Both the position numbers and the translations under genes were made by a program. Shown here piece by piece: positions 1 to 64,000 of a DNA stretch of 64,000 nt (its first letter is position 1; each line of letters opens with the position of its first letter). The notes below the pieces were generated by a model, which had not been told where the DNA came from, made no database searches, and worked only from the letters and a program-made list of their open reading frames with translations. The DNA lies in assembly GCA_041671505.1 (NCBI GenBank), contig JBAZBK010000009.1, positions 1-64,000 on the forward strand, read 5' to 3'. The DNA comes from Thermoanaerobaculia bacterium (GTDB lineage: Bacteria > Acidobacteriota > Thermoanaerobaculia > Gp7-AA8).

Positions 1-1314
1 GATGTTGCCGGAGCCCGAAGCAGTGCAGGTTCCGCCACCCGCGCCGACGCAGGTCCAGGTGGCGGTTAGGGAAGCCGGGAACGTGTCCGCAACGGTGGAA
101 CCCGAGGCGTTGCTCGGCCCCGCGTTCGACGCGGTGATCGTGTAGGTCACCGAGCCGCCCGCGGTAGCCGACGTCACCCCGTCGGTCTTGGTAATTCCGA
201 GGTTGGCCGTTGGTGTCAACGTGTCGGTGTCGGTTGCGCTGTTGTTGCCCGGCGTCGGGTCGGTGGCTGCGCCGGTCACCGTCGCCGTATTGGAGAGCGT
301 GCCGGTGGCCGAGGCCGCAATGTTGCAGGAGGCGGTGTAGGTGACCGAGCCGCCACTCGGCAGGGTGACGGAGTCGTTGATGTTGCCGGAGCCCGACGCC
401 GTGCAGGTTCCGCCGCCCGCGCCGACGCAGGTCCAGGTGGCGGTTAGGGAAGCCGGGAAGGTGTCCGCCACCGTCGCCGTGGTACTCGACGGCCCTGCGT
501 TCGACGCCGTGATGGTGTAGGTCGTGCTGCCGCCCGGCGTCGCAGTCGTCACGCCGTCGGTCTTGGTGATCGCGAGGTCCGCGGCTGGTGCAGCACTGAT
601 GTTCATTGCGATATGAATCAGCGCCACGCCGTTCGTCGTGGTCCAACTCGTCGGGACCGACGCGGCGCCGGGGCTGGTACTCGTCCGGTAGTAGGCGAAT
701 CCCGTTGAATTCAGAGTGAGTGTTCCGACATTGTGAACGACCGTCTGGCCGGCCCCCGGCGTGACGGTGTTCGTCGGCGTGATGGAATTCGTGAACGTGT
801 CGAAAACATCGAACACCAGATCTCCCGCCGCGCTCACGACGTTCAGCGTTGAAGCCGAAGGTGCCGTCGTGTTGTCGACCGCCTGGACATTGCTGATCGG
901 CGCGGCCTGACTCACGCCGGAAAACGCGGCTGCCGCAATGAATGACGAGTTGTTGGGCGTCGTGCCGGTGCTGACGACCGTGATGGTCTGTGTCGTACTG
1001 CTCGCGCTGCTTCCCAGGCTCAGGGTGAAGACCGAATCGACCGCCGCCCCGTCGTTGTGTTCGGCACGCTGGGTCAGCGAGGACGCTCCGAAGCTGACGG
1101 TCGAGACATCCGTGGCGTCATCGTCCGAAGCGACGACGAGGAGAATCCGATCGTTTCCAGCCGGCACCGTGAAGGACAGCGTATTGGTATTGGTGGCGAA
1201 CGTCGGGGCGCCGATCGCGCTGACCGCGGCTTCTGCCTGCGATGCGAGTACCAGGGCAGATGAAACGAGGAACATCGCAAGAAAGAAGAACCTTCGATCG
1301 CGATTGCTGTTCAT
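1..1314 (-). CDS. Secreted DUF11 (conserved repeat domain) surface protein, partial. The start codon is at 1312-1314 and the 3' end runs off the window.
   Basis: Reverse-strand translation from ATG 1314 gives MNSNRDRRFFFLAMFLVSSALVLASQAEA, a signal peptide. This is followed by two or more DUF11 units of the form ITKTDGVT..YTITASNAGPS..ADTFPASLTATWTCVGAGGGTCTASGSGNI. A 375-nt intragenic tandem repeat (1-375 versus 376-750, about 90% identical) and high GC3 support coding. The six-frame track does not list it because it is open at the window edge. Confidence 0.7.
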   Translation of the reverse strand, partial: MNSNRDRRFFFLAMFLVSSALVLASQAEAAVSAIGAPTFATNTNTLSFTVPAGNDRILLVVASDDDATDVSTVSFGASSLTQRAEHNDGAAVDSVFTLSLGSSASSTTQTITVVSTGTTPNNSSFIAAAAFSGVSQAAPISNVQAVDNTTAPSASTLNVVSAAGDLVFDVFDTFTNSITPTNTVTPGAGQTVVHNVGTLTLNSTGFAYYRTSTSPGAASVPTSWTTTNGVALIHIAMNISAAPAADLAITKTDGVTTATPGGSTTYTITASNAGPSSTTATVADTFPASLTATWTCVGAGGGTCTASGSGNINDSVTLPSGGSVTYTASCNIAASATGTLSNTATVTGAATDPTPGNNSATDTDTLTPTANLGITKTDGVTSATAGGSVTYTITASNAGPSNASGSTVADTFPASLTATWTCVGAGGGTCTASGSGNI

Positions 1315-1895
1315 GCTCACTCCTGAGTTGTTGGTGTCTCAAAAGGCCGATCTTCTTCGGTCACTCCGTGCAAGGCTAATGCAATTGGTCGAGGAGAGGG
1401 GGAAGCATCTCGCGCTCTTCGCGGCGAAATGCCAGCTGAGGCAGCTGCGTGGCCACGCGTGACAAGAACTCCAATTCGTCGATCCGTTCGACGTCATCCT
1501 TGGCGTCATCCACCTCATCCCCACGCGAGCCAGGGCGAAGGCGCGGAGCAGACGATCGATCCCGCGTTGCGGGGCATCAAGAAAGCCAGCGATGCCAGGC
1601 GCGGCGCCGCGGACGAATCTCTGAAGCAACGCGCCGAGGAAAAGAGCCCGGAATCGCGGTGAGCTCGCCCTGAAGCCCCCTTCGGCTCGTCCGATCCGGC
1701 AACCGAGCCGGAGATCGAAGCCGCGGACCCTCGGCGCGTCGGGTCCACCTTCCCTGGTTCCTTCGCCTGTTTCCCTAATCCGCAAACCTGCGTTTTTTGT
1801 GACCGAGGTCATCATTCCCCCCCGAATCTAACCGTATGTTCAGCGTGCCGGGATCGGGCGCGCGACATCGTGCAGCCCGGCAGATCTCTCCGAAC

Positions 1896-4184
1896 ATGAG
1901 TCGACTACGACGGGAGCCGATGCAGAGCCGCCCTGGAGGTTTGCTTGTCGCTGCGCTGCTCGCCATCGCACCGGCTGCGTTTGGAGCTGGCGAGGAGCGC
2001 GTCCCGCGGGAGGAGATGGCAAAACTCCAGCACGCGAGCCAGGACACGCGCGAAGTCCGGCTCGAGCACTTCCCGCTCGACGGAAGATCCGAGACGCTCG
2101 TGCTGGAAGAGTTCGACGTTCTGGCGCCTAACGCCGTGATCGAGAGGTTCGACGACGAGTTGAAGCCCTCCCGCGTCAAGCCGTCTCCGATGCGCCAGTT
2201 TCGCGGATACGTCGACGGCGAGCCCGACTCCCTCGTCTACCTCTCGACCGGTCCTCACGCCGACGGCGTGATCGTCAGTCGCGATCGCAAGTACATCGTG
2301 AAGCAGCGACGCGGGCGTGGAGGGAATGACGACTTCGTCGTCGAAGAGGTCCCTCTTCTCGACGAGCTGGCCGCGGCCGATGACGGCTTTCGGTGCGAAG
2401 CGATCAACGGTCAGGCCGATCCGATCGACGGCTTTCTGCCGCGCTCGCTCACCGCCAACGCGACGCCGATGGCTGTGCCGCCGTGGCCATCTGCGACCGC
2501 GACTTCGGTTCTGAACCTCGCGATCTCCACCGACAGCGCTCTCTACGCGAACTTCAGCAGCAACGTCGTTTCGGTCGAGACCTACGTTCGCAATCTTGTC
2601 GGCGCCGCGTCGGTGATCTACAAGCGCGACCTTCGAACCGAGTTGCGCATCGTCTATCTGCAGCTCTCGCAGGCTTCCGATCCCTGGACCATCAACCCCG
2701 GCACCTCCGGGACCTGGAACGGCTCGGCGGTTACCTATGCAACGGCGCATGCTCTCGCCGAGTTCGGCGACTACTGGCACAACTCTCCTCCCTCGAATGT
2801 CGCCCGCTCGGGCGCCGTGCTTGTCAGTGGGCAGAGCCAGACCGCGGGTGTCGCCTGGATCAATACGATCTGCGCTGCCGACTTCCCATGCGCGGGTGGA
2901 AACTGCAACAACCCGGTCTACGACGGTCACTACGGAGGCGCTTATGCATACTGCGGCGGCGTCGGAACCACGTCGGCCGAGAGAACCGTCCCGAATCCCG
3001 ACTCCAACGCGGGGGGAGCGAACCCGTACCAGATCAACACGACGAGCTACTGGGGGCTCCTGCAGTTCTCGCACGAGCTCGGTCACGTTGTCAGGTCGAA
3101 ACATACGCACTGCATCCAGCTCACCGCGAACGAGCAGGCGCAGTACGGGGTTACGCGCAGCTTCGTCGACGTCTGCTACAGCAGCGCGACGAGCGGCTGC
3201 TACTCCGGCACGACGAGCGTTCCCTCCGAGAAGGGGACCATCATGAGCTACTGCCACATACTCTCGGGAGGTGCGACTAACACTCGCTGGCTCTTCGGCA
3301 AAGCAAACGAACCGAGTGAAGTCGTCACGAACACGATGCGCGCGGCGCTCGATGCCAAAACGCCGTCAGGGCTATCGGTCATCACGGCGCCTTCGAGTGT
3401 GACCGCCGGCGCGTCGAACATCGCGTCGGTGACCGCGACCGCAGGGCTCACCTTCGACTGGACCATCACCAACGGTACGTTCGCGGGCGGCGGGACCACG
3501 GCGACGGGTGCGTCAGTCACCTTCGTCGGCGCGACGTCTCCAGCCACGCTCCGCGTCTACGCCACCAACTCGCAGGGCTGCGCCATAGCCGACTACAAGA
3601 GCGTGACCGTAGGCCCGGGCGTCGCAGCGCCGACGAACGTCGTCGCGACGGCGACGGGTGCGACGTCGATCGGTGTCAGCTGGACGTCGGTGGCCGGCGC
3701 TGTGTCGTACCAGATCGACCGCCGTACCGGAGCGATCTGGAGCCAGATCGGAACGTCGGGCGTGAACTCCTACAACGACGCGACTGCCGTCGCGAATACC
3801 GCGTACCTCTACCGCGTCCGCGCCGTCGACGGCAGCGCGAACGTGTCGGGTAACAGCAACGTCGATCTGGCCACCGCGATCGTCTTCACCGACGCGTCGC
3901 TCGGCAGCGGCACGACGGCCGTCAGGGCGGTTCACTTTGCCGAGCTGAGAATCGCCGCAAACGCTGTCCGGACCCTCGCCGCGCTCACGCTGTCCTCGTT
4001 CACCGACCCGGCGCTCTCCTCGGCCGTTACGATCAAAGGAACGCATCTGACGGAGCTCAGGAGCGCGGTAGACCCGGCCCGAAGCGCGCTTGGACTTGGC
4101 GCCGCTGGCTATTCCGACGGAGCTCCGGTTGGGGTGGCGATCAAGGCGGCTCATCTCGACGAGCTCCGCAGCGCCGTCCGCTAG
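1896..4184 (+). CDS. Secreted zinc metalloprotease (HEXXH, metzincin/M43-like), paralog A, with a C-terminal FN3 domain plus HxxELR triple repeat.
   Basis: ATG at 1896 or 1920 precedes the signal peptide MQSRPGGLLVAALLAIAPAAFGAGEE. The motif HELGHVVRSKHTHC is followed by GTIMSYC, a Met-turn-like segment. Then come an FN3-like segment (SIGVSWTSVAGAVSYQIDRR...LYRVRAVDGS) and the C-terminal repeats VHFAELRIAANAVR / THLTELRSAVDPAR / AHLDELRSAVR. The protein is paralogous to the 4455..6770 product. Confidence 0.75.
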   Translation: MSRLRREPMQSRPGGLLVAALLAIAPAAFGAGEERVPREEMAKLQHASQDTREVRLEHFPLDGRSETLVLEEFDVLAPNAVIERFDDELKPSRVKPSPMRQFRGYVDGEPDSLVYLSTGPHADGVIVSRDRKYIVKQRRGRGGNDDFVVEEVPLLDELAAADDGFRCEAINGQADPIDGFLPRSLTANATPMAVPPWPSATATSVLNLAISTDSALYANFSSNVVSVETYVRNLVGAASVIYKRDLRTELRIVYLQLSQASDPWTINPGTSGTWNGSAVTYATAHALAEFGDYWHNSPPSNVARSGAVLVSGQSQTAGVAWINTICAADFPCAGGNCNNPVYDGHYGGAYAYCGGVGTTSAERTVPNPDSNAGGANPYQINTTSYWGLLQFSHELGHVVRSKHTHCIQLTANEQAQYGVTRSFVDVCYSSATSGCYSGTTSVPSEKGTIMSYCHILSGGATNTRWLFGKANEPSEVVTNTMRAALDAKTPSGLSVITAPSSVTAGASNIASVTATAGLTFDWTITNGTFAGGGTTATGASVTFVGATSPATLRVYATNSQGCAIADYKSVTVGPGVAAPTNVVATATGATSIGVSWTSVAGAVSYQIDRRTGAIWSQIGTSGVNSYNDATAVANTAYLYRVRAVDGSANVSGNSNVDLATAIVFTDASLGSGTTAVRAVHFAELRIAANAVRTLAALTLSSFTDPALSSAVTIKGTHLTELRSAVDPARSALGLGAAGYSDGAPVGVAIKAAHLDELRSAVR

Positions 4185-4454
4185 GGCGTCGGGACGAGGG
4201 CGATTCACGCGGGAGAAGCGCTGTCGTGGTTTTGAGCGCTCGTCGTGAGGGAAGGCCGGTCGATCTTGCCGGCGGCGCGCGGATGAGAGACGAAGAACCC
4301 CCGTCAGCGAGGGTGCGTGTTGGGCCGAGGAGCGTTCCTGCAGGACGCCGCCACCGTTGGATGGCATTTCCAGGCCATCGTCGGCGCTATACTTTTGTTA
4401 TCTCCAACCAGAGTCTCCCGGGTTGCCTCGTCAGCCCCGGATCCGGAGTCTGCT

Positions 4455-6770
4455 ATGACCGCCGTGAAACGCTACGCATCCTGGTTGCCCCTCACCGTCT
4501 CAACTCTGTTGCTCGTGACTGCAACTGCTTCTGCCTCCGAGGTCACGAAGATCAACGACGAAGCGCTGGCTCCGCTTCGAGGCTCGCTCGTGACGAAGCG
4601 AGTCACCCTCGATGCGTTACCTCTCAAGGAAGGACAGCGTCCGGTCATCGACCTCGAAGAGTTTCAGGTCTGGGCTCCAGGGGGCAAGGTGGTCATTCAT
4701 GGAGAAGACGGGAAGGTCACCGTACAGGCTCCGACACCGTTGCGATTCTTCCGGGGATTGGTTAACGGTGATCCCGAGTCGTTCGCGTACTTCTCGGTCG
4801 ATCGGGCCGGGCACGTATACGGCCTGGTGGCCACGCGCGAGCACAGGTACGCGATCACCGCGCAGCGGCGTCCTCGTGCGGGCGTGACGCCGCGCACTCG
4901 GCCGAACGAGGCGAGTGAGGAACTCTTCGACCACTTCGTCACCGAAGCCACGCCGGCCGACGAGTTTGGTGTCGAACAAGGCTGGACCTGCGATACCGAC
5001 AAGTACTCTCTTACTGCTGACTTTCTCAATGGAGACGCGCTGCGTGCGCGCTCGGGGCCCGCAGGGCCGGAGCCAGCCGCCCTTACGGGAACCCAGACGT
5101 ACGGCATCACGGTGGAGGTGGAGACCGATTTCGAGCTCTACACGGCCGCGGGGAGCAATTCGACGACGGTGCAGAACTACGTCACGAACCTGACGGGTGC
5201 CGTCTCGACGATCTACAACCGCGATCTCAAGACCAACGTCACGCAGAGCACGGTCAACATCTACACGACATCCAGTGATCCCTGGGCAGCTGTGACGGCT
5301 TCAGCCGGGCTGATCGAGCTTGGAGATTATTATCACTCGTCGAAGACCCGAACGACGTCTGCTGTAACTTTGCTCAGCGGCAAGAACACGAACAGCGGAA
5401 TCGCCTGGGAGGCCGTGATCTGCGCAAATGATTTGGACCAAGGGGTTTGGGCTGGTCCTTATGCGTGGTGCGGGAGTGTGTTTGGGACGGGAACCATCCC
5501 GGATCCGAACTCCATCCAGAATGGCGTTCAATACGGTATGCCAAGCGGCTTTCAAAACTACTGGCCACTCACGGAATATGCTCACGAATTGGGCCACAAT
5601 ATGGCTGGCCATCACACGCATTGCGTGGCGATCAGCGACGCAGAGCGAATCGCATCGGGCTTCAGCGATGGCAGTCCCGCCAACAGCACATCGAACTTCG
5701 TCGACCACTGCTATGCAGCTGAAGGGGCTGGCTGTTTCAGCGGTACCAGCTACGTAGCCGGCTCGCAAACCACGTTCAAGGGCACGATCATGAGTTACTG
5801 CCACAACGTGTTCAGTGGCGGCTTTCCGCAGAGTCGATTCATCTTTGGCGTCGCCGCCGAACCGAGCCACCACGAGCTCGACGACTACATGCTGCGAGCA
5901 AGTGGACCACTGACGGGTCTAGGCACCAACATCGTTTCGGGCACGACGGCGACGCTCTCGTCGATCACCGCTCCGGGCTCCGTCGGCGGCAACTCCACGG
6001 GAAACGTCGCCTCCGTGACCAACGTAGGTGGCCAGACCTACTCGTGGTCGATCACCGGGGGATCGATCACGGGGGGCGGATCCACGAATTCGGTCACCTT
6101 CTCGGCGGGCGCGTCGGGAAGCGTCGTGCTGACGGTGAACGCGGTGAACTCGACGAGATGTTCGCTCCGCGACAGCGTAACTATTCCGATCAGCTCCATC
6201 AACGCTCCCACCGGAGTCGTCGCCACAGCAACCACGACGACGAACGTCGTTTTGAGCTGGAACATCGTCGTCGGCGCGACGAACTACAAGGTCCTCCGCA
6301 GCAGCAACGGCTCGACCTACGGCCAGGTCGGCAACCCTTCGGAAAACTCGTTCAACGATCCGACGGCGCTCGCGAACACCGCCTATCTCTACAAGGTCCG
6401 CGCGAACGACGGCTCGAGCGACTCGGGCGACAGCAACATCGATCTCGCCACGACGGTGATCTTCACCGACCCGTCGCTCACCGTCGGCACCACGCAGGTG
6501 AAGGCGGTCCACATCACGCAGCTCCGGACCGCCGTCAACGCGGTGCGAACGCTCGCGTCGTTAGGCGCAGGCAGCTACACCGATCCGACAGTGACCGCGA
6601 CGTCGACGACGATCAAGCGACTCCACGTCACCGACCTTCGAACCGCGCTCGACGCGGCCCGCTCGGCGCTGGCGCTATCGGCGGTCAGCTACACCGACCC
6701 GACCATCACGGCAAGCAGCACGCTGGTCAAGGCAGCGCACGTAAACGATCTTCGCGGAGGGGTGCAGTAG
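4455..6770 (+). CDS. Secreted zinc metalloprotease (HEXXH, metzincin/M43-like), paralog B, with a C-terminal FN3 domain plus HxxELR triple repeat.
   Basis: ATG 4455 precedes the signal peptide MTAVKRYASWLPLTVSTLLLVTATASASE. It contains HELGHNMAGHHTHC and GTIMSYCHNVF, then an FN3-like segment (VVLSWNIVVGATNYKVLRSSNG...LYKVRANDGS) and the repeats VHITQLRTAVNAVR / LHVTDLRTALDAAR / AHVNDLRGGVQ. The N-terminal propeptide-like region is shared with paralog A (FRGYVDGEPDS versus FFRGLVNGDPES). Confidence 0.75.
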   Translation: MTAVKRYASWLPLTVSTLLLVTATASASEVTKINDEALAPLRGSLVTKRVTLDALPLKEGQRPVIDLEEFQVWAPGGKVVIHGEDGKVTVQAPTPLRFFRGLVNGDPESFAYFSVDRAGHVYGLVATREHRYAITAQRRPRAGVTPRTRPNEASEELFDHFVTEATPADEFGVEQGWTCDTDKYSLTADFLNGDALRARSGPAGPEPAALTGTQTYGITVEVETDFELYTAAGSNSTTVQNYVTNLTGAVSTIYNRDLKTNVTQSTVNIYTTSSDPWAAVTASAGLIELGDYYHSSKTRTTSAVTLLSGKNTNSGIAWEAVICANDLDQGVWAGPYAWCGSVFGTGTIPDPNSIQNGVQYGMPSGFQNYWPLTEYAHELGHNMAGHHTHCVAISDAERIASGFSDGSPANSTSNFVDHCYAAEGAGCFSGTSYVAGSQTTFKGTIMSYCHNVFSGGFPQSRFIFGVAAEPSHHELDDYMLRASGPLTGLGTNIVSGTTATLSSITAPGSVGGNSTGNVASVTNVGGQTYSWSITGGSITGGGSTNSVTFSAGASGSVVLTVNAVNSTRCSLRDSVTIPISSINAPTGVVATATTTTNVVLSWNIVVGATNYKVLRSSNGSTYGQVGNPSENSFNDPTALANTAYLYKVRANDGSSDSGDSNIDLATTVIFTDPSLTVGTTQVKAVHITQLRTAVNAVRTLASLGAGSYTDPTVTATSTTIKRLHVTDLRTALDAARSALALSAVSYTDPTITASSTLVKAAHVNDLRGGVQ

Positions 6771-6856
6771 CGAGCGTGCACGCAAATGCGCTCCGGAGGG
6801 GCACGGGCGGCGCGATCCGTGCGCGAGGTTCAGCCTTCTACCGCCGCCGCGTCCCC

Positions 6857-9800
6857 TCACTTCACCGCGTCACGTAGTTCCTGGATGTGCACACCCTTCA
6901 TGGGCGTCCCGGGCGTAAGCGTCGGATCCGTGAACGTCTGCGTCGGCATCCCGAGCGCGCTGCATGCCTCGTTCAGCCGCGCGCGCAACTCCGTGATGTG
7001 AATCGCCTTGATCGGAACACCCACGAGCGTCGGGTCGGTCCACGTCACGGAGGCGAGCCCTGCGGCGTTGCGCATTCTGCCGACCGCATTCCGCAGTTCG
7101 ACGAGATGGACTCCCCTGGTGACGGTCGTTCCCGCCACGACAGGATCGTCTGTAAAGGAAAGGCTCGACAGCACGGAATCGATGACGCTGAACGGACCGG
7201 TACTGGAGTAGTCAAGGTGGTAGGCCCTGACCCGGTATCGATAAAGCTCGGTCGACGCGAGGTTGTAGTTGGTGTAGCTCGTGGAATTGACCCGGGCCAG
7301 AGTGGCGAAGCTTCCGTTCGCCGTGCTTCGCGCGATCTCGTAACCGCTCGCGTTTGGAATGGCACTCCAGGTCAGCAGTGCGGAGTTCGGGCCGCTGGCA
7401 CGCGCGATGAAGTTCGCCGGGCGGGTGAGGACGACGGAGGTCATGCTGTCGGTGTTGTTGTCCGGACTCGTGTCTCCCCCTCCCGAGACCGTGGCGACAG
7501 AGGTGGCGGGCGAAGGACAGTTCTCTGCGACACTCACGGCTGCGGACAGCGATGGATAGTACGTTGATCCGCCGAGTGAGTCGCTGCGCGTGCAGGTCGC
7601 CGAGGCCGTGTTGCAGCTCCACCCTGTTCCGCTGAGACCCGTGAGCGTAAGCCCGGGTGCGACGGAAAGACTGAAGGTCACGCTGCCCGACGTCGGCTCA
7701 TCTCCGGCGTTACGTACTTCGGCGTAGAAGGTGACATTCGTCGAGCCGGCTGAGAGGGTAGGGAAGTACGACATCGAAACCACCAGGTCCTGATGCCGCA
7801 GAATGCCCGTGTAGTCGCTCCACGAGTTATTGGTCGAGTTGGCGTCGCCCCCTCCCGACAGCTTCGCGACGTTGGTCACGCTCCACGACGTAGTATTCGA
7901 CACGTCCACCGTCAGCGTGATCGACGGGAACTGGGCTCCGGGAGCGAGGATGTCCCCGCGAGTGCAGGTCGTGCTGGCGACATCGCACGTCCAGCCGCTG
8001 CCCGACATGGCCGTCGCGGTCAGGGCGTCAGGCAGCACATCCGTCACCGTGACGGCGCCGCGCGACGGCCGGGTGCCGGCGTTTCTTGCAACGATCGTGT
8101 ACGTCGCGCCGGTCTGGCCGCCATGGAGCGATCCCGTATGGCTCTTCGTGACGGCGAGGTCGATGCAACTTCCAAGGTATGTGTAGGCGTACCCGTCGGA
8201 GCCCATGACGATGTCCTGACTGCCGTCACGGTCGAGATCGGCCACCACCAGACCGCCAGACCCATAGCTGTTCGGCAGCGTCGTATAAGGTAGAAACGAG
8301 CCGTCGCCATTGCCCTGGAGATAACCTGATTTGAGTACGATGTCAGCGTCTCCGTCAGAGTTCATGTCTTCGATGACGACCTGGAACGGGGAGTAGGACG
8401 GGGCTGGCCACAAGGTGGCTGGCGTCAGCGTTCCATCCCCGCGGCCGAGCATCACACTGACCAGCGATTCGTAGTAATTCGAGGTGCTGCACGACGCGAC
8501 GAGGTCGAGGTCGCCGTCGTCATCGAGGTCGCTGACGGCAAGCCGTTGGGGCCGCGCGCCGACGCTGTACACCACTGGAGCGTGGAACGTCCCGTCGCCG
8601 ATTCCTCGCAGCAGCTGCAACGTATCGCCCAGGGCGCTCGAGACGGCGAGGTCGATGATCCGGTCTCCGTCAAAGTCTCCGCTGACGATGTCAGACGGGT
8701 TGACCAGAGTCTCGACGTCGAATGGTGCGAACATCGAGCCGTCGCCGGTACCGATGAAGAGCGACAGTTTGGCGCCCGAACCGGGAATGACGGCGACATC
8801 GGGGAAGCCGTCGCCGTTGAAGTCGCCGATGGCCATGCGCTGCGGGTCGGAGATGGCTTGAGTGCCGCGCAGTACGAAGCTACCGTCACCCGCGCCGATC
8901 AACTCGGACAACGAATCGCTCGAGAAGCTGAGGGCCAGGAGATCGAGCACGCTGTCGCGGTTGAGATCGACCGCGGTCAGGGAGTTGAAGCTGACGGCAT
9001 CAAAGGACTTCACCGCGGGCTCGAAGTCGCCTGTGCCTCGGCCGATCAGGACCGCGAGGCCTTCGTACGAGGGCGTGCCCACGATGTCGGGAATCGTGTC
9101 GCCGTTGAAGTCGCCGACCGCGATGGTGCCCGTCGAGCCTCCGCCGAGCAAAAATGCGACACCCGAGCCGTATTGGTGGCAGGCCGTGCTGCTCCAGACG
9201 GCGGTGCGGTTGGCCGCGCTGCTGTTCGCGAGATTGAGCTCGCCCCCGCCGCTCACCGAGGCGAGGTTCAGGACTTCGACAGGTGCACTGGCGGCGACAT
9301 TCACAGTCAGCGAGATCGGCGGGTAGCTCGCGCCCGAGCCGAGCGCATCGCTCCGGCTGCAGCTCAACGCTCCAAGGTTGCAGTTCCATCCCGAACCGCC
9401 GATCGCGGTCGCGGTCAGGCCGGTCGAAAGAGCGTCGGTGACGGTGACCGCTCCGCTCGTGGCGGCTCCGCCTGCGTTCCTGACGTCGATGCTGTACTTC
9501 TGTCCGGTTTCGCCCTGGGCGAAGGGATTTGGCCGCGTGATCTCAATGACGAGGTCCGGATCCTGCGTCACCGTCACGACGTCGGCGGTGCTGTCGTTCG
9601 TCTTGTCGATCTCGCCTCCACCCGTCACCGTCGCGCCGTTGGTGAGCGTCGCCGGAGCCGCGCTCGCGACGCTTACCGTCAATGTGATGGGCGGGTAGCT
9701 CGCTCCCGCGCCCAGGCTGTCGCTCCGCAGGCATGTCAGCGTGTTCAGCGCGCAGTCCCAGCCGGTTCCCGCGATGCTCGTCGCCCAGAGCCCTCGCGGG

Positions 9801-12800
9801 AGCGCGTCACTGATGCCGACGAGACCGAATGAGGCTGATCCGCCGGCGTTGGAGACAGTGAGAGTAAACGGCTTGCCGATGTCGCCCTGGCGAAACGGAT
9901 CGGCGTGCGATGACGTGACGACGAGGTCGGGCGCGGGGCAGTTGTTGATCAGGACGCTGACCGCGTTGCTGGTTTCGCTCGAGACCGCGAGCTCGTCCCG
10001 TCCGTCGCCGTCGAGGTCGGCGGCTGTGATGCCCACAGGGTGGACGAGCGGCCCGACGACCGAGGCGACGAAGGTTCCGTCCCCGTTGCCGCGCAGGATC
10101 GTCACGTCCTCGGAGTCGGCGCCCACGACGGCGAGATCGGGGATGCCGTCGTCGTTGACGTCGGTCGCGACGAGCGACGACGGATTCGTGCCGGTCGCGA
10201 CGAACGTTGCGCCCGCGAACGTCCCGGCGATGTTTCCGAGCAGGATTGCGACGTCGCCCGAGCCGCTGTTGGCGGTGGCGAGATCCAGCACTCCGTCGCG
10301 GTTGACGTCGGCGGCGATCAGCGCGACGGGCGCGGTGCCCGTGGCGACGGTCGATCCCGGCAGGAACGTTGCGTCGCCGTTTCCGCGAAGCAAAGTGATG
10401 TCGTTCGATCCGAAGTTCGCGACCGCGAGATCGAGGATCCCGTCGCGATCGAAGTCGGCCGCGATGACCGACCTGGGGGAGTCGCCGCAGGCGACGCTCG
10501 TGGCGGCGCCGAAGCTTCCCGAGCCGCTGCCGAGGAGTATCGAGATGTCGTCGGAGCCGGAGTTCGCGACGGCGACGTCGAGCCTCCCGTCGCGGTTGAA
10601 GTCGCCAATCGCCGAGGAGCGCGGCGCGCTTCCCGTGGCGTAGGCGACGGCGGGATCGAAGCTGCCGTCGGCGTTTCCGAGGAGGATCGACACGTCGTTC
10701 GAGGTCTGGTTCGCGACGGCGAGATCGGACGCGCCGTCGCCGTCGAGGTCGGCGACCTGGACGCTCCGCGGCACGGTGCCGGCGGCGTAGCTCGTCGGGG
10801 GCTGGAGCGTTCCGTCGCCTCGCCCGAAAGCGATCGAGACGTTGTTCGAACCGCGGTTCGCGGTGACGACGTCGGTCGCTCCGTCGGCATTGAAGTCGCC
10901 GGTCGCGATGCCGTCAGGAATACTGCCGACTGCATACATCGCTCCGGACTCGAGCGAGCCGCAGTTCATCTTGCATGCGCCCAAGTTCCGAAGGATCGTC
11001 AGAGAGGTGGCGCCCGCGGGCGCGACGATGAGGTCGGCCGAACCGTTGCGATCGACGTCGGCTGCGACGAGCTGCGACGGAAGCCATCCCGTCTCCCAGA
11101 CGCTCTGCGAGCCGAACGATCCGTCTGCCTGACCTAACAGCACGGTCACGGTGGAATCGTCTTCGCTCGAGACCGCGAGATCGGGGTGGCCGTCGTCGTC
11201 GACGTCGACGATCGCGACGGACGACGGGCCCTTGCCGACGGGGTAGGCGACCGCGGGACGGAACGTTCCGTCGCCGTTGCCGGTCAGTACCGACACGTCG
11301 TTCGAGCCGTTGCCGGTCGCCGCGAGGTCGAGGATGCCGTCGCCATCGACGTCTCCGAGCGCCACCGACGAGGTTCTCGTGCCTGCCGGATACGAGACGC
11401 CAGGCTGGAAGGTGCCATTGCCGTTTCCGAGAAGCACGACGAGCTGGTTCGCGTTGAACGCCGCGACGGCGAGGTCGGTTCTGCCGTCGTGGTTGAAATC
11501 TCCGGCCGCGAGCCAGTGCGGGCCGGAGGCGACGGCAACGCTGACGGGAGCGGCGAAGGAACCGTCACCGAGACCGCGAAGGATCGAGACGCTCGACGAA
11601 CCGTTGTTCGCGACGGCGAGGTCGACTTGGCCGTCCGCGTCGAAGTCGCCGGTTGCGATTGCGAACGGATTGGAGCCGCTCTGGAACTGCATGGCGGCGG
11701 AGAAGCTCCCGTTGCCGAGGCCGAGGTGCACCGACACCTGGCTTCCTCCCGCGTTCGCGATCGCGAGATCGAGCTTGCCGTCCCGGTTGAAATCGGCCGT
11801 CGCCACGGCCACGGGGGCGCTGCCGCCGACGAGGTTGGAGCCGATGCTGAACCCTCCGTCGTTGCGCCCGAGCAGGATCAGCGTCGTCGCGCTGTTCGCG
11901 GAGACGGAGGCGATGTCCATCGTGCCGTTCCGATCGAAATCTCCGAGCGCGATGCCGGTCGCCTCTCCGTACCAGCTCGGCGAGTAGTAACGGATGAATT
12001 TGGGACAGACCGTCACCGGCGGAGACTTCACCACGGTGACGGGGAGAAGCACGGTATGCCCCGCCTGACTGCTCCCCGCGCCGATCATCGCCGTCGCGCT
12101 GCTGCCCGCGTAGTACCCCGCGCTTGCGCTCGCGGTCAGGGTGAGCGTCGACGACGTCGTGGCGGGGTTCGGCGTGAACGATGCGGTCACGTAGGGCGGA
12201 AGGCTGGACGCCGAGAGTTGCACCGGCTCGCTGAAGCCTCCGGTCGGCGCGATCGCGATCTCGACGCTCACTGATTGACCGGCGATGACGGTCGCGACGG
12301 CGGGGTTCGTCGAGAGCGAAAAGTCGGCGCCTGCCGGGACGCCGAGCACCTTCGCGGCGTTGAGCCTGCCTCCGGTGATCGTCTTGCCGGCGAGGGCGGG
12401 GATCGGATCGACTCCGGAGAGAATCGCCTGCTTCACCTCGGCCGTGGTGAGGGTCGGGCTCTTCGAAAGCAGGAGCGCGGCGACGCCGGAAACGTGAGGC
12501 GCCGCCATCGACGTCCCGCTCAGGGACGTGTAGCCGCCGTAGGAATAGGTCGAGACGATGTTGGCTCCCGGGGCTCCGAGGTGGACGGTGTTGGGGCCGT
12601 AATTCGAAAACGCCGCGAGCCGGTCGCGATAGTCGGTCGCCGCGACCGTGATCACGTTAGGCGACGCGTAGCCCGCCGGATAGGTCGGCCAGGATTCGAT
12701 GTTGATGCTGTCGTTGCCCGCGGATGCGACGAAGAGGATGTCGTGCTCGTTCGCCTTGAGGATCTCGTCGAGCAGCGCCTTCGAGAACGCCTCTCCGCCC

Positions 12801-13651
12801 CAGCTGTTGTTGAGGACGCGAACGTTCACGCCTTCGATCTTCGCCTGGATCGCGAAGTCGATCGCGGCGATCGCGTCGGCGATCCAGCCGCCGTCGGCGT
12901 TCATGAACTTGAGCGGCATGATCGTCGTGGTCCAGTTCACGCCGGTCACCCCGAGTGCGTTGTTGCCGACCGCTCCGATCGTCCCGGCGACATGCGTCCC
13001 GTGGAAGCTGTCGAACGGTTTCGGGTCGCAGGTCCGGGTGATGGCGTCGAATCCGTGCGTGCCGGCGGCGCAGTTCGGGTCTCCGACGCCTCCGGGGTTG
13101 GACCAGATGTTCGCCGCCAGGTCGGGATGCGTGTAGTCGACGCCCGTGTCGACGACGCCGACGACGATGCCGGCCGAGCCGGTCGTCACGTCCCAGGCTG
13201 CTTCGGCGTTGATGTCGATCCCTGCGATGCCAGTCTCGTAGTAGCCGACGAGTTGACCCGTGTTGCGGAGCGCCCAGAGCTCGGAGTACTTCGTGTCGGC
13301 TGGAACCGCATTGCGGCGGATGATGTAGTTAGGCTCGACGTAGACGACGTTCGGGTTGTGCTCGAGCGCCCTGACGAGTGCCTCGGTGTTCTTCGAGCGC
13401 GAGCGGAATCGCCTGATCGTTCCCGACGTGACCTCCGCGAGCTTGTCGTCCTTGTCGATGTCGGCGCCTTGATGCGCAGCCGCGACTGCGGACGCCGGAG
13501 TCCCCGGCCGGAACTTCACGATCACCTCGCCAGGGGCCGATTCACCGGTCGGTTTGGCCGCCGCGGCGAGGGCCGTCCAGGGCATGAGGACGAGCCCGAT
13601 GACGGAGAAACGAACCAGTGCCTTCAAGGTGTGGCGCATCGCGATTTTCAA
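6857..13651 (-). CDS. Giant secreted S8 subtilisin-family serine protease (2264 aa) with FG-GAP/VCBS beta-propeller repeats, DUF11 repeats, an FN3 domain and the C-terminal HxxELR triple repeat.
   Basis: TTG start at 13651 with a GGAG Shine-Dalgarno sequence, and an alternative ATG at 13639. The signal peptide is MRHTLKALVRFSVIGLVLMPWTALAAAA. The S8 catalytic triad motifs are VGVVDTGVDYTHPDL (Asp), HGTHVAGTIGA (His) and GTSMAAPHVSGVAALL (Ser). There are many FG-GAP-type units such as GDFDADGQVDLAVAN and ADFNRDGKLDLAIAN. DUF11 units follow, for example LAVTKSHTG..YTIVARNAG..VTDVLPDALTATAMSGSGWTCDV. The C-terminus reads GVHLVELRNAV / AIHITELRARL / GVHIQELRDAVK. Confidence 0.85.
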   Translation of the reverse strand: MKIAMRHTLKALVRFSVIGLVLMPWTALAAAAKPTGESAPGEVIVKFRPGTPASAVAAAHQGADIDKDDKLAEVTSGTIRRFRSRSKNTEALVRALEHNPNVVYVEPNYIIRRNAVPADTKYSELWALRNTGQLVGYYETGIAGIDINAEAAWDVTTGSAGIVVGVVDTGVDYTHPDLAANIWSNPGGVGDPNCAAGTHGFDAITRTCDPKPFDSFHGTHVAGTIGAVGNNALGVTGVNWTTTIMPLKFMNADGGWIADAIAAIDFAIQAKIEGVNVRVLNNSWGGEAFSKALLDEILKANEHDILFVASAGNDSINIESWPTYPAGYASPNVITVAATDYRDRLAAFSNYGPNTVHLGAPGANIVSTYSYGGYTSLSGTSMAAPHVSGVAALLLSKSPTLTTAEVKQAILSGVDPIPALAGKTITGGRLNAAKVLGVPAGADFSLSTNPAVATVIAGQSVSVEIAIAPTGGFSEPVQLSASSLPPYVTASFTPNPATTSSTLTLTASASAGYYAGSSATAMIGAGSSQAGHTVLLPVTVVKSPPVTVCPKFIRYYSPSWYGEATGIALGDFDRNGTMDIASVSANSATTLILLGRNDGGFSIGSNLVGGSAPVAVATADFNRDGKLDLAIANAGGSQVSVHLGLGNGSFSAAMQFQSGSNPFAIATGDFDADGQVDLAVANNGSSSVSILRGLGDGSFAAPVSVAVASGPHWLAAGDFNHDGRTDLAVAAFNANQLVVLLGNGNGTFQPGVSYPAGTRTSSVALGDVDGDGILDLAATGNGSNDVSVLTGNGDGTFRPAVAYPVGKGPSSVAIVDVDDDGHPDLAVSSEDDSTVTVLLGQADGSFGSQSVWETGWLPSQLVAADVDRNGSADLIVAPAGATSLTILRNLGACKMNCGSLESGAMYAVGSIPDGIATGDFNADGATDVVTANRGSNNVSIAFGRGDGTLQPPTSYAAGTVPRSVQVADLDGDGASDLAVANQTSNDVSILLGNADGSFDPAVAYATGSAPRSSAIGDFNRDGRLDVAVANSGSDDISILLGSGSGSFGAATSVACGDSPRSVIAADFDRDGILDLAVANFGSNDITLLRGNGDATFLPGSTVATGTAPVALIAADVNRDGVLDLATANSGSGDVAILLGNIAGTFAGATFVATGTNPSSLVATDVNDDGIPDLAVVGADSEDVTILRGNGDGTFVASVVGPLVHPVGITAADLDGDGRDELAVSSETSNAVSVLINNCPAPDLVVTSSHADPFRQGDIGKPFTLTVSNAGGSASFGLVGISDALPRGLWATSIAGTGWDCALNTLTCLRSDSLGAGASYPPITLTVSVASAAPATLTNGATVTGGGEIDKTNDSTADVVTVTQDPDLVIEITRPNPFAQGETGQKYSIDVRNAGGAATSGAVTVTDALSTGLTATAIGGSGWNCNLGALSCSRSDALGSGASYPPISLTVNVAASAPVEVLNLASVSGGGELNLANSSAANRTAVWSSTACHQYGSGVAFLLGGGSTGTIAVGDFNGDTIPDIVGTPSYEGLAVLIGRGTGDFEPAVKSFDAVSFNSLTAVDLNRDSVLDLLALSFSSDSLSELIGAGDGSFVLRGTQAISDPQRMAIGDFNGDGFPDVAVIPGSGAKLSLFIGTGDGSMFAPFDVETLVNPSDIVSGDFDGDRIIDLAVSSALGDTLQLLRGIGDGTFHAPVVYSVGARPQRLAVSDLDDDGDLDLVASCSTSNYYESLVSVMLGRGDGTLTPATLWPAPSYSPFQVVIEDMNSDGDADIVLKSGYLQGNGDGSFLPYTTLPNSYGSGGLVVADLDRDGSQDIVMGSDGYAYTYLGSCIDLAVTKSHTGSLHGGQTGATYTIVARNAGTRPSRGAVTVTDVLPDALTATAMSGSGWTCDVASTTCTRGDILAPGAQFPSITLTVDVSNTTSWSVTNVAKLSGGGDANSTNNSWSDYTGILRHQDLVVSMSYFPTLSAGSTNVTFYAEVRNAGDEPTSGSVTFSLSVAPGLTLTGLSGTGWSCNTASATCTRSDSLGGSTYYPSLSAAVSVAENCPSPATSVATVSGGGDTSPDNNTDSMTSVVLTRPANFIARASGPNSALLTWSAIPNASGYEIARSTANGSFATLARVNSTSYTNYNLASTELYRYRVRAYHLDYSSTGPFSVIDSVLSSLSFTDDPVVAGTTVTRGVHLVELRNAVGRMRNAAGLASVTWTDPTLVGVPIKAIHITELRARLNEACSALGMPTQTFTDPTLTPGTPMKGVHIQELRDAVK

Positions 13652-13939
13652 CTTTCTCCGGCGTGGAAGCAGTTCCGGATTCCGTAGTCATTCGGCCCGG
13701 AGCTCACGCGTAAAGGAACTGGATCGCGCCTGCTGGTTCGAAACGGGATCCTGCGGGGGTCGGGGCCGCCGACATTACAGACGAACTGCGCGCCAAATTC
13801 CGGTGACGCGAGTCACCTGGGAGTGAAGCAACGCCTGCGGCCGGGCTGGCTGGAGACGACGCCCGCGATCGGGGTGTCCGTACGCGCGGCCCGAGGCGCT
13901 GACTTCGTTGAGCTTCTCGCTGCTGGTCACGACGATCGT

Positions 13940-14011
13940 TCCGGGCGAACGCTCGTCGGCGCTCGGCACCCACTCCGCCACGTCCTGGTACTTCGCGGAG
14001 GGGTGCAGTAG
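13940..14011 (+). pseudogene. Remnant of the 3' end of a third metalloprotease paralog (C-terminal HxxxLRGGVQ plus stop).
   Basis: The sequence cttcgcggaggggtgcagtag is identical over 21 nt to the last codons of the 4455..6770 gene. Upstream translation RSGRTLVGARHPLRHVLVLRGGVQ aligns with TASSTLVKAAHVNDLRGGVQ. No intact ORF lies upstream. Confidence 0.3.
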
Positions 14012-14071
14012 GTCACCTCGCGCAAAATCTCGAGTCGAGCCGGGGGGGCGGTTTGTCCGGCCGTCAGGCTC

Positions 14072-16417
14072 CTACGCCTTCTCGTCCTCCGTGATCGTCA
14101 GGGTTGTTGCGGCGGGCGTGGAGAACGGCTTTCCCGTCAGTTTTTCCAGTAGGGCGACGCCGAAGAATCCGTCCATCACGCCACCCTTATCGCTCCCGCC
14201 GCCGATGACGAGGTTCTCCGGAATCAGTTTCAGGTGATTGGCTGCGATCTTTTCGACGACGCGGATCTGACCGAAGATCTCCTTGCTCATCGCCGCGACT
14301 TCCAGCTTGTAGGCCTCGGCGGTCGACTTGCCTTTGGCGAGGATGACTCCCGCTTCCGCGGTTCCGACCTTCGTCGTCGCTTCGGCATTGGCTTCCGCGT
14401 TCACCTTGGTGGCCGCGGCGTTTGCGCGTGCCGTGATCTCGACCGCTTCCGCGGCGCCCGACGCGTGAAGAATCGCCGCCTGCTTCGAGCCTTCGGCTGC
14501 CTTGACCGTGCCTTCCGCGATGTTCTTCTGGATCTCGACGTTTCGCTCCGACTCGACGACCTTGACCTGCATCGCGGCCTGGGCCTTCGCATTCTCGAGC
14601 GTCCGCCGCTCGTCCTGCGCTTCCTTCTGCATCGCGAAGGTCTTCTTCTCCTGCTCGGCGATCTGGCGGTCGGTGACCGTCTTCGTCAGCTCGGCCGGTA
14701 GGACGACGTCGGCGATCAACGTGTCCTTCGAATCGATGTGATGGACCTTGAGCACGGAGTCGATGTGCGCCTTTGCCGTCGCCTGCAATTCCTTGCGCTG
14801 CGTGTAGAGGTCGAGCGCCTTGATGTACTGGGCGGCATTGCGGAAGTGCGAGCTGATCGCCGGCTCGAGGACCTGCGAGATCATGTTCTTCACGGAACCG
14901 AGGTTCGCGATCACCTTCGGCGCGTTCTTGACCGGGATGTGGATGATCACGCTGACGTCCATGTTGACGTTGAACGCGTCGGCGGTGCGGAGCGTGATCG
15001 TCTTCAGGTTCGAGTCGAGCTCGTGCGCGCTCGATCGATTGTCGGCCCAGTTGAGCAGGATCTGCGTCGTCGGCACGATGTCGACCTTGCAGATCTTCGT
15101 GTTGAGCGGGTGTTTGCCCGGCTGCAGCGGATCGGCCCAGATGCCCTTGCTCCCGTTGGCGACGATCTTGGCGTTCACGGCGTCGTCGGTCGTGTCCGCT
15201 CCTTCCGGGCCGACGTAGCTCGTGACGACGCCGCAGTACCCGATGTCGACGCGAATCATGTCGACCTTCTCGATCGTCGCGAACCAGGGATTGATCGCGT
15301 AGTTGCCGGCGCGGAGCACCGGGATCTGGAGACCCTTCTGTCCGCCTCCCTTGAGGAAGGCGTCGGGGTCCTGGAAGTTGTTGTGCACGCCGAGTGGCAG
15401 CTCCTCCGCGGCGATCTTCGACGGATCGACGATCGGCTTGCCTTCGTTGATCGTTACGATGCCGACCTGGTCGGCGTCGATGTGCGTCCAGTCGACGATG
15501 TCGATGACCTTGAAGAGCGCCGGATTGAGGCGATAGCGCCCCGGCATGAGCACGTCGAGCTGACGTCCCTTTTCTCCACCGCACCTGATGAAGGCCTCAC
15601 CATCGAAGAAGTTCTTGTGGCCGTCCACCTTGGCGGCGAGGAGGCGCCCCTCGGGGATCCTCGCTCCATCGGTGGCTTCCACGAGGCCGACCTTGCCGCC
15701 GGGGATTTCGGTCATCGGCCGCTTCTCGACTTTGAAGAGAATCGTATTGACCCGGTAGAGGCCGGGAACGAGGAAGAAGAGTTGAGGCCCCTTCTGGCCT
15801 CCGTTCTTGATGAAGGCCTCGGCGTTCTGGAAGCTGTCGCACTCAACGGGAGAGCCGAAGTTGCCCCCTTCACGCGACACCGGCTTTCCGGCGATCGATT
15901 CGACGTAGCCGACCTCGTTGTCTTCGATCATGACGGCCGGGACGATGGCGACCTCGAACAGGTGCGGGTTGATCTTGTACTCGCCGTCGGGGAGGATCGC
16001 GAGCTGCGGTCCCTTTTCGCCGCCGCCGCTCAGAAACTTCTCCCCGTCCTGGAAGAGATCGCAGACGATCGGCCTGGCCATGATGGCGCCCGATGGCATC
16101 GGCGCGCCGGTGATCGCCCGCACGACTCCGACGTGGTTAGGCTTGATGACCAGGAACGGATGCTTCTTGGTCTTGTAGATGAACGGGGCGAGAAGGTGGA
16201 AGCCGGGCCCGAGTACGCGCGCCTGCACGCCGACCTCGTTGCGGAGCGCGACGGTGCGCCCGTCCGGCATCTGCCTGCCGAACCAGCGCCGCTCCACGGT
16301 GATGATCTGATCGCCCTTTGCGATGGTGAACGAATTGAGGAGCATCACGAGCACGACGATCGCCAGGAGTATCTGGGCGACGCCTCCGGTCAGGAACGGC
16401 ACGACGGATTCCAGCAT
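14072..16417 (-). CDS. Flotillin/SPFH (band-7, YqiK-like) membrane protein with four N-terminal tandem repeats of roughly 70 aa.
   Basis: ATG 16417 carries an AAAGGGGAAG Shine-Dalgarno sequence. There is an N-terminal transmembrane helix (VAQILLAIVVLVMLLN). Four repeats follow with the form F(Q/F)DxEAFxxGGxKGxQxxxLxPGxYxxNPxxFxV. The C-terminal half is SPFH/flotillin-like with a coiled-coil Ala/Glu/Lys-rich region (AEQEKKTFAMQKEAQDERRTLENAKAQAAMQVKV...). Confidence 0.8.
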   Translation of the reverse strand: MLESVVPFLTGGVAQILLAIVVLVMLLNSFTIAKGDQIITVERRWFGRQMPDGRTVALRNEVGVQARVLGPGFHLLAPFIYKTKKHPFLVIKPNHVGVVRAITGAPMPSGAIMARPIVCDLFQDGEKFLSGGGEKGPQLAILPDGEYKINPHLFEVAIVPAVMIEDNEVGYVESIAGKPVSREGGNFGSPVECDSFQNAEAFIKNGGQKGPQLFFLVPGLYRVNTILFKVEKRPMTEIPGGKVGLVEATDGARIPEGRLLAAKVDGHKNFFDGEAFIRCGGEKGRQLDVLMPGRYRLNPALFKVIDIVDWTHIDADQVGIVTINEGKPIVDPSKIAAEELPLGVHNNFQDPDAFLKGGGQKGLQIPVLRAGNYAINPWFATIEKVDMIRVDIGYCGVVTSYVGPEGADTTDDAVNAKIVANGSKGIWADPLQPGKHPLNTKICKVDIVPTTQILLNWADNRSSAHELDSNLKTITLRTADAFNVNMDVSVIIHIPVKNAPKVIANLGSVKNMISQVLEPAISSHFRNAAQYIKALDLYTQRKELQATAKAHIDSVLKVHHIDSKDTLIADVVLPAELTKTVTDRQIAEQEKKTFAMQKEAQDERRTLENAKAQAAMQVKVVESERNVEIQKNIAEGTVKAAEGSKQAAILHASGAAEAVEITARANAAATKVNAEANAEATTKVGTAEAGVILAKGKSTAEAYKLEVAAMSKEIFGQIRVVEKIAANHLKLIPENLVIGGGSDKGGVMDGFFGVALLEKLTGKPFSTPAATTLTITEDEKA

Positions 16418-16539
16418 TACTTCCCCTTTCGTTTGACGGCCAGGATCGCAGCAGGCCTTACGTTATCGCATTCCGCTGGATCTCTCACCTCTCAGCGTCG
16501 CGACGGGGAATCGTGAAATCCGGCGGCGCTAAGTCGCTC

Positions 16540-16959
16540 CTAGAACTTGGGCCGATCCGCCGGGCTTGCGGGACTCTTTGGGTCTGGCAGTACAGGTGGG
16601 AACGAGATCACGTCGATCTCGTCGGCGTAGTAGCGGTCGTCGCGGTACCAGCCCTTGATGACGATCTCCGCTCCGGTGATCTCTTCCCAGGAGCGGAGGT
16701 TCTTACCCCCGCCGCTGTTGGTGAAGATCGTCTGCTCGTCGATCCAGACCGCCGCGGCGACGGAACGCTTCGCGCCGTCGACGGTTCTGGTCTGGACGCG
16801 GAGTGTCCCGAAGTTCGAATCGATGCTCCTCACGACGGCGCGCACGGTCGAAGGCTTGTCGGGCTCTCCGCCGAGAGGGTTGAGGATCTCCACTCGATCT
16901 GCGCTGCTGCAACCCTGCAGCGCGAGGGTGATGAGGAGGGCGAAGAGCGGGTTTCTCAT
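16540..16959 (-). CDS. Small lipoprotein of unknown function.
   Basis: ATG 16959 carries a GGGAG Shine-Dalgarno sequence. The lipoprotein signal is MRNPLFALLITLALQGCSS. The protein is 139 aa. The longer track ORF 16540..17385 has an Arg-rich N-terminal extension that is unlikely to be real. Confidence 0.6.
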   Translation of the reverse strand: MRNPLFALLITLALQGCSSADRVEILNPLGGEPDKPSTVRAVVRSIDSNFGTLRVQTRTVDGAKRSVAAAVWIDEQTIFTNSGGGKNLRSWEEITGAEIVIKGWYRDDRYYADEIDVISFPPVLPDPKSPASPADRPKF

Positions 16960-17411
16960 GATGGCTCCCTCGACGGAGTATGCGGCCAGCCGCCCGGTGC
17001 GGCGCGGCTGCAGAATCATGGTTCCCGCGGCGTCCCGTGGGCGACCTAACCTCGACGGCCGGTCCGCAACGAGGCGTTTCGACGATTGTACCAGCGGCAG
17101 GGCCCGTGCCGTGCCGCGTCGCCGACGGTCACCGGACGAGCCAGTCACCCGTTGCACGCCGTCGTCGGTGACGGGGAGCATGCCGAACGTGTGCGCAACT
17201 ACGTCGGCGGCGACGGGCTGGGACCTGGGACGGTGCGTGCGATCGTGTTCGACCGTCACGGGCGCGCGTGGATCGGCCGGCAGAGCCAGGGGGCGCGAGC
17301 GTCTCCGCCCCCCGTGCTCGCGTGCAGCATAGGCGGTGAGGCCTGGCGCGCCGTGTACACCCCCGACCGACACGGAAGCTGCCACGCAGCCGCTGGTATC
17401 ATGCGCGCGAA

Positions 17412-18440
17412 ATGCGACGAACGAATCAGCCTGCGATCGTCTCCTGCGTGATGCTGCTCCTCGGTTTGATCTGTTACGACGAGACCGAGTCGGCGGCCGC
17501 CACGCTCAAGGATCAGCGCATGGCGATGGGCTCGCGTTTCGAGATCACCGCCGTGCACCCCGATGCGAAACAATGCCAGGCGGCAATCGACGCGGCCTAC
17601 GCCGAGATCGAACGGATCGAGGCGGTGATCTCCGAGTGGCGCGAGACCTCGACGGTCAGCGAGATCAATCGCAATGCGGGAGTCGAACCGGTCGTCGTGT
17701 CGCGCGAGCTCTTCAACCTCACGCGGCGGTCGTTGCGCGTCTCGAGTCTCACCGATGGCGCATTCGACATTACCTTCCACACCGTCGGCCGCCTCTGGAA
17801 CTTCAAATCGCGGACGTCTCCGATTCCTGACGACGCGTCGATCAAGCGGGCCTTGAAGGACACCGGCTATCAGCACGTCATTCTCGACGAGTCCAGGCTC
17901 ACGATCTATCTCGATCGCAAGGAGACCCGCATCGGCTACGGGGGCATCGGTCAGGGTTACGGTGCGAATCGAGCAGTGTTCGTCCTGAAGGAGTACGGGG
18001 TCACCGGGGGCGTGGTCAACGGCAGCGGCGACCTCGTTCTGTTCGGCAAACAGGAGAACGGCAAACCGTGGCGAGTAGGCATCGCGAATCCGCTCGACAG
18101 GAACAAGGTTTTCGCCTGGCTCGATGCGACCGAGCAGGCGGTGGTGACGTCGGGTGACTACGAGAACTACATCGAGTTCGAGGGGAAGCGATACTCGCAC
18201 ATCCTCGATCCCCGGACCGGCTATCCGGCCAGGGAAGTGCGCAGCGTCACGATCGTGTGTGCGGATGGGGAATTGGCGGACGCTCTCGCCACCGGTGTGT
18301 CAGTATTGGGCGTCGATGCGGGGCTGAAGCTGATCAATCGGCTTCGCGGTGTCGAGGCGATGCTCGTGGACGAGAGTGGAGCGGTCCATTTCTCGGACGG
18401 TCTCGAGGCGATGTTGACGAAGACAGGTGTCGAGAAATGA
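17412..18440 (+). CDS. apbE: FAD:protein FMN transferase (ApbE family).
   Basis: ApbE-family hallmarks include MGSRFEIT near the N-terminus, the flavin-binding region GIGQGYGANRAVFVLKEYGVTGGVVNGSGDLV, and C-terminal TSGDYENYIEFEGKRYSHILDPRTGYP. Confidence 0.85.
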   Translation: MRRTNQPAIVSCVMLLLGLICYDETESAAATLKDQRMAMGSRFEITAVHPDAKQCQAAIDAAYAEIERIEAVISEWRETSTVSEINRNAGVEPVVVSRELFNLTRRSLRVSSLTDGAFDITFHTVGRLWNFKSRTSPIPDDASIKRALKDTGYQHVILDESRLTIYLDRKETRIGYGGIGQGYGANRAVFVLKEYGVTGGVVNGSGDLVLFGKQENGKPWRVGIANPLDRNKVFAWLDATEQAVVTSGDYENYIEFEGKRYSHILDPRTGYPAREVRSVTIVCADGELADALATGVSVLGVDAGLKLINRLRGVEAMLVDESGAVHFSDGLEAMLTKTGVEK

Positions 18441-18655
18441 AACGTGGTGCCCTGATCATTCTGCTTCTCGGTAGCCTGGCGGGACTGACCGGCTGCGCGA
18501 CGGTACAGCCGTGGGAACGCGGCACGCTCAGCTCCGAATCGATGAAGCTCGACGACTGCCGGACGCATCGCTTCGAGCGGAACGTCGAGGTCTATCGCGA
18601 GGGAGCCGTTGGCGGCAACGGCGGCAAGTCGGGCGGGGGCTGCGGATGCAGCTGA
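18437..18655 (+). CDS. DUF4266-type small lipoprotein.
   Basis: The ATG overlaps the apbE stop (ATGA). The product is MKRGALIILLLGSLAGLTGCATVQPWERGTLSSESMKLDDCRTHRFERNVEVYREGAVGGNGGKSGGGCGCS. It has a lipobox and a Gly-rich C-terminal GGGCGC motif typical of DUF4266. Confidence 0.65.
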   Translation: MKRGALIILLLGSLAGLTGCATVQPWERGTLSSESMKLDDCRTHRFERNVEVYREGAVGGNGGKSGGGCGCS

Positions 18656-19839
18656 GAGCTCTGGCTTCGCGGCTGCTTGCAGGCGCTCTCGTCTCCGTCG
18701 GCCCGGCGCTGTTAGGTCAGGCCGAGCCCGAGGGGCGTTTCGATGCCGACATTCTCTTCAGTTACTACAGTCAGGATGGCGACCACTCTCCGGTGACCGG
18801 GGGAATCGGCACCGAGGAGCTCGAAGTCGTCTCTCCCGTAGTCGTCCTCGCCTGGCGCGTCGACGAGAAGATGACCCTGACCGCCGACATCGGCATCGAT
18901 CAGATCTCCTCGGCGTCGATCGGAAACATCCAGATGGAGCTGGGCGGCGCCAGCATTCCGGCGAGTGACACCCGAACCTTCGGCACGTTCAAGGCGAAGA
19001 GGAAGTTCGGCAACCAGACGTTAGGCCTCACGCTGGGCGCCGCGAGCGAGTACGACTACGAGTCGTTCTCGTACGGGCTCGACTGGGCGATCGACCTGAA
19101 TCAGGCGAACACCGGGATCGCAGCGGCCATCCGGCGCTACGACGACGCGATCGACCTCATCGGAATCGACGGTTATGGCTCGCAGGGCCCGGGAGTGCCG
19201 CGCACCGAAGGGAAAGGCGACCGTACGACGACGGATGCGGTATTCACTCTCTCGCAGACGCTCGGACGCCGGACGGCCGGATCTCTCGAGCTGTTCATGA
19301 GCCAGCAGGAAGGCGTCCTCTCGACGCCGTACCATGAAGTGATTCTGATCTCGGACTCGCCGCTCTACCCGGACGGGAAGCACGTGGCCGAGAGGCTTCC
19401 GGACAGCCGGGATCGAAAGGCGCTCGGAGTGAGGCTGAACCACGGCTTCACAGACGGATTCGTGCTGCGCACGGGGTATCGGTATTACGAGGACGACTGG
19501 GGCATCGCCTCGCACACGATCGATCTGGAAACGCACTTCAGGCTGCCGACGGATCGCGAGATGTGGCTCTATCCGATCCTGCGTTACCACACGCAGACCG
19601 GCGCCGACTACTTCGGCCTGCCGCTCACCTTCACCGGTGCCGAGGACTACTACTCGTCCGACTACGACCTCTCGGAATTCTCGTCGGACAAGTACGGCCT
19701 CGGCTGGAATCTATTCACGCTTCCGAACGAGAGCTGGCTCCGGTACGTCGATCGGTTCGAAGTGCGCGGGACCTTCTACGACCGTGACGACGGGCTCTCG
19801 GGATTCACGACCTCGTTCTCGTTCGGATCGACATTCTGA
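18646..19839 (+). CDS. DUF3570-type secreted protein, probably an outer-membrane beta-barrel.
   Basis: ATG 18646 overlaps the upstream gene by 10 nt. The signal peptide is MQLRALASRLLAGALVSVGPALLGQAEP. Alternating hydrophobic beta-strand-like segments occur (DADILFSYYSQDG, VVVLAWRVDEKMTLTADIGIDQISSAS), and the protein ends in an aromatic C-terminal residue, F. The genomic context (apbE, DUF4266, tlpA) matches the conserved cluster. Confidence 0.6.
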   Translation: MQLRALASRLLAGALVSVGPALLGQAEPEGRFDADILFSYYSQDGDHSPVTGGIGTEELEVVSPVVVLAWRVDEKMTLTADIGIDQISSASIGNIQMELGGASIPASDTRTFGTFKAKRKFGNQTLGLTLGAASEYDYESFSYGLDWAIDLNQANTGIAAAIRRYDDAIDLIGIDGYGSQGPGVPRTEGKGDRTTTDAVFTLSQTLGRRTAGSLELFMSQQEGVLSTPYHEVILISDSPLYPDGKHVAERLPDSRDRKALGVRLNHGFTDGFVLRTGYRYYEDDWGIASHTIDLETHFRLPTDREMWLYPILRYHTQTGADYFGLPLTFTGAEDYYSSDYDLSEFSSDKYGLGWNLFTLPNESWLRYVDRFEVRGTFYDRDDGLSGFTTSFSFGSTF

Positions 19840-20294
19840 TGCGACGCGCCATCCTGATTCTCGCTCTTCTGGTCGCGCTGCCGAGCTCCGCCGTGCTGGC
19901 TGCGGAGACGGACCAGCGTGGAGCCGCGCATGAGTGGAAGGGCCCGTCTTCGGGTTACACCGTGATCGATTTCGCCGCTGCCTGGTGTCGCCCCTGCTGG
20001 GACGTGCTTCCACGTCTCGAAGCGTTCGCAGGGAGCCATCCCGCGATTCGCGTGCTGGTCGTGAGCGTCGACGACACGGTCAAGGGCCGTGACGCGCTCG
20101 TGGAGAAGCTGAAGCTCACCATCCCCGTCGTCTGGGACGAGAAGCATCGCATCGCCGAGCACTATCGCCCCGTGGGCATGCCCTCGACCTTCGTGCTCGA
20201 CCCCGCGGGAACGATCGTCTACTCGCACGTGGGCTCGGGGATGAAGGAGTGGAACGCGATGTTGGCGTTCCTCGAGAACGCGACGAAGCGTTGA
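19839..20294 (+). CDS. TlpA-family periplasmic thiol:disulfide oxidoreductase (thioredoxin fold).
   Basis: The ATG overlaps the upstream stop (TGATG). The signal peptide is MRRAILILALLVALPSSAVLA. The active-site WCRPC motif is present, and the product is 151 aa. Confidence 0.8.
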   Translation: MRRAILILALLVALPSSAVLAAETDQRGAAHEWKGPSSGYTVIDFAAAWCRPCWDVLPRLEAFAGSHPAIRVLVVSVDDTVKGRDALVEKLKLTIPVVWDEKHRIAEHYRPVGMPSTFVLDPAGTIVYSHVGSGMKEWNAMLAFLENATKR

Positions 20295-20435
20295 TCGCGC
20301 CTGCGCGAGTTTCGCCGCGAGCCGCGAGCGCGACGCCGTTTTCTTCTACGGCTCACTTCGGCTCGCTTCGACAATTCGAGAACTGTTAGGCGCGGATTCA
20401 TCGCGCATGCCGCGAGAGTTGACCTCGTTCGTTCG

Positions 20436-21335
20436 TCACTCCGCCCACGGCTCGCCCGGCGGGAAGCCGAAGTTCATGCGGATCGTGGCGTACTCCGCGT
20501 CGATCATGCCGCTCGCGGTGCGGATCGTGAGCGGCGGCTCGACGACAGGACGCCATGAGCCTCCGGCACCGAACGCTCCCGGAAGGTCGGCGATCCTCGC
20601 TGCTGCGAAGAGCGAGAGCATCGGCGGCTCGCCTTCCTTGAAGATGACGTCGCGCCGGCGCAGGGCCACGAGCGCGCTGGAGCGGAGCGCCTCCTCCGCC
20701 CGTTCGCGCTGCGCGAAGGGAAAGACGAAGGCGAAGATGCCGCCCGGGGCGAGGATGCGCGCGGCCGTCGCCGCGTAGTCGGCAACGGTCCCTCGCATCT
20801 CGACGCGCGCGGGAACCGCCTGCGGATGCGCCGCCTTCGAGGCGGTGCCTTCCGGAAAATAGGGAGGCGACCCCGTGACCAGATCGAACGGAGGTTCGCC
20901 CTCGAAGAGCGCGGGATCGCGCAAGTCACCCTCGAGAAGGCGGTATCGCTCCGCGAGTCCGTTGTACTCGACGCTCTTTCTCGCGAGGCCAATCGAAACC
21001 GGCTGCGCCTCGACCGTCACCATCCTCGCGCCGGGCAGCCGCCACGCGACGATCATCGCGACCGAGCCGATGCCCGAGCCGAGATCGGCGGCGCGATCGA
21101 CTCGGGGCGCCCACTGCGTCCCGTACCACGCGGTCAGCACGTCGTCAGTCGAGAAGCGGTGACCGCGTGCGAGCTGGAAGATGCGGAAATGCCCGGCGAT
21201 ATAGTCGAGCGTCTCACCCTCGAGCGGCTCGATTCCACCGGGAGGCAGCGGGCCGGGACGGGCCCAGCCGCGGAATCGATGGCCGTCAGTTGCATCGGAT
21301 TGAACGGGAGGAGTCACGGGCGAAGTATGCAGCAT
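20436..21335 (-). CDS. Class I SAM-dependent methyltransferase (N6-adenine/TrmN6-like small-domain type).
   Basis: ATG at 21335 (MLHTSPV...). Motif I is DLGSGIGSVAM and motif IV is VTGSPPY (the D/N-PPY class). The longer track ORF starting at 21407 has an improbable N-terminal extension. Confidence 0.75.
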   Translation of the reverse strand: MLHTSPVTPPVQSDATDGHRFRGWARPGPLPPGGIEPLEGETLDYIAGHFRIFQLARGHRFSTDDVLTAWYGTQWAPRVDRAADLGSGIGSVAMIVAWRLPGARMVTVEAQPVSIGLARKSVEYNGLAERYRLLEGDLRDPALFEGEPPFDLVTGSPPYFPEGTASKAAHPQAVPARVEMRGTVADYAATAARILAPGGIFAFVFPFAQRERAEEALRSSALVALRRRDVIFKEGEPPMLSLFAAARIADLPGAFGAGGSWRPVVEPPLTIRTASGMIDAEYATIRMNFGFPPGEPWAE

Positions 21336-21827
21336 TCTCGACGACCGGACGCTCACGCGTCCGGCTACACATCTCTCGCATCGCTGTCGCGACGCTTGAG
21401 GCCTCACGGCCTCCGTGCGGCGTGTCCTGAGTCAAATTCAAATCGACACCGCACAGGATCCGCTCTAACTTTCACGAATCAGGCCACTTCCGAACTAGAG
21501 ATCCGAATTGAACCGGACAGCAGCGATCCGTACGTTGGGCGGGCGGAGCTCTCTGAGCGCCCGCTCGCTCCGCGAGAGTCGCAACGCTCGCCGCGGCGCC
21601 ACAAAGGGCTATCGGACATCACGCGAGTGATCGCCGCCACGTTTCCTCCTCGCCCCAGGCGATATGCTCTCCCTGCGGTCGTCCGCGCGCCCCGGAATGG
21701 TTCCGGCACGAGCAGTCCGGCGTCAGGGAGGACCTTTACAGCACGGACTCGACACGGCCGGACGCCGCGCGGAGAGGGGCGGGACGATGGTTCCCCCTGG
21801 CCGCGACGCCGGCAGCGGAAGAAAAGC

Positions 21828-23012
21828 ATGAACGTACTCGTCCTCAACTGCGGATCCTCCTCTCTCAAGTTTGCGGTCATTGATCCCGATGTCCCGACCG
21901 AGCACGTGTCGGGCATCGCACAGCGGCTCGGCTCCCCCGAGGCCTCGCTCGACGTCAAGCGGAACGGCGCGAAGAGCTCGCGCCCGATTCCGGGAGCGCT
22001 TCACGACGAGGCGCTCCACGCCGTCGTCGACGTTCTTCGTGACCTCGGCCTCGCGGACGGACTCCTCGCGGTCGGCCACCGTGTCGTCCATGGCGGCGCG
22101 AAGTTCGCCGGCTCGATGGCGATCACTCCCGAGGTCATCGCGATGGTCGAGGAGTGCATCCCGCTCGGGCCGCTCCACAATCCGCCTAACCTCGTCGGCA
22201 TCCGCATCGCGCAGAAGCTCTTTCCGGAGCTCCTGCAGGTCGGCGTGTTCGACACGGCGTTCCATCAGACGATGCCGCCCGTCGCCTACACCTACCCGGT
22301 GCCGACCGAGTGGCTCGAGAAGCACGGCGTCCGGCGCTACGGATTCCACGGCACGAGCCACCGCTTCGTCGCGCGCGACGCGCTCCGCCTTACCGGGCTG
22401 CCGGCCGACGACCATGCGATCGTTACCGCGCATCTCGGGAACGGCTGCTCCGCCGCCGCGGTTCGCAATGGCAGGAGCGTCGACACGACCATGGGGCTGA
22501 CGCCGCTCGAGGGACTGATGATGGGAACGCGAAGCGGCTCGATCGATCCGGCGATCATCGGCCACGTTGCCGATGCGACGGGGAAGAGCGCGAAGGAGAT
22601 CCTCGACGTCCTCAACAAGAAGTCGGGCCTTCTTGGAGTCTCGGGCATCTCGAACGACATGAGAACCGTCGAGGAAGCCGCCGCGAACGGCAACGAGAGG
22701 GCGGGCCTCGCGCTCGAGCTCTTCTGCTACGTGCTGGCGAAGTCGATCGCTTCGCTCGTCGTCCCGCTCGGCCGGCTCGACGCGCTCGTCTTCACGGGCG
22801 GAATCGGCGAGAACTCGACGACGGTCCGGGCGAAGACGATCGAGAGGCTCGGATTCCTCGGCCTTACGCTCGACCCCGCGGCGAACGCCACGCACGGACG
22901 CGGGCAGAATGGACGCATCACAACGACCACGCGACCTCAGGCTCTCGTCGTTCCGACGAACGAGGAGCTGATGATCGCCGAGGATGCCGAGCGGATCGCG
23001 CGCGGCGTCTGA
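21828..23012 (+). CDS. ackA: Acetate kinase.
   Basis: ATG 21828 carries a GGAAG Shine-Dalgarno sequence. Full-length hallmarks are present: MNVLVLNCGSSSLKF, GHRVVHGG, HLGNGCS and VFTGGIGENS. Confidence 0.9.
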   Translation: MNVLVLNCGSSSLKFAVIDPDVPTEHVSGIAQRLGSPEASLDVKRNGAKSSRPIPGALHDEALHAVVDVLRDLGLADGLLAVGHRVVHGGAKFAGSMAITPEVIAMVEECIPLGPLHNPPNLVGIRIAQKLFPELLQVGVFDTAFHQTMPPVAYTYPVPTEWLEKHGVRRYGFHGTSHRFVARDALRLTGLPADDHAIVTAHLGNGCSAAAVRNGRSVDTTMGLTPLEGLMMGTRSGSIDPAIIGHVADATGKSAKEILDVLNKKSGLLGVSGISNDMRTVEEAAANGNERAGLALELFCYVLAKSIASLVVPLGRLDALVFTGGIGENSTTVRAKTIERLGFLGLTLDPAANATHGRGQNGRITTTTRPQALVVPTNEELMIAEDAERIARGV

Positions 23013-23035
23013 GCTGGAAGGAAAGGAACACCATC

Positions 23036-25213
23036 ATGCGCACTACCGTCATCGTCGCTCCTGCCGGGCGTGGCGTCGGCATCACCACCGCCTGCCTCGG
23101 CATCGTCCGCGCGCTCGACCGCGAAGGCATCCGCGTCGGCTTTGCAAAGCCGGTCGCAAATCGCGAGCCCGACCACACCATCCCTTTGCTCTCGTTAGGC
23201 GCGCACTTCGCCATTCCGCCCGCGGTACCGCGTGGCGAGGCCGAAGCGCTGCTCGCCGCGGGTGACGACCAGACGCTGATGGAGCGCGTCGTCGCCATCG
23301 CCGACAAGGCGGGCGAGGACGTCGACGTGCTGATCATCCAGGGGATGCACCCCGAGATGGGCATGGTGCACTCCTCGCGCGTGAACGCGCTGATGCTCAA
23401 GGCTCTCGATGCCGATCTCGTGCTCGTCGCCGCGCCGGCCGCCGATCAGACGCCGGCAGAGGTCGCCGAGACGATCGCGATCGCGGCGCGCGGCTACGGC
23501 GCGCTCTCGGACGGGCGCGTGGTGGGCGCCATCCTGAACCGGGTGTGCGAGAAGAAGGGAGACGCGAGCGAGCTCGACGGCGACTCCTTCGGCCCCGGCT
23601 CCGCCGGCTGCTCGGGTTGCGCGGTCCCCGGACTCTCCGCGGAGCGAAAGAAGGAGTTCACGGATGCACTCGACGCCGAGGGACTCCGCGCCATCGCGAT
23701 CGTTCCGTGCAACTCCGATCTCATGGCGATGCGCGTCAAGGACATCGGCGACGCGCTCAATGCGCAGGTTCTCTACCCGGGCGAAGCGCGGACCCGACGC
23801 GTCAAGGATGTGGCCGTATGCGCGATGACCGTCGCGAATGCGCTCCGCGGGTTGAAGCCCGGAACGCTCGTGATCACTCCGGGCGACCGCGCCGACATCC
23901 TCCTGGCGGCCGCGCTCACGGTTCAAAGTGGAACGCCTCTCGCGGGTGTCCTTCTGACGGGAGGGCTCGCTCCCGACCGTCGCATCCTCGACCTCTGCCG
24001 GAAAGTCTTCGACGCAGGGCTCCCGCTCCTCCAGGTGCAGGCCTCGAGCTACCGGGCGGCGACGCAGGTCGCCTCGATGAACTCGACCATCCCGGTCGAC
24101 GACGCCGACCGGGTTGAGCGGACGATGAGCTTCGTCGCCGACCACGTCGATCTCGTCTGGGCGCGAGCCTTCGAGAAGCCGGCGCGCGCACCGCGCCTTT
24201 CGCCGCCGGCGTTCCGGCACCGTCTCGTGGAGACGGCGCGCGCGGACCAGAAGCGCATCGTCCTCCCCGAGGGGGCCGAGCCGCGGACCGTGGTGGCGGC
24301 GTCAATCGTGGCCGCGCGGCGTATCGCGCATTGCGTTCTTCTCGGGAACCCCGAGGAGATTCACGACGTGGCCGGGCGGCAGGGAATCATCCTGCCGCCA
24401 TCGGTGGAGATCATCAACCCGACCGAAGTCGCCCACCGTTACATCGCGCCGCTCGTCGAGCGCCGTGCGTCCAAGGGGATGACCGTCGAGCGCGCGGAGG
24501 TCGAGCTGCAGGACAACATCATGATCGGCACGATGATGATGGTGTTAGGCGAAGCCGACGGCCTCGTGTCGGGTGCGATCCACACGACGGCTCACACGAT
24601 CCGGCCCGCGCTGCAGATCATCAAGACCGTTCCGGGATGCAGCCTCGTCTCGAGCATCTTCTTCATGTGTCTGCCCGACCAGGTGCTCGTCTTCGGCGAC
24701 TGCGCCGTCAACCCTAACCCGACCGCCTCGGAGCTCGCCGACATCGCGATCCAGAGCGCCGACTCCGCGATCGCGTTCGGCGTCCCGCCGCGCATTGCGA
24801 TGCTCTCGTACTCGACCGGCGCAAGCGGAACGGGAGAGGACGTCGACAAGGTCGTCGAGGCGACGCGCATCGCGCGCTCGCTTCGTCCCGAGCTCCTCAT
24901 CGACGGGCCGCTCCAGTACGACGCGGCGATCATGCCCGACGTCGCGCGCCTCAAGGCGCCGAAGTCGGAGGTCGCAGGGAAGGCGACGGTCTTCATCTTC
25001 CCCGACCTCAACAGCGGAAACGTCACCTACAAGGCGGTGCAGCGCTCGGCGAATGTCGTAAGCATCGGCCCGATGCTGCAGGGTCTCGCCAAGCCGGTGA
25101 ACGATCTCTCGCGCGGCTGCCTCGTCGAGGACATCGTCTTCACGATCAACCTCACGGCGATTCAGGCGCAGCAGGTCGCGAGGCTGAAGGCGAATGCGAT
25201 GGTGATGGTCTGA
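23036..25213 (+). CDS. pta: Phosphate acetyltransferase (long form with an N-terminal AAA/DRTGG domain).
   Basis: ATG 23036 lies 24 nt after the ackA stop, and the product is 725 aa. The C-terminal PTA_PTB catalytic domain contains SGAIHTTAHTIRPALQIIKT, DCAVNPNP and GPMLQGLAKPVNDLSRGC. The longer track ORF 22310..25213 is a frame artefact. Confidence 0.9.
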   Translation: MRTTVIVAPAGRGVGITTACLGIVRALDREGIRVGFAKPVANREPDHTIPLLSLGAHFAIPPAVPRGEAEALLAAGDDQTLMERVVAIADKAGEDVDVLIIQGMHPEMGMVHSSRVNALMLKALDADLVLVAAPAADQTPAEVAETIAIAARGYGALSDGRVVGAILNRVCEKKGDASELDGDSFGPGSAGCSGCAVPGLSAERKKEFTDALDAEGLRAIAIVPCNSDLMAMRVKDIGDALNAQVLYPGEARTRRVKDVAVCAMTVANALRGLKPGTLVITPGDRADILLAAALTVQSGTPLAGVLLTGGLAPDRRILDLCRKVFDAGLPLLQVQASSYRAATQVASMNSTIPVDDADRVERTMSFVADHVDLVWARAFEKPARAPRLSPPAFRHRLVETARADQKRIVLPEGAEPRTVVAASIVAARRIAHCVLLGNPEEIHDVAGRQGIILPPSVEIINPTEVAHRYIAPLVERRASKGMTVERAEVELQDNIMIGTMMMVLGEADGLVSGAIHTTAHTIRPALQIIKTVPGCSLVSSIFFMCLPDQVLVFGDCAVNPNPTASELADIAIQSADSAIAFGVPPRIAMLSYSTGASGTGEDVDKVVEATRIARSLRPELLIDGPLQYDAAIMPDVARLKAPKSEVAGKATVFIFPDLNSGNVTYKAVQRSANVVSIGPMLQGLAKPVNDLSRGCLVEDIVFTINLTAIQAQQVARLKANAMVMV

Positions 25214-25464
25214 CCGGGGAGTGAGGCTCCCTGAAAGGCGGAACGGTTCGGAGCGGGGTGACGCGCGCCGGTACCGCTGGGGTCAGGTCTCGAGAGAGTG
25301 GCACGGCGGTACGGATCGAGGCCCGACCATCGGGGTGACCCGGTCAGGTCCACACGCCTAACGACGAGTGACCGGCTCGTGGTAGAGTTGCCCTTTCCGA
25401 CAATTGACCGCGGGCCCGAAATGCCCGATGGCAGGAAGCGGCCGGTTCGCACGGAGGCGCACGA

Positions 25465-25860
25465 ATGATCATCCCGCCGGGATTCAATACGGTGGCTCCC
25501 TACTTCTTCGTTCGTGATGCTGAGCGATTCGTCGCCTTCCTCGTCGACGGGCTTGGCGGCATCGAGACCGTGAGGTCGTTGCGTCCCGACGGGCGGATCG
25601 CGAACGTTCAGGTGAGGTTAGGGACGTCGACCGTGATGGTCAGCGAGGCGTCCGAGCAGTTCCCGGCGATGGCAGCGGCGCACTACCTCTACGTGGAAGA
25701 CGCGGACGCGGCGATGAAGCGCTGCCTCGAGCATGGTGCGACGCTCGAAATGCCCGTCGGCGACATGCCGTACGACGAGCGGCAGGGAGGTGTCCGCGAT
25801 CCGGGAGGGAACATCTGGTGGATCTCGCAACGCCTCGTCGAGGGCCCGTACCTGCCCTGA
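25465..25860 (+). CDS. VOC (glyoxalase/bleomycin-resistance) family protein, PhnB-like.
   Basis: ATG 25465 carries a GGAGG Shine-Dalgarno sequence. The product is 131 aa. Its pattern (FFVRDAERFVAFLVDGLGG...ANVQVRLGTSTVMVSE...HYLYVEDADAAMKRCLEHGATLEMPVGDMPY...GNIWWI) is typical of the PhnB-like VOC fold. Confidence 0.7.
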   Translation: MIIPPGFNTVAPYFFVRDAERFVAFLVDGLGGIETVRSLRPDGRIANVQVRLGTSTVMVSEASEQFPAMAAAHYLYVEDADAAMKRCLEHGATLEMPVGDMPYDERQGGVRDPGGNIWWISQRLVEGPYLP

Positions 25861-25985
25861 CGCGGCACAGCCCCGCCGCTTCACGCCGCCTCGTATCTCG
25901 ATACTATCCAGTCGTCCTGGTCTATGGGAAAGCAAGCAATCGAGCTGCCTGTCGTGCGACGCAGCGGCCGGTGGACCGGGAAGAT

Positions 25986-26219
25986 CTATGGCTTGGGCGC
26001 GGGTGGTGGCAGGTCACGGGCGGGGCAGACCGAATCGAAGCCGGTCTTGTTGTGCGTCCCATCGCAGAACGGTTTGTTCGCGGACTGACCGCAGCGGCAG
26101 AGCGAGACGACAGTCCTCCCGCCGAGACCGAACGGTGTGCCGTCCTGATCCACGATCGTGATGTCGCCCTCGAGGCGGAGCGGTCCGTTGTTCTTCACGA
26201 TGACTTTGAACTCTGACAT
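25986..26219 (-). CDS. CDGSH-type iron-sulfur domain protein.
   Basis: ATG 26219 carries an AAGGAG Shine-Dalgarno sequence 6 nt upstream. The product is 77 aa. The cluster-binding motif is C-R-C-G-Q-S-A-N-K-P-F-C-D-G-T-H. Confidence 0.75.
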   Translation of the reverse strand: MSEFKVIVKNNGPLRLEGDITIVDQDGTPFGLGGRTVVSLCRCGQSANKPFCDGTHNKTGFDSVCPARDLPPPAPKP

Positions 26220-26562
26220 TCGGTCTCCTTCGTACGGCTGAGGCAACGCGATCCCGACTCGCGCGGAATGCGGCCATCTTCTCACACGGACGCGGCTCCG
26301 CTCCGCGGCGAGGAGCGCAGGGTCAGCGGGACGGAGTCAGAGCCTCACTGTTCGCCACTTCCTCCTGACTGAAGATGGGTCGGAATCTACCAGCCGTAGA
26401 GTTCAGCGCGGGGAGGGCCTCCTTCGTCCCACCGTGAGGGAGGGCCAGCGATCGGTCCGGAGAAAACCGAAGCGCTGACCCCGGATTTCATCGAACGCGA
26501 GTGTCCCAGAGTACAGAAGAGTGAAGCTCACGAGCGAAGCTCCGACCACACCTCCCGAGGCG

Positions 26563-28863
26563 TCAGCGGCGGACGGGCCTGCGGCGTGCGGGAGGAAAGC
26601 CAGGGCGGAACGTGTCGATGAGCTGCGCCTGGATGCCCGTTGCTCCGAAGTAGGGCGAGACGTCGATGTTTCGCGCGGCTACCGCGAGCAGTACTCCCGA
26701 GGCACTGACCGCGGATGGAAGGGCGATGCCGTCCATCGTCTGAATCGCACGCTGGCCTCCGTCGGGCGCGAACCGTTGCAGCTCGAGGATGCTGCCGTCG
26801 CCATGGTCCGAAGCGACGAGGTACTCGCCCGATGCTGCCAGGGCCTTCGAAGGCACGCCGGGTTCCGACGCGATCGCGAGCGTCCGGAGCACGTTTGCGG
26901 ACGACTCCTCGATGATGGCCGCGCGGCCTGACGGAAAGGCGGCGAGGTACGTGCCTCCCGCCGCGGCGGCCGACGTCGCGGGAAGTTCGTCGAACGCACG
27001 CATCGGCCCGCGCGCGGCTCCGTTCCGGGTGAGGAGCTGCCCGCGCGCCGCCTCGCTCGAATCGCAGGGCGGGAATCCGCAGTGCGTTAGGCGACTCTCC
27101 GTGAACGCGACGAGGAAGCCGTCGCTCCCGGCGGCGACGACCGGGCTCCAGAACGAGATGGAGTCCTGCCCTTCCTCGCGAGGAGGAGGTGAAACGGGGA
27201 ACGAACTGGTCGTCGTGCCGTCCGCGTTGAGCAGCGTCGCGTGAACGGCGCCCGAAGACCACGCCACGAGCGTCACGCCGTCGCGGCCCGCCAGTGTCGG
27301 CGTGATTCCCTGCGCGAACGTGTCGGTCGCCACCGCCAGGGGTGTGACGTCGACGATCGTCCCGTCGCGCCGCACGCGCCTCGCCACGATCGAGGAGCCC
27401 GCGCCCCAGGCGACGACGTAGTCGATGCCGTTGAACGCGACGGCCGGCCGGCCCAGGTATCGAAAGGCGGAGGTCAGCGTGACCGCGGGTGTGGCGGGTG
27501 TTCCGTCCGCCGCGAGCGTCAAGCAGCGGATCTCCTCTCGGTCGGCGGTCTGCTCGTGCCAGGCGACGAGCCAGCCGTTGCCGTCGCTCGCGGCCACTGG
27601 CCAGGCCTGGTTTGCGGCGGAGATGGAGATCCGGAGGTCGATCGCCGCGAGGTCAGGCCGCGACAGCGACCCGGTCGTCGGCAGCACGACGCCGAGGAGC
27701 TCGTTCATGCCGTAGTCGCCCTGCTGAAAGAACAGGAGATGCCGGTGGCCGGAGCTGCGCAGGGCGAGCGGAATCTCCAGGCCCGGCCGCACGACGACCG
27801 GGACGAATCCGTCGATCGTCGTCGCGCCCGTCGCCGTGAAGCGCGCCGCGTAGACGTCGAGATCGTCCGTGTTGCTGCCCTGCCACTGTCCCGCGGACAT
27901 CACCGCGCTGTACTCGCCGTCCGCCCACTGCGCGTCGATCGAGACGATCGATTTCCATCCATGCGAATCGTGCTGCTGCCACGGCGAGAGGGAGTTGTCG
28001 CGCCCGATGACGACGCTCTTCAATTCCGGCAGCTGACCATAAGCGGACCCTTCCCAGACGATGAGAACGCTGCTGCCGTCCGTGGCTGCAGCCGCGTGTG
28101 TTGGCCTGTAGTCGCCCGCGGTCGTGCCTCGGCTCGCCTCGATCACGACCGGCCCGCCCGAGGCGTCGCCCGAGGGCGAGAATCGACTCAAGGACATGCC
28201 GCTCCACCCGAGAGTGACGACGGCGAAGCTCCCGTCCGCGAGGGTCACGGCGCGGAGGCCAAAGGCGTCGCCTGGGGGGCTCAGGGGCGTCGATCGAACG
28301 ACTCCGCCGGAACGATCGATGACGTGGAGTGCCTCGGCGCCGACCACGTTCCCCAGGGCGAGGGTGACGATGCCGTTCGTCGCGATCGGCGTCGCGTTGA
28401 CGGCCAGAGTCTTCAAGCCGATCGCAATTCCGTTCGCGTCGATCCGGGCAGTGCGCGCGAGCGATGGATAGCCGTTGAGCCACCAGACCTCGAACGACCC
28501 GTCCACGAACTGAACCGTGGGAGCAATCGTTCCTAGCGCATCGCGAAGCACCAGTCGCGCGGGGCCGGTGGGCTGGCCGTCGCGATCGAGCGCGACTCCG
28601 AAGATCGCGTCGAAGCCGACCCTCCACGCGGCGAATCCCCCATCGGGCCCGAACGCGACGGACATCAGCGACGAGATCCCCGCCATCGGCCCCGACGCCG
28701 GCGGCGCGACAGGGCGAACCTCTCCCGCAGAAGCCGGAAACGCGCAGGCGAGCAGCAGAACGACGACGGCTCCGACAGCTCTTTGGAGCCTCGATGCGTT
28801 GCGGAGATGCGCGGGGAAGGGCTGGCGGCTCACGGTCGCACTATAGGGCGAATGCCTGCGCAT
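26563..28863 (-). CDS. Secreted hypothetical protein with repeated D-G-x-x-x-V-A-W-type segments, a possible beta-propeller.
   Basis: ATG 28863 (MRRHSPYSATVSRQPFPAHLRNASRLQRAVGAVVVLLLACAFPASAGE) gives an Arg-rich n-region followed by a signal peptide. GC3 is high throughout. Recurring motifs include ASDGNGWLVAW, ATDGSSVLIVW and VTLVAWSSG. No catalytic motif was recognised. The exact start is uncertain. Confidence 0.55.
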   Translation of the reverse strand: MRRHSPYSATVSRQPFPAHLRNASRLQRAVGAVVVLLLACAFPASAGEVRPVAPPASGPMAGISSLMSVAFGPDGGFAAWRVGFDAIFGVALDRDGQPTGPARLVLRDALGTIAPTVQFVDGSFEVWWLNGYPSLARTARIDANGIAIGLKTLAVNATPIATNGIVTLALGNVVGAEALHVIDRSGGVVRSTPLSPPGDAFGLRAVTLADGSFAVVTLGWSGMSLSRFSPSGDASGGPVVIEASRGTTAGDYRPTHAAAATDGSSVLIVWEGSAYGQLPELKSVVIGRDNSLSPWQQHDSHGWKSIVSIDAQWADGEYSAVMSAGQWQGSNTDDLDVYAARFTATGATTIDGFVPVVVRPGLEIPLALRSSGHRHLLFFQQGDYGMNELLGVVLPTTGSLSRPDLAAIDLRISISAANQAWPVAASDGNGWLVAWHEQTADREEIRCLTLAADGTPATPAVTLTSAFRYLGRPAVAFNGIDYVVAWGAGSSIVARRVRRDGTIVDVTPLAVATDTFAQGITPTLAGRDGVTLVAWSSGAVHATLLNADGTTTSSFPVSPPPREEGQDSISFWSPVVAAGSDGFLVAFTESRLTHCGFPPCDSSEAARGQLLTRNGAARGPMRAFDELPATSAAAAGGTYLAAFPSGRAAIIEESSANVLRTLAIASEPGVPSKALAASGEYLVASDHGDGSILELQRFAPDGGQRAIQTMDGIALPSAVSASGVLLAVAARNIDVSPYFGATGIQAQLIDTFRPGFPPARRRPVRR

Positions 28864-29005
28864 GGGAAACGCGCGAACTCGAATCGGTGTCCGTGAAGAG
28901 ACTCGTGAACTGGCGTGTTGAGAGGCGTGCGTTCCGCGGTTCGCGCCAGGGCGCGACGCAGCTCCCGCGGTGCTAAAATCGCGACCTCGCAACAAGGAGG
29001 TCACC

Positions 29006-30643
29006 ATGAAGCTGGCGAAGCTTTCGTCGGTTCTCTGTCTGTCCATTTCGCTCACGTGCGTTCCAGCTCTCGCGCAGCATGACCACGCCGAAGGTGGAAA
29101 GCCGCCCGAGCGACTCGGCAGCGTGCATTTCGCTACGTCGTGCAGCCCGGCCGTCGAGAAAGATTTCGACCGGTCGGTCGCGCTGCTTCATTCGTTCTGG
29201 TTCTCGGCGGCCGTGAAGTCGTTCGAAGCGGTCGCCGCAAAGGATCCGAAGTGCGCCATGGCGCAGTGGGGAATCGCGATGTGCTGGTGGGGGAACCCGT
29301 TCGGGGGGTTCCGGCCGCAGAAGAGCATCGACGACGGGATGGCCGCCGTCGATAAGGCGAAAACGTTAGGCGCGAAGACCGACCGCGAGCGGGACTACAT
29401 CGCCGCTGTCGAGCTCCTGTACAAGGATGCTGCAACCGTCGACCAGAGAACGAGAACCCTCGCGTACGAGAAGGCGATGGAGAAGGTCGCGGCCAGTTAC
29501 CCCGACGACTCGGAAGCGAGGATCTTCTACGCGCTCTCGCTCGACCAGACCGCGCCCCCGACCGACAAAACCTACGCGAACCTGCTGAAGGCCGCCGCGA
29601 TCCTGGAGAAGGAGTCGGAGACGCAGCCCGATCACCCCGGAATCGCCCACTACATCATTCACAGCTACGACGTGCCTGCGCTCGCCCCTCGGGCGCTCGA
29701 CGCGGCGCGGCGATACGCGAAGATCGCGCCCGACGCCCCGCACGCGCTCCACATGCCGTCCCACACCTTCACCCGCCTCGGCCTCTGGCAGGAATCGATC
29801 GAGACCAATCTCGCCTCCGCGGCCGCGGCTCGAAAGGATGGCGCGCCTGCCGAGGAACTGCACGCATACGACTATCAGACGTACGCGTACCTGCAGACGG
29901 CGCAGGATCAGGCTGCGAAGAAGGTGGTGGAGACGAGCGCGGCGATCGCTTCCCGGATTCAGCTCAACGCGCCGGGCGCTGCGGCGCCGCCGTCCGCGGG
30001 CTGGTACGCAGCGTCCGCCATTCCCGCGCGTTACGCTCTCGAGCGAAACGCGTGGAGCGAGGCCGCGAAGCTCAGCCTGACGCCGTTGGACAGGAAGTTC
30101 GGTTGGATCGAGGCCGTCACGCTCTTCGCCCGGGCGCTCGGTGCCGCGCGCAGCGGTAATCCTGCGGCTGCGTCCGCCGACGTGGAGAAGCTCAGGTCGA
30201 TCACGGCTTCGCTGAACGAGGCGAAGGACGTTTACTGGGCGAGCCAGGTCGAGATCCAGGTGAGGGGCGCGGAGGCGTGGGTCGCGTTCGCCGAAGGTAA
30301 GAAGGACGACGCGCTCGCGAAGATGCGTGAGGCGGCGGCGATGGAGGACCTGACCGAGAAGAGCGCGATCTCTCCCGGACCGCTCAAGCCGGCGCGCGAG
30401 CTTCTGGGCGAGATGCTGCTGCAGATGGGAAAGCCTGCCGAGGCACTGGTGGAGTTCGAGGCGACGATGAAGAAGGAGCCGAACCGGTTCCGTAGCGTCT
30501 ACGGCGCGGCGGTTGCCGCGGAACGTTCGTCGGACGAGGCAAAGGCGAAGGCCTGTTACGCGCAGCTGCTCAAAATCTGTGAACGGGGAGACGGCAAGGG
30601 AAGGCCCGAGCTCGAGGTGGCGCGCAAGGCCGTCGCCAGATGA
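29006..30643 (+). CDS. Periplasmic TPR-like repeat protein of unknown function.
   Basis: ATG 29006 carries an AAGGAGG Shine-Dalgarno sequence. The signal peptide is MKLAKLSSVLCLSISLTCVPALA. The mature protein is alpha-helical and Ala-rich with TPR-like periodicity. A His-rich segment (HPGIAHYIIHSYD...PHALHMPSHTF) could bind a metal. Confidence 0.6.
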   Translation: MKLAKLSSVLCLSISLTCVPALAQHDHAEGGKPPERLGSVHFATSCSPAVEKDFDRSVALLHSFWFSAAVKSFEAVAAKDPKCAMAQWGIAMCWWGNPFGGFRPQKSIDDGMAAVDKAKTLGAKTDRERDYIAAVELLYKDAATVDQRTRTLAYEKAMEKVAASYPDDSEARIFYALSLDQTAPPTDKTYANLLKAAAILEKESETQPDHPGIAHYIIHSYDVPALAPRALDAARRYAKIAPDAPHALHMPSHTFTRLGLWQESIETNLASAAAARKDGAPAEELHAYDYQTYAYLQTAQDQAAKKVVETSAAIASRIQLNAPGAAAPPSAGWYAASAIPARYALERNAWSEAAKLSLTPLDRKFGWIEAVTLFARALGAARSGNPAAASADVEKLRSITASLNEAKDVYWASQVEIQVRGAEAWVAFAEGKKDDALAKMREAAAMEDLTEKSAISPGPLKPARELLGEMLLQMGKPAEALVEFEATMKKEPNRFRSVYGAAVAAERSSDEAKAKACYAQLLKICERGDGKGRPELEVARKAVAR

Positions 30644-30683
30644 TTTGACGGGAGTTCTTGCTGAAAATCAGACTGTCGCCTAA

Positions 30684-30775
30684 CCCCGCAGCGCATCGGC
30701 CGGCTCCATGCGCGAGGCGACGAGGCCAGGGTAGGGGCCTTCCGTTCGGCCGCTGCCGATCGCGTTGCGCCCTCC
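30684..30775 (-). repeat. Diverged copy (about 75-85% identical) of the 3' end of the FtsX permease gene. It is the oldest of three copies.
   Basis: ccccgcagcgcatcggccggctccatgcgcgaggcgacgaggc... aligns to 35810-35900, the true gene 3' end, and to 33047-33140. Translation preserves ...LVASRMEPADALRG plus a stop, but no upstream ORF continues. Confidence 0.5.
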
Positions 30776-30828
30776 GAGGTGCCTCCCGGCCAAACTCCCT
30801 TCCGGGAACGCAGACCGGCCCCTGCACG

Positions 30829-32925
30829 CTACTGCAGGAGATACGGCGCCCCGATCCCGATGTCCCGGTAGATGTTGAACGTCGCCAGGATGAGGTTTGC
30901 AGCCACGCCGAGGAGAGCGAACGACGTGACGAGTCGCGGCGACCGCTCGACGAGCCGCTCCATGCCGGGAGTCGCGGCGAGCAGGAGTCCCGGAAGGGCG
31001 TGCAGGAAGTGCCTGTTCCAGAACGTCGCGGTCGCGATCACGAAGAGCAGGCTCGCCGCCGCCCAGAACGATCCGAGCAGCGGCTCCGTCCGCTCCGACA
31101 TCCGCCTGACACCCGCGACGAGCGGAACGAGAAGCAATTGCAGCAGCACGGCCAGACAGATGATCAACCGTTCGACGGTGCGGCCATCTGCGAAGAAGGT
31201 CATCTTTTCCCGGGCGAGCTCGAACGTCTGCCAGAGACCCGAAGCCCACACCCCTCCGAAGAAGACGAGGAGTGGCAGCGCTCCGAGCGCGACCGCGAGC
31301 GTGGTCGTGCGTCGTGACAGCGTGCCGTCGCGCCACGCGCCTACGATCAATCCGAGCGCGAGCGCGCCGGAGAGCGGGACGACTGTCGGTCTCGAGAAGA
31401 GTCCCACGACGAGAACTCCGCACACGGCGAGCCAGTCGGCGAAAGCCCAGCGCGTCGATCGGCCGAGCCTGCAGCCAAGCCAGAGCCCGAGCACGACGAA
31501 GCAGTATCCGAACACATCGGTGCTGGTTCGGGCCAGGACCTTCACGAAGAGAAAGTGGGTCGTACCCAGCGACCAGAGAAGCCATGCGCCTCGGGATGAC
31601 AGCCAGGGAATCTCCTCGAGAAGCCGGAGCAGCCCTAACGCCGCCACGAGTCCGGCAAGGTAGGCGAGCACGACGTACGCATTGACCGTCGGCACTACGT
31701 GGGACCCGAGTGCCACGAGGAAAGGGACGAGCGGGCTGTGGCTGTGGGCATAGGAACGCATGTCGACGACGAGACCGGATGCCGCGCCGGGCACGCCATC
31801 GAGCACCATCCGAATGCGCTCCGAAAAGATGCCGTAGCCATCCGGCATCCAGTGCGAGGAACCCATGAACGTGTAGTCTCGCTGCCAGTAGGCGGCGGAG
31901 ACGATTGCCAGGAGAGCGACGATGGACGCTGCCAGCAGGTCGCGCCTGCGGCCGCTCGAAGCGGTACCTGCCAGCACCGCGAGCCACGCCACGATCGCCG
32001 ACACGTACGCGGCTTTCCGCCAGGCCGATTCGTAGCGCGAGACGAAGAGGAGTCGGGCGCGGGTGGGATTCCCGTCGACCAGGAGCGATCCGTCACCTTC
32101 GTTATCCGTCGCCGAAGCGAGAATCCGGGATCCGCCTTCGGCCGGCTGCTCGTAGGTCAGCACAACTTCGTGGTCGAGAGCGGGTGACGGTGGAGTGCGG
32201 AAGTGGACGATTTCACCGACGCGGGGGAGGTCACGCGCTGGCCCGCGGAACTCGTACAACGTCTTGCGGGTCGTCCTGTCGCTCAGCGACAGGCTGACGA
32301 TCGCTTTCGAATCCGGCTCGTGAGTAAGGTGAACCGCGAAGCCGTTCAGCACTTCGCCGCTTCCACGGAACGTCTGTTGCACGCGCAGCGGCACGCCCCG
32401 AGCCGCGATGCCGCTGATCCACGCTCCCCCGGACGCGTCAGGGACGAGGATCTTGCGGGCATCGAGCGAGAGGTTTGCGCCCTCGCCTTCGAGCCTGATC
32501 GGACTGTCATCGCGCGACCGCAGTTCCAGAAAGTCGATGCCGAGCGGAGCAACGCTCTCGCGGAGCCTGACGAGATAGGACCGGTTCGCCTCGAGCCTGA
32601 AAGGCGGGCCTGTGGCGACGATCGCGAACCGTTCTCCGACGGCGCGGACCTCGCCTCGAGAGACCACGCGCCCTTCGCTGTCCGTGACGTCGACGACGCC
32701 CGTGGCCTTCGTCCACGCCGTGGAGCGCGCTCGGGCGACCAGTGTGAACTCGCCGGAGCGCGGGAGCGTGCGACTCCAGGTGGCCTCGTAGCCGCTCGAG
32801 GCGAGCTCACTTCCGTCCGAGCTCAAGCCGGGCTCTTGCGGGACAGGGGAGAATGGAATCGTGAGCAGCGGGACCGAGCCAATGATCGCGGCCGCGATCC
32901 AGGGCCACTGCCGCCGGAAGTCCAT
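30829..32925 (-). CDS. Polytopic membrane protein with a roughly 300-aa extracytoplasmic N-terminal domain, possibly a GT-C/ArnT-like or DUF-type transporter.
   Basis: ATG 32925 (MDFRRQWPWIAAAIIGSVPLLTI), or an alternative GTG at 32943. There is one N-terminal transmembrane/signal segment, then a soluble domain, then 10 or more hydrophobic helices (for example LLAASIVALLAIVSAAYW, VVLAYLAGLVAALGLLRLL, WLAVCGVLVVGLFS). Confidence 0.6.
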   Translation of the reverse strand: MDFRRQWPWIAAAIIGSVPLLTIPFSPVPQEPGLSSDGSELASSGYEATWSRTLPRSGEFTLVARARSTAWTKATGVVDVTDSEGRVVSRGEVRAVGERFAIVATGPPFRLEANRSYLVRLRESVAPLGIDFLELRSRDDSPIRLEGEGANLSLDARKILVPDASGGAWISGIAARGVPLRVQQTFRGSGEVLNGFAVHLTHEPDSKAIVSLSLSDRTTRKTLYEFRGPARDLPRVGEIVHFRTPPSPALDHEVVLTYEQPAEGGSRILASATDNEGDGSLLVDGNPTRARLLFVSRYESAWRKAAYVSAIVAWLAVLAGTASSGRRRDLLAASIVALLAIVSAAYWQRDYTFMGSSHWMPDGYGIFSERIRMVLDGVPGAASGLVVDMRSYAHSHSPLVPFLVALGSHVVPTVNAYVVLAYLAGLVAALGLLRLLEEIPWLSSRGAWLLWSLGTTHFLFVKVLARTSTDVFGYCFVVLGLWLGCRLGRSTRWAFADWLAVCGVLVVGLFSRPTVVPLSGALALGLIVGAWRDGTLSRRTTTLAVALGALPLLVFFGGVWASGLWQTFELAREKMTFFADGRTVERLIICLAVLLQLLLVPLVAGVRRMSERTEPLLGSFWAAASLLFVIATATFWNRHFLHALPGLLLAATPGMERLVERSPRLVTSFALLGVAANLILATFNIYRDIGIGAPYLLQ

Positions 32926-33046
32926 ACGCAGCGATGCTACCACGAGGGAAACGCGCCGCAGGGAGGCGGTTCCCTAACAACGCGCTTCCGGGGCCGTGGC
33001 CACAAAGGCGGAGGATGGCCGGTAACGACCCCGGCGTTTCGCCGCA

Positions 33047-33303
33047 CTACCCCCGCAGCGCTTCGACCGGCTCCATGCGCGAGGCGACGAGGCTCGGGTA
33101 GAGTCCCGCCGTCAGGCCGATGGAGATCGCGAAGCTGCCGGCCATGATGATGCCGGGCATCGAGATCGGCAGGCCGCCAGGGAAATTGCTGCCGATCGCG
33201 AGGACCAGGCCGACACCGAGGCCTGCGCCGATGGCGGCGCCGATCGTCGATAGCGTCATCGACTCGATGAGGAACTGGAAGAAGACTTCGCCGTCGCTCG
33301 CGC
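33047..33303 (-). pseudogene. Detached duplicate of the 3' 257 nt of the FtsX permease gene, about 97% identical to 35810..36066.
   Basis: Near-identical nucleotide alignment with the true gene. It encodes MGASDGEVFFQFLIESMTLSTIGAAIGAGLGVGLVLAIGSNFPGGLPISMPGIIMAGSFAISIGLTAGLYPSLVASRMEPVEALRG, the same as the C-terminus of the 35803..37026 product. Homology stops abruptly at gcgcccat (33303). Confidence 0.8.
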
Positions 33304-33306
33304 CCA

Positions 33307-33346
33307 TGGTCACCGGTGGGGTCACGAATGGTCACCGGTGGGGTCA
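33307..33346. repeat. Direct 18-bp repeat tggtcaccggtggggtca, two copies separated by 4 bp, at the truncation point of the ftsX fragment.
   Basis: The two copies lie at 33307-33324 and 33329-33346. They sit immediately between the ftsX-fragment breakpoint and hairpin H1. Confidence 0.7.
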
Positions 33347-33401
33347 GGCCTCGAATTTGTACTTTAGGCAGAGCTAGAGTACAGATTCGAGGCCTGACCC
33401 C
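33340..33401. repeat. AT-rich inverted repeat (hairpin H1) flanked by GGGGTCAGG / CCTGACCCC.
   Basis: The left arm is ggggtcaggcctcgaatttgtactttagg and the right arm is tagagtacagattcgaggcctgacccc. Arms of about 28 bp carry 2 mismatches around a 6-nt loop. The AT-rich core contrasts with the 68% GC background. Confidence 0.7.
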
Positions 33402-33410
33402 GCCCTCCAC

Positions 33411-33480
33411 CGCGATCCAGGCGCAGCAGGTTGCGAGGCTGAAGGCGAATGCGCTGGTCATGGCCTGACCGAGGAGTGAG
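33411..33480 (+). pseudogene. Detached duplicate (about 90% identical) of the last roughly 60 nt of pta, including the stop codon and about 12 nt downstream.
   Basis: gcgatccaggcgcagcaggttgcgaggctgaaggcgaatgcgctggtcatggcctga aligns to 25154-25213. It translates as IQAQQVARLKANALVMA plus a stop, versus pta IQAQQVARLKANAMVMV plus a stop. The downstream ccgaggagtgag matches ccggggagtgag after pta. Confidence 0.7.
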
Positions 33481-33550
33481 TTCTCAGGAGGCAGCGAAGA
33501 GTCGGACAGGCCTACGTTTCGGAGTTTGGGTCACAGTTTCAGTTTTGTTT

Positions 33551-33615
33551 GGGGGTCACAGCTAAAATATAAACTTTAGGCCACGGCCTAAAGTTTATAT
33601 TTTAGCTGTGACCCC
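33551..33615. repeat. Perfect 31-32-bp AT-rich inverted repeat (hairpin H2) with GGGGGTCACAGC / GCTGTGACCCCC ends.
   Basis: The left arm gggggtcacagctaaaatataaactttaggcc and the right arm ggcctaaagtttatattttagctgtgaccccc flank a 2-nt centre. An outer imperfect extension cggagtttgggtcacag ... ctgtgacccccaaactccg spans 33513-33623. Confidence 0.8.
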
Positions 33616-33803
33616 CAAACTCCGCTCGACGCGCAGGAACGACTGCAGTCGCTCCTCACGACACCTGGGGGCAGGGGCGCGCCGCCGTATGCGGCCCGGT
33701 TCGTCAGACTCCCAATCGAGCGGGTGTCTCCCACGCATACGGGAAACCTGTCGCATACATCACACCGGGGCCTGATGAATGACCCCAATCCACTGATCCG
33801 GAC

Positions 33804-35573
33804 CTACCGCCTGATCGCGACCACTCCCACCAGCGACAGCATCAGGCCGAGCACGACCATGCCGCCGATCGACAAGCTCGGGACCTCCAGCGAAGTCACG
33901 ACACTGAACCCGGCGCTGGCGGTATCGTCGTCGGCGCTCGCGTCAGCGACGTTACCAGGCATCGTCACGCTCGCATTGTTGACGACCGGTCCCAACACGC
34001 CTGGAGCCGTGGCCGTCACGGTGTAGGTTGCGCTCCCTCCCGGAAGGAGCGTGACGAGGTCGTCGATGTTGCCGGCTCCTGCCGGTGTGCATGAGGAGCC
34101 CCCTGACGCCGAGCAGGTCCAATTCACGTTCGAGAGACCGGCAGGGAAGACATCGGTGACCGTCGCTCCGTTCACTGCGTCGGTCCCGGAGTTCGTCACG
34201 ACGATCGTGTACTGTACCGGCCCGTTTGGCTCGACGAGTGCGGCACTGCTGCTCTTCTGGATGGCAACATTCACCGAGAGCGGCGCGAGAAGCGCGCCCG
34301 CCGGGTACCCATAGCCCTCGAGGTGCGCGAAGCCGTACACCTGGACGCCAATCGGTGCCGCCGCGGTGACCGTATGGCCACCGCTCGTGACCGGGATCTG
34401 CGCGGCTGAGTACCCGCTTGCCGCAATCGGCGAAAAGCTGGCGCCGGGGACGAGTACGCCATCCACGAAAACCGTACCGGTCGCTGCTGCCGGCGCAACG
34501 ATGTTGAGGTGGCTGGCTGCCCAGCCACCCGTCTCGGCCGAGAATCGATACGACGACTGGAACGCCGTCGTCGGCAACACGGTCATCATTAACGGATCGC
34601 CGATCTGGTCCGGAAGATTGTCGATGTCGTCGTCCGCGGCGAACTGGGTGACGTAGACCGGGTGCGTCGTCACGATGCTAGAGTTTCCTCCGAGCGTCGT
34701 ATCGAAGTGCTCGAGGGCGTTGATTGTCGTGATCAGCGCGCCGTTGATGCGAATCTCCGTGCCGTTCTCGGACGCGAGGATGCGGACGACCTCCGGCGCG
34801 GTGCGCGGCGCGAGCCGCACGGTCAGCACATGCAGCCCCCACGCGCTGGTCGGCAGAATCTGCTCCATCGAGTAGTCGCAGCCCGAGCCATCTGCTGCGG
34901 GGACCTGAGCACACGAGCGGCCGCCGAAGACGGCTACCGGCTTGTCCGAGGCGATCGTCGTGCCGGTCAGGTCGAGGGACGTCTCGCCTGCGACGAGCAG
35001 GTAGCTGGAACCCTGGTCGAGCGACAGGACGTACGGCACCCCCGCCGTCCTCGATCCTCCGTTCGCCGTCGTGGTGACCGTTACCGTCGTGCCGTCCTCC
35101 GTTCCGACGATCGCGAACTGCGAGCCCCCGCCCAGGCCGATATGCCATGAGCTGACGATGTACGAGGTCCCGAGAGCGGCGGTCGGCAGCACAAGGTATC
35201 CGCCCCCGGTTGCAGGCCGGCGATTCCAGCCATGCACGACGACGGGGACATCCGAAGTGACGTGGATGCCGAGGCTCTCGATGACGTCGTTGTTCCAGAG
35301 TTCGGTAGTCACCGGCAGGTCCACCGTGGTCGCTGTACCCGGCACGACGACGAAGTCGATATCGATCGCAAGCGAGCTGTTCGCGATGTTGCCAGCGGCC
35401 GGCGCGGATGAGGAGATCACGAGAGACATCGTCCCGGCCGGAGGAGGTCCCGGCGGAAACCCGACCCAGAAGTCCGTGCCGGAAGTTCCGGCCGCTCCGA
35501 GCGTGGAGGGAACGAGCCCAAAACAAGCAAAGAACACCATTGAGGCCAACGTGGGCCGTCGCACGCTGTACAT
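33804..35573 (-). CDS. Cell-surface protein with an IgGFc-binding-protein N-terminal-type domain, a DUF11 domain and a C-terminal sorting signal (PEP-CTERM-like variant).
   Basis: ATG 35573 carries an AGGAG Shine-Dalgarno sequence. The signal peptide is followed by GTDFWVGFPPG, the hallmark of the IgGFc-binding N-terminal family. The DUF11 unit is PNGPVQYTIVVTNSGTDAVNGATVTDVFPAGLSNVNWTCSASGGSSCTPAGAGNI. The extreme C-terminus is EVPSLSIGGMVVLGLMLSLVGVVAIRR, a short motif plus a transmembrane helix plus a basic tail, as in exosortase substrates. Confidence 0.75.
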   Translation of the reverse strand: MYSVRRPTLASMVFFACFGLVPSTLGAAGTSGTDFWVGFPPGPPPAGTMSLVISSSAPAAGNIANSSLAIDIDFVVVPGTATTVDLPVTTELWNNDVIESLGIHVTSDVPVVVHGWNRRPATGGGYLVLPTAALGTSYIVSSWHIGLGGGSQFAIVGTEDGTTVTVTTTANGGSRTAGVPYVLSLDQGSSYLLVAGETSLDLTGTTIASDKPVAVFGGRSCAQVPAADGSGCDYSMEQILPTSAWGLHVLTVRLAPRTAPEVVRILASENGTEIRINGALITTINALEHFDTTLGGNSSIVTTHPVYVTQFAADDDIDNLPDQIGDPLMMTVLPTTAFQSSYRFSAETGGWAASHLNIVAPAAATGTVFVDGVLVPGASFSPIAASGYSAAQIPVTSGGHTVTAAAPIGVQVYGFAHLEGYGYPAGALLAPLSVNVAIQKSSSAALVEPNGPVQYTIVVTNSGTDAVNGATVTDVFPAGLSNVNWTCSASGGSSCTPAGAGNIDDLVTLLPGGSATYTVTATAPGVLGPVVNNASVTMPGNVADASADDDTASAGFSVVTSLEVPSLSIGGMVVLGLMLSLVGVVAIRR

Positions 35574-35802
35574 GTCATCGACTCCTGAAGCTTCAGATCG
35601 AGGGATCGACGACCAGCAAGCGCCGCCGCGGAAACAGACAGAATCCGCTTAACGACATAAACTCGCAATTCGGGGAAGCGGATGGGTCACTCTACCACGC
35701 GCTGGGGCGCGAGAACGTCGGGATCATCGCCCCACCGTCTGGGCCATGCTCAGCGAAACGTGAGCGGGGTGGACTGGCCGAGAAACCGCCGGCGTTTGAT
35801 TT

Positions 35803-37026
35803 CTATCCCCGCAGTGCCTCGACCGGCTCCATGCGCGAGGCGACGAGGCTCGGGTAGAGTCCCGCCGTCAGGCCGATGGAGATCGCGAAGCTGCCGGCCA
35901 TGATGATGCCGGGCATCGAGATCGGCAGGCCGCCGGGGAAGTTGCTGCCGATCGCGAGGACCAGGCCGACGCCGAGTCCTGCGCCGATGGCCGCGCCGAT
36001 CGTCGACAGCGTCATCGACTCGATGAGGAACTGGAAGAAGACCTCGCCGTCGCTCGCGCCCATCGACTTGCGCAGGCCGATCTCGTAGAGGCGCTCCCCG
36101 ATCGAGATCTTGAGCACGGAGAAGATGCCGACGCCGCCGATGACGAGCGAGACGCCGGCGATCGAGAAGAAGACGATCATCCAATTGCGCAGGATGACGT
36201 CGACTTTCTCTCTCTCCTCGAGAATCTCCTTGCCGATGTTCGTCACCTTGGTGTCTTTGATGCCGTTGTGCGCCCGGTTCATGATGCTCTTCGTCTCGTC
36301 TTCGGCCTCGACCGCGCGCTCGAACTGCGCCGCCTTGACGACCATGTACGAGACCGTGTTGCGCCCATAGATCGTCTCGTAGGTCGACAGAGGAACGTAG
36401 ATGCCGCGCGTCTCGCGCAGCATGTCGTCATCGTTGACGAAGGTCATGTCGAACTTGTGGACGACGCCGATGACTTCGAGCCGCCTGCCGGAGAGGGTGA
36501 TCTGCTCGCCGATCGCGTCGCGCTTGCCGAAGAGCTTTTCCTTCAGCTCCCAGCCGAGAACGCAGACGGGGCGAACCCCTTCCTGGTCGCGCTCGGAGAC
36601 GAACCGCCCGACAGCGGCGTCGCGGTTGCGAACGTAGGCGTATTCGGAGGTGACGCCGTAGACCGACGCCTTACGCAGCTTGCCGCCGGCGGCGATGATG
36701 CCCTCGCCCTCCGCGACAGGCGCAGTCGCGCTCGTCTCGACGGCGCTCTTGAACGCGGCGCGATCCTCCTCGCGCATGCCGCGCGAGAAGTGCACTTTCG
36801 ACTGCTGGATGCGGTCGACCGGCTGCTTGCCCGAGACGTAGAGCACGCCGTCGTAGCCGAGGTCGTTGAAGCCCTTGAGGACGCCGGCGCGCACGCCGTC
36901 GAGCAGCGAGAGGACGACGACGAGCGCGACCGTGCCGAGGATGACGCCCGAGAGCGTCAGCATCGAGCGCAGCTTGTGCGCCCGGATCTCCTCGAGGCTG
37001 GTGCGAACTGACTCTTTGACGTGCAT
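35803..37026 (-). CDS. ABC transporter permease, FtsX/MacB-type (permease 2 of the efflux operon).
   Basis: ATG 37026. The N-terminal transmembrane helix is LRSMLTLSGVILGTVALVVVLSLL. A large periplasmic MacB-like domain is followed by a C-terminal FtsX four-helix bundle ending ...SRMEPVEALRG. Confidence 0.85.
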   Translation of the reverse strand: MHVKESVRTSLEEIRAHKLRSMLTLSGVILGTVALVVVLSLLDGVRAGVLKGFNDLGYDGVLYVSGKQPVDRIQQSKVHFSRGMREEDRAAFKSAVETSATAPVAEGEGIIAAGGKLRKASVYGVTSEYAYVRNRDAAVGRFVSERDQEGVRPVCVLGWELKEKLFGKRDAIGEQITLSGRRLEVIGVVHKFDMTFVNDDDMLRETRGIYVPLSTYETIYGRNTVSYMVVKAAQFERAVEAEDETKSIMNRAHNGIKDTKVTNIGKEILEEREKVDVILRNWMIVFFSIAGVSLVIGGVGIFSVLKISIGERLYEIGLRKSMGASDGEVFFQFLIESMTLSTIGAAIGAGLGVGLVLAIGSNFPGGLPISMPGIIMAGSFAISIGLTAGLYPSLVASRMEPVEALRG

Positions 37027-37045
37027 GGCTCGTTCGTCCTTGTCG

Positions 37046-38275
37046 TTATTCGACGCGAAGCGCTTCGATCGGGTTGAGGCGTGAGGCCTTGAGCGCCGGG
37101 TAGACGCCGAAGACGATTCCGGTGCCGGCCGCGAAGACGAGCGCCTTCAAGATGACTTCGGGGGTGATGATCGCGGGCTCGTTGGTCAGCATGCTGATGC
37201 CGGTCGTGAATGCCCGTCCGAGGAAGATACCGATGATTCCCCCGAGCGCGGAGACGAGCACCGCCTCGGCCATGAACTGACCGAAGACGTGGAGGCCGCT
37301 CGCGCCGATCGCCTTGCGGATGCCGACCTCGCGGATCCGCTCGTTGAACGACGCCATCTGGATGTTCATGACGACGATGCCGCCGACGAAGAGCGAGATG
37401 ATGCCGCACACCATGAAGGTGATGTCGTACATCTTCCCCTGCTCCTCGTTCTGCTTGAGCCGTTCGACGCGCGAGATGACTTCGAAGTCGGTCACGCCGT
37501 GTTCGCGCTTGAGGATCTCTTCGACTTCCTGGACGGCTTCCTTCGCACGTTTGGTGTCTTTCATTCGAACGTGCATGAAGGCGACGCGACCGGTCTTCAG
37601 CGATTCGCCGCGGCGCGTCATGATGGTCGTGACGGGAACGAAGATCTGGCGGTTCATCCATCGGAGCGCATTTCGGCCGCTGCCGAAGGCGAAGAACTTG
37701 TGCTCCATCACCCCGACGACGACGTAGCCGGTTCCGTTGATCGTCACGGTCTTGCCGATCGGGTCGTCGCTGCCGAAGAGCTCGTTGGCCCGGTCGGTGC
37801 CGATGACGACGACGCGTGTCGCCCCCTGGATGTCGCTGTCGGTGATGAAGCGGCCGCGCTCGATTTTGAAGTCGTTCATCGGGCTGAAGGCCGGGACGAC
37901 GCCGGAGATCTCCCGCGTCTTCTCGCGATCGCCAAAGCGGAGGACCGCCTGCTCGCTGATGACGGGCGAGACGAGGTCGATCTCCTTCGCCTGGCTCCTG
38001 ATCGCCATCGCGTCGCCGAAGGTGAGTCCCTTCGATGCCGCAGCGCGCGCCGAGTCGGTCACTTTGCCCGACTGCTTGTTCCAGATGAAGATTTTCGCGA
38101 TGCCGCCGCTCATCCGGTAGAAACGCTGCGACTGCTCGCGGCCCGCCGAGGCGAGGGCGAATGTCGCCACGATCGACGCGACCCCGAGGATCACGCCGAC
38201 GAGCTGCAGCATCGTGCGACCCATGTGGGTGCGGATGTCGGCGATGCCGTCGAGGATCGATTCGAGCAGGATCAT
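37046..38275 (-). CDS. ABC transporter permease, FtsX/MacB-type (permease 1).
   Basis: ATG 38275 overlaps the ATPase stop (ATGA). The N-terminus is [42 protein letters not shown], and the FtsX C-terminus ends ...[14 protein letters not shown]. The track ORF 37046..38803 has a spurious Arg-rich extension. Confidence 0.85.
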
Positions 38276-39039
38276 GCCACTGCCTCTCCCGGAAGCGCGT
38301 CGACGATCTCGCCGTCGACGATGCGGATTCTGCGGTGCGTGCGCGCGGCGATCGCCGGGTCGTGCGTGACGATGACGATCGTCTCGCCCTTGGCGGCGAG
38401 CGTCTCGAAGATGTCGATGATCTCGGTGCCGGTCTTCGAGTCGAGGTTGCCCGTCGGCTCGTCGGCCAGGATCAGCGAGGGGTTGTTCACGAGCGCGCGG
38501 GCGACGGCGACGCGCTGGCGCTGGCCGCCGGAGAGCTCCGCCGGACGGTGCTTCGCGCGGTTGCCGATGCCGACCAGCTCGAGCGCCTGGCGCGCCCGCT
38601 CGGTCCGCTCGTCGGAGTCGACGCCGGCGTAGAGCAGCGGCAGCTCGACATTCTTGAGGATCGACGCGCGAGGCAGCAGGTTGAAGGTCTGGAAGACGAA
38701 GCCGATCTTCTGGTTGCGGATCTTCGCGAGCCCGCCGCCGCCGATCGCGGCGACGTCCTGGCCGTCGAGCCAATAGCTTCCTTCGGTCGGCGAGTCGAGG
38801 CATCCGAGGATGTGCATGAGCGTCGACTTGCCCGATCCCGAAGGACCGATGATCGACACGAACTCGCCTTTGCTGATCTCGGCGTTGATTCCGCGCAGAG
38901 CTTCCACGGCGTTCTCGCCCGAGTCGTACGTCTTGCGGATCCCGTGGAGCTCGATCAGCGCGCGCTCGGGTACGGCATGGAGGCTCGGCTTTTCGACCTT
39001 CCGGCTCACCGCGAGATTCAAGATGCTCAGGATGCTCAT
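38272..39039 (-). CDS. ABC transporter ATP-binding protein (MacB/LolD-type).
   Basis: ATG 39039. Walker A is GPSGSGKST, the ABC signature is [15 protein letters not shown], Walker B is [12 protein letters not shown], and the H-loop is VTHD. Confidence 0.9.
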
Positions 39040-39137
39040 GATTGTGCCCTCAGGAATTGATTTACGGAGTTCGTACCGCAGGGTTGCGCCTCTCCGCGGG
39101 ATTCTTCAATGGACGGGCCGGCGCGTAGCGCCGGAGG

Positions 39138-39277
39138 ATCGGTAGCCCCGGGCTTCAGCCCGGGGTTGGCAAGCGACGATTTTTTCGCGCCGCGAAGCGG
39201 CGCGGGATCCTGCGCCGCTTCGCGGCGCGAATATTCGAAACGCTTGGGCCCCCGGCTGAAGCCGGGGGCTACCGATC
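39138..39277. repeat. MITE-like element with 13-bp terminal inverted repeats GATCGGTAGCCCC / GGGGCTACCGATC and internal nested hairpins (copy 1 of the GGTAGCCCC family).
   Basis: The left end is gatcggtagccccgggcttcagcccggggttggc and the right end is gcccccggctgaagccgggggctaccgatc. Internal hairpins include cgcgccgcgaagcggcgcg and gcgccgcttcgcggcgc. The element is related to copies at 53185..53334 and 58093..58281. Confidence 0.6.
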
Positions 39278-39317
39278 CGTCACCGCTTCGCGGTGAGTCC
39301 AGCTCGTGCACGCCCCA

Positions 39318-39352
39318 TTTCGAGAACAAAACGGGGCGACGCATCGCGTCGC
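39318..39352 (-). terminator. Putative intrinsic terminator or attenuator between the adaptor gene and the ATPase gene.
   Basis: On the minus strand the hairpin GGGGCGACGC-gat-GCGTCGCCCC is followed by GTTTTGTT. It lies between the 39387..40631 gene and the 38272..39039 gene. Confidence 0.4.
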
Positions 39353-39386
39353 CCCGTCGAGATTCAACCACTTTTGGTGCGGTTAG

Positions 39387-40631
39387 TTAGTCGTCGTCCT
39401 CGTTGCCGTCGCCCTTCGGGAGGGTCGGGTCTTCGAGGGCGATCTCTTCGCCCGTCTTGAGTCCCTTGAGAATCTCGACCTTCGAGTTGTCGGCAAGGCC
39501 GGTCTCGACGACGCGCTTCTCGAAGAAGTCCTTCCAGGCGTCCTTGTCGAACTCGAGCTTTTCCTTCTTCTCTTTACCCTTGTTTTCCTTTTCCTTCTTG
39601 GCGCGGGCCTCGAGGATTTCCTTCGTCTTTTCGGGGGTGAGGCTCTTCTTCACGAAGACGACGTCGCCGTCGTCCTTGTGGAAGACGCCCTCGACCGGCG
39701 CGCCGAGGACCTTGGCCTTCTTCTCGCCGAGGATCTCGATGTTCGCGGTCATGCCGGAGCGGAGCTCGTGGCCCTGGGTGTCGAGACGGATCTCGACGTC
39801 GAAGACGCGGATCTTCTCGTCGACGCGCACCGCGGGGGCGATGCGGTCGATGCGGCCGTTGAACGCGATCTTCGGGAAAGCGTCGAGCGTGACCTTCGCG
39901 GTCTGGCCGACGTGCACCTTGCCGATGTCGATCTCGTTGATGCCGGCCTTGATGATCATCGACGACGTGTCGGCGACGGTGAAGAGCACCGTGCCGGCGT
40001 TGAACGACGACACGCCGGACGTGACCGTCTCGCCGACCTGGACGTTGCGGGTGAGCACCACGCCGCTCATCGGGGCGGTGATGTTCGAGCTCGACGCGCT
40101 CGCCTGGCTGATCGGGATTCCCTGCGACTCGACGATGGAGTACTTCTCCTTCGCCGACTGGTACTCCTGCTTGGTGCGGAGGAAGTTCGTCTCGCTCTCG
40201 CGGCTCTGGTTCGCCGACATGAGGCCGGAAACGAAGAGCTTCTGGTCGGCTTCGTAGTCCTTGCGCGCCTGATCGAAGGCGATCTCCGCCTCGGCGAGCG
40301 AGCTCTTGGTCTGCGAGAGCGACTGCGCCTGGGCGAGGTCGGGCTCCACGCGCGCCAGCAGCTGGCCCTTCTGGACCACGTCGCCGTCGCGAACCATGAG
40401 CTCGACGATCTTGCCCGAGACCGGGCTCTTCACGTCGACCTTCACTTCAGGCTCGGCGTTTCCGACTTCGGTGACCTTCACCTGGATGTCGGAGGTCTCG
40501 ACCTTACCGGTGCGGACCCCCGAGTCGAGATCCTTCTTGCCGTTTCCGCGCGTTGCGAACGCGCCGGCGGCGACCAGCAGGACGATGACGACAAGGATGA
40601 TTCCGTATCTCTTCTTTTTCGACGTGCTCAT
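39387..40631 (-). CDS. Efflux transporter periplasmic adaptor subunit (HlyD/MacA family).
   Basis: ATG 40631. The N-terminal transmembrane anchor is RYGIILVVIVLLVAAGAF. A biotinyl-lipoyl-like hairpin is present (VSGKIVELMVRDGDVVQKGQLLARVEP). A coiled-coil region and beta-barrel follow, then a Lys/Glu-rich C-terminus. Confidence 0.85.
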   Translation of the reverse strand: MSTSKKKRYGIILVVIVLLVAAGAFATRGNGKKDLDSGVRTGKVETSDIQVKVTEVGNAEPEVKVDVKSPVSGKIVELMVRDGDVVQKGQLLARVEPDLAQAQSLSQTKSSLAEAEIAFDQARKDYEADQKLFVSGLMSANQSRESETNFLRTKQEYQSAKEKYSIVESQGIPISQASASSSNITAPMSGVVLTRNVQVGETVTSGVSSFNAGTVLFTVADTSSMIIKAGINEIDIGKVHVGQTAKVTLDAFPKIAFNGRIDRIAPAVRVDEKIRVFDVEIRLDTQGHELRSGMTANIEILGEKKAKVLGAPVEGVFHKDDGDVVFVKKSLTPEKTKEILEARAKKEKENKGKEKKEKLEFDKDAWKDFFEKRVVETGLADNSKVEILKGLKTGEEIALEDPTLPKGDGNEDDD

Positions 40632-40689
40632 AGTTCCCTCGTGCTTCGGTTCTGGACGGTATTCGTAGCGGGAAGGGAAATGTTTCAGG

Positions 40690-40790
40690 TTGTAACGGGA
40701 AACGGCAGGCGATAGGCGATAGGCGAGAGGCGAGAGCAGGCGGAGGAGAGGCAGGCCAAAGGCCAGAGGCCAGAGGCCAAAGCAGGCGGG
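40690..40790. repeat. Purine-rich tandem heptamer tract (GGCGATA, GGCGAGA and CAGAGGC units).
   Basis: ggcgataggcgataggcgagaggcgagagcaggcggaggagaggcaggccaaaggccagaggccagaggccaaagcaggcgg shows 7-nt periodicity. A partial inverted partner gcctctccttgcc lies at about 40838. Confidence 0.5.
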
Positions 40791-40895
40791 GAGGGGGATG
40801 TGGAGTGTCCCGCGAAGCGGGACGCAGCTTTCGCCTCTCCTTGCCGAAGCGAAGCTTCGGCGTTTCGAGCCTGGACCTGCTTCTCGGGGCGTCGT

Positions 40896-41225
40896 CTATT
40901 CGTGAATGGTGCTGTTCCCTGGCGTCACGTCGGAATTCAAACGCCGTTCGAGATCGAGCGCACCATGGAACACGCCGATGATCTCCACTCCGGCCGGGAC
41001 AATCCTGTAGACGATTCGGTAATGACCGTACAGTAGCATTCGAAGCTCCGAAGAGCTGGAGGTCTCGATTGGCGCTCCAGACTCCGGAAATCTTCGCAGC
41101 GATTCCGCGCGCTCGAGGACCCCTTCGATTACGCGCGCAGCGGCAACGGGATTCGATGCTGCGATGTAATCAAAGATGTCCCGAAGCCAGGAGCGCGCCT
41201 CGTCCGTCCAGACTACTTCGACCAT
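40896..41225 (-). CDS. Type II toxin-antitoxin system toxin, RelE/ParE family.
   Basis: ATG 41225 overlaps the antitoxin stop. The product is 109 aa and has a RelE/ParE-like pattern (RDIFDYIAASNPVAAARVIEGVLERAESLRRFPESGAP...YRIVYRIVPAGVEIIGVFHGALDL). Confidence 0.8.
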   Translation of the reverse strand: MVEVVWTDEARSWLRDIFDYIAASNPVAAARVIEGVLERAESLRRFPESGAPIETSSSSELRMLLYGHYRIVYRIVPAGVEIIGVFHGALDLERRLNSDVTPGNSTIHE

Positions 41226-41413
41226 GACCTCGCGTCGCGAACGACCTCTTCGTGGCTGACCACACGTCCCGCATCCGCATCGCGAAGGCCGCGATCGATC
41301 ATCCGGACAAACGCGATTTCCTGGAGGATCTCGTCGAACGAGCTGTCATCCGGGAGACGATCGATGATCTTTGCGATTCGCTCTTTTGCGGTCGGCGGAG
41401 GAGTCTTCGACAT
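41213..41413 (-). CDS. Type II toxin-antitoxin system antitoxin (small addiction-module component).
   Basis: Directly upstream of the toxin and overlapping it. The product is MSKTPPPTAKERIAKIIDRLPDDSSFDEILQEIAFVRMIDRGLRDADAGRVVSHEEVVRDARSWSK. The start is ambiguous, with an alternative start at 41440 in the track. Confidence 0.6.
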   Translation of the reverse strand: MSKTPPPTAKERIAKIIDRLPDDSSFDEILQEIAFVRMIDRGLRDADAGRVVSHEEVVRDARSWSK

Positions 41414-41465
41414 GCGATTGATGATACCTCGGGAGCGCACCGCCTGCCGAGGCGGGTCCTGTTCT

Positions 41466-41563
41466 CAATTCTCCATTCTCCAGTCGACATTCTTCATTTC
41501 GGTTCTCCAGCTCACTCGAAAACCGAAATGAAGAATGTCGAATGGAGAATGAAGAATGAAGAA
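41466..41563. repeat. Heptamer-repeat palindromic intergenic element E1 (GAATGAA family).
   Basis: The left arm is cattctccattctccagtcgacattcttcatttcgg and the right arm is ccgaaatgaagaatgtcgaatggagaatgaagaatgaagaa. The arms are reverse complements with 2-3 mismatches and share the core CCGAAATGAAGAATGTCGAATG with E2, E3 and E4. Confidence 0.75.
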
Positions 41564-41588
41564 CGGCGCGGGTCGCGTGACTGAGCGG

Positions 41589-42374
41589 TTATCTGCCCAG
41601 CCCCCACCGCCTCCGCACCTTCCTCTCCCACACCCCGAACACGAAGCGGTCGGTGACGAGGCCGAGGGTGATGATCACGACCATGACGGCGACGACCTGG
41701 CTCATGTCGTTGAGCTCGCGGCCCATCATGAGCAGGTGCCCCAGGCCGGGGAGCGTGTAGAGGAGCTCGCCCGCCATCAGCGAGCGCCAGGCGAACGACC
41801 AGCCTAACTTCATGCCGGTGACGATCGACGGCAGGGCGGCGGGGAAGATGACCGAGGTGTAGAGCTGGAGGCCGCGCGCGCCGAGGTTGCGCGCGGCGCG
41901 GGTGTAGATCGGCGGCGTGTTGTGGACGCCGTCCTGCGTCGCCTGCGCGATCGAGAGCACGGCGCCCATCACGACGACGAAGAGGATCGCGGTCTCGGAG
42001 AGACCGAACCAGAGGAGTGCGAGCGGCAGCCAGCAGATGCTCGGCAGCGCCTGGAGCCCCATCACGAGGAGCCCGAGCGTCTCGGCGAGCCAGCGGACGC
42101 GCGCGAGCAGCACGCCGATCACGAGGCCGATCACCGTCGCGATCGCGTAGCCGGCGACGAGGCGCTTGAGGCTCCCGGCGATGCCGAGCAGGAACGTGCG
42201 ATCTTCGAAGCCGAGCGTAAGGGCGCGCGCGACGCCGGTCGGCGACGGGAAGAGATACTCGGGCCAGAGCTTCATCCGGCTGAGCGCTTCCCACGCAGCG
42301 ACGATCGCGACGAAGAAGATGACGCGCCGCGCGATGTCGGCGGCGCTCAGGTCGAGCACGAGCTTCCCGTTCAT
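41589..42374 (-). CDS. ABC transporter permease (SsuC/TauC/NrtB-type, aliphatic sulfonate/nitrate family).
   Basis: ATG 42374 follows the upstream ATPase stop after 5 nt. It contains a BPD_transp_1-type EAA-like region and six transmembrane helices (LKRLVAGYAIATVIGLVIGVLLAR...). Confidence 0.85.
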   Translation of the reverse strand: MNGKLVLDLSAADIARRVIFFVAIVAAWEALSRMKLWPEYLFPSPTGVARALTLGFEDRTFLLGIAGSLKRLVAGYAIATVIGLVIGVLLARVRWLAETLGLLVMGLQALPSICWLPLALLWFGLSETAILFVVVMGAVLSIAQATQDGVHNTPPIYTRAARNLGARGLQLYTSVIFPAALPSIVTGMKLGWSFAWRSLMAGELLYTLPGLGHLLMMGRELNDMSQVVAVMVVIITLGLVTDRFVFGVWERKVRRRWGLGR

Positions 42375-42378
42375 GCGG

Positions 42379-43143
42379 TCAGCCGGCGGCAACGGTCACC
42401 TCGTCGACGAGCTTGACGTCGGCGGAGATCCGCCGCGCGTAGGCGTTGACCGCGGCGTCGTCGATCTGCCGCGGGCGGGGAAGGTCGATCGCATGCTCGG
42501 CGACGATCCGTCCCGGGCGCGGCGACATGACGAGGACGCGATCCCCGAGGACGACCGCCTCGCGGACGTTGTGGGTGATGAAGACGATCGTCTTGCGGGT
42601 CGAGAGCCAGATCTCCTGAAGCTCGGTGTGGAGGATGCCGCGCGTGATCGCGTCCAGCGCGCCGAACGGCTCGTCGAGCAGCAGCACGTCGGGCTCGACG
42701 GCGAGGGCGCGCGCGAGGCTGACGCGCTGACGCATACCGCCCGAGAGCTCGTGGACCGCGGCGTGCGCGAACGGTTCGAGGTGAACCATCCGGAGGAGCT
42801 GCATCGCGCGCGCCTCGCGGACGTCGGGCGCAAGCTTCTTCATCTTCAGCCCGAACTCGACGTTTGCGAGCACCGAGAGCCAGGGGAAGAGCGCGCCGTC
42901 CTGGAACATCAGCGCGCGTGACGGAGCGGTACCGGTGACCGCCTCTCCGTTGGCGAGGATCGCGCCTCCGCTCGGGAACTCGAGCCCCGCGAGCATGTAG
43001 AGCAGCGTCGACTTGCCGCACCCCGAGGGGCCGACGACGCAGACGAACTCGCCGTCGCGGATGTCGAGATCGATCCCTTCGAGAGCCGTTACGCTGCGGC
43101 TCCCTTCGAAGGTCTTCGACACGGAGCGCGCTTCGAGCCTCAC
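42379..43143 (-). CDS. ABC transporter ATP-binding protein (SsuB/TauB-type).
   Basis: GTG start at 43143 overlaps the upstream stop (GTGA). Walker A is GPSGCGKST, the signature is LSGGMRQRVSLARAL, and Walker B is LLLDEPFGALD. Confidence 0.85.
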   Translation of the reverse strand: MRLEARSVSKTFEGSRSVTALEGIDLDIRDGEFVCVVGPSGCGKSTLLYMLAGLEFPSGGAILANGEAVTGTAPSRALMFQDGALFPWLSVLANVEFGLKMKKLAPDVREARAMQLLRMVHLEPFAHAAVHELSGGMRQRVSLARALAVEPDVLLLDEPFGALDAITRGILHTELQEIWLSTRKTIVFITHNVREAVVLGDRVLVMSPRPGRIVAEHAIDLPRPRQIDDAAVNAYARRISADVKLVDEVTVAAG

Positions 43144-44165
43144 TTTGCGATCTCCGGGAGCGTCTTCGCGCGAAGGATCTCGTTCAGGAGCGTGAGGTCG
43201 TAGATTCCGTCGAGGTTAGGCTTCTCGCGAAGGAAACCAGCGGCGTGCGCGGCGTCGGCGCTCGCGACGAGCGACGGCGCGATCGGGTCCCACGTCGGGC
43301 GCATCCGCTCCCAGGCCTGCGCAAGAACGGCATCGGAGAGCTTCTTGCCGGTCAGTTTGCCGATCTCGTCGTTGAGGACGCGCTTCGCATCGTCGGGGTG
43401 CGCGAGCTCCCACTCGGTGACTGCGACGTGAGCCTCGAGCCACGTGCGGACGAGGTCGGGATGCTCGCGGAGGAACTTCGTGCTGACGATGACGTGCGCG
43501 GTGACGAAGTCGCCGCCGGGCCAGAGCGTACGCTCGTCGACAAGGATCACGCCGCCGCCGTCGACGACAAGGCGGCTGGCCCACGGCTCGGGCACCCACG
43601 CGCCGTCGATGTCACCGCGGCGGAAGAGGTCGAGGATCTGCGGGTTCTGCGTCGGGATGACGTCGACCGACCCGCCCTTGTCGCGCGACGCGAGTCCGTT
43701 CCTGCCGAGCCACGCGCGGAGCGCGACGTCCTGCGTGTTGCCGAGCTGCGGTGAGGCGAGTTTGCGGCCGGCGAGGTCGGCGGGCCCGGCGATGCCTGCG
43801 TCCTTCCGGACCACGAGCGCGGCGCCGCCGCTGGTCGCGCCGGCGACGACGCGGAGGGCCTCGCCCTTCGACTGCACGAAGCCGTTGATCGCCGGGTTCG
43901 GGCCGATGTAGGCGAGGTCGAGCTCGCCGCCGAAGAGGGCCTCGATGACCGAGGGCCCTGCGTTGAAAGTCGTCGGCTTGATGGTGACGCCGTCACCGAG
44001 CGCGCGCTGGAAGTCACCGCGCGCCAGGCCGACGAGCGCCTGCGAGTGGGTGATGTTGGGGAAGTAGCCGACGCGGATGGTCTGCTGGCCCGCCGGAGCG
44101 GGCGATTTGCCAGTGCAAGCGAGCAGAAGAGAGGCGGCGAGGGCCGCGGCCAGGAGGCGCTTCAT
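43140..44165 (-). CDS. ABC transporter periplasmic substrate-binding protein (SsuA/NMT1 family).
   Basis: ATG 44165. The lipoprotein signal is MKRLLAAALAASLLLACTG. Then IRVGYFPNITHSQALVGL, which is typical of the SsuA/TauA/NMT1 fold. A possible sigma70 promoter, TTGACA-17-ACCATT, sits just upstream. Confidence 0.8.
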   Translation of the reverse strand: MKRLLAAALAASLLLACTGKSPAPAGQQTIRVGYFPNITHSQALVGLARGDFQRALGDGVTIKPTTFNAGPSVIEALFGGELDLAYIGPNPAINGFVQSKGEALRVVAGATSGGAALVVRKDAGIAGPADLAGRKLASPQLGNTQDVALRAWLGRNGLASRDKGGSVDVIPTQNPQILDLFRRGDIDGAWVPEPWASRLVVDGGGVILVDERTLWPGGDFVTAHVIVSTKFLREHPDLVRTWLEAHVAVTEWELAHPDDAKRVLNDEIGKLTGKKLSDAVLAQAWERMRPTWDPIAPSLVASADAAHAAGFLREKPNLDGIYDLTLLNEILRAKTLPEIAK

Positions 44166-44279
44166 GGGGTAATGGTAGTTTGTTGATCGTATTTGTCAAG
44201 AATGAAGCGTGAGGGTGGGCTGGGATGCGATGCATAAGGCGAGGCCGGCAGTGAGAATGAGACGAGACAAGCGGCGAGA

Positions 44280-44410
44280 GAAGAGAAACGAGAGAAGAGA
44301 GAAGAGTTAAGAGAGAAGAGTTAAGAGTTGGGGGTTGGCGGGAGCGCACCTGAGAAGGAACGGGTGGCAAACTCTTAACTCTTCTCTCTCAACTCTTAAC
44401 TCTTCTCTTT
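44280..44410. repeat. Heptamer-repeat inverted repeat (GAGAAGA and GTTAAGA units) overlapping the 3' end of the Rrf2 gene.
   Basis: The left arm is gagaagagttaagagagaagagttaagagtt and the right arm is aactcttaactcttctctctcaactcttaactcttctc. The spacer of about 45 bp is gggggttggcgggagcgcacctgagaaggaacgggtggca. Confidence 0.7.
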
Positions 44411-44883
44411 TCTAGCTTCTCTCGTCGTTGCCTTTCCGCTCGCACTTCCACCCGATGCCGTGCCCGCGCCGCCCGCCCCTCCTCCGCCACCATGTCCGCG
44501 AGCGTCTTCGCCTCGAGCAGCTCGGCGACGACGTCGCGCACCTCGCGCATGAGGGCCGAGAACGCGGGCGACGCCTCGAGCGGCGTCGGCTGGTAGAAGT
44601 TCTTCGACGCGCTCCGGACCGGCGCGAGAGGGCCATCGACCGCGCGGACGACATCGGCGATCGAGATCTCCGACGCGTCCATCGCGAGCTTGAAGCCTCC
44701 GTCGGCGCCGCGCCGCGACACGAGAAAGCCGGCGCCCGTCAGCTTGCGGAGGATCTGCTGCAGGAACGGCGCCGGGATCGTGAAGCGCTCGGTGATGTCG
44801 TGCGTCTTGCACCACCCCTCGCTCGCCTCCGCGATCGCGAGAAGCGCAAGGCAGCTGTACTCGCTGGCGACCGTCATTCGCAT
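44389..44883 (-). CDS. Rrf2-family transcriptional regulator (IscR/CymR-like).
   Basis: ATG 44883 (MRMTVASEYSCLALLAIAEA). The winged-helix region reads HDITERFTIPAPFLQQILRKLTGAGFLVSRRGADGGFKL. An unusual basic C-terminal tail, RQRREKLEKRRVKS, is encoded inside the repeat element. Confidence 0.8.
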   Translation of the reverse strand: MRMTVASEYSCLALLAIAEASEGWCKTHDITERFTIPAPFLQQILRKLTGAGFLVSRRGADGGFKLAMDASEISIADVVRAVDGPLAPVRSASKNFYQPTPLEASPAFSALMREVRDVVAELLEAKTLADMVAEEGRAARARHRVEVRAERQRREKLEKRRVKS

Positions 44884-44960
44884 GGGGGCGATTGTGGGGG
44901 AGGGGGGGTGGGGGGTCAAGTTGACGGGAGATATGAATTGAATGGCACGTCAGCCCGAAA

Positions 44961-45081
44961 CCGAAATGAAGAATGTCGAATGAGGAATGAAGAATTGAGA
45001 AAAGGGGCCGTGGTCGTCGTCACGGCCGGGCATGCGCCTTTTCTTCATTCTTCATTCCTCATTCGACATTCTTCATTTCGG
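44961..45081. repeat. Heptamer-repeat palindromic element E2 (GAATGAA family) with a central GC hairpin.
   Basis: The arms are ccgaaatgaagaatgtcgaatgaggaatgaagaattgag and cttcattcttcattcctcattcgacattcttcatttcgg. The centre is aaaaggggccgtggtcgtcgtcacggccgggcatgcgcctttt, containing the hairpin ggccgtg...cacggcc. Confidence 0.75.
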
Positions 45082-45128
45082 TGCCCGCGCGGCTACACAT
45101 GATCATCGTTACCGGCGAGAAACGTGCG

Positions 45129-46004
45129 TCACTTCACATGTCCCCGCACAAACCCCGCCACCCTCTCGAAGTACGCGTTCCCTCCAACCTCCGTCAGGTC
45201 GTTGTGGTCCGCGCCATGAATGACCAACATCTCCTTCGGCCCTTCGAGCGCGGCGTAGAGCTCCTTGCCGCAGGCGAAGGGGATGATCGTGTCGGCGTCG
45301 CCGTGGATGACGAGCACCGGCACGCGGGCGCGGTTGAGTGAGCGCGCGGTCGGCAGGGAGTTGCCGAGGAGGTAGCCCAGGGGCTTGCGGTAGGCGTTGT
45401 TCGCGACGCTTGCGGCCGAGGGGAACGAACTTTGGATCACGACACAGCGGACGCTGCGGTTCGCTGCGACGTCCGCGGCGTAGGCTCCGCCGAGCGATTC
45501 TCCGTAGAGCGCGATGCGTTCGGCCGGCGCGCCGAGCGTCGTCCGCGCGTAGTCGTAGACCGCGAGACCGTCGACGTAGAGCTTCGACTCGCTCGGAGAG
45601 CCTTCACTCTTTCCGTAGCCGCGGTAGTCGAAGAGGAGCACCGAGATTCCGCGCCGCTCGAGCTCTTCCGCGGTATCGGCGCGATGCGACAGGTTTCCTC
45701 CGTTGCCATGAAAGAAGATCAGCAGCGGCGCGTCCGCGTCCTTTGCGGAGAAGAGCCACGCGTGGAGCTTCAGGCCGTCAGGCGTCGTGATGATGTGCTC
45801 GGTCGGTCTGGGCTCGAGCGCGCTCACGTCCCAGTTTCCGGTGGGGTACTTGTCGGGAAAGAAGAGGGTGCTCCGCTTCATCACGTTGACGAGGGCCCAG
45901 AGGAGGGCGGTGACGACGAAGAGCCAGAGAAGAGCCTGCGCCGCGAGGCGGGGGGGGGGGGGGGGGGGGAGGGCGAGGAGGGCGAGCATCGGCGGTTGGA
46001 TCAT
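45129..46004 (-). CDS. Alpha/beta hydrolase (BAAT/hydrolase_4-like) with an N-terminal membrane anchor.
   Basis: ATG 46004 (MIQPPMLALLALPPPPPPRLAAQALLWLFVVTALLWALVNV), or alternatives at 45989 or 46142. Hallmarks are HGNGGN, the nucleophile elbow GESLGG, and C-terminal HGDADTIIP...HGADHND. Confidence 0.75.
   Translation of the reverse strand: MIQPPMLALLALPPPPPPRLAAQALLWLFVVTALLWALVNVMKRSTLFFPDKYPTGNWDVSALEPRPTEHIITTPDGLKLHAWLFSAKDADAPLLIFFHGNGGNLSHRADTAEELERRGISVLLFDYRGYGKSEGSPSESKLYVDGLAVYDYARTTLGAPAERIALYGESLGGAYAADVAANRSVRCVVIQSSFPSAASVANNAYRKPLGYLLGNSLPTARSLNRARVPVLVIHGDADTIIPFACGKELYAALEGPKEMLVIHGADHNDLTEVGGNAYFERVAGFVRGHVK
45951..45969. repeat. Homopolymeric G19 tract (poly-C on the coding strand) in the N-terminal coding region of the hydrolase.
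   Basis: Nineteen consecutive G residues are read directly from the sequence. On the minus strand they encode PPPPPP between the candidate start codons and the transmembrane helix. Confidence 0.9.
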
Positions 46005-46038
46005 ACGTACGCTCTTTGATTCCAAGGCCAGATTGAGA

Positions 46039-46153
46039 ACCGAAATGAAGAATGTCGAATGCGGAATGAAGAATGAAGAAAGTGGGCGCGAGAAGTCAGT
46101 GAAGCCGGCGAACTTCTCCATTCTGCATTCCGCATTCGACATTCTTCATTTCG
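46039..46153. repeat. Heptamer-repeat palindromic element E3 (GAATGAA and GAATGCG units).
   Basis: The arms are ccgaaatgaagaatgtcgaatgcggaatgaagaatgaagaa and ttctccattctgcattccgcattcgacattcttcatttcgg. Confidence 0.75.
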
Positions 46154-46199
46154 GTTTCTTCGCGAGTCTCGAAATGATAGGTCGAGGGCGAAAAGCGCC

Positions 46200-46991
46200 C
46201 TACTTCTTGAACTTCGACTTCAGTCGCTCTCTCGCGATCTCGTCGATCTGCGCGAGCAGCGGTGAAATGAGCTCCCGCTGCTTCGCGACGAGCTGCTCGA
46301 TCCCCCCCTTCGCCAGGGCGATCATCGCGGTCATCTCCTCTTCGCTGAAGCTCCCTTTTTCGGCGGTGCCCTGCAGCTCGATGAACTTCATCGCGTCGGT
46401 CGCCACGATGTTCATGTCGACCTCGGCGGTCGAGTCTTCGCTGTAGTCGAGGTCGAGGTACGGCATGCCGTGATGGATGCCGACGGAGACCGCGGCAACC
46501 TGCGAGCGCACCGGCCAGTTCACCATCTTCTTGTTGAGGTAGATCTTCCCGAGCGCGAGGACGAGCGCGACGTAGCCGCCGGTGATCGACGCGCAACGCG
46601 TGCCGCCGTCGGCCTGGATCACGTCGCAATCGATGATCACCGTCCGCTCGCCGAGCGCCTCCTGGTCGATCGTGCCGCGAAGCGCGCGTCCGATCAGGCG
46701 CTGGATCTCGAGCGTCCGGCCTCCCTGCTTTCCTTTCGCGGCCTCGCGCTGATTCCGCTCATTCGTCGCGCGCGGGAGCATGCCGTACTCGGCGGTGACC
46801 CAGCCCTTGCCGCTGCGGAAAAGGAAAGGAGGAACCTTGTCCTCGATCGACGCGGTGCAGATGACGCGCGTGTCGCCCATTTCGATCAGGACCGAGCCTT
46901 CGGCGTGCTTGTTGAAGTCGGGGCGGATGACGACGGGCCGGAGCTCGTCCGTTGCGCGCCCGCCGGAGCGGGCCTTGGGGGAGGTTGTCAT
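46200..46991 (-). CDS. rph: Ribonuclease PH.
   Basis: ATG 46991. Motifs are [47 protein letters not shown] and [12 protein letters not shown]. The product is 263 aa. Confidence 0.9.
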
Positions 46992-47027
46992 GGGGACCTA
47001 TATAGATGAGATTGCGGTTGGTTGGAA

Positions 47028-47275
47028 GGGCGATTGCTGAATGCGGATTGCAGAATGCGGAATGCGGAGTGAAATGCGGAATTCGGATTGCGGAATGCGG
47101 AATGGGAATGCGGCCGGTGAACCGAAATGTCGAATGTTGAATGAGGAATGGAGAATGTAGAAAGGGGAGTACGGCAAGTCCGAGGTCAGTCTCCTTTCTT
47201 CATTCCTCATTCTTCATTCGACATTCGACATTTCGGTTCTGATTCTGCCTTTCATTCCGCATTCCCACTTCCGCA
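47028..47275. repeat. Composite heptamer-repeat palindromic element E4. Outer arms are GAATGCG x8 and CCGCATTC x3; inner arms are the CCGAAATGTCGAATG family.
   Basis: The left outer arm is gaatgcggattgcagaatgcggaatgcggagtgaaatgcggaattcggattgcggaatgcggaatgggaatgcgg. The inner IR pairs accgaaatgtcgaatgttgaatgaggaatggagaatg with cattcctcattcttcattcgacattcgacatttcggtt. The right outer arm abuts or overlaps the glgC stop. Confidence 0.75.
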
Positions 47276-48508
47276 TTACTCCAGAACCGTCCCCTTCGGA
47301 ATCACGACGATGCCCGACTCGGTGACGGTGAAGCGCTGGCGGTCGGCCTCGAGGTCGTAGCCGATCGTCATGCGGGGAGGGATCTTCACGCCCTTGTCGA
47401 TGATTGCGCGCCTGATCCTCGAGTGGCGGCCGATCTCGACGCCGTCCATCAGGATCGAGCCTTCGACGTCGGAGAACGAATGGATGCGCACCTTCGGCGA
47501 GAGGATCGACCGGTTGATGACGCCGCCCGAGATGATGACCCCCTCGGCGACGAGCGAGTTCGTCGCGCGGCCGATTCGCTGCGGCTCGTCGAAGACGAAC
47601 TTCGCCGGCGGCAGGTTCAGCCACGCCGAGCGGAGCGGCCACTGCGAGTTGTAGAGGTTGAACTTCGGCGAGATGGAGATCAGGTCCATCGACGCCGTGT
47701 AGTACGAGTCGATCGTTCCGACGTCGCGCCAGTAGCCGCGCGCCTCGGCTTCCTCGCCCGGAACGACGTTCGTCCCGAAGTCGTACGCCATCACCTTCGC
47801 CTCCCCGTACATCTGGGGAATGATCTCCTTGCCGAAGTCGTGCGCCGAGTCGCGCAGCGCGTTCGATTCGAGAACGTCGATGATCGCGCTCGCCTTGAAG
47901 ATGTAGTTGCCCATCGAGGCGAGCACCTCGTCGGGACGGCCGGGGATCGTCTTCGCCCCTTCCTTCGGCTTTTCGACGAAGCCGGTCACGCGGAACGAGT
48001 CGTCGATCTCGATGACGCCGAACTGGTTCGCCTCGGCGAGAGGAACGGGAATCGTCGCGATCGTCAGGTCGGCGTCGGTCTCCAGGTGGAAATCCATCAT
48101 CTGCGCGACGTCCATCTTGTAGATGTGGTCGCCGCCGAAGACGCAGACGTGCGTCGGCTTCTCGTCGAAGATCAGCTCGAGGTTCTGGTAGACGGCGTCG
48201 GCCGTGCCGCGGAACCAGAAGGGCCCCTTGCGCATCTGCGCGGGAACGACGTCGACGTACTGGCCGATCTCCGCGGAGAGGCGCCAGGTGCGCGAGATGT
48301 GCTCGATCAGCGAGTTCGACTTGAACTGTGTGAGGACCTTGACCTTGTAGAAGCCGGAGTTGACGAAGTTGTTGAGGACGAAGTCGATGATCCGGTAGCG
48401 GCCGCCAAACGGCACCGCGGGCTTCGCGCGATCGCGCGTGAGCGGATAGAGCCGCTCGCCCATTCCGCCGGCGAGCACCATCGTCAGCGTGTTCCGGTAT
48501 GTCTGCAT
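47276..48508 (-). CDS. glgC: Glucose-1-phosphate adenylyltransferase.
   Basis: ATG 48508 (MQTYRNTLTMVLAGGMGERLYPLTRDRAKPAVPFGGRYRIIDFVLNNFVNSG). The full-length GlgC pattern includes FRGTADAV and the left-handed beta-helix C-terminus. Confidence 0.9.
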   Translation of the reverse strand: MQTYRNTLTMVLAGGMGERLYPLTRDRAKPAVPFGGRYRIIDFVLNNFVNSGFYKVKVLTQFKSNSLIEHISRTWRLSAEIGQYVDVVPAQMRKGPFWFRGTADAVYQNLELIFDEKPTHVCVFGGDHIYKMDVAQMMDFHLETDADLTIATIPVPLAEANQFGVIEIDDSFRVTGFVEKPKEGAKTIPGRPDEVLASMGNYIFKASAIIDVLESNALRDSAHDFGKEIIPQMYGEAKVMAYDFGTNVVPGEEAEARGYWRDVGTIDSYYTASMDLISISPKFNLYNSQWPLRSAWLNLPPAKFVFDEPQRIGRATNSLVAEGVIISGGVINRSILSPKVRIHSFSDVEGSILMDGVEIGRHSRIRRAIIDKGVKIPPRMTIGYDLEADRQRFTVTESGIVVIPKGTVLE

Positions 48509-48617
48509 GCCCGACCGTCCTCCCGCCCCCGCGCGCCCGGGCGGGGGCACCCCGACCCTCCGGGATTCCCGGCCCTGCCGCGTGGCATTCCGTTTGCCGA
48601 TGCTCTAATCTCGTTCC

Positions 48618-49643
48618 ATGGCGGACCGTGATTATTACGAAATACTCGGCATCAAGAAGGGTGCCACGGACGAGGAAATAAAGAAAGCGTACCGCCGCCT
48701 CGCGCGCAAGCACCACCCCGACGTCAATAAGGGTGCGAAGGACTCGGAAAACCGATTCAAGGAAATCAGCGAGGCGTACGCGGTTCTCAGCGACAAAGAG
48801 AAGCGGGAGCAGTACGACCGGCTCGGCCGTGAGGCGTTCAACTTCAACAGCGCCGGACCAGGAGGCGGCGGGCCGTTTCCAGGCTTCGACTTCGACTTCT
48901 CGCAGTTCACGGGCGGGGGAGGACGTGGGAAACGCGGAGGAGCGAAAGTCTCCGATTTCCGCGACATCTTCGGCGATCTCTTCGGCGGCGCGGGGCGAAG
49001 CGCGGCACCGGCGCGCGGAAGCGATGTCGAAGCGCGGACGACGCTCGAGTTCGGCGACGCCGTGCGCGGCACGACGCTTCAGCTCTCGATCCAGACGCAG
49101 GGCGAATGCTCGAACTGCCGCGGTCTCGGCAACGTGAAGAACCAGATCTGCCCCCGCTGCGGCGGCTCCGGCATGGCTCCCTCGACACAGAACGTGAAGG
49201 TGAAGCTGCCCGAAGGGGTAAGCGACGGACAGACCGTGCGCCTCGCGGGCAAAGGGGGAGCGGGACAGAAGGGAGCGCCGCCCGGCGACCTGCTGATCCA
49301 CGTCTCGGTCAAACCGCATCCTTTCTTCGAGCGACGCGGCAACGACATCCACATCGAGCTTCCGGTCACCCTCGGCGAAGCCGTGCATGGCGGCGAGATC
49401 GACGTTCCGACGATCCACGGCCCCGTGAGGGCTCGAATCCCGGCCGGCACGCAGAGCGGCCAGACGTTCCGGCTCTCCGGCAAGGGCGTGAAGAACAACC
49501 GCGGCGCCGGCCATGGTGACCACTACTACCGTGTCATGATCCACATCCCCGGCCAGCTCAGCGAAGCGACAAAGAAGAAACTCGACGAGATCGACACCGC
49601 GTACGAGGAGAACCCGAGGGCGAAGCTGAAGACGGGGCTGTAG
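48618..49643 (+). CDS. DnaJ-family chaperone (J-domain protein, CbpA/DnaJ-like with a reduced zinc finger).
   Basis: ATG 48618. The J-domain reads [34 protein letters not shown] Gly/Phe-rich linker follows. There are two CxxCxGxG motifs ([16 protein letters not shown]), and then the DnaJ C-terminal domains. Confidence 0.85.
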
Positions 49644-49673
49644 CGGGGATGGTGGGAGGGCCGCAGGGAGGAG

Positions 49674-49830
49674 TTGTTAGTTTTTAGTTGTTAGTTGTTA
49701 GACGGGAATGGCAGGCCGCGACTTCTTCCTGACAACGCAGCTACCGGCGACCTCCATCCTCTTCCCAACGCGGGTCGAATCCTTCAGCCAGCGCAGACTG
49801 TCTAACAACTAACAACTAACAACTAACAAC
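49674..49830. repeat. Heptamer-repeat palindromic element E5 (GTTGTTA units). Near-perfect 31-bp inverted repeats flank a 95-bp spacer and abut the downstream gene's ATG.
   Basis: The left arm is gttgttagtttttagttgttagttgttagac (49674-49703) and the right arm is gtctaacaactaacaactaacaactaacaac (49799-49830). Confidence 0.8.
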
Positions 49831-49833
49831 TGC

Positions 49834-50550
49834 ATGCCCCACGACATCTACATCATCGGCGACTCCCACATCGGCCTCGCGGACGGCGACGAGGCGAAGA
49901 TCGTCGCGTGGCTCGACCGGTTCGCGGCGCTGAAGCCGAAGGCGCTCTACCTGAACGGCGACGTTTTTCACTACTTCATCGGCCATCGCAACTTCGTGAC
50001 GACATCAGTGGAGAAGTTCTTCGCGAAGCTGAAGGAGCTGCGAGACTCGGGCGTCGAGGTTCACTACGTCGAAGGGAACCGCGACTTTTTCCTCGAGGGC
50101 TCGATCGCGGAGGCGTCGGTCTCGACGCTCTCGATCAGGCGCGACATCGTGGCGGGAACCCGCCGCATCCTCGTGATCCACGGCGACATGATCAACGACC
50201 GCGACCGGATGTACCGCTTCTGGCGCCGCTTCTCGAAGAATCCCGTCATGCGCTTCGCCGTGAAGATGATTCCGATGGGGATCGCCAGGCGGATCGTCGA
50301 CGAGATGGAGGCGAAGCTCGCGCGGACGAACTTCAAGCACCGCTACCGGATTCCGACCGAGATCATGGAGGAGTACGGCGCCAGGCGCGCGGCCGAAGGC
50401 TACGACATGGTCGTCTTCGGCCACTTCCACAAGAAGCTCGAGATCCCCGCCGGTACCGCGCTCGTCTGCGTCCTCCCGGCATGGTTCGACGGAGGCGAAG
50501 CGCTGCGCGTGGATGAGGAGACGGGGGAGTGGGAGTGGGTGAGCGTGTGA
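49834..50550 (+). CDS. Calcineurin-like metallophosphoesterase, LpxH-like (UDP-2,3-diacylglucosamine hydrolase family).
   Basis: ATG 49834. Motifs are IIGDSHIG (metal site 1), GDVFHY, EGNRD and GHFH. The product is 238 aa. Confidence 0.7.
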   Translation: MPHDIYIIGDSHIGLADGDEAKIVAWLDRFAALKPKALYLNGDVFHYFIGHRNFVTTSVEKFFAKLKELRDSGVEVHYVEGNRDFFLEGSIAEASVSTLSIRRDIVAGTRRILVIHGDMINDRDRMYRFWRRFSKNPVMRFAVKMIPMGIARRIVDEMEAKLARTNFKHRYRIPTEIMEEYGARRAAEGYDMVVFGHFHKKLEIPAGTALVCVLPAWFDGGEALRVDEETGEWEWVSV

Positions 50551-50581
50551 CCGCTCTCCACATCCGTCGATTGGGAAAGGC

Positions 50582-50678
50582 CGAAGTGAGAACGCAGAAC
50601 GATGAAGTGTGAACCCAGAAAGGGGCTGAGCAGCCCCTTTTCTGGATTCTGAGTTCAACGTTCTACGTTCTCACTTCG
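50582..50678. repeat. Palindromic element E6 (heptamers ending in GAA) enclosing an intrinsic terminator hairpin.
   Basis: The arms are cgaagtgagaacgcagaacg and cgttctacgttctcacttcg, 20 bp with 1 mismatch. The centre is aggggctgagcagccccttttctgg, a GC stem with a T-run, so it is a likely rho-independent terminator for the 49834..50550 gene. Confidence 0.7.
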
Positions 50679-50705
50679 CTGTTGATTTACACTCGCCCAA
50701 CCCCC

Positions 50706-51479
50706 ATGAAAGTCTCCTTCCTCGGCACCGGCACTTCCACAGGCGTTCCGACTGTCGGATGCCGCTGCAGGGTCTGCACGTCGACGAATCCTAAGAACGT
50801 GCGGTTCCGGCAGTCGATCAGGATCGAGGCGAAGGGAAAGCACATCCTCGTCGACACGACGCCCGACCTCAGGACGCAGCTGCTGCGCGACCCGATCCCG
50901 CGGCTCGACGCGGTGCTGCTGACGCACTCGCACTCCGACCACGTGATGGGGCTCGACGACATCCGCCCCTTCAACTTCTTCCAGCGCGAGACGATCCCCG
51001 TCTATGCCTCGCCTCCGACGGCGAAGGCTGTGCGTCGCGCCTTCAGCTACATCTGGGATCCGCACGCGCAGATCGGCGGCGGCAAGCCGCAGATCGACCT
51101 TCGCGAGATCGACGGGCCGTTCGATTTCTACGGCATCGACATCGTCCCGATCCCCGTCCGCCACGGCGACTGGACGATCCTCGGGTTTCGCATCGGCCCC
51201 TTCGCCTACATCACCGACACGAACGGCATCCCCGAGGAGTCGCGACGCCTGTTGGAAGGAGTCGACACGATCGCGCTCGACGGCCTCCGGCCCGCGCCAA
51301 CGCACCCGACCCACTTCACCATCGGCGAGGCGGTCGAGGAGGCGAAGGCGATCGGCGCGCGCAAGACCTGGCTCATCCACATGAGCCACGACGCGGAGCA
51401 CGAGGAAGTGGATGCTGGGCTTCCTGCGGGCATTTCGCTCGCGTACGATGGCCTCGAACTCGTCTTTGACGAGAATTGA
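50706..51479 (+). CDS. MBL-fold metallo-hydrolase (PhnP/GPP-like phosphodiesterase family).
   Basis: ATG 50706 (MKVSFLGTGTSTGVPTVGCRC...). The metal-binding HSHSDH motif is present. The product is 258 aa. Confidence 0.8.
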   Translation: MKVSFLGTGTSTGVPTVGCRCRVCTSTNPKNVRFRQSIRIEAKGKHILVDTTPDLRTQLLRDPIPRLDAVLLTHSHSDHVMGLDDIRPFNFFQRETIPVYASPPTAKAVRRAFSYIWDPHAQIGGGKPQIDLREIDGPFDFYGIDIVPIPVRHGDWTILGFRIGPFAYITDTNGIPEESRRLLEGVDTIALDGLRPAPTHPTHFTIGEAVEEAKAIGARKTWLIHMSHDAEHEEVDAGLPAGISLAYDGLELVFDEN

Positions 51480-51594
51480 AAATTGAAAATTGAAAAACAA
51501 ACATCCAATACGGCTTGTTAATATGAAAGGTAGTTTTGGTACATTGATATGAATCCTGCACGTTTTTCAATTTTCAATTTTCAATTTTCAATTC
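51473..51594. repeat. Heptamer-repeat palindromic element E7 (GAATTGA and AAATTGA units) with an AT-rich centre. The left arm overlaps the upstream stop codon.
   Basis: The left arm is gaattgaaaattgaaaattgaaaa and the right arm is ttttcaattttcaattttcaattttcaattc. The AT-rich centre is caaacatccaatacggcttgttaatatgaaaggtagttttggtacattgatatgaatcctgcacg. Confidence 0.8.
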
Positions 51595-51616
51595 CGAGCC
51601 CGAACCCGAGCCCGCG

Positions 51617-52900
51617 ATGAAGGCGATCCCGCACATCTCCGCGCTCAGCGCCACCGTCACCGCCCCTGCCTCAAAATCGCTGACCGCTCGCGCGCTTCTC
51701 CTTGCGTCGATGACCGAGGGGGAGACGACGATCACGAATGCGCTCGACTGCGACGACGCGCGCTACATGTACGAGGCGCTGCGGAAGATGGGCTTCGCGG
51801 TGCGCGGCTCGTTCAAGGAGGGCATCACGATCGGGCCGCGCCTCTCGATGACCGCGAACGAGCTCGAGCTCTCGGTCGGCAACGCCGGCACCGCGATGCG
51901 CTTCCTCACCGGCTACCTGAACTTCACGCCTGGGCGGTTCCTGTTGACGGGTGACAAGCGGATGCTCGAGCGCCCGATCGGCGACCTCGTCGAATCGCTC
52001 GTCTCGATTGGTGGAGAGGTCGAATACGCCGATCCGCTCCGCGAAGGCTTCCCTCCGCTCCGCATCCGCGGCAAGAAGGTGCGGGGCGGCTTCGAGGTCG
52101 CCGTCACGGGCGAGACGTCGAGCCAGTTCGTGTCGGCGCTGATGATGGCGGGCGCGGGGCTTCCCGACGGCCTCACGCTGCGGGCCGCGTCGCTCTCGTC
52201 GCGGCCCTACGTCGAGCTGACGCGCGACATCCTCCAGGAGTTCGGCGCGAGCGTGGTCGAGGTCTCGCCTAACGTCTGGAAAGTGCACGCCGCGCGGCTG
52301 GAGAAGGCGGGCTACGAGGTCGAGGGCGACTGGTCGAGCGCCTCGTACTGGCTCGCGGCCGGCGCGATCCTCGGCGGGCCGATGACCGTCGAGGGAATCC
52401 GCCGCGACTCGGGGCAGGGCGACCGCAGGTTCGTCGACATCCTCGTCGCGATGGGCTGCCGCGCCGACTGGTCGGAGCGCTCGGTGAGGCTCTCGGGCCC
52501 GGAGCGTCTCGGGGGAGGCAGCTTCGACTGCAACGCGACTCCCGACATCGTGCCGACGCTCGCCGCGATCGCGCCGTTCGCGACCGCGCCGGTCGAGATC
52601 ACCGGCATCGGGCACCTTCGCGTGAAGGAGTCGGACCGGATCGACTCGGTGGCGGGCGAGCTCGCGAAGCTCGGCGCGCGCGTCGAGACGGGACCCGACT
52701 GGATGCGTGTCACGCCTGGCCTCGGCGAAGGGCCGGTGACGATCGACCCGCACGACGACCACCGCCTCGCGATGTGCTTCGCGATCGCAGGGCTCCGCCG
52801 CGGCGGCGTCTCGATCGACAACGAACACGTCGTCGCGAAGTCGTATCCCCGATTCTGGCGAACGCTCGACGAGGTCACGGCCGCGGCGCGGCCGAATTGA
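51617..52900 (+). CDS. aroA: 3-phosphoshikimate 1-carboxyvinyltransferase (EPSP synthase).
   Basis: ATG 51617. Motifs are KSLTARALLLASMTEGETTI, LGNAGTAMRFL, GDWSSASYWL and RVKESDRI. The product is 427 aa. Confidence 0.9.
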   Translation: MKAIPHISALSATVTAPASKSLTARALLLASMTEGETTITNALDCDDARYMYEALRKMGFAVRGSFKEGITIGPRLSMTANELELSVGNAGTAMRFLTGYLNFTPGRFLLTGDKRMLERPIGDLVESLVSIGGEVEYADPLREGFPPLRIRGKKVRGGFEVAVTGETSSQFVSALMMAGAGLPDGLTLRAASLSSRPYVELTRDILQEFGASVVEVSPNVWKVHAARLEKAGYEVEGDWSSASYWLAAGAILGGPMTVEGIRRDSGQGDRRFVDILVAMGCRADWSERSVRLSGPERLGGGSFDCNATPDIVPTLAAIAPFATAPVEITGIGHLRVKESDRIDSVAGELAKLGARVETGPDWMRVTPGLGEGPVTIDPHDDHRLAMCFAIAGLRRGGVSIDNEHVVAKSYPRFWRTLDEVTAAARPN

Positions 52901-52925
52901 AAATTGAGAATTGAAGTTTGAGAGA
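52894..52925. repeat. GAATTGA-type heptamer arm (E8) overlapping the aroA stop.
   Basis: gaattgaaaattgagaattgaagtttgagag. Its inverted partner is cccaattctcaattcc at 54084..54110 (E9). Confidence 0.5.
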
Positions 52926-52937
52926 TGACGGAGGCCG

Positions 52938-53111
52938 ATGATGAGTGATCGCACGAACGACCCCCGACCAATCCCTCAGCCGCAGCCCGACTACAACCGC
53001 GTGATGCGCACCTGTCCCGTCTGCTCGAGGGAGCTCGAGGAGCGGAAGTGCAAGCTGATCTGCACCGACCCGCGCTGCGGCTATTACATGTCGTGCGCCG
53101 ATTTCTATTGA
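52938..53111 (+). CDS. Small zinc-ribbon protein (57 aa), hypothetical.
   Basis: ATGATG at 52938 carries a GGAGG Shine-Dalgarno sequence 4 nt upstream. The product is MMSDRTNDPRPIPQPQPDYNRVMRTCPVCSRELEERKCKLICTDPRCGYYMSCADFY with a CxxC...C...CxxC arrangement. It is absent from the six-frame track, probably because it is under the length cutoff. Codon usage is GC3-rich. Confidence 0.5.
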   Translation: MMSDRTNDPRPIPQPQPDYNRVMRTCPVCSRELEERKCKLICTDPRCGYYMSCADFY

Positions 53112-53184
53112 GCGCGATCACAGACCGTTGTTGTGGCTCCGGATCGCGCGGCCCGGGCACCGTTTGCGGCGCGCAGCGCCGGGA

Positions 53185-53334
53185 CATCGGTAGCCCCCGC
53201 CTTCAGGCGGGGGTTGGCGCCGCGAGGGACGAACCGCGCCGCTTCAGCGGCGCGAGCATCGTCGGCGGTGGCGCCGCTCAAGCGGCGCCCTGACGTGGCT
53301 TCCGGTCGTAGCCCTGAAGCCGGGGGCTACCGAT
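53185..53334. repeat. MITE-like element, GGTAGCCCC family copy 2.
   Basis: The left end is catcggtagcccccgccttcaggcgggggttggc and the right end is gtagccctgaagccgggggctaccgatg. Internal hairpins are gcgccgcttcagcggcgc and ggcgccgctcaagcggcgcc. The architecture matches 39138..39277. Confidence 0.6.
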
Positions 53335-53430
53335 GTGTCGCCGCGCCGCGGCGAAGCGTCGGCAGTCGTGCCGGGGTCCCGAGGGTAGGACGCGAGGCGG
53401 TTGTTCCGCCCCGGTCCTATACTCGTCCCC

Positions 53431-53910
53431 ATGATCGCCATACGCCCTCGCCCGCTCTTCGTCTCTGTCGCGGTGTCGCTGATGCTTGCCGCGCGGCTGT
53501 TCGCCGGCGACTTGATTCAGTTCACTGCCAACTCCATCGTCTGGAAAGCGGGTCCAGCCTCGGCGCCTCCCGGAGCGCGATCGGCGCTGCTTGAAGGCGA
53601 TCCCGCGAGCGATGCGATCTTCACGGTCCGCGTCGACTTCCCGCCCGGCTACCTGATCCCGCTGCACACACACGGCCGCGACGAGCGGGTGACGGTGATC
53701 AGCGGCGCGGTGTTCGTCGGAATCGGCGACGCGGTCGACCGCGCGAAAGAGACCCGGTTTGCCGCCGGCTCCTACTACGTGACGCCGACGCCGATCCGCC
53801 ACTGGGTGCGCACGGGCGACGAGGGGGCCGTCATTCAGATCACCGGGCACGGCCCCTGGACCGTCGAGTACGTGAATCCTGCGGACGACCCGCGGAACGC
53901 GGGGAAATGA
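53431..53910 (+). CDS. Secreted cupin-domain protein.
   Basis: ATG 53431 (MIAIRPRPLFVSVAVSLMLAARLFAGD signal). The cupin motif region is PPGYLIPLHTHGRDERVTVISGAVFVGIGD. Confidence 0.65.
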   Translation: MIAIRPRPLFVSVAVSLMLAARLFAGDLIQFTANSIVWKAGPASAPPGARSALLEGDPASDAIFTVRVDFPPGYLIPLHTHGRDERVTVISGAVFVGIGDAVDRAKETRFAAGSYYVTPTPIRHWVRTGDEGAVIQITGHGPWTVEYVNPADDPRNAGK

Positions 53911-54083
53911 AATCGGCCCCGTCGGGGCGCACGGCTCGATGTGGCGCAGGCACTCCTGCCTGCGCGCCGCCGAAGGCGACCGGCCCCTCCAATCGCGAGC
54001 CGCGACAGATGGCGGCGCTTCGTCCCGCCCCGCGGGACAGGCAGGAGTGCCTGCGCCACACGCACGAGCTCGCGCGCGCTCTC

Positions 54084-54110
54084 GATTCTGAATTCCCAAT
54101 TCTCAATTCC
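54084..54110. repeat. GAATTGA-type heptamer arm (E9) immediately upstream of the GMC oxidoreductase start.
   Basis: tctgaattcccaattctcaattcc lies 18 nt before ATG 54128. Confidence 0.5.
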
Positions 54111-54127
54111 GCCTCATAATCGCCCTC

Positions 54128-55735
54128 ATGTCAGAGACGCGCGACTACGTGATCATCGGCTCCGGCTTCGGCGGGAGCGTCTCGGCGATGCGGCTCGTCG
54201 AGAAGGGCTACTCGGTGCTCGTGCTCGAGCGGGGGCGCCGCTTCCGCGACGAGGACTTCGCGAAGACGACCTGGCGCGCGCGCCGCTACCTCTGGGCTCC
54301 CTGGTTCCGCTGCTTCGGCATCATGCAGATCTCTCCCTTCCGGAACGTCTTCGCGCTCCACGGCGCGGGCGTCGGCGGCGGCAGCCTCGGTTACGCGAAC
54401 GTCCTGATGAAGCCCGACGACAAGCTTTTCGCCGCGCCGGCGTGGAAGGAGCTGCAGGACTGGAAGCGCGAGCTCGACCCGCACTACGAGACGGCGAGGC
54501 GGATGTTAGGCGTAACCCCCAACCCCCGAATGAGCGCGGCCGACGACGTGCTGAAGAACGTCGCGCAGGCGATGGGGGTCGGCGCGACGTTCAAGCCAAC
54601 CGAGGTCGGCGCGTTCTTCGGCGAGCCGGGGAAGGAAGGGGAGGAAGTCCCCGATCCCTACTTCGGCGGCGAAGGCCCCGCGCGAAAAGGGTGCATCCAC
54701 TGCGGCGGCTGCATGGTCGGCTGCCGGCACAACGCGAAGAACACCCTGGTGAAGAACTACCTCTGGTTCGCGGAGAAGCGCGGCGCGGAGGTGAGGCCCG
54801 ATTGCATCGTGCGCGACGTGCGTCCCCTCCCCGCCGGCCAGGCCGACGGTGCGAGGTACGAGGTGGTCTATCGGCGGACGAGCGGGATCCTCCGTCGCGC
54901 GACGCGCGTCGTCCGCGGGCGCAACGTCGTCGTCTCGGCCGGCGCGTTAGGGACGATGCGGCTCCTCTTCCGCTGTCGCGACGTCACGCGCTCGCTCCCG
55001 AAGATCTCGAATCGGCTCGGCGACCTCGTACGCACGAACAGCGAGGCGCTGCTGGGCGGCGTCGCGCGGAGCCGCGACGTCGACTACTCGAAGGGAATCG
55101 CGATCACGTCGATCTTCCAGCCCGATCCCGTCACGAACGTCGAGCCGGTCCGCTATTCGGCCGGCTCGTCGCTGATGCGCTTCCTCGCGGGGCCGCTCAT
55201 CGACGGCGGGAACATCCCGATCCGGCTCGCCAAGTCGCTCTGGAACATCGTCACCCGGCCGATCGACTTCGCGCGCACGCACCTTCTCCCCGGCTGGGCG
55301 GAGCGGACGACGATCCTTCTCGTGATGCAGACCGAGGACAATCGCCTTCGCATGCGCCTCGGGCGGAGCCTCTTCACCGCGTTCATGAAGAACCTCGTCT
55401 CGTTCCCCGACGAGCAGTCGAGCGTGCCGCCAAAGGTCGAGATCGGACACGAGGTGACGAAGCGCTACTGCGAAGCAACGGGATCGATCCCGCTCGGCTC
55501 GGTCAACGAGGGTCTCCTCAACATTCCGCTCACCGCGCACATCCTTGGCGGCGTTCCCTTCGGCACGAACGACGCCGACGGCGTGATCAGTCTCGACTGC
55601 CAGCTCCACAACTACCCGGGGATCTACATCGTCGACGGCTCGATCATGCCCGCGAATCCCGGTGTGAACCCGAGCCTCACGATCACCGCCCTCGCGGAGT
55701 ACGCGATGAGCCGGGTGGCGGTGAAGGCGAATTGA
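54128..55735 (+). CDS. GMC-family FAD-dependent oxidoreductase (cholesterol-oxidase/choline-dehydrogenase-like).
   Basis: ATG 54128. The Rossmann FAD motif is DYVIIGSGFGGSVSAMRL, with a GMC C-terminal region (...IYIVDGSIMPANPGVNPSLTITALAEYA). The product is 535 aa. Confidence 0.85.
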   Translation: MSETRDYVIIGSGFGGSVSAMRLVEKGYSVLVLERGRRFRDEDFAKTTWRARRYLWAPWFRCFGIMQISPFRNVFALHGAGVGGGSLGYANVLMKPDDKLFAAPAWKELQDWKRELDPHYETARRMLGVTPNPRMSAADDVLKNVAQAMGVGATFKPTEVGAFFGEPGKEGEEVPDPYFGGEGPARKGCIHCGGCMVGCRHNAKNTLVKNYLWFAEKRGAEVRPDCIVRDVRPLPAGQADGARYEVVYRRTSGILRRATRVVRGRNVVVSAGALGTMRLLFRCRDVTRSLPKISNRLGDLVRTNSEALLGGVARSRDVDYSKGIAITSIFQPDPVTNVEPVRYSAGSSLMRFLAGPLIDGGNIPIRLAKSLWNIVTRPIDFARTHLLPGWAERTTILLVMQTEDNRLRMRLGRSLFTAFMKNLVSFPDEQSSVPPKVEIGHEVTKRYCEATGSIPLGSVNEGLLNIPLTAHILGGVPFGTNDADGVISLDCQLHNYPGIYIVDGSIMPANPGVNPSLTITALAEYAMSRVAVKAN

Positions 55736-55745
55736 GAATTACTAA
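55728..55745. repeat. GAATTGAGAATT heptamer arm (E10) containing the GMC stop codon.
   Basis: gcgaattgagaattacta, with the stop TGA at 55733-55735 inside the repeat. Confidence 0.45.
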
Positions 55746-57076
55746 CTATCCTGCCTCGCCCACTCGTCCCGCGTCAGGTTCTCGACGCCGCTGTCGGTGA
55801 CGATCACGTCGTCCTCGATGCGGATTCCGCCGTACTTGTGGAACGCGGCGACCTTCTCCCACGCGACGTCCTTCGCGTGCGGTCCCTTCTTCACCTCGTC
55901 CAGGAGCGAGTCGATGAAGTAGATGCCCGGCTCGATCGTGAAGGCCATGTCCTTCTCGACGATGCGCGTCAGGCGGAGGTAGGGATGTCCCTCGGGTTTC
56001 GGGATCGTCGTGCCGCTCGCGTCGGCGGAGAAGCCGGCGACGTCGTGGACCTGAAGGCCGATGAGATGCCCGATGCCGTGCGGGAAGAAGGCGGAGGAGA
56101 TCCGCTTCTCGACCGCGGCCTCGGGCGAGCAGTTGATGAGGCCGAAGTCGGAGAGGATCTTCGCCGTCTGGTGGTGCGTCGCGAGGTGGATCGACTTGTA
56201 GTCGACGCCCGGCTTCACCATCGCGACGAGGCGGAGCTGCATCGCGTCGACCGCGGCGATGAGCGCGGCGAACTCGTCCTCGCGCTGCGCCCAGGTGCGG
56301 GTGATGTCGCATGCGTAGCCGTTGACCTGCGCGCCGGCGTCGATGAGGAACGAGTGACGCTCGGCCTCGCCCAGCGGCTGGCGCTCGGTGTCCATGTAAT
56401 GGAGCACCGCGGCGTTGCGGTTCATCGCGATGATGTTGCCGTAGGGGAGCTCGTGCTCCATGTGTCCCGAGGCGCTGAGGTACTCGAGATGGATCTCGAA
56501 CTCGGAGGCGCCCGCGGCGAAGGCATCCGCGGCGGCGATGTGTGCGCGGACTCCCTTCACGGTCGCAGCGCGCATGCACGCAGCCTCGTACGGGGTTTTC
56601 CTCGAGCGATCGAAGTGAAGCGGATTGAGGAGCGCCGGAGGATTCGCCGCCTCGAACGCCCAGTCGTCGAAGATCGGATCCCACTCGCCGACGAAGGCGC
56701 AGCGCCCGCTCGTAGGCATGTGCTGCTTCGCCTCTTCGGGCGTCGCGATCGACACGATGTCGAACTGCCCGACCCAGTAGCCCTCGGGCTCGCCTGCCAC
56801 CTTGTGCCAGTAGTCGACCGGCCGGTTGTAGACGAACTTCGGCCGCTCGCCCGGCGTGTAGACGACGAAGCAGAAGGGATTGTCGACGACCGGCGCCCAG
56901 TACTTCACGTGCGGGTTCGCCTTGAACGGATAGTCCATGTCGTCGAGGAAGATCGTGTGCGGATTTCCTGCGAAGGCGACGAAGTGGTCGAACCCGCTGG
57001 CCGCGAGAGCCTTGTCGTGGCGGGCCTTCAGAGTTGCGACGTGCGCGGGGTAGAGCGAAGCGAGCGTGTTCGTCAT
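55742..57076 (-). CDS. pepQ: Xaa-Pro dipeptidase (prolidase, M24B).
   Basis: ATG 57076. The product is 444 aa and is collinear with E. coli PepQ (LASLY...H...TL, FLDD.PYPFK.NP, YW..V, DAGA..NGYA.D.TRTW, HGIGH.LGLQVHDV, IEPG.YFI.SLL, GGIRIED.V). Confidence 0.85.
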   Translation of the reverse strand: MTNTLASLYPAHVATLKARHDKALAASGFDHFVAFAGNPHTIFLDDMDYPFKANPHVKYWAPVVDNPFCFVVYTPGERPKFVYNRPVDYWHKVAGEPEGYWVGQFDIVSIATPEEAKQHMPTSGRCAFVGEWDPIFDDWAFEAANPPALLNPLHFDRSRKTPYEAACMRAATVKGVRAHIAAADAFAAGASEFEIHLEYLSASGHMEHELPYGNIIAMNRNAAVLHYMDTERQPLGEAERHSFLIDAGAQVNGYACDITRTWAQREDEFAALIAAVDAMQLRLVAMVKPGVDYKSIHLATHHQTAKILSDFGLINCSPEAAVEKRISSAFFPHGIGHLIGLQVHDVAGFSADASGTTIPKPEGHPYLRLTRIVEKDMAFTIEPGIYFIDSLLDEVKKGPHAKDVAWEKVAAFHKYGGIRIEDDVIVTDSGVENLTRDEWARQDS

Positions 57077-57090
57077 GGTCGGACGAGCAT

Positions 57091-57128
57091 AGAAGAAGAA
57101 TCGAGAATTGAGAATTGAGAATTGAGAG
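57091..57128. repeat. GAATTGA x4 heptamer arm (E11), the left outer arm of the composite element upstream of pepQ.
   Basis: gaagaagaatcgagaattgagaattgagaattgagag. Its inverted partner E12 is at 57447..57474. Confidence 0.7.
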
Positions 57129-57207
57129 AGGGCAGGGTTGGTAGGGGGGGCGGGAAGCGCCGATTCCGGCGCTAGAGGGGTTTCCCTTTCATCGCGGAGC
57201 GTTCGGA

Positions 57208-57374
57208 TTGTCATCCCGACGAACGATCCCGCGGAGCGGGAGCGAGAGGAGGGATCTCGCAGGCTGGTACAGTCGAGGTTCGTCGCGAACTCGGTGGCTC
57301 GTGGCACGGGAGTACTAGCCTGCGAGGTCCCTCCTCCTTCCCCCGCTTCGCGGGGTCAGTCGTCGGGACGACAA
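57208..57374. repeat. Long imperfect palindrome with arms of about 62 bp and a 41-bp centre, nested between E11 and E12. A possible structured RNA or MITE.
   Basis: The left arm is ttgtcatcccgacgaacgatcccgcggagcgggagcgagaggagggatctcgcaggctggtac. The right arm gtactagcctgcgaggtccctcctccttcccccgcttcgcggggtcagtcgtcgggacgacaa is its reverse complement with about 8 mismatches. Confidence 0.65.
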
Positions 57375-57446
57375 CTCCGTTGGACGTCGCCGTTACGAAT
57401 CAGTGAAGGAAAGCTCGGGGCGTTCGATACGAACGCGTCTCCACGT

Positions 57447-57474
57447 CTCTCAATCCCTAATTCTCAACTCTCAC
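57447..57474. repeat. Heptamer arm E12 (CTCTCAAT...TTCTCAACTCTC), the right outer arm. It overlaps the stop of the 57457..57825 gene.
   Basis: ctctcaatccctaattctcaactctcac is the reverse complement of the E11 GAGAATTGAG repeats. Confidence 0.6.
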
Positions 57475-57825
57475 CTCGCCGCCCGCGGCGGCGCAGCGAG
57501 CGCGCTCCTCGCAGGCCGCGATCTGCATCTCGAGCTCGATGACGAGCTTGTCGAGGCGGCAGGCGACGTCGGTCGCGATCGGGAGGATGAGCTTCGACGC
57601 GTCGAACTCGGCGAAGAAGCGCGAGCGGATGCCGTCGAACCAGAGCTTTTCGAGAAATGCGCGAAATCGCGCGACGAGCGCGGCATCGGGCTGCATGGCG
57701 GGCCAGAGCTCCGCCGGGGCGAGATTGCCGAGGGCAACTTCGTCGAAACGGGCAGCCGCGTCGCGAAGGTCGCGGGCGAGCTCTCGTGCGGTGGCGATGT
57801 GATGGCGGCGGTGCTGGGAGGTCAT
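57457..57825 (-). CDS. Hypothetical protein (122 aa).
   Basis: ATG 57825 (MTSQHRRHHIATARELARDLRDAAARFDEVALGNLAPAELWPAMQPDAALVARFRAFLEKLWFDGIRSRFFAEFDASKL...). It is GC3-rich with a balanced composition. The overlapping 57464..57985 ORF in another frame is Arg/Pro-rich and less plausible. Confidence 0.45.
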   Translation of the reverse strand: MTSQHRRHHIATARELARDLRDAAARFDEVALGNLAPAELWPAMQPDAALVARFRAFLEKLWFDGIRSRFFAEFDASKLILPIATDVACRLDKLVIELEMQIAACEERARCAAAGGEVRVEN

Positions 57826-58092
57826 TGTTGCGGGGCGCGCGTGCGGCGCCGAATATGAAACCGAAGCAACGTTCGGTAATTCCGGCCCCAGTGAATTGTT
57901 TCCGGGTGACCAGGGCCAGGCGGTGATACGAGACCGCCGGCCGTGTGGTTGCGCTCACGTCGGAGTGTTCAGGGCGGTGAGGCAACCAGTTTCGTCAACG
58001 CGGGATCGTGTTTGCGAGTTTGTTGCAGGAGAGGGCGAATCGTGCGTTCAAGAGTGGAGTGCCTGGTTCGCTCGCACGCCGAAGGCGTGCAA

Positions 58093-58281
58093 GAAGGTAG
58101 CCCCGGGTCGCTCCGCGCAGCGGGGCGACCCGGGGTCAACGGACCGAAATCATCCCGCACCCCGGCAGGGGTGCCAGAGCGGGCATGCGGTCGATCGCTG
58201 GCACCCCTGCCGGGGTGCGCACCCGCGCATTCCTCGATACCGGGGGTCGCCCCGCTGCGCGGAGCGACCCCCGGCTACCTT
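58093..58281. repeat. MITE-like nested-palindrome element, GGTAGCCCC family copy 3.
   Basis: The left end is aaggtagccccgggtcgctccgcgcagcggggcgacccggggtcaac and the right end is taccgggggtcgccccgctgcgcggagcgacccccggctacctt. The inner IR is gcaccccggcaggggtgcc ... ggcacccctgccggggtgc. Confidence 0.6.
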
Positions 58282-58329
58282 CTGACATCCCTCCGGGATG
58301 TCGGAAGCGAATCGGCCAAGCTCCTCCGC

Positions 58330-61104
58330 CTAACCGCCCGTCCGGTCCTTCGCGCGTTGCCTCGCCTTCTTCAACGCATCGCCGAGCGACGATTCGGATG
58401 CGGGAGGCGCGGGCTTCGATTCCGGCGCCGCCACGGGTGGCGGCGCTGCAACTGGCACTGCCGCAGTCGCCCGCGGCGCCTTCGCCATCTTCTTCTCTGG
58501 CGCCTCGGCTTCAACGTTCTCCGCCACCCCGCGACGGAACCTCAAAGCTCCCGGCACGAGACTCAGCGCTCCCGTCCGTCTCTCGAGAATCTCGAGCAGG
58601 AGTAGCAGCATCGCGAGGAGCACGAGCCAGCTCCGCAGGTCGATCATCCGCGGCTTCTTCGGGAGGTCGCGCCAGATCTCCGCGGGAGTCGCGCGCTCGC
58701 GCCCTCCGGTGATCTTCGCGAGGCGTGCGAGCGTCGCCGCGCCTTCCTCCGGCGACGACGGCGCGAACTCCGGCGAGTAGGGCAGCGTCACCGGCGTCAT
58801 CGAAGACGCCGATCCGTTCGGGAAGACGAGCGTCGAGAGCACCGTCTCGCTCCCTTCGACAGGCACGTCGGCCGCGAGCGTTCCCGCGTCGATCCATCGC
58901 AGCGATCGCTTCTCGCTCCGCGGCGCTTTCCCCGGCTCGCCGCGAAGGACGACGAGCTCGGGGAGCTCGGCGAGCGAGGGCGGCGCATCGGGATCGAGCT
59001 GCAACTCGATGCGATCGACTCCGCCGCGCAGCTCCTGCGTCAGCGCCATGCCGGGAGGCAGCGTGCTCTCCTCGCCCGCGGCCCATCGCCCCAGGCTCGC
59101 GAGGAGGTCGCCGTAGAGCGGCCACGAAGCGATCGCGCCGGTGTGCTTTCCGTCGACCTCGCCGGTCCAGACCGCCGCGCGGCCTAACCCGACCTGCCAC
59201 GAGGCTACGAGCGGCGCCGCCTGATCGTCGCGCGTCACGCCCGCGAGCAGCGCGCCGTCCTTCAGGTAAGTGAGGTTGTAGCCGCCGACCGCCGGCGCGC
59301 CGGTGAAGCTGCGCCCTGCGATCGACATGAGGCCGCCGGTCAGCGCGACGTCGCTCGGCGTGTCGACGAAGGTCGAGCGCGCGACAATCATCGTGTCCTG
59401 CGCGAAGATGCGCGGCAGCTCGCCCGGGTCGGAGGTGAAGTAGACCTGCCCGCCGCCTCGCTTCGCGACGTCGCGCAGGAGCTCCGCGTCCGTGTCGGTC
59501 GCCGTACCGAGGCCGACGACGCTCACCGTCATGTTCGCCATCCGTGCCTTCTCGATCAGCTCGCGATACTCGCCCGGCTCCTCCGCGTCGGCCGCGTCGG
59601 CGAAGAGAATCACGTGCCGCGTCTCCGCCCGCGCCCCCATCAGCATCCGCGTCGCGTAGGCGAGCGCCTCGTAGACGTAGATGCCGCCACCTTCCGACTT
59701 GATCGCGAGGATTTTCCCCCGCACACCGCCCTGATCGCTGACAGGCAGGAGGTCGGCGACCTGGTGCGGCGCGCTGTCGACGGCGACGACGCCGAACTCG
59801 TCGATCGGCGAGAGCATGTCGAGCACCTGGACCGCTGCCTGGTTCGCGAGGTCCATCTTCGTCCGACCGCCCCCGACGCCGACCGCCATCGACCCGGAGC
59901 GGTCGAGCGCGACGACGATCGCGAGCGCGAACTTGCGATGCTCGCGACGGAGCTCCATCGACACCGGCAGCAGCGGGTCGATCGGCGACTTGAAGTAGCC
60001 CCCCGCGCCGAACGACGACGGCCCGCCGGTCATCAGGAGGCCGCCTCCGCTCTCCTTCACCCACGCGGCGAGCGTCTCCATCCCGTTCTTGCCGAGGAAG
60101 CTCGCGGGAAGATCTTCGAGCACGACCGCCGAATGGCTCGAGAGCGACTCGAGCGACCAGTCGGCGTTCTGTCCGGTGCGCGCGTCGACGTCGACGCCGC
60201 CGCGCGCGAGGAGCGACGCGAGCCCTCCCGTCTGCGACACGACGAGGAGCGGCTTCGTCCCTCGCACGCCGACGAGGAGCCGCGCGCGATTGTTCTCCGG
60301 GATCGGATCGGCGCCCGTACCCTTCACGGTCAGCGTGTAGGCGAGCGTCCCCGCGACGTCGGCGCGGTCGCGCAGCGTGATCTGGCTCGTTCCGGCAGGA
60401 ACGCTCTTCCGTCCTGCGGCGACGACCGTCGCTCCGCGACGAAGCTCGATCGCGACCTCCTGCGGCACCGGCGAGACGATCGCGGCCGACACGAGCAGCG
60501 CCTCGCCCTTCGCGACGCTCTGCGGCGCGTCGATGCGCGCGATCGCGATGTCGCCCGCGGCGGGGCGTGCGAGCATCCGGTAATCGATCGCGATCCCGCG
60601 CTCGGCCGCGCGCACGGCGGCGATGGCGGGATCGCTTCCGGTCCAGTGACCGTCGCCGATGACGAGGATCCGTGCAGGGCTCCCCGCCGGCATCAGCGAA
60701 AGCGCCTCGTCGACCGCCTCACCGAGACTCGATGCGTCCTGGCCTACGTCGCCGGTGAAGCCGCCGAAGCCTCCCTTCGACGGCACGAGATCGACCGCGG
60801 TCCTGCGGCCGAAGGAGACGACCCCGAGGTCGTTGTCGGAGGGGCGCTTCGACGAGACGAGGTCGATGATCTCCTTCGCGCGCGCGTCGCCATCGGCCGG
60901 CATCGAGCGGCTCCGGTCCGTAACGACGACTAGCGTGCCGGCGCGCGAGTCGAGTCGGATCGCAAGCCCCGCGAGCGCGAGGACAATCAGCGCGAAGGAA
61001 ATCGTACGGAGCACGAGCTGGATGCGACCCGCGGGACGCCAGACGACGAGCGCCGCGGCAAGCGGAATCGCGACGAGGAGCCAGGCGGGGTTGGAGAGGG
61101 TCAC
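58330..61104 (-). CDS. Large membrane-anchored vWA-domain protein of the Bat/MoxR-associated type (BatB-like, two vWA-like regions plus a C-terminal transmembrane helix and Pro/Ala-rich tail).
   Basis: GTG 61104 overlaps the upstream stop (GTGA). The N-terminal BatA-like segment is VTLSNPAWLLVAIPLAAALVVWRPA with a following transmembrane helix. vWA-like stretches are LVVVTDRSRSMPADG and ALAIVVALDRSGSMAVGVGGGRTKMDLANQA. The late transmembrane helix is LVLLAMLLLLLEIL. Confidence 0.75.
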   Translation of the reverse strand: MTLSNPAWLLVAIPLAAALVVWRPAGRIQLVLRTISFALIVLALAGLAIRLDSRAGTLVVVTDRSRSMPADGDARAKEIIDLVSSKRPSDNDLGVVSFGRRTAVDLVPSKGGFGGFTGDVGQDASSLGEAVDEALSLMPAGSPARILVIGDGHWTGSDPAIAAVRAAERGIAIDYRMLARPAAGDIAIARIDAPQSVAKGEALLVSAAIVSPVPQEVAIELRRGATVVAAGRKSVPAGTSQITLRDRADVAGTLAYTLTVKGTGADPIPENNRARLLVGVRGTKPLLVVSQTGGLASLLARGGVDVDARTGQNADWSLESLSSHSAVVLEDLPASFLGKNGMETLAAWVKESGGGLLMTGGPSSFGAGGYFKSPIDPLLPVSMELRREHRKFALAIVVALDRSGSMAVGVGGGRTKMDLANQAAVQVLDMLSPIDEFGVVAVDSAPHQVADLLPVSDQGGVRGKILAIKSEGGGIYVYEALAYATRMLMGARAETRHVILFADAADAEEPGEYRELIEKARMANMTVSVVGLGTATDTDAELLRDVAKRGGGQVYFTSDPGELPRIFAQDTMIVARSTFVDTPSDVALTGGLMSIAGRSFTGAPAVGGYNLTYLKDGALLAGVTRDDQAAPLVASWQVGLGRAAVWTGEVDGKHTGAIASWPLYGDLLASLGRWAAGEESTLPPGMALTQELRGGVDRIELQLDPDAPPSLAELPELVVLRGEPGKAPRSEKRSLRWIDAGTLAADVPVEGSETVLSTLVFPNGSASSMTPVTLPYSPEFAPSSPEEGAATLARLAKITGGRERATPAEIWRDLPKKPRMIDLRSWLVLLAMLLLLLEILERRTGALSLVPGALRFRRGVAENVEAEAPEKKMAKAPRATAAVPVAAPPPVAAPESKPAPPASESSLGDALKKARQRAKDRTGG

Positions 61105-62840
61105 GCCGTCCCCTTCGCCGCGAACCGGAGATGCGCCGTGAGGATCGCGAGAACTCCGACCAGCGCGGCCCAGGTCAGGTCGCGCGGCGCGCTCGCGGGG
61201 TCGGCGTCGCGCTTCCAGTCGCCCCAGACTCCGGGCGAGCATTTCGAGAGATCCGATTCCGCGGGTGCGATCGGGTTCGCCGCGACGCGCCAGCTTCCCG
61301 CCGTCGTCGTCACGCTCCAGACGCCCGGTTGCGAGAGGCGGAGCGCCGCCGCGCCGTTCACGCCGGCAAGCTCGAGCTTCGTGCCGTCGGGCGCTCTCAG
61401 CGACGCCTTGTCGACGCCCGGCGGCAGCGTGATCCGCGCCATCGCCCCGACGCGCGCGTTAGGCTCCCTCACCCCAGGCAGCTCCTCGGCGCGCCACTCG
61501 ACGAGATTCCAGAAGAGCACCGGCCACGCCGGGGTGAGGTGGAGCGTAGAGAGGGCGGGATCGAAACGCATAAAGATCGTCTTCGCCCCGCGCGGGCCGT
61601 CGAGCTCGGTGACGATCGGCGTGTTCCCCGCGGTGACGATCGGGTCGCCGTCCATCACGCCGCGCGGTGTGCCCCAGACGACGCCCGACAGCGCGAGACC
61701 GCGCGTCAGCGGATGCGTCCCCGCCGTGAGGAACGGTCCCGCGAGCGAGACGCCGCCCGCGGCGTGATCGATGCGGACGACCCAGCGGCCGGGCCGCGAG
61801 GCGACGTCGCCGTCGGTCACGACGAGCGACGGCTCGCCTCCGCCTAACACAACGCGCCCCGAGGCGTCGAGAGCGCGCTCGACGAGCGAGCGCAGCCTTT
61901 CGTCGGCGATGTCGACGCGCGCACGGATCTCGCCCGGCCCAGGGTCGAGCAGAGTCACCTCGTCGTCGAACGCGAGAGAGTCGCCGGAGATCGTCGCGCT
62001 GACCGGAGCTTCCCCGCGCGGCAACGTCAGCGCCACGCGGCGCGCCTCGCCAGCGGCGAGCTCGAGCGGAAGCTCCCGCGCCTGTGCTCCCGAGCCGACG
62101 CGAAGCATCGTCGACGCAGCGCCGGTCGAGAAGTTCTTCACCTCGTACGACAGTCTCTCGCCGCTCTCCGCGCTCGTGCGTGTCGCGGCGATGAAGGCGA
62201 CGTTAGGGCGCGCCTCGCCGAACGACTTCCAGACGATGCGCCCCGAAGCGGGCGGCGTCTCCGGCGGGTGATCGCTGACGACGAAGACGCGCGCCCGCGC
62301 GCCTCCCGTCTCGAGCGCGAAGGCGACCGCCCTGTCGAGGTCGGCCGACGGCGCGCCGCAGCTCCAGGCGTCGAGCAGCGGCCGCGCCGCGTCGAGGCTC
62401 GCGGCCTCTGCGCCCGCAAGCGCCGGCATCCCCCCCGCGTAGACGACGCGGACCGACGAGAGCTGCTCCGCGCCGAGCCCGCTACGCAGGAACGCGAGCG
62501 CGTGCTCGCGCGGGCTCTCCTTCTCTCCCGCGCGCATCGAGAACGAATCGTCGAGCACGAGGACGAGCGGCCGCGACTCGCGCGCGCTCGCACCGAACGG
62601 GCGTGCCGCCGCGATCGTCAGCAACACGAGTGCGAGAAGCTCGAGGAAGAAAAGCAGAGGCGTCGTGAGTCGCCGGAGCCGCCGCCCACCCTCCTTCGTC
62701 CTCGGAGCGTCGGCCCAGAGAAAGAGCCCCGCGACCTCGACGTTCTTCAGCCTGCTCCGCAGGAAATAGATCGCGAGAAGCGCGGGGATCGCGACCGCGG
62801 CTGCGGCGAGCGCGACCGGCCATGCGAAGAGCGACGTCAT
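61101..62840 (-). CDS. BatA-like vWA-domain protein (aerotolerance-regulator N-terminal domain plus vWA).
   Basis: ATG 62840 overlaps the DUF58 gene stop (ATGA). The N-terminal BatA motif is MTSLFAWPVALAAAAVAIPALLAIYFLRSR plus a second transmembrane helix (LLFFLELLALVLLTIAAA). The vWA MIDAS-like region is LVLVLDDSFSM. A C-terminal transmembrane helix is present. Confidence 0.75.
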   Translation of the reverse strand: MTSLFAWPVALAAAAVAIPALLAIYFLRSRLKNVEVAGLFLWADAPRTKEGGRRLRRLTTPLLFFLELLALVLLTIAAARPFGASARESRPLVLVLDDSFSMRAGEKESPREHALAFLRSGLGAEQLSSVRVVYAGGMPALAGAEAASLDAARPLLDAWSCGAPSADLDRAVAFALETGGARARVFVVSDHPPETPPASGRIVWKSFGEARPNVAFIAATRTSAESGERLSYEVKNFSTGAASTMLRVGSGAQARELPLELAAGEARRVALTLPRGEAPVSATISGDSLAFDDEVTLLDPGPGEIRARVDIADERLRSLVERALDASGRVVLGGGEPSLVVTDGDVASRPGRWVVRIDHAAGGVSLAGPFLTAGTHPLTRGLALSGVVWGTPRGVMDGDPIVTAGNTPIVTELDGPRGAKTIFMRFDPALSTLHLTPAWPVLFWNLVEWRAEELPGVREPNARVGAMARITLPPGVDKASLRAPDGTKLELAGVNGAAALRLSQPGVWSVTTTAGSWRVAANPIAPAESDLSKCSPGVWGDWKRDADPASAPRDLTWAALVGVLAILTAHLRFAAKGTA

Positions 62841-63715
62841 GCCGTCCTCCTCCGCTCGAGGATCCCGCGCTCGGCGAGCGGCCCCACCCGCCATCCATCG
62901 ACGAGCTCCTCGGCGGTCATCGTCAGCATCACCGCCTCACCGCGCCGCGCCTCGTCGTTCCAGTTCTCCTGGTGGCGACGCAGCGCCGAGGAGTAGCGGA
63001 AGAGCGCGGCGTCGTCGACGAGGGCGTCGAGCGTCTCGCCGCTCTCGGAGTCGACGAGCCGCGCGTTGCCGGATCGCTCGGGAGCGAGGTCGCGCGCGGC
63101 GAGCAGCTGCACGATGACGACCGCTGCGGCGCGATGCGCGAGCTGGCGCACGAGCTGCCCCGGATCGCCGAGCCAGAGGAGGTCGCTGACGAAGATCCGC
63201 ATACCGAACGGCTTCCACGACGGGCCCGATCGCGCGAGCGAGGCGGCCGGTGAGCCGCGTCCCGCGAACTCGAGCCCCGTCCAGCTCGACGCCGGGCCGT
63301 TCGTCTCGATGCGCTTCACCTCGTCGCCCGCTCCCCAGACGGCACGCGAGAAGCCTCCATTCGTCGCAGCCTCCGCGAGCATCGCGACGAGCCCGAGCGT
63401 GGCCTCGGCCTTTTTCGTTCCGCCTAACGACATCGAGCGGGAGAGGTCGACGACGATGTCGGCGTGCGGCGCCATCTCCTCGTGGTGCATGCGGACCATG
63501 AGGCTGTCGCTCCGCGCGTAGACGTTCCAGTCGATGCGGCGGACGTCGTCGCCCGGGTGGTACTCCCGGTGCTCGCGGAAGTCGATCGAGTTGCCGGAGT
63601 GGCGGGTGAGGAGCAGACCGGCGGTGCCGCCCGGCGCGCGGCGCGGAGGGAGGAGAGCGCATCCGCCTCCGGCGCGCTCGCCGGCCGCGAGAGCCTCGAC
63701 GAGCCGTGCGTCCAT
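62837..63715 (-). CDS. DUF58 domain protein (MoxR-operon associated).
   Basis: ATG 63715. The DUF58 core reads SIDFREHREYHPGDDVRRIDWNVYARSDSLMVRMHHEE. The product is 292 aa. Confidence 0.8.
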   Translation of the reverse strand: MDARLVEALAAGERAGGGCALLPPRRAPGGTAGLLLTRHSGNSIDFREHREYHPGDDVRRIDWNVYARSDSLMVRMHHEEMAPHADIVVDLSRSMSLGGTKKAEATLGLVAMLAEAATNGGFSRAVWGAGDEVKRIETNGPASSWTGLEFAGRGSPAASLARSGPSWKPFGMRIFVSDLLWLGDPGQLVRQLAHRAAAVVIVQLLAARDLAPERSGNARLVDSESGETLDALVDDAALFRYSSALRRHQENWNDEARRGEAVMLTMTAEELVDGWRVGPLAERGILERRRTA

Positions 63716-63718
63716 CGG

Positions 63719-64000
63719 CTACGCCGCGGGGGCGGCCCTCCGGAACGCGGCGAAGCGCGCGGCGAACCAGTTGCGGCGGAAGATGAGCATCACCAGGAGC
63801 CACGCGCTGCCGAAGAGGAAGCGCGCGATCTGCGGCTCCTGCGGATTCGGGAACGGGGAGGCGAGCATCCAGATCGTCATGTCCTTCCCGAACGGCGTCT
63901 TGCCGCCGAAGAGAATCCAGCCGGCGACCGGAATGAAGCCGGCGAGCATGACGAGAAGGAGGACGACGATCCAGGTCCGCGACGTTGGGAGCTTCGCGAG
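63719..64000 (-). CDS. 3' end of a membrane protein gene that continues beyond the window.
   Basis: The frame stays open upstream of the listed Met to the window edge (LAKLPTSRTWIVVLLLVMLAGFIPVAGWILFGG...). Two hydrophobic helices are present. The stop lies 4 nt before the DUF58 start. Confidence 0.4.
   Translation of the reverse strand, partial: LAKLPTSRTWIVVLLLVMLAGFIPVAGWILFGGKTPFGKDMTIWMLASPFPNPQEPQIARFLFGSAWLLVMLIFRRNWFAARFAAFRRAAPAA

Follow-up and report, generated by a model that had tools for sequence, protein, structure and literature searches.

A Thermoanaerobaculia operon probably of the published ApbE–DUF3570 flavinylation type, and a proposed thiol–flavin relay

Four consecutive genes on the + strand of a Thermoanaerobaculia (Acidobacteriota) MAG, at positions 17412-20294 of the 64-kb stretch of DNA analysed here (the window), encode an ApbE, a DUF4266 lipoprotein, a DUF3570 protein and a TlpA-like thioredoxin. 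The locus raises the question of which of these products carries the flavin, and of how the four might act together. The genes are the following.

17412..18440, + strand: apbE, FAD:protein FMN transferase, 342 aa (PF02424, E 1e-83, full profile 1-266 of 266)
18437..18655, + strand: DUF4266 small lipoprotein, 72 aa (PF14086, E 9e-18; 65.4 bits against a cut-off of 27)
18646..19839, + strand: DUF3570 protein, 397 aa (PF12094, E 1e-36; 126.9 bits against a cut-off of 25)
19839..20294, + strand: TlpA/ResA-like periplasmic thioredoxin-fold protein, 151 aa (AhpC-TSA, E 4e-13; Thioredoxin_8; Redoxin)

The original prediction described one translationally coupled operon, and the three overlaps are exactly as it stated, namely ATGA at the apbE/DUF4266 junction (18437-18440), 10 nt at the DUF4266/DUF3570 junction (18646-18655) and TGATG at the DUF3570/thioredoxin junction (19837-19841). 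Within this operon 206 nt separate apbE from the DUF3570 gene downstream of it. None of the four genes is disrupted, their coupling is tight and their coding signatures are high in GC3; all four products carry export signals (signal peptides, and a lipobox in the case of DUF4266). Both DUF assignments held when checked by HMM search (E values above), and the proposed extracytoplasmic flavinylation and thiol-redox module is borne out. The neighbours of the operon, an SPFH protein, a methyltransferase and ackA-pta, give no functional hint.

Concerning the enzyme, ApbE begins with a Sec-type signal peptide, probably cleaved between ESAAA and TLKDQR; the same-cluster ApbE homologues of other genomes carry AxA-type signal peptides, without a lipobox. 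The nearest solved structures are 7esa (E 2e-44), followed by 1vrm, 6nxi and 3pnd.

The target of this enzyme had been reported as not obvious in the DUF proteins. Our analysis points instead to DUF3570, through the motifs DQISSAS (residues 85-91) and LGGAS (residues 99-103), which had been missed because the strict motif [S/T]GAT[S/T] was sought, while the family uses a relaxed one. Three stretches of the protein are relevant here.

18793..18816, + strand: loop-L1 motif V50-TGGIGTE-57, of the form VTGGxG[TS]E in essentially all of 117, 80 and 134 homologues
18898..18918, + strand: site A, D85-Q-I-S-S-A-S91, predicted FMN acceptor Ser91; the ApbE motif D-x-x-[S/T]-G-A-[S/T] save for a Gly to Ser change
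18940..18954, + strand: site B, L99-G-G-A-S103, predicted FMN acceptor Ser103; a degenerate form of the family consensus [VLI]-S-[SG]-A-S

DUF3570 carries a signal peptide, cleaved at about LLGQA/EPEG, and the annotation of a 100%-identical protein, encoded in a Thermoanaerobaculia MAG, also names the DUF3570 family. The N-terminal third, with the flavinylation sites, falls outside the Pfam match, because PF12094 aligned over profile positions 116-378 of 427 only. A pattern search for the strict [S/T]GA[S/T] gave no match in the window protein, in which the two relaxed motifs are present; the strict form is also missing in 100 of 134 diverse DUF3570 representatives. Indeed, the family consensus is [ST]SAS twice and not SGAT, reading D-x-x-[ST]-S-A-S at site A and [ST]-[SG]-A-S at site B. 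Specifically, site A is [ST][SA]AS, with Asp at -6, in 117/117 close homologues, and [ST]SAS in 121 of the 135 rows formed by 134 diverse representatives and the window protein. Site B is SSAS in 86 and SGAS in 17 of the 117. The two x-x-A-S motifs are conserved, 12 residues apart, with Ser at both acceptor positions in at least 116 of 117 homologues. The GGAS form of site B was found in this protein alone among about 330 homologues examined, an 85%-identical relative having GSAS. Site B of the window protein has this unique form, with neither an Asp at -6 nor a Ser/Thr at -3, so that one of the two sites is perhaps poorly modified or unmodified.

The ApbE motif is defined as D-x-x-[S/T]-G-A-[S/T], and the enzyme is tolerant at its Gly, where a G-to-A replacement left about 50% flavinylation (PMC12052999). 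When site A is compared with the classical substrates (NqrB/NqrC, RnfD/RnfG, NosR and PplA FMN_bind domains), which are served by the same enzyme family, positions -6 (Asp), -3 (Ser/Thr) and -1 (Ala) and the hydroxyl nature of the acceptor are shared, whereas the acceptor in DUF3570 is Ser where theirs is usually Thr, and the Gly at -2 has become Ser nearly family-wide. For the DUF3570 protein of Chlorobium luteolum, flavinylation by the cognate ApbE at two serines was demonstrated experimentally, and abolishing it needed serine replacement at both sites (PMC8238504), a need with which the two conserved Ser motifs agree. By motif logic, rather than by alignment, Ser91 and Ser103 would be the counterparts of the proven C. 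luteolum serines.

The survey of other genomes showed that the arrangement is widespread. A DUF3570 relative is encoded in at least 171 species-representative genomes, and the family comprises 3067 representatives of 50%-identity clusters at E <= 1e-3, from Acidobacteriota, Bacteroidota, Ignavibacteria, Planctomycetota and other host groups. The order apbE-DUF4266-DUF3570 is kept in 76 of the 80 loci fetched, apbE adjoins DUF3570 in 78 of the 80, and the closest relatives (65-85% identity) retain the same operon; co-occurrence and conservation thus extend well beyond this genome. The view of the cluster as uncharacterised, on the other hand, does not hold, since Méheust et al. (2021, eLife 10:e66878, PMC8238504) reported both the cluster and DUF3570 flavinylation. 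Among their 'DsbD systems', clusters of ApbE, DUF3570, a thioredoxin-like protein and DUF4266 number 227 with DsbD and 316 without. The cluster type having been in the literature since 2021, the apbE-DUF3570 operon is not a discovery as submitted. The window operon is very probably a member of this published system, with DUF3570 as its flavinylated substrate, and it belongs to the subclass without a nearby DsbD (the 316 clusters). It shares with the published clusters the same four families, ApbE beside DUF3570 and a C-terminal CXC in DUF4266, a motif already pointed out by Méheust et al. (2021, PMC8238504). It differs from them in the GGAS variant of site B and in its thiol partner, which here is of the TlpA/Redoxin/AhpC-TSA type and lies downstream of DUF3570, whereas the paper cites PF13899 (Thioredoxin_7); for the 316 clusters without DsbD, the partner is called only 'thioredoxin-like' in PMC8238504.

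Turning to the lipoprotein, DUF4266 has a lipobox (LTG-C20) and a Gly-rich C-terminal tail, YREGAVGGNGGKSGGGCGCS. Such a tail had been noticed, with GGGCGC given as its end; the Gly-rich character stands, while the exact end does not, as the product ends in GGGCGCS. The tail ...GGGCGC[NST]-COOH is found in 79/79 homologues, from several phyla.

18641..18649, + strand: CGC pair C69-G70-C71 of DUF4266, a putative redox-active vicinal disulfide (TGC GGA TGC AGC TGA)

The start ATG of DUF3570 (18646-18648) lies inside the GGA-TGC codons of this pair. An in-frame ATG at -10 and/or -16, within Gly-Cys codons, occurs in 57 of the 78 sequences examined, window included, and in some of the remaining ones (e.g. 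locus L001) GGGTGC puts a GTG at -10. The invariance of the tail and the embedding of the DUF3570 start codon in the Gly-Cys codons of DUF4266, across phyla, are observations added here to those of Méheust et al. (2021); PMC8238504 makes no mention of a start codon embedded in the CGC codons.

The fourth product has a signal peptide ending in AVLA, followed by AE, and the following active site, read from the sequence.

19986..19997, + strand: CxxC active site C50-R-P-C53 (WCRPC) of the TlpA-like protein

Its nearest solved sequences are 3kcm, StoA (3erw) and ResA (4nmu), and it scores far below every NCBIfam equivalog cut-off (StoA, 53.8 against 210; ResA, 49 against 170; DsbE, 31.4 against 123; TlpA, 24.6 against 230). 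Judged by these scores, it is a member of the superfamily and the orthologue of no characterised member. In Pfam it matches PF00578, PF13905, PF08534 and PF00085, and not PF13899. In 33 of 34 Acidobacteriota-type loci the cluster has a TlpA-type gene on its downstream side, and 38 of the 46 other loci have a Thioredoxin_7 gene immediately before apbE, an arrangement seen in Bacteroidota and Planctomycetota; in two Ignavibacteria loci a thioredoxin domain and ApbE are found within one ORF. This amounts to a swap of the thioredoxin partner by lineage, TlpA-type for Thioredoxin_7 (PF13899), with the function preserved. The cluster appears to need a thiol partner, a place filled by two thioredoxin-fold families in different phyla. 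That TlpA supplies reducing equivalents, as originally predicted, is plausible and stands as an inference rather than a result, with neither DsbD nor CcdA found in the 64-kb window. Specifically, a jackhmmer search with the DsbD transmembrane domain of L036, a locus in which DsbD lies directly downstream of the cluster, gave no match in the six-frame translation of the whole window and, among the 80 loci, matched only L036 itself; in addition, the multi-TM ORFs of the window have no DsbD_TM match in Pfam.

Structure prediction agreed with the beta-barrel-like nature proposed for DUF3570. The model (pLDDT 87.9) has 16 strands, in which turns of 2-5 residues alternate with long loops, and the signal peptide, the even strand count and the C-terminal aromatic residue (Phe) are those by which an outer-membrane barrel is recognised. 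The nearest folds are the substrate-conducting barrels PgaA, PelB, BcsC and CymA. In the strand list of the model, the loop with site B and the acceptor serines (L2, residues 90-106, with a low-confidence stretch at 93-105, pLDDT <50) lies between strands 3 and 4, VTGGIGTE lies between strands 1 and 2, adjoining it, and most of the invariant residues are placed at the barrel end opposite the short turns. Short turns are typical of the periplasmic side of outer-membrane barrels. Following this general topology rule, and not model coordinates, loop L2 would be on the outer or lumenal side. As ApbE is periplasmic, outward-facing sites would need to be modified before the barrel folds. Such a timing is plausible, because flavinylation of the published DUF3570 substrate took place in the cytoplasm of E. 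coli, and most of that protein came down in the pellet of lysed cells (PMC8238504). The text of that paper does not contain the word 'barrel', and it presents DUF3570 without a link to the outer membrane.

Putting these elements together, we propose the following mechanism. All four products would be exported. ApbE, using FAD, would link FMN through a phosphoester bond to the DUF3570 residues Ser91 and Ser103, most likely in the periplasm and prior to barrel folding, and DUF3570 would then become a 16-strand outer-membrane barrel, with its flavin serines in loop L2 on the outer or lumenal side. DUF4266 would be a lipid-anchored peptide, whose Gly-rich tail with the Cys-Gly-Cys pair enters the barrel and passes electrons to or from the flavins; because the start codon of the barrel is inside the last codons of the lipoprotein, the two would be made in step. 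The CxxC protein of the TlpA type may ferry reducing equivalents through the periplasm to the CGC pair, being itself fed by a DsbD or CcdA encoded elsewhere in the genome, and the net flow would run from thiol to CGC, to FMN, and to an acceptor located at the outer membrane or outside it. A CGC potential of about -167 mV is near typical flavin potentials. The contact between CGC and flavin, the direction of the electrons and the final acceptor are elements that we infer.

As the best overall explanation, to which we give about an even chance, we consider a self-contained operon of the published system combined with a thiol–flavin relay. The full relay as drawn, from TlpA through the CGC lipoprotein to FMNs in an outer-membrane barrel, is offered more tentatively, its probability falling somewhat short of even. 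What these features do provide, namely a two-serine flavin loop in a barrel, a CGC lipoprotein with an embedded start codon and interchangeable thioredoxin-fold partners, is a concrete and testable model in place of a co-occurrence of DUFs. [quoted passage not shown] A bolder and rather unlikely version is that DUF3570 and DUF4266 form a cytochrome-free electron conduit across the outer membrane, with two FMNs covalently held inside the 16-strand barrel and fed by the threaded CGC tail, reduced via DsbD/thioredoxin. If true, this would be the flavin-and-thiol counterpart of the MtrAB porin-cytochrome complex; given about 3000 cluster representatives, it would also mean that a widespread route of extracellular electron transfer or cell-surface redox chemistry has gone unrecognised.

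Other readings of the same data have to be weighed against the proposed relay. Electrons could stay in the periplasm and never cross the outer membrane: DsbD would hand them to the thioredoxin-like protein, and this to flavinylated DUF3570, which would reduce a periplasmic target, its flavins turned towards the periplasm and its barrel no more than an anchor. Figure 4D of Méheust et al. (PMC8238504), as described in the text of the paper, can be read in this way, and the published model groups the system with DsbD-fed extracytosolic electron-transfer modules. Periplasm-facing flavins would also be the simplest arrangement, since the other three products, ApbE, the lipoprotein and the TlpA-like protein, reside in the periplasm, and the flavin loop, modelled at low confidence, has no fixed position. 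We nevertheless regard this reading as unlikely: with a periplasmic N-terminus the strand 3-4 loop holding the sites is outer or lumenal, the short turns being at the other end of the barrel, most of the invariant residues cluster at the flavin-loop end, and a 16-strand barrel is elaborate as a mere anchor for two flavins. The conducting function of the closest folds (PgaA, PelB, BcsC, CymA) would suit a redox-assisted import channel, in which lumenal flavins reduce a solute, e.g. Fe(III) or a ferric chelate, and are re-reduced by the thiol relay. This idea gains from the VIT1 ferrous-iron transporter present in 25 DUF3570 clusters and from the ties of several flavinylated systems to iron assimilation (PMC8238504), as well as from a long Asp/Glu/His-rich insert of cation-binding appearance between the flavinylation sites in a Thermoanaerobaculia subclade (loci L027-L031). 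However, the insert is confined to that subclade and missing from the window DUF3570, no iron-uptake gene or transporter is linked to the cluster, either in the window or in any of the 80 loci, and non-core neighbours recur in at most about 10 loci, which leaves the import channel distinctly unlikely.

The proposed relay could also run in the oxidising direction. In QSOX the order is a thioredoxin-fold CxxC, a second vicinal dithiol and then the flavin. The component order of the cluster matches this logic, so that a flavin-dependent sulfhydryl oxidase like QSOX/Erv can be envisaged, in which the thioredoxin-fold protein oxidises envelope substrates and the electrons leave via CGC and FMN to an external acceptor. 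A CGC disulfide is moreover rather oxidising and a PDI mimic (E0' about -167 mV; Woycechowsky and Raines 2003, quoted in PMC4316792). Against this stand the TlpA/ResA/StoA-type and DsbD-gamma-like Thioredoxin_7 proteins, typically DsbD-fed reductants (PMC8238504). The position of DsbD directly downstream of the cluster in L036 argues in the same sense. In addition, several host lineages appear to be anaerobic, without O2 as acceptor, and we hold the oxidase to be quite improbable. Finally, the degenerate motifs, with no strict [S/T]GA[S/T] in the window protein and a GGAS unique among the homologues, might mean that DUF3570 is flavinylated at one site only or not at all, in a decaying or repurposed operon. 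This is highly improbable, since the representatives commonly lack the strict motif (100/134) while apbE stays adjacent in 78/80 loci, neither Asp85 nor the Ala-Ser core of either site is lost, and the four intact, coupled, high-GC3 genes are kept as an operon in the 65-85%-identical relatives.

The proposed relay resembles several known systems in part. With the porin-cytochrome conduits (MtrAB/MtrC, PioAB) it would share a barrel around a redox carrier supplied from the periplasm, whereas its barrel has 16 strands and its carriers would be FMN and a dithiol, not multihaem cytochromes. The MtrB barrel has 26 strands. Membership in the MtrB/PioB conduits was rejected, as the window DUF3570 has no match to MtrB_PioB (PF11854) even at E <= 10, and no CxxCH motif, and no multihaem cytochrome, is present in the cluster and its neighbours; one homologue (P0100) gave a sub-threshold MtrB_PioB match (E 1e-4, 21.5 bits against a cut-off of 23). 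With respect to the classical ApbE substrates, the carrier in DUF3570 would be an outer-membrane beta-barrel, and theirs is an FMN_bind domain or an inner-membrane subunit. To the 16-strand exporters PgaA (4y25), PelB (9h80, with the lipoprotein PelC) and BcsC (6tzk) DUF3570 is 8-13% identical; it has no TPR or periplasmic domain and no nearby polysaccharide synthesis genes, the exporters have no flavinylation sites, and the likeness is one of fold only. The TlpA-like protein, lastly, has in common with TlpA, ResA, StoA and DsbE the thioredoxin fold, the signal peptide, the WCxxC and the cis-Pro region (GMPSTF); its client, in turn, would be the CGC lipoprotein rather than a cytochrome maturation protein.

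Four ORFs on the plus strand lie within 17412-20294, as the original prediction had it, and Pfam searches returned the expected families for their products, both DUF assignments holding under HMM search. The operon and its surroundings are composed as follows.

14072-16417, minus strand: SPFH protein, 781 aa
16540-16959, minus strand: small lipoprotein
17412-20294, plus strand: the four-gene operon
first gene, plus strand: ApbE (PF02424, E 1e-83, profile 1-266/266)
second gene, plus strand: DUF4266 (PF14086, E 9e-18)
third gene, plus strand: DUF3570 (PF12094, E 1e-36)
fourth gene, plus strand: thioredoxin-fold protein (AhpC-TSA, Thioredoxin_8 and Redoxin matches)
20436-21407, minus strand: methyltransferase
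21828-23012: ackA
23036-25213: pta

The three junctions are exactly those predicted, namely ATGA between apbE and the DUF4266 gene (18437-18440), a 10-nt overlap between the DUF4266 and DUF3570 genes (18646-18655) and TGATG between the DUF3570 and thioredoxin genes (19837-19841). Since the flanking genes are unrelated to the cluster, we consider the four genes a self-contained operon. A consensus scan of 16400-20900 for promoters and terminators returned no promoter-like site and a single terminator-like site on the minus strand, which is fewer than expected by chance and uninformative. The thioredoxin-fold product carries a WCRPC active site and matches the NCBIfam models StoA, ResA, DsbE and TlpA, every one below threshold. 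A protein 100% identical to the DUF3570 product is recorded from a Thermoanaerobaculia MAG, where its contig measures 195 kb. We also considered ApbE as a lipoprotein and rejected this assignment, because its homologues carry AxA signal-peptidase I sites without a conserved lipobox.

The view of the cluster as uncharacterised had to be abandoned. A full-text search with the DUF names identified Méheust et al. 2021 (eLife, PMC8238504) as the substantive account of both families, reporting clusters of ApbE, DUF3570, a thioredoxin-like protein (PF13899) and DUF4266, 227 with DsbD and 316 without, and pointing out the conserved C-terminal CXC of DUF4266. In that work, the Chlorobium luteolum DUF3570 protein (ABB24424.1) was experimentally demonstrated to be flavinylated by its cognate ApbE, the signal being abolished only after Ser-to-Ala substitution at both of two motifs. 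DUF3570 is not named in a 2024 mSystems paper (PMC11334425) or in a 2025 JBC review (PMC12052999), and a 2023 preprint touches only briefly on the neighbourhood of DUF4266, DUF3570 and TlpA. The window operon belongs to this known, published type, and the cluster is conserved and functionally open, yet not undescribed; all together, the original observation is confirmed and its interpretation is partly supported.

The predicted conservation outside the window genome was found. A full HMM search gave 3067 cluster representatives at E <= 1e-3, and a scan of species-representative genomes returned 171 loci encoding a DUF3570 relative, with no Chlorobium locus among them. Eighty of the 171 were fetched (L001-L080), and the order apbE-DUF4266-DUF3570 is present in 76 of these. 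The layout of DUF4266 is likewise constant: in all 79 homologues a signal peptide is followed by the lipobox cysteine, about 50 residues and a tail, YREGxxGxNGGKxGGGCGC[NST], which hardly varies between Acidobacteriota and Bacteroidota. The terminal GGGCGC noted in the original prediction is present, the window product actually ending in GGGCGCS. This tail coincides with the start of the next gene:

18641-18655, plus strand: junction of the CGC codons and the DUF3570 start codon, also seen across loci L003-L080

Specifically, 57 of 78 sequences from several phyla, the window included, have the in-frame ATG of DUF3570 embedded in the GGA-TGC (Gly-Cys) codons of the CGC motif. The two genes thereby overlap by 10 or 16 nt, and one stretch of bases serves as part of a conserved peptide motif and as a start codon at once. 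Some of the remaining sequences, for example L001, have GGGTGC, which places a GTG at that position. That translational coupling has been conserved so deeply suggests joint production of DUF4266 and DUF3570, which would act as partners.

The fourth component varies with lineage. Acidobacteriota-type loci share the arrangement of the window, with a TlpA-type gene behind DUF3570, in 33 of 34 cases. Of the 46 loci from Bacteroidota, Planctomycetota and other groups, 38 carry a Thioredoxin_7 (PF13899) gene, whose product resembles the thioredoxin domain of DsbD, directly ahead of apbE. The presence of two unrelated thioredoxin subfamilies in the same cluster points to a functional need for a periplasmic dithiol partner. 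In two Ignavibacteria MAG loci the Thioredoxin_7 and ApbE domains share one ORF: a 488-aa ORF combining Thioredoxin_7 with a complete ApbE domain by Pfam (L057:1456-2922) and a 531-aa ORF matching both by jackhmmer and phmmer (L074:5952-7547). These look like natural fusions of the thiol partner to the flavin transferase. Searches for DsbD and CcdA found neither in the 64-kb window, and 79 of the 80 loci were equally negative. The DsbD transmembrane domain was detected only in L036, a locus of the Planctomycetota MAG NORP49, directly downstream of DUF3570; this gene (L036:9168-11636) encodes a full-length DsbD of 822 aa with DsbD_N, DsbD_TM and Thioredoxin_7 domains, the sole DsbD found within 8 kb in the 80 loci.

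Flavinylation sites were sought in alignments of 117 database homologues, of the DUF3570 sequences encoded at 79 genome loci and of 134 diverse proteins, each representing a 50%-identity cluster. The original prediction had found no obvious target motif, and the strict [ST]GA[ST] pattern indeed has no match in the window DUF3570. The same pattern is missing from 103 of 120 close homologues; with [ST]SAS as the consensus of the whole family, we do not count this absence as an argument against flavinylation. The ApbE motif D-x-x-[S/T]-G-A-[S/T] tolerates substitutions, a G-to-A change retaining about 50% of flavinylation and D-to-A changes having minor effects only (PMC12052999). With the motif so relaxed, DUF3570 can be assigned as the target. 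Two x-x-A-S motifs are conserved across the family. Site A has the form D-x-[IVY]-[ST]-[SA]-A-S (D85-QISSAS-91 in the window), with Asp at -6 in 117/117 close homologues. Site B follows [VLI]-[ST]-[SG]-A-S (L99-GGAS-103 in the window), SSAS being commonest and SGAS accounting for roughly 10-15%. Essentially every family member has Ser at both acceptor positions, in agreement with the serines mutated in the eLife work, and from this we infer that Ser91 and Ser103 are the FMN acceptors. As GGAS (18940-18954) was seen only in the window protein among about 330 homologues, and the nearest relative (85% identity) has GSAS, site B may be the weaker flavinylation site. This degenerate site B and the TlpA-type thioredoxin partner are the lineage-specific features of the window copy. 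A third invariant motif, VTGGxG[TS]E, occupies residues 50-57.

In an AlphaFold2 model made from an alignment of 60 sequences (pLDDT 87.9, pTM 0.81), DUF3570 folds into 16 long beta-strands, with turns of 2-5 residues after strands 2, 4, 6, 8, 10 and 12 and long loops after strands 3, 7, 9 and 13. A signal peptide is present at the N-terminus, and the last residue is Phe, an aromatic C-terminal residue being shared by 103 of 117 homologues. Outer-membrane proteins, as a standard rule of topology, keep both termini in the periplasm; this would put the loop that bears the acceptor serines and links strands 3 and 4 (residues 90-106), together with the VTGG loop (47-55), on the outer or lumenal side, a placement that we only infer because pLDDT falls below 50 over residues 93-105. 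With the serines so placed, ApbE would modify DUF3570 in the periplasm, ahead of barrel folding. This order of events fits the published construct without signal peptide, which was still flavinylated and mostly recovered in the lysed-cell pellet (PMC8238504). A PDB sequence search with the DUF3570 profile gave no match. Membership of the MtrB/PioB family was ruled out, as the window protein does not match MtrB_PioB and no c-type haem motif occurs in the cluster or adjoining genes. The same findings rule out a porin-cytochrome system, even if the cluster may function much like one.

Building on protein identities, export signals, synteny, motif conservation and a barrel fold documented here or in the literature, and on the flavinylation established for a homologue, the best-supported hypothesis is a thiol-to-flavin relay ending in the outer membrane. 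In such a relay, a DsbD or CcdA whose gene lies outside the window would reduce the TlpA-like protein at its WCRPC site, and this protein would in turn reduce the CGC of DUF4266. A CGC disulfide has an E0' of about -167 mV and acts as a PDI mimic (Woycechowsky and Raines 2003, cited in PMC4316792). Electrons would then pass from CGC to the FMN on Ser91 and Ser103 of the barrel, and from the flavins to a further acceptor. The cluster would gain wider significance only if an outer-membrane conduit of flavin and thiol were proven.

Other readings have to be weighed against this relay. The same components could form a purely periplasmic relay, or the flow of electrons could be that of an oxidising system resembling QSOX; alternatively, flavinylation might have been lost in the window copy. 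The barrel could also be a redox-assisted import channel, perhaps for iron, as favoured by the published VIT1 association and by an insert found in one Thermoanaerobaculia subclade (L027-L031). In these five loci about 30-50 residues rich in Asp, Glu and His runs lie exactly between the flavinylation serines of sites A and B, with stretches like HDHDHDHD and long poly-Asp runs (e.g. DDDDDDDDDDEYDDEYDE), and the insert resembles a cation-binding segment placed next to the flavins.

The neighbourhood of the cluster was assessed through all-against-all clustering of the ORFs of the 80 loci. The most recurrent clusters were antisense shadow ORFs, and no neighbour beyond the core occurred in more than about 10 of the 80 loci; the real neighbours, each in at most 10, comprised a two-component system, DPP-IV, a metallophosphoesterase and housekeeping genes. 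The two-component system (OmpR-type response regulator and HAMP/HisKA kinase) adjoins the cluster in about 10 loci of different phyla (for example L065:3454-5506, L043:3315-6111, L004:2727-4926 and L034:11061-11756) and could regulate the operon; no comparable system lies beside the window cluster. In a Labilibaculum MAG, tandem DUF3570 paralogues (L055:6524-7825 and 7881-9131) follow a single apbE-DUF4266 pair.

Elsewhere in the window, two large minus-strand ORFs, one of 830 aa (26563-29055) and one of 704 aa with about nine hydrophobic segments (30829-32943), gave no match to Pfam at E <= 1e-3. The SPFH/Band-7 protein is unusually large for its family, and its long N-terminal region repeats a GG(E/Q)KG(P/R)QL...PG.Y..NP segment several times. 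In addition, two genes for reprolysin-like metalloproteases (1836-4184 and 4317-6770) precede that of a giant secreted protein of 2264 aa (6857-13651, minus strand), which combines a fervidolysin-like prodomain, an S8 subtilase domain, about 16 FG-GAP repeats, DUF11 and CARDB.

Follow-up and report, generated by a model that had tools for sequence, protein, structure and literature searches.

The window, which is the whole 64-kb stretch of DNA analysed here, comes from a Thermoanaerobaculia bacterium (Acidobacteriota) and contains a minus-strand operon with the gene order HlyD - ATPase - perm1 - perm2. This operon encodes an HlyD-type adaptor (39387-40631), an ABC ATPase (38272-39039), a MacB_PCD + FtsX permease (perm1, stop codon at 37046) and, as its last gene, an intact 407-aa permease with Pfam matches to MacB_PCD and FtsX (perm2, 35803-37026), for which an exact look-up of the protein returned no record. 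Within the operon, perm1 and perm2 are tandem paralogues. The perm2 stop codon was the boundary of the block that is syntenic in relatives, with homology to L002, L003, L009, L010 and L014 breaking off no more than ~10 nt from it, at 35803-35813. The upstream block was syntenic in L009 and L010, and downstream of the stop codon every genome differed: perm2 was followed by Calx-beta and other genes in L010, by a patatin gene in L003, and by an unassigned stretch and then a rhomboid gene in L002.

Compared to the window, the perm2 of L009 was 98% identical at the amino acid level and ~91% at the nucleotide level, and L009 also conserved the upstream block and a convergent TPR gene that forms the far flank of the locus. 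The L009 interval before the TPR gene was occupied by a beta-lactamase-family gene, a 773-aa ORF and a peptidase M3 gene, without permease fragments. Identity between the two perm2 genes varied from 84% to 98% and tracked constraint; a recombination tract within perm2 was considered and rejected, as no clear tract was apparent.

Three copies of the perm2 3' end and the segments between them

The 3' end of perm2 was present in three copies, all in direct orientation and each starting at the perm2 stop codon. Copy 3 is the current 3' end within the gene and comprises the last 86 codons and the stop codon (35803-36063, minus strand). Copy 2 is an orphaned 3' end of 261 nt (33047-33307, minus strand) that was identified by alignment and whose translation gave a Pfam match to FtsX. 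Copy 1 is a decayed 3' end of 85 nt (30680-30764, minus strand) that was identified by alignment and by positional homology with L014; it begins at CTA, the reverse complement of the stop codon, and retains both the reading frame and the terminal ...ALRG*. Copies 2 and 3 differed at 10 of 261 nt (96.2% identity), while copy 1 was 83.5% identical to copy 2 and 82.4% identical to copy 3. The local alignment score of copy 1 was 47.5, compared to a mean of 10.0 (sd 1.1) and a maximum of 16 in 500 dinucleotide shuffles, and a 23-mer common to the three copies was absent from the rest of the window and occurred 0 times in shuffles. A first-pass annotation of the window had described three direct copies of a gene end, with identities of about 80%, 97% and 100%, bracketing two segments, one with a membrane protein gene and the other with two hairpins (H1 and H2) and a DUF11 surface protein gene. 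This description held: the similarity of copy 1 was far above that of the shuffles, the measured identities were close to the estimates and both segments were as described. Copy 1 was also rightly located, its limits alone (given as 30684-30775) needing correction.

The segment between copies 1 and 2, hereafter the older segment, begins with 64 nt (30765-30828, minus strand; no significant fold) that run from the 5' break of copy 1 to the stop codon of a gene for a GT39-like membrane protein, the older cargo. This gene measured 704 aa as an ORF (30829-32943, minus strand) and 698 aa as annotated (30829-32925), and a spacer of ~100 nt separated it from copy 2. The protein gave no family match in a Pfam search, and the designation follows the NCBI name of a 75%-identical homologue (GT39-family glycosyltransferase).

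The segment between copies 2 and 3, hereafter the younger segment, carries as its cargo a gene for a 589-aa surface protein with Pfam matches to IgGFc_binding and DUF11 (33804-35573, minus strand). A spacer of 229 nt (35574-35802, minus strand) separates the perm2 stop codon from this gene, and the first ~25 nt of the spacer were similar to the sequence after copy 2 (AAACGCCGG). The nearest homologues of the IgGFc/DUF11 protein were 45-49% identical and lay in unrelated contexts; NCBI names one of them an IPTL-CTERM protein. Between the cargo gene and copy 2 lay three further features. H2 (33547-33620) is a perfect AT-rich palindrome of 36 + 36 nt with a 2-nt loop, for which the DNA fold was -40.7 kcal/mol (z = -15.6). 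It is followed by a 5'-truncated copy of the pta 3' end (33408-33480, plus strand), which includes the last 20 codons, the stop codon and 12 nt beyond. H1 (33337-33404), an imperfect palindrome of 31 + 31 nt, is related to H2 and also folded significantly (z = -7.8). The 73-nt pta fragment was 90% identical to the genuine pta end at 25153-25225, with six coding differences (four synonymous and two conservative, M>L and V>A) and one non-coding difference, and in this respect it would appear allele-like, as does copy 2. An H1-like sequence, with no significant fold, was also present 3' of the real pta gene, at ~25273-25330.

The 5' break of copy 2 was adjoined by two copies of a 17-mer, GGTCACCGGTGGGGTCA, which lay 22 nt apart (33308-33346, plus strand). 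The motif GGGGTCA was clustered at the same junction, with 5 of its 13 copies in the window found within 350 nt. The younger junction is a patchwork of a duplicated 17-mer, H1 and a foreign pta end. A search for known RNA families across 24-41 kb yielded two sub-threshold matches only, both at chance level. The 17-mer repeats, the hairpins and the GGGGTCA motifs may represent junction filler, terminator remnants carried over from a donor, or sites bound by a recombination system whose genes lie elsewhere.

The first-pass annotation had looked to base composition and codon usage as a possible mark of the bracketed segments. No such mark was seen. GC content was flat across the cargo (~0.65-0.69), and GC3 was lower in the cargo (0.81) than in the operon (0.91-0.92 for the genes scored). 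The change in GC3 at the perm2 stop codon is genuine, but the low value spanned the entire left flank, including pta and ApbE, so that the cargo itself was unmarked and compositional foreignness was rejected.

The first-pass annotation had also proposed that the segments be sought at other loci in related strains. Neither cargo gene was found between perm2 and the TPR gene in any related contig reaching past the perm2 stop codon. In two relatives the GT39-like gene was located at a different locus, beside a pyruvyl-transferase gene and with permease fragments on neither side; the GT39-like cluster of L006 also contained a 2OG-Fe(II) oxygenase gene and ackA. Searches for the expected donor arrangements (perm2 - IgGFc/DUF11 - H2 - pta, and perm2 - GT39-like gene) found none, and there was no match of the cargo to phages and plasmids or of the hairpin pattern to viral contigs.

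A metagenome scan for perm2 returned one short contig only, L005. Its upstream perm2 end was 82% identical to the end in L014, and a cargo gene lay between two copies of another hairpin. Its downstream remnant was 5'-truncated and 95% identical to L014, and consisted of a perm1 fragment fused to perm2 from codon 162, with AAGG microhomology at the perm1/perm2 deletion junction. L005 would thus represent the same architecture in another lineage, with a third junction position inside perm1. We regard this as supportive, not strong, evidence; L005 and L014 are both short metagenome contigs.

Origin of the displaced copies

Copy 1 lies beside the conserved convergent TPR gene (28970-30643, plus strand), which is homologous in L009 (89%) and L014 and was annotated as 545 aa on L008, a contig 100% identical to the window (corresponding to window positions 29006-30643). 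A spacer of 36 nt (30644-30679) runs from the perm2-type stop of copy 1 to the TPR stop codon and aligned with a 37-nt spacer in L014, where nothing else intervenes between the ends of perm2 and the convergent TPR gene. Positions 1001-1356 of L014 matched window positions 30763-30409, a stretch made up of copy 1, the spacer and the TPR tail, at 80% identity over 356 nt (E = 1e-88). The spacer alone gave an alignment score of 9, compared to -11.9 +/- 3.5 in shuffles, of which 0 of 2000 reached 9. The alignment of this empty site with copy 1, the spacer and the TPR gene argues that copy 1 is the original perm2 end, still in place, and that it represents the ancestral end of the gene, which would have been severed from the gene body by later insertions. 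No trace of the ancestral spacer was found in L009.

The sequence of copy 1 has decayed. Its differences occurred at all codon positions (3, 7, 7) and placed R, E and P within a former membrane helix. Copy 1 was nearer to the L009 allele (87%) than to the window's own perm2 end (82%), and it has a GGC state common to L009, L003 and L010, which is the ancestral codon and is expected of an older resident end. Decay was uneven, with 3-4 differences in the terminal 47 nt and 11 in the inner 38 nt, although this was marginal (p = 0.02-0.04), and no RNA structure or terminator that accounted for it was found.

The divergence between copies 2 and 3 was entirely silent. All 10 differences were synonymous and at third codon positions, and 86 of 86 residues were identical, whereas random substitution of this sequence would give a silent change in only 27% of cases (P = 1.8e-6 for 10 of 10). 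When sites were polarised with four outgroup sequences, and with L005 where it overlapped, about five derived changes were assigned to each of the copy-2 and copy-3 lineages; for the copy-2 lineage alone, five silent changes out of five gave P = 1.3e-3. Copy 3 showed derived synonymous states at gene positions 86, 245, 248 and 257. Because all differences from copy 3 were synonymous, on both lineages, copy 2 must once have been part of a functional gene. Judged by this pattern of substitution, it evolved under the constraint of a functional gene for almost the whole time since its split from copy 3 and became a fragment recently. Such a long functional history excludes duplication in place followed by decay. 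Copy 2 would then be the end that perm2 used until the younger insertion, and copy 3 the end brought by the latest insertion.

Two other readings of these differences were rejected. The substitutions were of the types G/A, G/C, A/C and C/T; they were not confined to adenine and were all silent, and no reverse transcriptase was present in the scanned ORFs, which argues against a diversity-generating retroelement. A mosaic with a crossover point inside the 261-nt repeat was considered because the last three sites are derived in copy 3; with 10 sites, this was not significant by a rough estimate.

The 4% separating copies 2 and 3 is an allelic distance and therefore does not date the insertion. 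The first-pass annotation had proposed dating the copies by their divergence; for this pair the approach fails, as the 4% consists of 10 synonymous changes on both lineages and predates the insertion. The methodological consequence is that identity between such repeats cannot be read as insertion age, given that even the youngest pair differs by silent alleles that arose before the event.

Insertion history and alternative explanations

We consider, with good confidence, that the locus was built by two ordered insertions, each of which supplied a replacement gene end and orphaned the previous one. Successive insertion at one place, as claimed in the first-pass annotation, is supported by the position of the oldest copy, which lies farthest from the gene, and by the empty site in L014. 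In the ancestral state, 36 nt would have separated the stop codons of perm2 and the convergent TPR gene. In a first event (event A), incoming DNA with a perm2 3' end, the ~100-nt spacer and the GT39-like gene would have replaced the resident gene body up to -85, counted from the gene end, orphaning the resident last 85 nt (copy 1) beside the TPR gene. A much more recent event (event B) would have introduced DNA from a ~4% diverged strain, carrying a perm2 3' end (copy 3), the IgGFc/DUF11 gene, H2, a piece of the pta gene end of that same strain and H1. This load would have been joined to the resident gene at -261, so that copy 2 was orphaned in turn. Throughout, perm2 would stay intact because the incoming DNA brings a complete end.

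As the pathway for both events we lean, at slightly better than even odds, towards homology-anchored insertion with an illegitimate far join, known as homology-facilitated illegitimate recombination (HFIR). On the near side of each event, homologous recombination within perm2 or the operon would have provided the anchor, and on the far side an illegitimate join would have formed inside the 3' region of the resident gene. An equivalent route would be a single homologous crossover with a circular molecule bearing a truncated perm2 end. By either route, the repeats would be leftovers of the insertion process rather than recombination sites. The features that point to HFIR are the conserved anchor, the variable downstream content, the allelic replacement ends and the varying position of the breaks (-85, -261 and, in L005, within perm1), together with a published model for orphan 3'-end arrays (see below). 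Microhomology visible at -261 was limited to AT / G.C.ATG. Against the pathway, the searches described above found a donor arrangement for neither event, and simple HFIR does not explain H1/H2, the duplicated 17-mer and the GGGGTCA cluster at the younger junction.

Those same features could be candidate arm-type binding sites, located as they are beside the 5' edge of copy 2, if the segments were instead integrase-mediated islands, that is, two site-specific elements that carried replacement ends and later lost their integrase and most of their genes. The geometry of the locus fits such elements: the homology of each displaced copy to perm2 starts within the gene and extends to the stop codon, and the protein is left unchanged by the replacement end. 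An integrative element that carries a replacement gene end is exemplified by prophage e14 in icd. The unoccupied target site in L014 is also in line with integration, but it is expected under both the HFIR and integrase models and favours neither. When an integrase inserts an element that carries a replacement gene end, the displaced copy has the crossover core at its 5' edge. At this locus the 5' edges lie at -85 and -261, and there is therefore no shared crossover core; two unrelated specificities would be needed in place of accretion at one site, and L005 adds a third position. Tandem elements that have decayed but retain their att sites (CIMEs) are well documented (PMC5704250), but each "island" at this locus would be a single ordinary gene of ~2.1-2.8 kb, the cargo genes occur elsewhere in relatives without flanking repeats, and the phage, plasmid and viral contig searches described above were negative. 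A Pfam scan of 50 window ORFs (the 817-aa ORF at 4317-6770 being left out) detected no integrase, excisionase or transposase, in agreement with the first-pass annotation on the missing integrase, and no tRNA or tmRNA target was present within the window. The differing 5' edges, the third junction position in L005 and the lack of a recombinase among the scanned ORFs speak against the earlier description of the repeats as att-like, and we consider integrase-mediated islands unlikely.

An origin without any foreign import, in which extra full copies of perm2 or of the operon once lay downstream and were truncated by local deletions, is improbable. Such resident paralogues would also explain the synonymous-only divergence, provided that both were functional until a recent deletion. 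In addition, perm1 and perm2 are already tandem paralogues, and L005 and L014 show internal deletions in these genes. However, a single perm2 was found in each of L009, L010, L002, L003 and L014, and copy 1 sits exactly at the ancestral gene end and hence is no extra copy. The absence of the cargo from the interval in relatives, with the GT39-like gene at home elsewhere, further indicates that DNA was gained and not merely lost.

A somewhat smaller chance is given to the H hairpins marking the termini of a small mobile element, either MITE/REP-like or a transposon footprint, which would move together with adjacent gene 3' ends and would have caused the joins. Both copy 2 and the pta fragment adjoin H1, an H1-like sequence follows the real pta gene, GGGGTCA is strongly clustered, and the cargo gene of L005 is flanked by two copies of another hairpin. 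Yet the H family occupies three sites in 64 kb and none in the relatives that were fetched, no target-site duplication was apparent and the scanned window ORFs included no transposase. The older junction, at copy 1, is without a hairpin, and complete replacement ends in frame would be left unexplained.

Marginally less probable again is a reading in which the 2756-bp unit formed by the perm2 end of the copy-3 type, IgGFc/DUF11, H2, the pta fragment, H1 and the 17-mers is a mobile cassette free of an integrase. Such a cassette would cycle between circular and chromosomal forms by recombination through its built-in conserved gene end, with the GGGGTCA-rich hairpins as putative sites for a host or trans-acting factor. 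If this were true, Thermoanaerobaculia would have a general, integron-like means of acquiring genes, through the serial capture of such cassettes behind a core operon.

The arrangement of the array was compared with the Logan assembly of run SRR18595301, in which two contigs were 100% identical to the window. L008 covered 24984-33092 and contained copy 1 with both its flanks and extended through the GT39-side flank of copy 2 into its first 46 nt, while L001 covered 33591-35848 and supported the IgGFc-side flank of copy 3. Both contigs ended 46 nt into a repeat copy, a length that would correspond to the last variant site plus a 31-mer, and the junction of copy 2 with H1 was present in one assembly only. 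The source is a MAG contig in which copies 2 and 3 share an identical stretch of 116 nt, longer than typical k-mers; the independent Logan contigs break exactly at this stretch, and if the sides were mispaired there, the array would resolve into a chromosome lacking event B plus a 2756-bp circle. A chimeric path through the metagenome graph that mixed co-occurring strains is nevertheless very improbable, as L008 independently carries copy 1 and the start of copy 2 at full identity, copy 1 is decayed and so is not the live gene end of another strain, and the junctions between copy 2 and the 17-mer, between H1 and the pta fragment, and between the 64-nt segment and copy 1 would have no shared k-mer to be confused.

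Comparison with known systems

HFIR was put forward as a possible mechanism for orphan arrays left by sequential displacement in T6SS effector-immunity clusters of V. cholerae (PMC5361080) and, according to the account given there, was also hypothesised for strings of orphaned 3' regions at rhs loci, where C-termini are displaced (Jackson et al. 2009, cited in PMC5361080). It is rare and has been shown experimentally in a few competent species and E. coli conjugation only (PMC3240628, PMC5361080); PMC3240628 reports it in E. coli conjugation and also describes it for three naturally competent species. The window locus resembles experimental HFIR in having one homologous anchor and one illegitimate end, with foreign DNA placed beside the anchor and a join whose position varies. 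It differs in that typical experimental products replace or delete recipient DNA adjoining the anchor, whereas at this locus the join would lie inside the recipient copy of the anchor, part of which is left as a duplicate, a pathway reconstructed from sequence only.

The locus also resembles rhs and T6SS arrays. These arrays likewise have a conserved, homologous upstream anchor, and their incoming DNA brings a new 3' end together with one or more downstream genes. Their old ends share one orientation, are truncated to a variable extent at the 5' side and lie farther away the older they are; no integrase is involved and HFIR has been proposed. In contrast, the ends displaced in those systems encode polymorphic toxin domains, which come with cognate immunity genes, and the function of the gene changes on displacement. 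In the window, old and new ends encode one and the same protein sequence (86 of 86 residues match between copies 2 and 3). The segments bring single, unrelated genes as cargo, an ordinary ABC permease gene acts as the host, and the duplication appears to be a by-product without a function of its own. An rhs/CDI/T6SS toxin system proper was therefore rejected, as the displaced ends are the same FtsX C-terminus and the cargo is IgGFc/DUF11 and GT39-like, with a resemblance in process only. The locus shows that an ordinary transporter gene can also acquire the "orphaned 3' end" signature of toxin loci, with displaced ends that serve no function themselves.

Tandem accretion at gene 3' ends has also been described for ICEs, IMEs and CIMEs (PMC5704250, with reference to Pavlovic et al. 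2004 and Bellanger et al. 2011). As at the window locus, direct repeats of the target 3' end flank each segment, the gene is reconstituted by an element-borne end with mainly silent differences, and tandem arrays include internal repeat copies and decayed members that lack an integrase. Unlike those elements, the window locus has no recombinase that was found and no common 5' boundary or core, its segments of ~2-3 kb are single genes without mobility, regulation or replication functions, and the segments were not found elsewhere between the same repeats. Accretion of the CIME type is possible given two different elements with different cores. An integron or CALIN was also considered and rejected by inspection: the 36-nt palindrome of H2 is perfect, both hairpins are confined to one side of a single cargo gene, and no IntI was seen.

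The locus, from an uncultured lineage of acidobacteria, provides a well-resolved natural record of how accessory genes are added where a conserved operon ends, and its history is a clear yet fairly ordinary case of such genes piling up at an operon edge. For annotation, positions 33047-33307 and 30680-30764 should be treated as pseudogene relics rather than as small FtsX-like genes.

The pta fragment and the hairpin motif

A 73-nt copy of the 3' end of the pta gene, 90% identical to 25153-25225, was found at 33408-33480, between the palindromes H1 (33337-33404) and H2 (33547-33620). This fragment is truncated at its 5' end and retains the last 20 codons, the stop codon and 12 nt beyond. Since most of its differences from 25153-25225 are silent changes, it looks like another strain's allele, brought in by the younger insertion, the proposed event that would also have delivered the hairpins, the IgGFc/DUF11 gene and the current end of the permease gene perm2. 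The stems of both H1 and H2 contain the motif GGGGTCA, which was clustered, as 5 of its 13 copies in the 64-kb window fell inside 350 nt. Sites carrying this motif or related to H1 were located at 33308-33620, 33780 and 25273-25340, and the motif is also part of a 17-mer, GGTCACCGGTGGGGTCA, that is present twice, 22 nt apart. Downstream of the real pta gene there is an H1-like sequence that has lost its folding.

Base composition was compared across the perm2 stop codon. GC3 was ~0.78–0.87 in the genes to its left (1836-35573) and ~0.88–0.96 in most genes to its right (35803-52900). This step was rejected as a simple island signal because the low-GC3 side includes the housekeeping genes pta and ApbE.

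Gene order and permease deletions in related contigs

The region around the TPR gene (28970-30643) and the methyltransferase gene (20436-21407) has been repeatedly rearranged. In the window, a large minus-strand ORF without a family match (26563-29055; 830 aa, called as 766 aa on L008, a contig 100% identical to part of the window) sits on the far side of the TPR gene as seen from perm2; on the related contig L009, the homologue of 773 aa (9735-12056) is found in the interval from perm2 to the TPR gene. The relative orientation of the methyltransferase gene is inverted in L003.

Deletions were also observed in the tandem permease genes on two related contigs. In the related lineage represented by L014 (164-1084, protein P0009), perm2 carries an in-frame deletion of ~101 codons (SGK|RDAIGE), and L005 (1965-2385) carries a different perm1|perm2 deletion, one end of which falls within ~10 nt of the place of the L014 deletion. 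This could reflect a hotspot for deletions, a decaying operon or a mixture of strains. As for perm1 in the window, the mechanical ORF (37046-38803; 585 aa) runs too far in the 5' direction and enters the ATPase gene; in relatives perm1 is annotated as 409–410 aa, and thus the true start is probably near 38278.

Intergenic repeats and a periodic gene

A REP-like hairpin, GGCGCAGGCACTCCTGCCTGCGC, forms an inverted pair in one intergenic region (53939-53975 and 54038-54060) and was also found in L005 (164-218), L006 (5311-5347) and L007 (3044-3086). It lies directly 3' of the GT39-like membrane protein gene in two relatives and, in L005, immediately 3' of the perm2 end. Within the conserved block, several of the spaces between genes contain inverted pairs of GAATG/CATTC-rich repeats (41462-41570, 44959-45091, 46038-46164 and 47120-47246), and this family follows the perm2 stop codon in L002, L003 and L010. 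A two-part intergenic repeat occurs at 39119-39170/39256-39296 and 53167-53218/53314-53354 (85% identity between loci), one copy of which gave a sub-threshold match to the Acido-Lenti-1 RNA family (24.2 bits, E = 0.07; gathering score 37). Periodic repeats of 147 nt were observed within the gene at 6857-13651, whose product (2264 aa) contains subtilase, many FG-GAP, DUF11 and fn3 domains.

Follow-up and report, generated by a model that had tools for sequence, protein, structure and literature searches.

A TIRtron is a unit with a single gene, which encodes the tyrosine HUH transposase TIRYT; this enzyme combines a C-terminal HTH domain with the motifs NHYH...Y-x-x-x-NP (Di Nocera et al., 2013, PMC3733652; Quentin et al., 2018, PMC6006769). 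In later classifications TIRYT appears as TnpA_Y1 subclass 2.1, again with C-terminal HTH domains (Quentin et al., 2018, PMC6006769), and as the Group 1 RAYTs (Bertels et al., 2017, PMC5581495). The terminal inverted repeats (TIRs) of TIRtrons have the sequence GGGGWSAS in common and belong to families of moderate abundance, whose copies are found as monomers, as dimers or in clusters, Acidobacteria being among the hosts (Di Nocera et al., 2013, PMC3733652). In the passages of the literature drawn on here, enzyme assays are described for Group 2/3 RAYTs and none for a TIRYT (PMC8266576; PMC3733652).

Two long hairpins with shared GGGGTCAS feet, H1 (33337-33404) and H2 (33547-33620), are present in the window, by which we mean the whole 64-kb stretch of Thermoanaerobaculia DNA analyzed (Table 1). 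A preliminary description of the same DNA had reported both, and their existence is confirmed. H1 is made up of 31-nt arms with 90% complementarity and a 6-nt loop; its three arm mismatches are all G:T on the plus strand, and its DNA fold is computed at -31 kcal/mol (z = -12.3). The arms of H2, previously put at 31-32 bp, measure 36 nt, are 100% complementary with 2 nt between them, and fold at -40.5 kcal/mol (z = -13.2), while the imperfect outer extension described for this hairpin is borne out by pairing of 33520-33530 with 33614-33624. The feet read GGGGTCAG on both arms of H1 and GGGGTCAC on both arms of H2, the inner end of both hairpins is ACTTTAGGC, and GGGGWSAS fits the outer end of the repeat in each of the arms. 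Neither hairpin is the most AT-rich sequence of the window, as had been claimed: that is 51472-51593 (25-28% GC), with H2 second (35-40%) and H1 at 55% overall. GGGGTCAS alone is weakly enriched in the window (9 matches vs. 4.1 expected); the 12-mer GGGGTCAGGYCT occurs three times, against 0.5 expected even with one mismatch, and all occurrences are in H1 and in a third site, H0.

Table 1. Repeat arms, partial copies and gene fragments around H1, H2 and H0 (positions in the window).
Feature	Position	Strand	Description or evidence
H0, putative decayed TIR dimer	25279..25330	+	feet GGGGTCAGGTCTCGA / TCGAGGCCCGACC
FtsX' fragment	33047..33307	-	duplicates the final 87 codons of the intact gene for a MacB-type permease (35803-36063)
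Direct repeat ATGGTCACCGGTGGGGTCA, first copy	33306..33324	+	outer flank and partial foot; copies 100% identical
Direct repeat ATGGTCACCGGTGGGGTCA (19 nt), second copy	33328..33346	+	final 7 nt form the H1 left-arm foot
H1 left arm, TIR-type repeat GGGGTCAGGCCTCGAATTTGTACTTTAGG	33340..33368	+	family profile, E = 4.7e-8
H1 loop GCAGAG	33368..33373	.	fold
H1 right arm, inverted TIR-type copy, GGGGTCAGGCCTCGAATCTGTACTCTAGC on the minus strand	33373..33401	-	family and protein-derived profiles
pta' fragment	about 33409..33480	+	last 20 codons of pta and 12 nt downstream
Foot-like GGCCTGACC across the pta' stop codon	33462..33470	-	
Partial flank and foot copy GTTTGGGTCACAG	33524..33536	+	sequence read directly; outer pairing
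H2 left arm: 5-nt outer extension GTTTG, then TIR-type repeat GGGGGTCACAGCTAAAATATAAACTTTAGGCC	33547..33582	+	profile, E = 5.3e-5
H2 right arm, perfect inverted copy of the left	33585..33620	-	fold, family profile

A search of the window with the family profile returned two intact dimers, one relic and partial feet. The relic is H0, which follows the pta stop codon at a distance of 66 nt and corresponds to the related motifs that had been noted after pta; it is a decayed copy, with its feet retained around an interior that is now GC-rich and with a fold that has lost significance (z = -1.7). Partial feet accompany all three sites. At H0, GGGGTGAC lies at 25253, 26 nt upstream; at H1, the first copy of the direct repeat is a truncated arm start 22 nt upstream of the full arm; and at H2, GTTTGGGTCACAG is found 23-25 nt upstream of the left arm and matches GTTTGGGGGTCACAG at 33547-33561. 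An independent Logan contig, L001, is identical to the window over 33591-33620 and breaks inside the H2 palindrome.

The sequence GGGGTCA(G/A)G(T/C)CT occurs as terminal inverted repeats beside a Y1 transposase gene of RAYT/TIRYT type in eight of eight loci, all from other organisms (L026, L024, L031, L045, L054, L055, L059 and L061). The last four were retrieved via the transposase protein alone, independently of any repeat pattern; a GGGGTCA(G/A)GTCT repeat lies on both sides of the gene in L054, L055 and L061, and downstream only in L059. An arm is located about 30-60 nt upstream of the ORF in L026, L024, L031, L045 and L051, and the adjacent ORF matches PF01797 Y1_Tnp (6.7e-13) and the NCBIfam REP-associated tyrosine transposase (72 bits). 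The L026 protein matches PF01797 and NF047646 and carries the motifs NHYH and YIHRNP, the other loci being matched by hmmsearch with the A4 profile. In L055, L061, L026, L024 and L031 the transposase stop codon TGA lies inside TGACCCC, an overlap that predicts proteins ending in [K/E][T/A/N] directly before the stop, and about 65 of 122 homologs end in this way. When the window was searched with a profile made only from TIRs retrieved via the protein, the top three matches were the H1 left arm, which scored best, the H1 right arm and H0, with E-values of 0.15-0.36, weak owing to a common core of just 12 nt. H2 went undetected by this profile, and its foot GGGGTCACAGCT departs from the GGGGTCAGGTCT core.

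As this repeat flanks TIRYT genes throughout the set and matches the published TIRtron class, we regard H1 and H2 as TIR dimers, that is, gene-less, REPIN- or MITE-like derivatives of the repeats that flank TIRYT genes, with a probability of about 0.8 on the sequence comparisons. The class itself is already known and H1 and H2 are additions to it. Their outer motif agrees with the GGGGWSAS of TIRtrons as described (PMC3733652), and further likenesses to that description are that the arm sequence bounds Y1 genes with an NHYH motif and C-terminal HTH, that the right repeat overlaps the 3' end of the gene, and that monomers, dimers and clusters occur in moderate numbers, also in Acidobacteria. 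The differences are a window without a cognate gene, an uncultured Thermoanaerobaculia host, and H2, which is a private variant, AT-rich and perfectly palindromic. TnpA and TnpB genes had been proposed as worth seeking; six-frame hmmsearch found no Y1_Tnp or TIRYT gene in the window or in any fetched Acidobacteriota locus, and neither a Y1_Tnp nor a TnpB gene lies within the elements or the window.

The preliminary description held that hairpins unique to this locus would speak for a simple local palindrome. They are not unique: a family of about 30 related copies extends through related genomes and across phyla. The pattern GGGGTCANNNCTNNAANNNNNACTTTAG, built from H1 and H2 only, matches 33 loci in GTDB species genomes, including at least 9 in BP_58 and 8 in RYN_27, both Acidobacteriota MAGs, and five in two Thermoanaerobaculia MAGs (three in BIOS2019_out_097, whose Pta is 90% identical to that of the window, and two in R2F). 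Other matches are in Omnitrophota, Binatia, Aminicenantes, Pirellulales, Syntrophomonadaceae and Arsukibacterium, and positions left free in the pattern are also conserved among the matched loci (GGTCT[GTC]GAAA). A narrower pattern matches 14 metagenome loci. Inverted pairs are common among the copies, although most arms of the closest relatives stand alone. Arms are more alike within dimers than between them in BP_58 (identity 0.96 vs. 0.89), in RYN_27 (0.87 vs. 0.81) and in the window, where identity is 90% within H1, 100% within H2 and 73% between H1 and H2 in register. No H2-type copy was found elsewhere in GTDB species genomes (GGGGTCANNNCTNNAANNNNNACTTTAG) or in metagenomes (narrower pattern).

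The dimers thus show the REPIN-type trait of two inverted units that form a hairpin and evolve as one. Like REPINs mobilized by RAYTs (Bertels and Rainey, 2011, PMC3116915), they pair two inverted copies of a short repeat into a long hairpin, are non-autonomous, have co-evolving arms and go with a related Y1 transposase gene that is flanked by the same repeat. Unlike REPINs, the single unit is not a GTAG-tagged palindrome, the repeats go with Group 1/TIRYT and not with Group 2/3, and copies number tens per genome or fewer, not hundreds. The REPs of Groups 2/3 are short imperfect palindromes with a 5' GT[AG]G, whereas arms of H1 and H2 start with GGGG and are not self-complementary. The E. coli REP/BIME elements are likewise extragenic inverted repeat pairs, linked to TnpA_REP, but belong to a different sequence class, the arms of H1 and H2 being TIR-like and not self-folding.

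A duplication of flank plus foot accompanies H1, with 12 of 12 flank bases identical, and recurs next to full arms in L014, L017, L024, L031, L032, L054 and L055 (at least eight other lineages on another count). The resulting 19-nt repeat at H1 is not a target-site duplication, because the foot itself is part of it, and direct reading of the flanks of seven BP_58 and RYN_27 dimers and of H2 revealed no direct repeat. Beyond TIRtrons as they are described in the parts of PMC3733652, PMC6006769 and PMC5581495 drawn on here are this duplication, the conservation of a repeat of about 28 nt across phyla, and feet placed over host stop codons and at synteny breaks.

Could the hairpins instead be structures kept by the host? 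They would then act as factor-independent terminators or 3'-end stabilizers for pta and the DUF11 gene, with an incidental likeness to transposase ends. E. coli REPs stabilize mRNA. This role of REPs is also covered in the TIRtron description (PMC3733652), the folds here are very stable, and the spacing would suit: H2 follows the pta' stop by 78 nt and the DUF11 gene stop by about 185 nt, and H0 follows the real pta stop at a similar remove (see above). That the H1 mismatches are all G:T on the plus strand would also suit an RNA, but the chance that two G:T mismatches inside TIR arms fall on one strand is about 25%. An intrinsic terminator has a GC-rich stem and then a U tract downstream of a gene; neither hairpin has a T/U tract behind it, and the single terminator-like site in a terminator and promoter scan is a 6-pair stem in the H1 left arm. 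H1 is bordered by two gene fragments and lacks an intact gene upstream, and the same arms bound transposase genes in at least five phyla. An Rfam scan of 32000-35000 in E-value mode gave spurious miRNA and snoRNA matches only, with no true family. The terminator or structured RNA that the preliminary description had entertained is therefore distinctly improbable, and any effects of H1 and H2 on transcripts would be secondary to their origin as TIR dimers.

That description had also proposed ends or relics of an IS200/IS605-type element. The superfamily was right, as the arms are those of RAYT/TIRYT-type Y1 HUH genes, and the likeness to IS200/IS605 extends to the catalytic family, DNA hairpins as substrates and the lack of a target-site duplication; the assignment to IS200/IS605 ends was not. 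Those ends are short, imperfect, subterminal hairpins in direct orientation, unlike in sequence on left and right, that bound tnpA and/or tnpB, whereas H1 and H2 have stems of 31-36 bp and no such gene nearby. A small non-autonomous, PATE-like element of this type, with H1 and H2 as its left and right ends and pta' as its cargo (33340-33616), might be suggested by two related hairpins 210 nt apart whose arms are tied to the Y1 transposase superfamily. It is nevertheless very improbable: each hairpin is already a complete inverted arm pair like single dimers elsewhere, Rfam holds no omega-RNA or IS605 motif for the region, and neither collection searched contains a second copy of the 285-bp H1...H2 unit. 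Nothing was found to support IS110 target structures, which had been mentioned alongside. Tn3-family inverted repeats were considered because of the GGGG...TAAG-like ends; spacing and inner motif do not fit, and there is no 5-bp target-site duplication.

Targets of a site-specific recombinase or resolvase (an island att site, an integron attC or a protelomerase site) are scarcely credible, for all that the duplicated 3' ends of pta and FtsX bracket gene blocks as att duplications do and that H2 is a near-perfect 74-bp palindrome. No integrase or recombinase is encoded among the ORFs at 25.4-38.8 kb (Pfam on all, NCBIfam and PHROGs on subsets), which leaves the recombination site proposed earlier with no partner among the neighboring genes. 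An attC carries R'' (RYYYAAC) at its 5' side and R' (GTTRRRY) at its 3' side beside an integrase or cassette array, but H2 ends in GTTTGGG...CCCAAAC, in which both the order and the sequence are wrong. Members of the family are scattered singly between genes, with no match in viral contigs, and a protelomerase site is rejected on inspection of the sequence and on the family evidence.

This part of the genome is a patchwork, and H1 and H2 are located at its seams. Their placement exactly at a rearrangement joint, as first described, is upheld, with H1 filling the gap between a 261-bp FtsX 3' fragment on the left, which abuts the H1 unit, and a pta 3' fragment on the right, which starts directly behind the H1 right foot. 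Ten positions separate the FtsX' fragment from the intact copy, every one a synonymous third-position change; the joint is accordingly either a mosaic of recent origin or a strain-chimeric assembly. These differences mix transitions and transversions and are not adenine-specific, unlike the template and variable repeats of a DGR. The pta' fragment shares 90% identity with the end of the resident pta (25153-25225) and 95% with the pta end of a relative, L060.

It is unlikely, though the source is a 195-kb contig of a Thermoanaerobaculia MAG, that the repeats are real and the order FtsX'-H1-pta'-H2 an artefact, with the pta-MacB intervals of two co-existing strains strung together. Synonymous changes alone in FtsX' and a pta' nearer another strain's pta than the resident one have the look of two strains' alleles; other assemblies break at the family palindromes, and Logan contig L001 stops at the point from which the two FtsX copies no longer differ. 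Against this, no sequence shared at 33307/33308 or 33402/33409 has the length needed for a graph misjoin, H1 is both unique and imperfect and bears the family's own flank and foot duplication, and an older, third FtsX 3' relic (30680-30764) is evidence that the region accumulates such scars. No independent contig crossing the H1 joint is on record, and orthologs of the DUF11 gene, sought in order to recover the ancestral locus, gave matches of at most 49% identity apart from the gene itself.

The feet also touch pta itself. The foot-like site across the pta' stop codon has a resident counterpart, GGTCTGACC, at 25207-25215, and in L060 the pta stop lies within a perfect foot, GGCCTGACCCC, where synteny with the window stops. 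In the pta loci of the relatives L002, L004, L005 and L060 no dimer is found downstream of pta, and the neighboring gene differs in each. E. coli REP/BIME elements are known join-points of chromosomal rearrangements. The ends or hairpins of H1 and H2 may have acted as breakpoints in a rebuilding of the pta-MacB interval out of diverged alleles. It is a tentative and rather unlikely proposal that TIR feet and dimers are the actual mosaic breakpoints instead of passengers: single strands would be joined at GGGGTCAS feet, by a TIRYT (HUH) enzyme or by hairpin processing in the host, and host gene blocks thereby swapped or stacked with the 3' ends of the bordering genes kept. If true, it would explain why the pta stop falls within a foot at the very point where close relatives cease to be syntenic, why H1 fills the FtsX'/pta' joint and why serial 3'-end relics build up in the region, and the phylum-wide duplication of flank and foot would be a footprint of cleavage and rejoining.

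How would TIR dimers arise in a window with no cognate gene? We infer that H1 and H2 were mobile and that a TIRYT encoded elsewhere in the genome made or moved them in trans. Each dimer consists of two inverted TIR copies of about 30 nt, running from the outer foot GGGGTCAS to the inner ACTTTAGGC and facing each other across a spacer of 2-6 nt. The putative TIRYT may act on single-stranded DNA, in which a dimer would fold into a long hairpin that brings the two feet together; this is argued by analogy with IS200/IS605 and the Group 2/3 RAYTs, because the enzyme assays cover Group 2/3 RAYTs only. The assignment would be confirmed if the source MAG proved to contain tens of arms and a TIRYT gene flanked by GGGGTCAGGCCTCGAA-type arms.

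Two conspicuous palindromes of an uncultured member of the Thermoanaerobaculia are now placed, at the probability given above, in the little-studied repeat class of TIRYT/Group 1 RAYTs, whose end sequence of about 28 nt is conserved from Gammaproteobacteria to Omnitrophota and Acidobacteriota. As repeats of this family break assemblies and sit at synteny breaks, they matter for judging the contiguity of MAGs and apparent rearrangements in them. H1, H2 and the duplicated flank and foot are natural substrates for a first biochemical test of a TIRYT.

Both long hairpins claimed in the preliminary description are present, and its observation was essentially right. The arms of H1 and H2 are 73% identical in register, opening with GGGGTCAG in H1 and GGGGTCAC in H2 and ending in ACTTTAGGC in both. 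The three mismatches of H1 are all G:T on the + strand, while H2 has extra outer pairing of 33520-33530 with 33614-33624. Folding energies for single-stranded DNA are -31 kcal/mol (H1) and -40.5 kcal/mol (H2), with z of -12 and -13 against shuffles, and no other long AT-containing hairpin with a loop of 14 nt or less occurs in the window. Contrary to the preliminary description, H1 and H2 are not its most AT-rich sequence: 51472-51593 is richer in AT, H2 is second and H1 is 55% GC overall. The related motifs reported after pta correspond to H0, a decayed copy whose feet (the outer, GGGGTCAS-type arm starts) are kept as GGGGTCAGGTCTCGA / TCGAGGCCCGACC and whose fold has lost significance. A family-profile search of the window matched H1, H2 and the H0 remnant only. 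A role as terminator or structured RNA finds no support as the main explanation, since no T tract follows either hairpin, the sole terminator-like site of the scan is a 6-pair stem inside the H1 left arm, Rfam has no family for the hairpins, and an intact gene is lacking upstream of H1.

Coordinates of repeats and gene fragments (window positions unless a locus is named)
Feature	Position	Strand or placement	Description
H1 unit	33308-33407	between FtsX' and pta'	100 bp, exact filler
H1 arms	33337-33367 and 33374-33404		31 nt each, 90% complementarity, 6-nt loop
H2 arms	33547-33582 and 33585-33620		36 nt each, perfect complementarity, 2 nt between
H0	25279-25330	66 nt 3' of real pta stop	feet kept
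FtsX'	33047-33307	-; left of H1	96% copy of last 87 codons of MacB/FtsX-type permease gene 35803-37026
pta'	~33409-33480	right of H1	last 20 pta codons plus 12 nt downstream; 90% identity to 25153-25225
Third FtsX 3' relic	30680-30764	follows next gene	older, more decayed
Counterparts of L002/L004 post-pta genes	16594-16979, 20434-21343, 25985-26303
AT-rich post-gene hairpins	41461-41564, 44272-44427, 44960-45082, 46038-46156, 47119-47239, 49672-49831, 50582-50678, 51471-51594
GC-rich GGTAGCCCCGGGCTTCAGCCCGGGGGCTACC family	39122-39292, 53167-53353, 58079-58296; L038 ~4250-4300

Other repeats are present in the window. Between 41 and 52 kb, an AT-rich hairpin of 100-160 nt follows nearly every housekeeping gene (ABC transporter, Rrf2, hydrolase, RNase PH, GlgC-like, DnaJ-like, phosphoesterase). 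The arms are heptamer-periodic (GAATGAA/GAATGTC..., AGTTGTT, GAAAATT) and have no sequence kinship to H1 or H2, and the window's AT maximum falls in this set; comparable AT-rich sequence lies 5' of an arm of the H1/H2 family in L046 and L053, both from metagenomes. A further inverted-repeat family is GC-rich, its 41-58 nt arms being separated by about 80-105 nt; it also occurs in the related MAG BIOS2019_out_097 and looks like another MITE/REP-type repeat.

H1 and H2 are not unique to this locus. The pattern common to their arms, GGGGTCANNNCTNNAANNNNNACTTTAG, was scanned against one genome per GTDB species and returned 33 loci, three of them chance-like; the others agree at further positions outside the pattern (GGTCT[G/T/C]GAAA). 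The Acidobacteriota MAGs BP_58 and RYN_27 hold nine and eight loci, the Thermoanaerobaculia MAGs R2F and BIOS2019_out_097 were also matched, and further hosts are Omnitrophota, Aminicenantes, Binatia, Pirellulales, Syntrophomonadaceae and Arsukibacterium. With a narrower pattern, 14 loci were found in metagenomes, and six of these are of the Thermoanaerobaculia H1 type GGGGTCAGGCCTCGAAACTGTACTTTAG. Many of the GGGGTCANNNCTNNAANNNNNACTTTAG loci are inverted pairs resembling H1 and H2 (folds of -51.6 kcal/mol at L012 and -27.8 kcal/mol at L014), and several contigs end inside such pairs. Arms are more alike within a dimer than between dimers of one genome (0.96 vs 0.89 in BP_58, 0.87 vs 0.81 in RYN_27; in the window 90-100% vs 73% between H1 and H2), and the flanks inspected contain no target-site duplications. 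The BP_58 and RYN_27 dimers (L009, L011, L020, L023, L027, L030, L034, L035) have an additional outer segment, TAAAGTCAAAGT, whose TAA doubles as the stop codon of the adjoining gene, on both sides in L020 and L034; the distance from ORF end to foot start is 12-13 nt in five left-hand cases and 8-16 nt in six right-hand cases.

What type of element carries these arms? In the Omnitrophota locus L026, a 329-aa ORF lies between two inverted arms and matches PF01797 Y1_Tnp (6.7e-13) and, below the cut-off of 80 bits, the NCBIfam REP-associated tyrosine transposase (72 bits). Homologues lie approximately 30-60 nt 3' of an arm in Arsukibacterium (L024, L031) and in metagenome contigs L045 and L051. 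A profile of these proteins recovers thousands of relatives, named in their sources as REP-associated tyrosine transposase or RayT, several with C-terminal HTH domains; the arm-linked transposases contain the motifs NHYH and YIHRNP / YVLQNP. Four more members were retrieved via the protein alone: L054 (Saccharobesus), L055 and L061 have a GGGGTCA(G/A)GTCT repeat upstream and an inverted one at the 3' end, and L059 has the downstream repeat only. Counting pattern-derived and protein-retrieved loci together, with L059 contributing only its downstream copy, the repeat adjoins the transposase gene in 8/8. The stop codon TGA lies within TGACCCC in L055, L061, L026, L024 and L031, and approximately 65 of 122 homologues (P0121-P0242) end in [K/E][T/A/N] before the stop (K-T, E-T, K-A, E-N) because the right-hand foot (AAGACCTGAcccc) encodes the last codons and the stop. 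A profile built from the protein-retrieved repeats alone places both H1 arms (left, then right) and H0 first to third among its window hits; its E-values (0.15-0.36) are modest, given a shared core of just 12 nt, and it does not detect H2.

RAYT-like genes with terminal inverted repeats (TIRs) in place of REPs have been named TIRtrons or TIRYTs in the account of Di Nocera et al. (2013; PMC3733652), where GGGGWSAS is common to many TIRs and the TIRs form moderately abundant families, frequently dimers or clusters, with Acidobacteria included. As classified by Quentin et al. (2018; PMC6006769), most TIRYTs are TnpA_Y1 subclass 2.1, with the motifs NH[YF]H and Y[IV]HLNP plus an HTH at the C-terminus. 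The same group appears as Group 1 RAYT in the survey of Bertels et al. (2017; PMC5581495), which describes it as widely distributed and rather IS-like, with flanking 16-mers at ~12 copies per replicon. The feet of H1 and H2 both fit GGGGWSAS and, on this sequence evidence, the hairpins are therefore TIR dimers of this already described repeat class. The mobile-element reading of the preliminary description thus holds at the level of superfamily (repeats of Y1/IS200-like transposases) but not in detail, as these are TIR dimers rather than IS200/IS605 ends. A single IS200/IS605-like element ending at H1 and H2 does not fit, as H1 and H2 are complete dimers in themselves and no tnpA/tnpB was found in the window. 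Recombination sites (attC, att or protelomerase) are likewise not supported: no integrase or transposase was found among the proteins tested (ORFs of 25.4-38.8 kb by Pfam, subsets by NCBIfam and PHROGs), and IMG/VR viral contigs gave 0 matches to the repeat.

The probable mechanism is drawn from IS200/IS605 and Group 2/3 RAYTs, whose cleavage and strand transfer on hairpins of single-stranded DNA are demonstrated (PMC8266576): a TIRYT elsewhere in the genome would recognize the GGGGTCAS foot on single-stranded DNA, cut and rejoin there, and copy or move the dimer, which would serve as a minimal substrate with two ends. The cited RAYT/TIRYT literature reports no TIRYT enzyme assays. H0, H1 and H2 each have a truncated copy of outer flank plus foot 19-30 nt outside a full arm, identical at 12/12 flank bases in H1. 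Tandem duplications of the flank and the first 7-20 arm nt recur in L014, L017, L024, L031, L032, L054 and L055, with a spacing of 19-45 nt over all loci including those of the window and up to five copies in L031. This duplication, seen in at least seven lineages besides the window, in unrelated phyla and also adjoining TIRYT genes, may be a footprint of TIRYT cut-and-rejoin chemistry.

The hairpins had been placed at a rearrangement joint, and the H1 unit does fill it exactly, because FtsX' (the permease 3'-end copy) ends at its left and pta' (the pta 3'-end copy) starts at its right; H2 lies 78 nt 3' of the pta' stop. Across 261 bp, FtsX' differs from the intact end (35803-36063) at 10 positions, all synonymous third positions, and therefore diverged within a working gene and was recently cut off. 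Read on the minus strand, the gene with its 3' end is followed by a block, 3' end', another block and 3' end''; this resembles scars left one after another at an insertion hot spot. The pta' fragment shares 95% identity with the pta end of L060, the closest relative, vs 90% with the resident pta. The L060 pta stop lies inside a perfect foot (ATGGCCTGAcccc; GGCCTGACCCC, L060 3685-3699), and homology to the window stops 2 nt after it, within the TGACC of the foot; at this site the window pta (25207-25215) keeps GGTCTGACC and pta' (33462-33470) GGCCTGACC. The encoded C-terminus is LKANA[LM]VM[AV] in place of the AKAGKG of more distant relatives. The window belongs to a Thermoanaerobaculia (Acidobacteriota) MAG; its Pta is 84-96% identical to homologues of named Thermoanaerobaculia MAGs (90% for BIOS2019_out_097), and its DUF11 protein is NCBI MFA6956272.1, encoded on a contig of 195 kb.

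Synteny among relatives breaks at the pta stop/foot, and a different gene follows pta in each relative examined. Direct followers elsewhere (a methyltransferase in L002; a 130-aa ORF and a zf-CDGSH gene in L004) are found displaced around ack-pta in the window, and the neighborhood has therefore been reshuffled repeatedly. Given the allele divergence of FtsX' and pta' and the differing neighbors, diverged alleles make up the pta-MacB interval as a mosaic whose seams carry TIR-type sequences. The joint could reflect either real recombination (e.g., through homology in pta on one side, with an illegitimate join on the other, at H1) or two strains assembled together. From 33591 to 35848 the Logan contig L001 matches the window exactly; it ends inside H2 and, at the opposite end, where the FtsX copies become identical, which is compatible with either.

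The TIRYT repeat class is under-studied, and H1 and H2 add members to it. The points of interest are the conservation of the repeat across phyla, the flank-plus-foot footprint and the location at synteny breaks.
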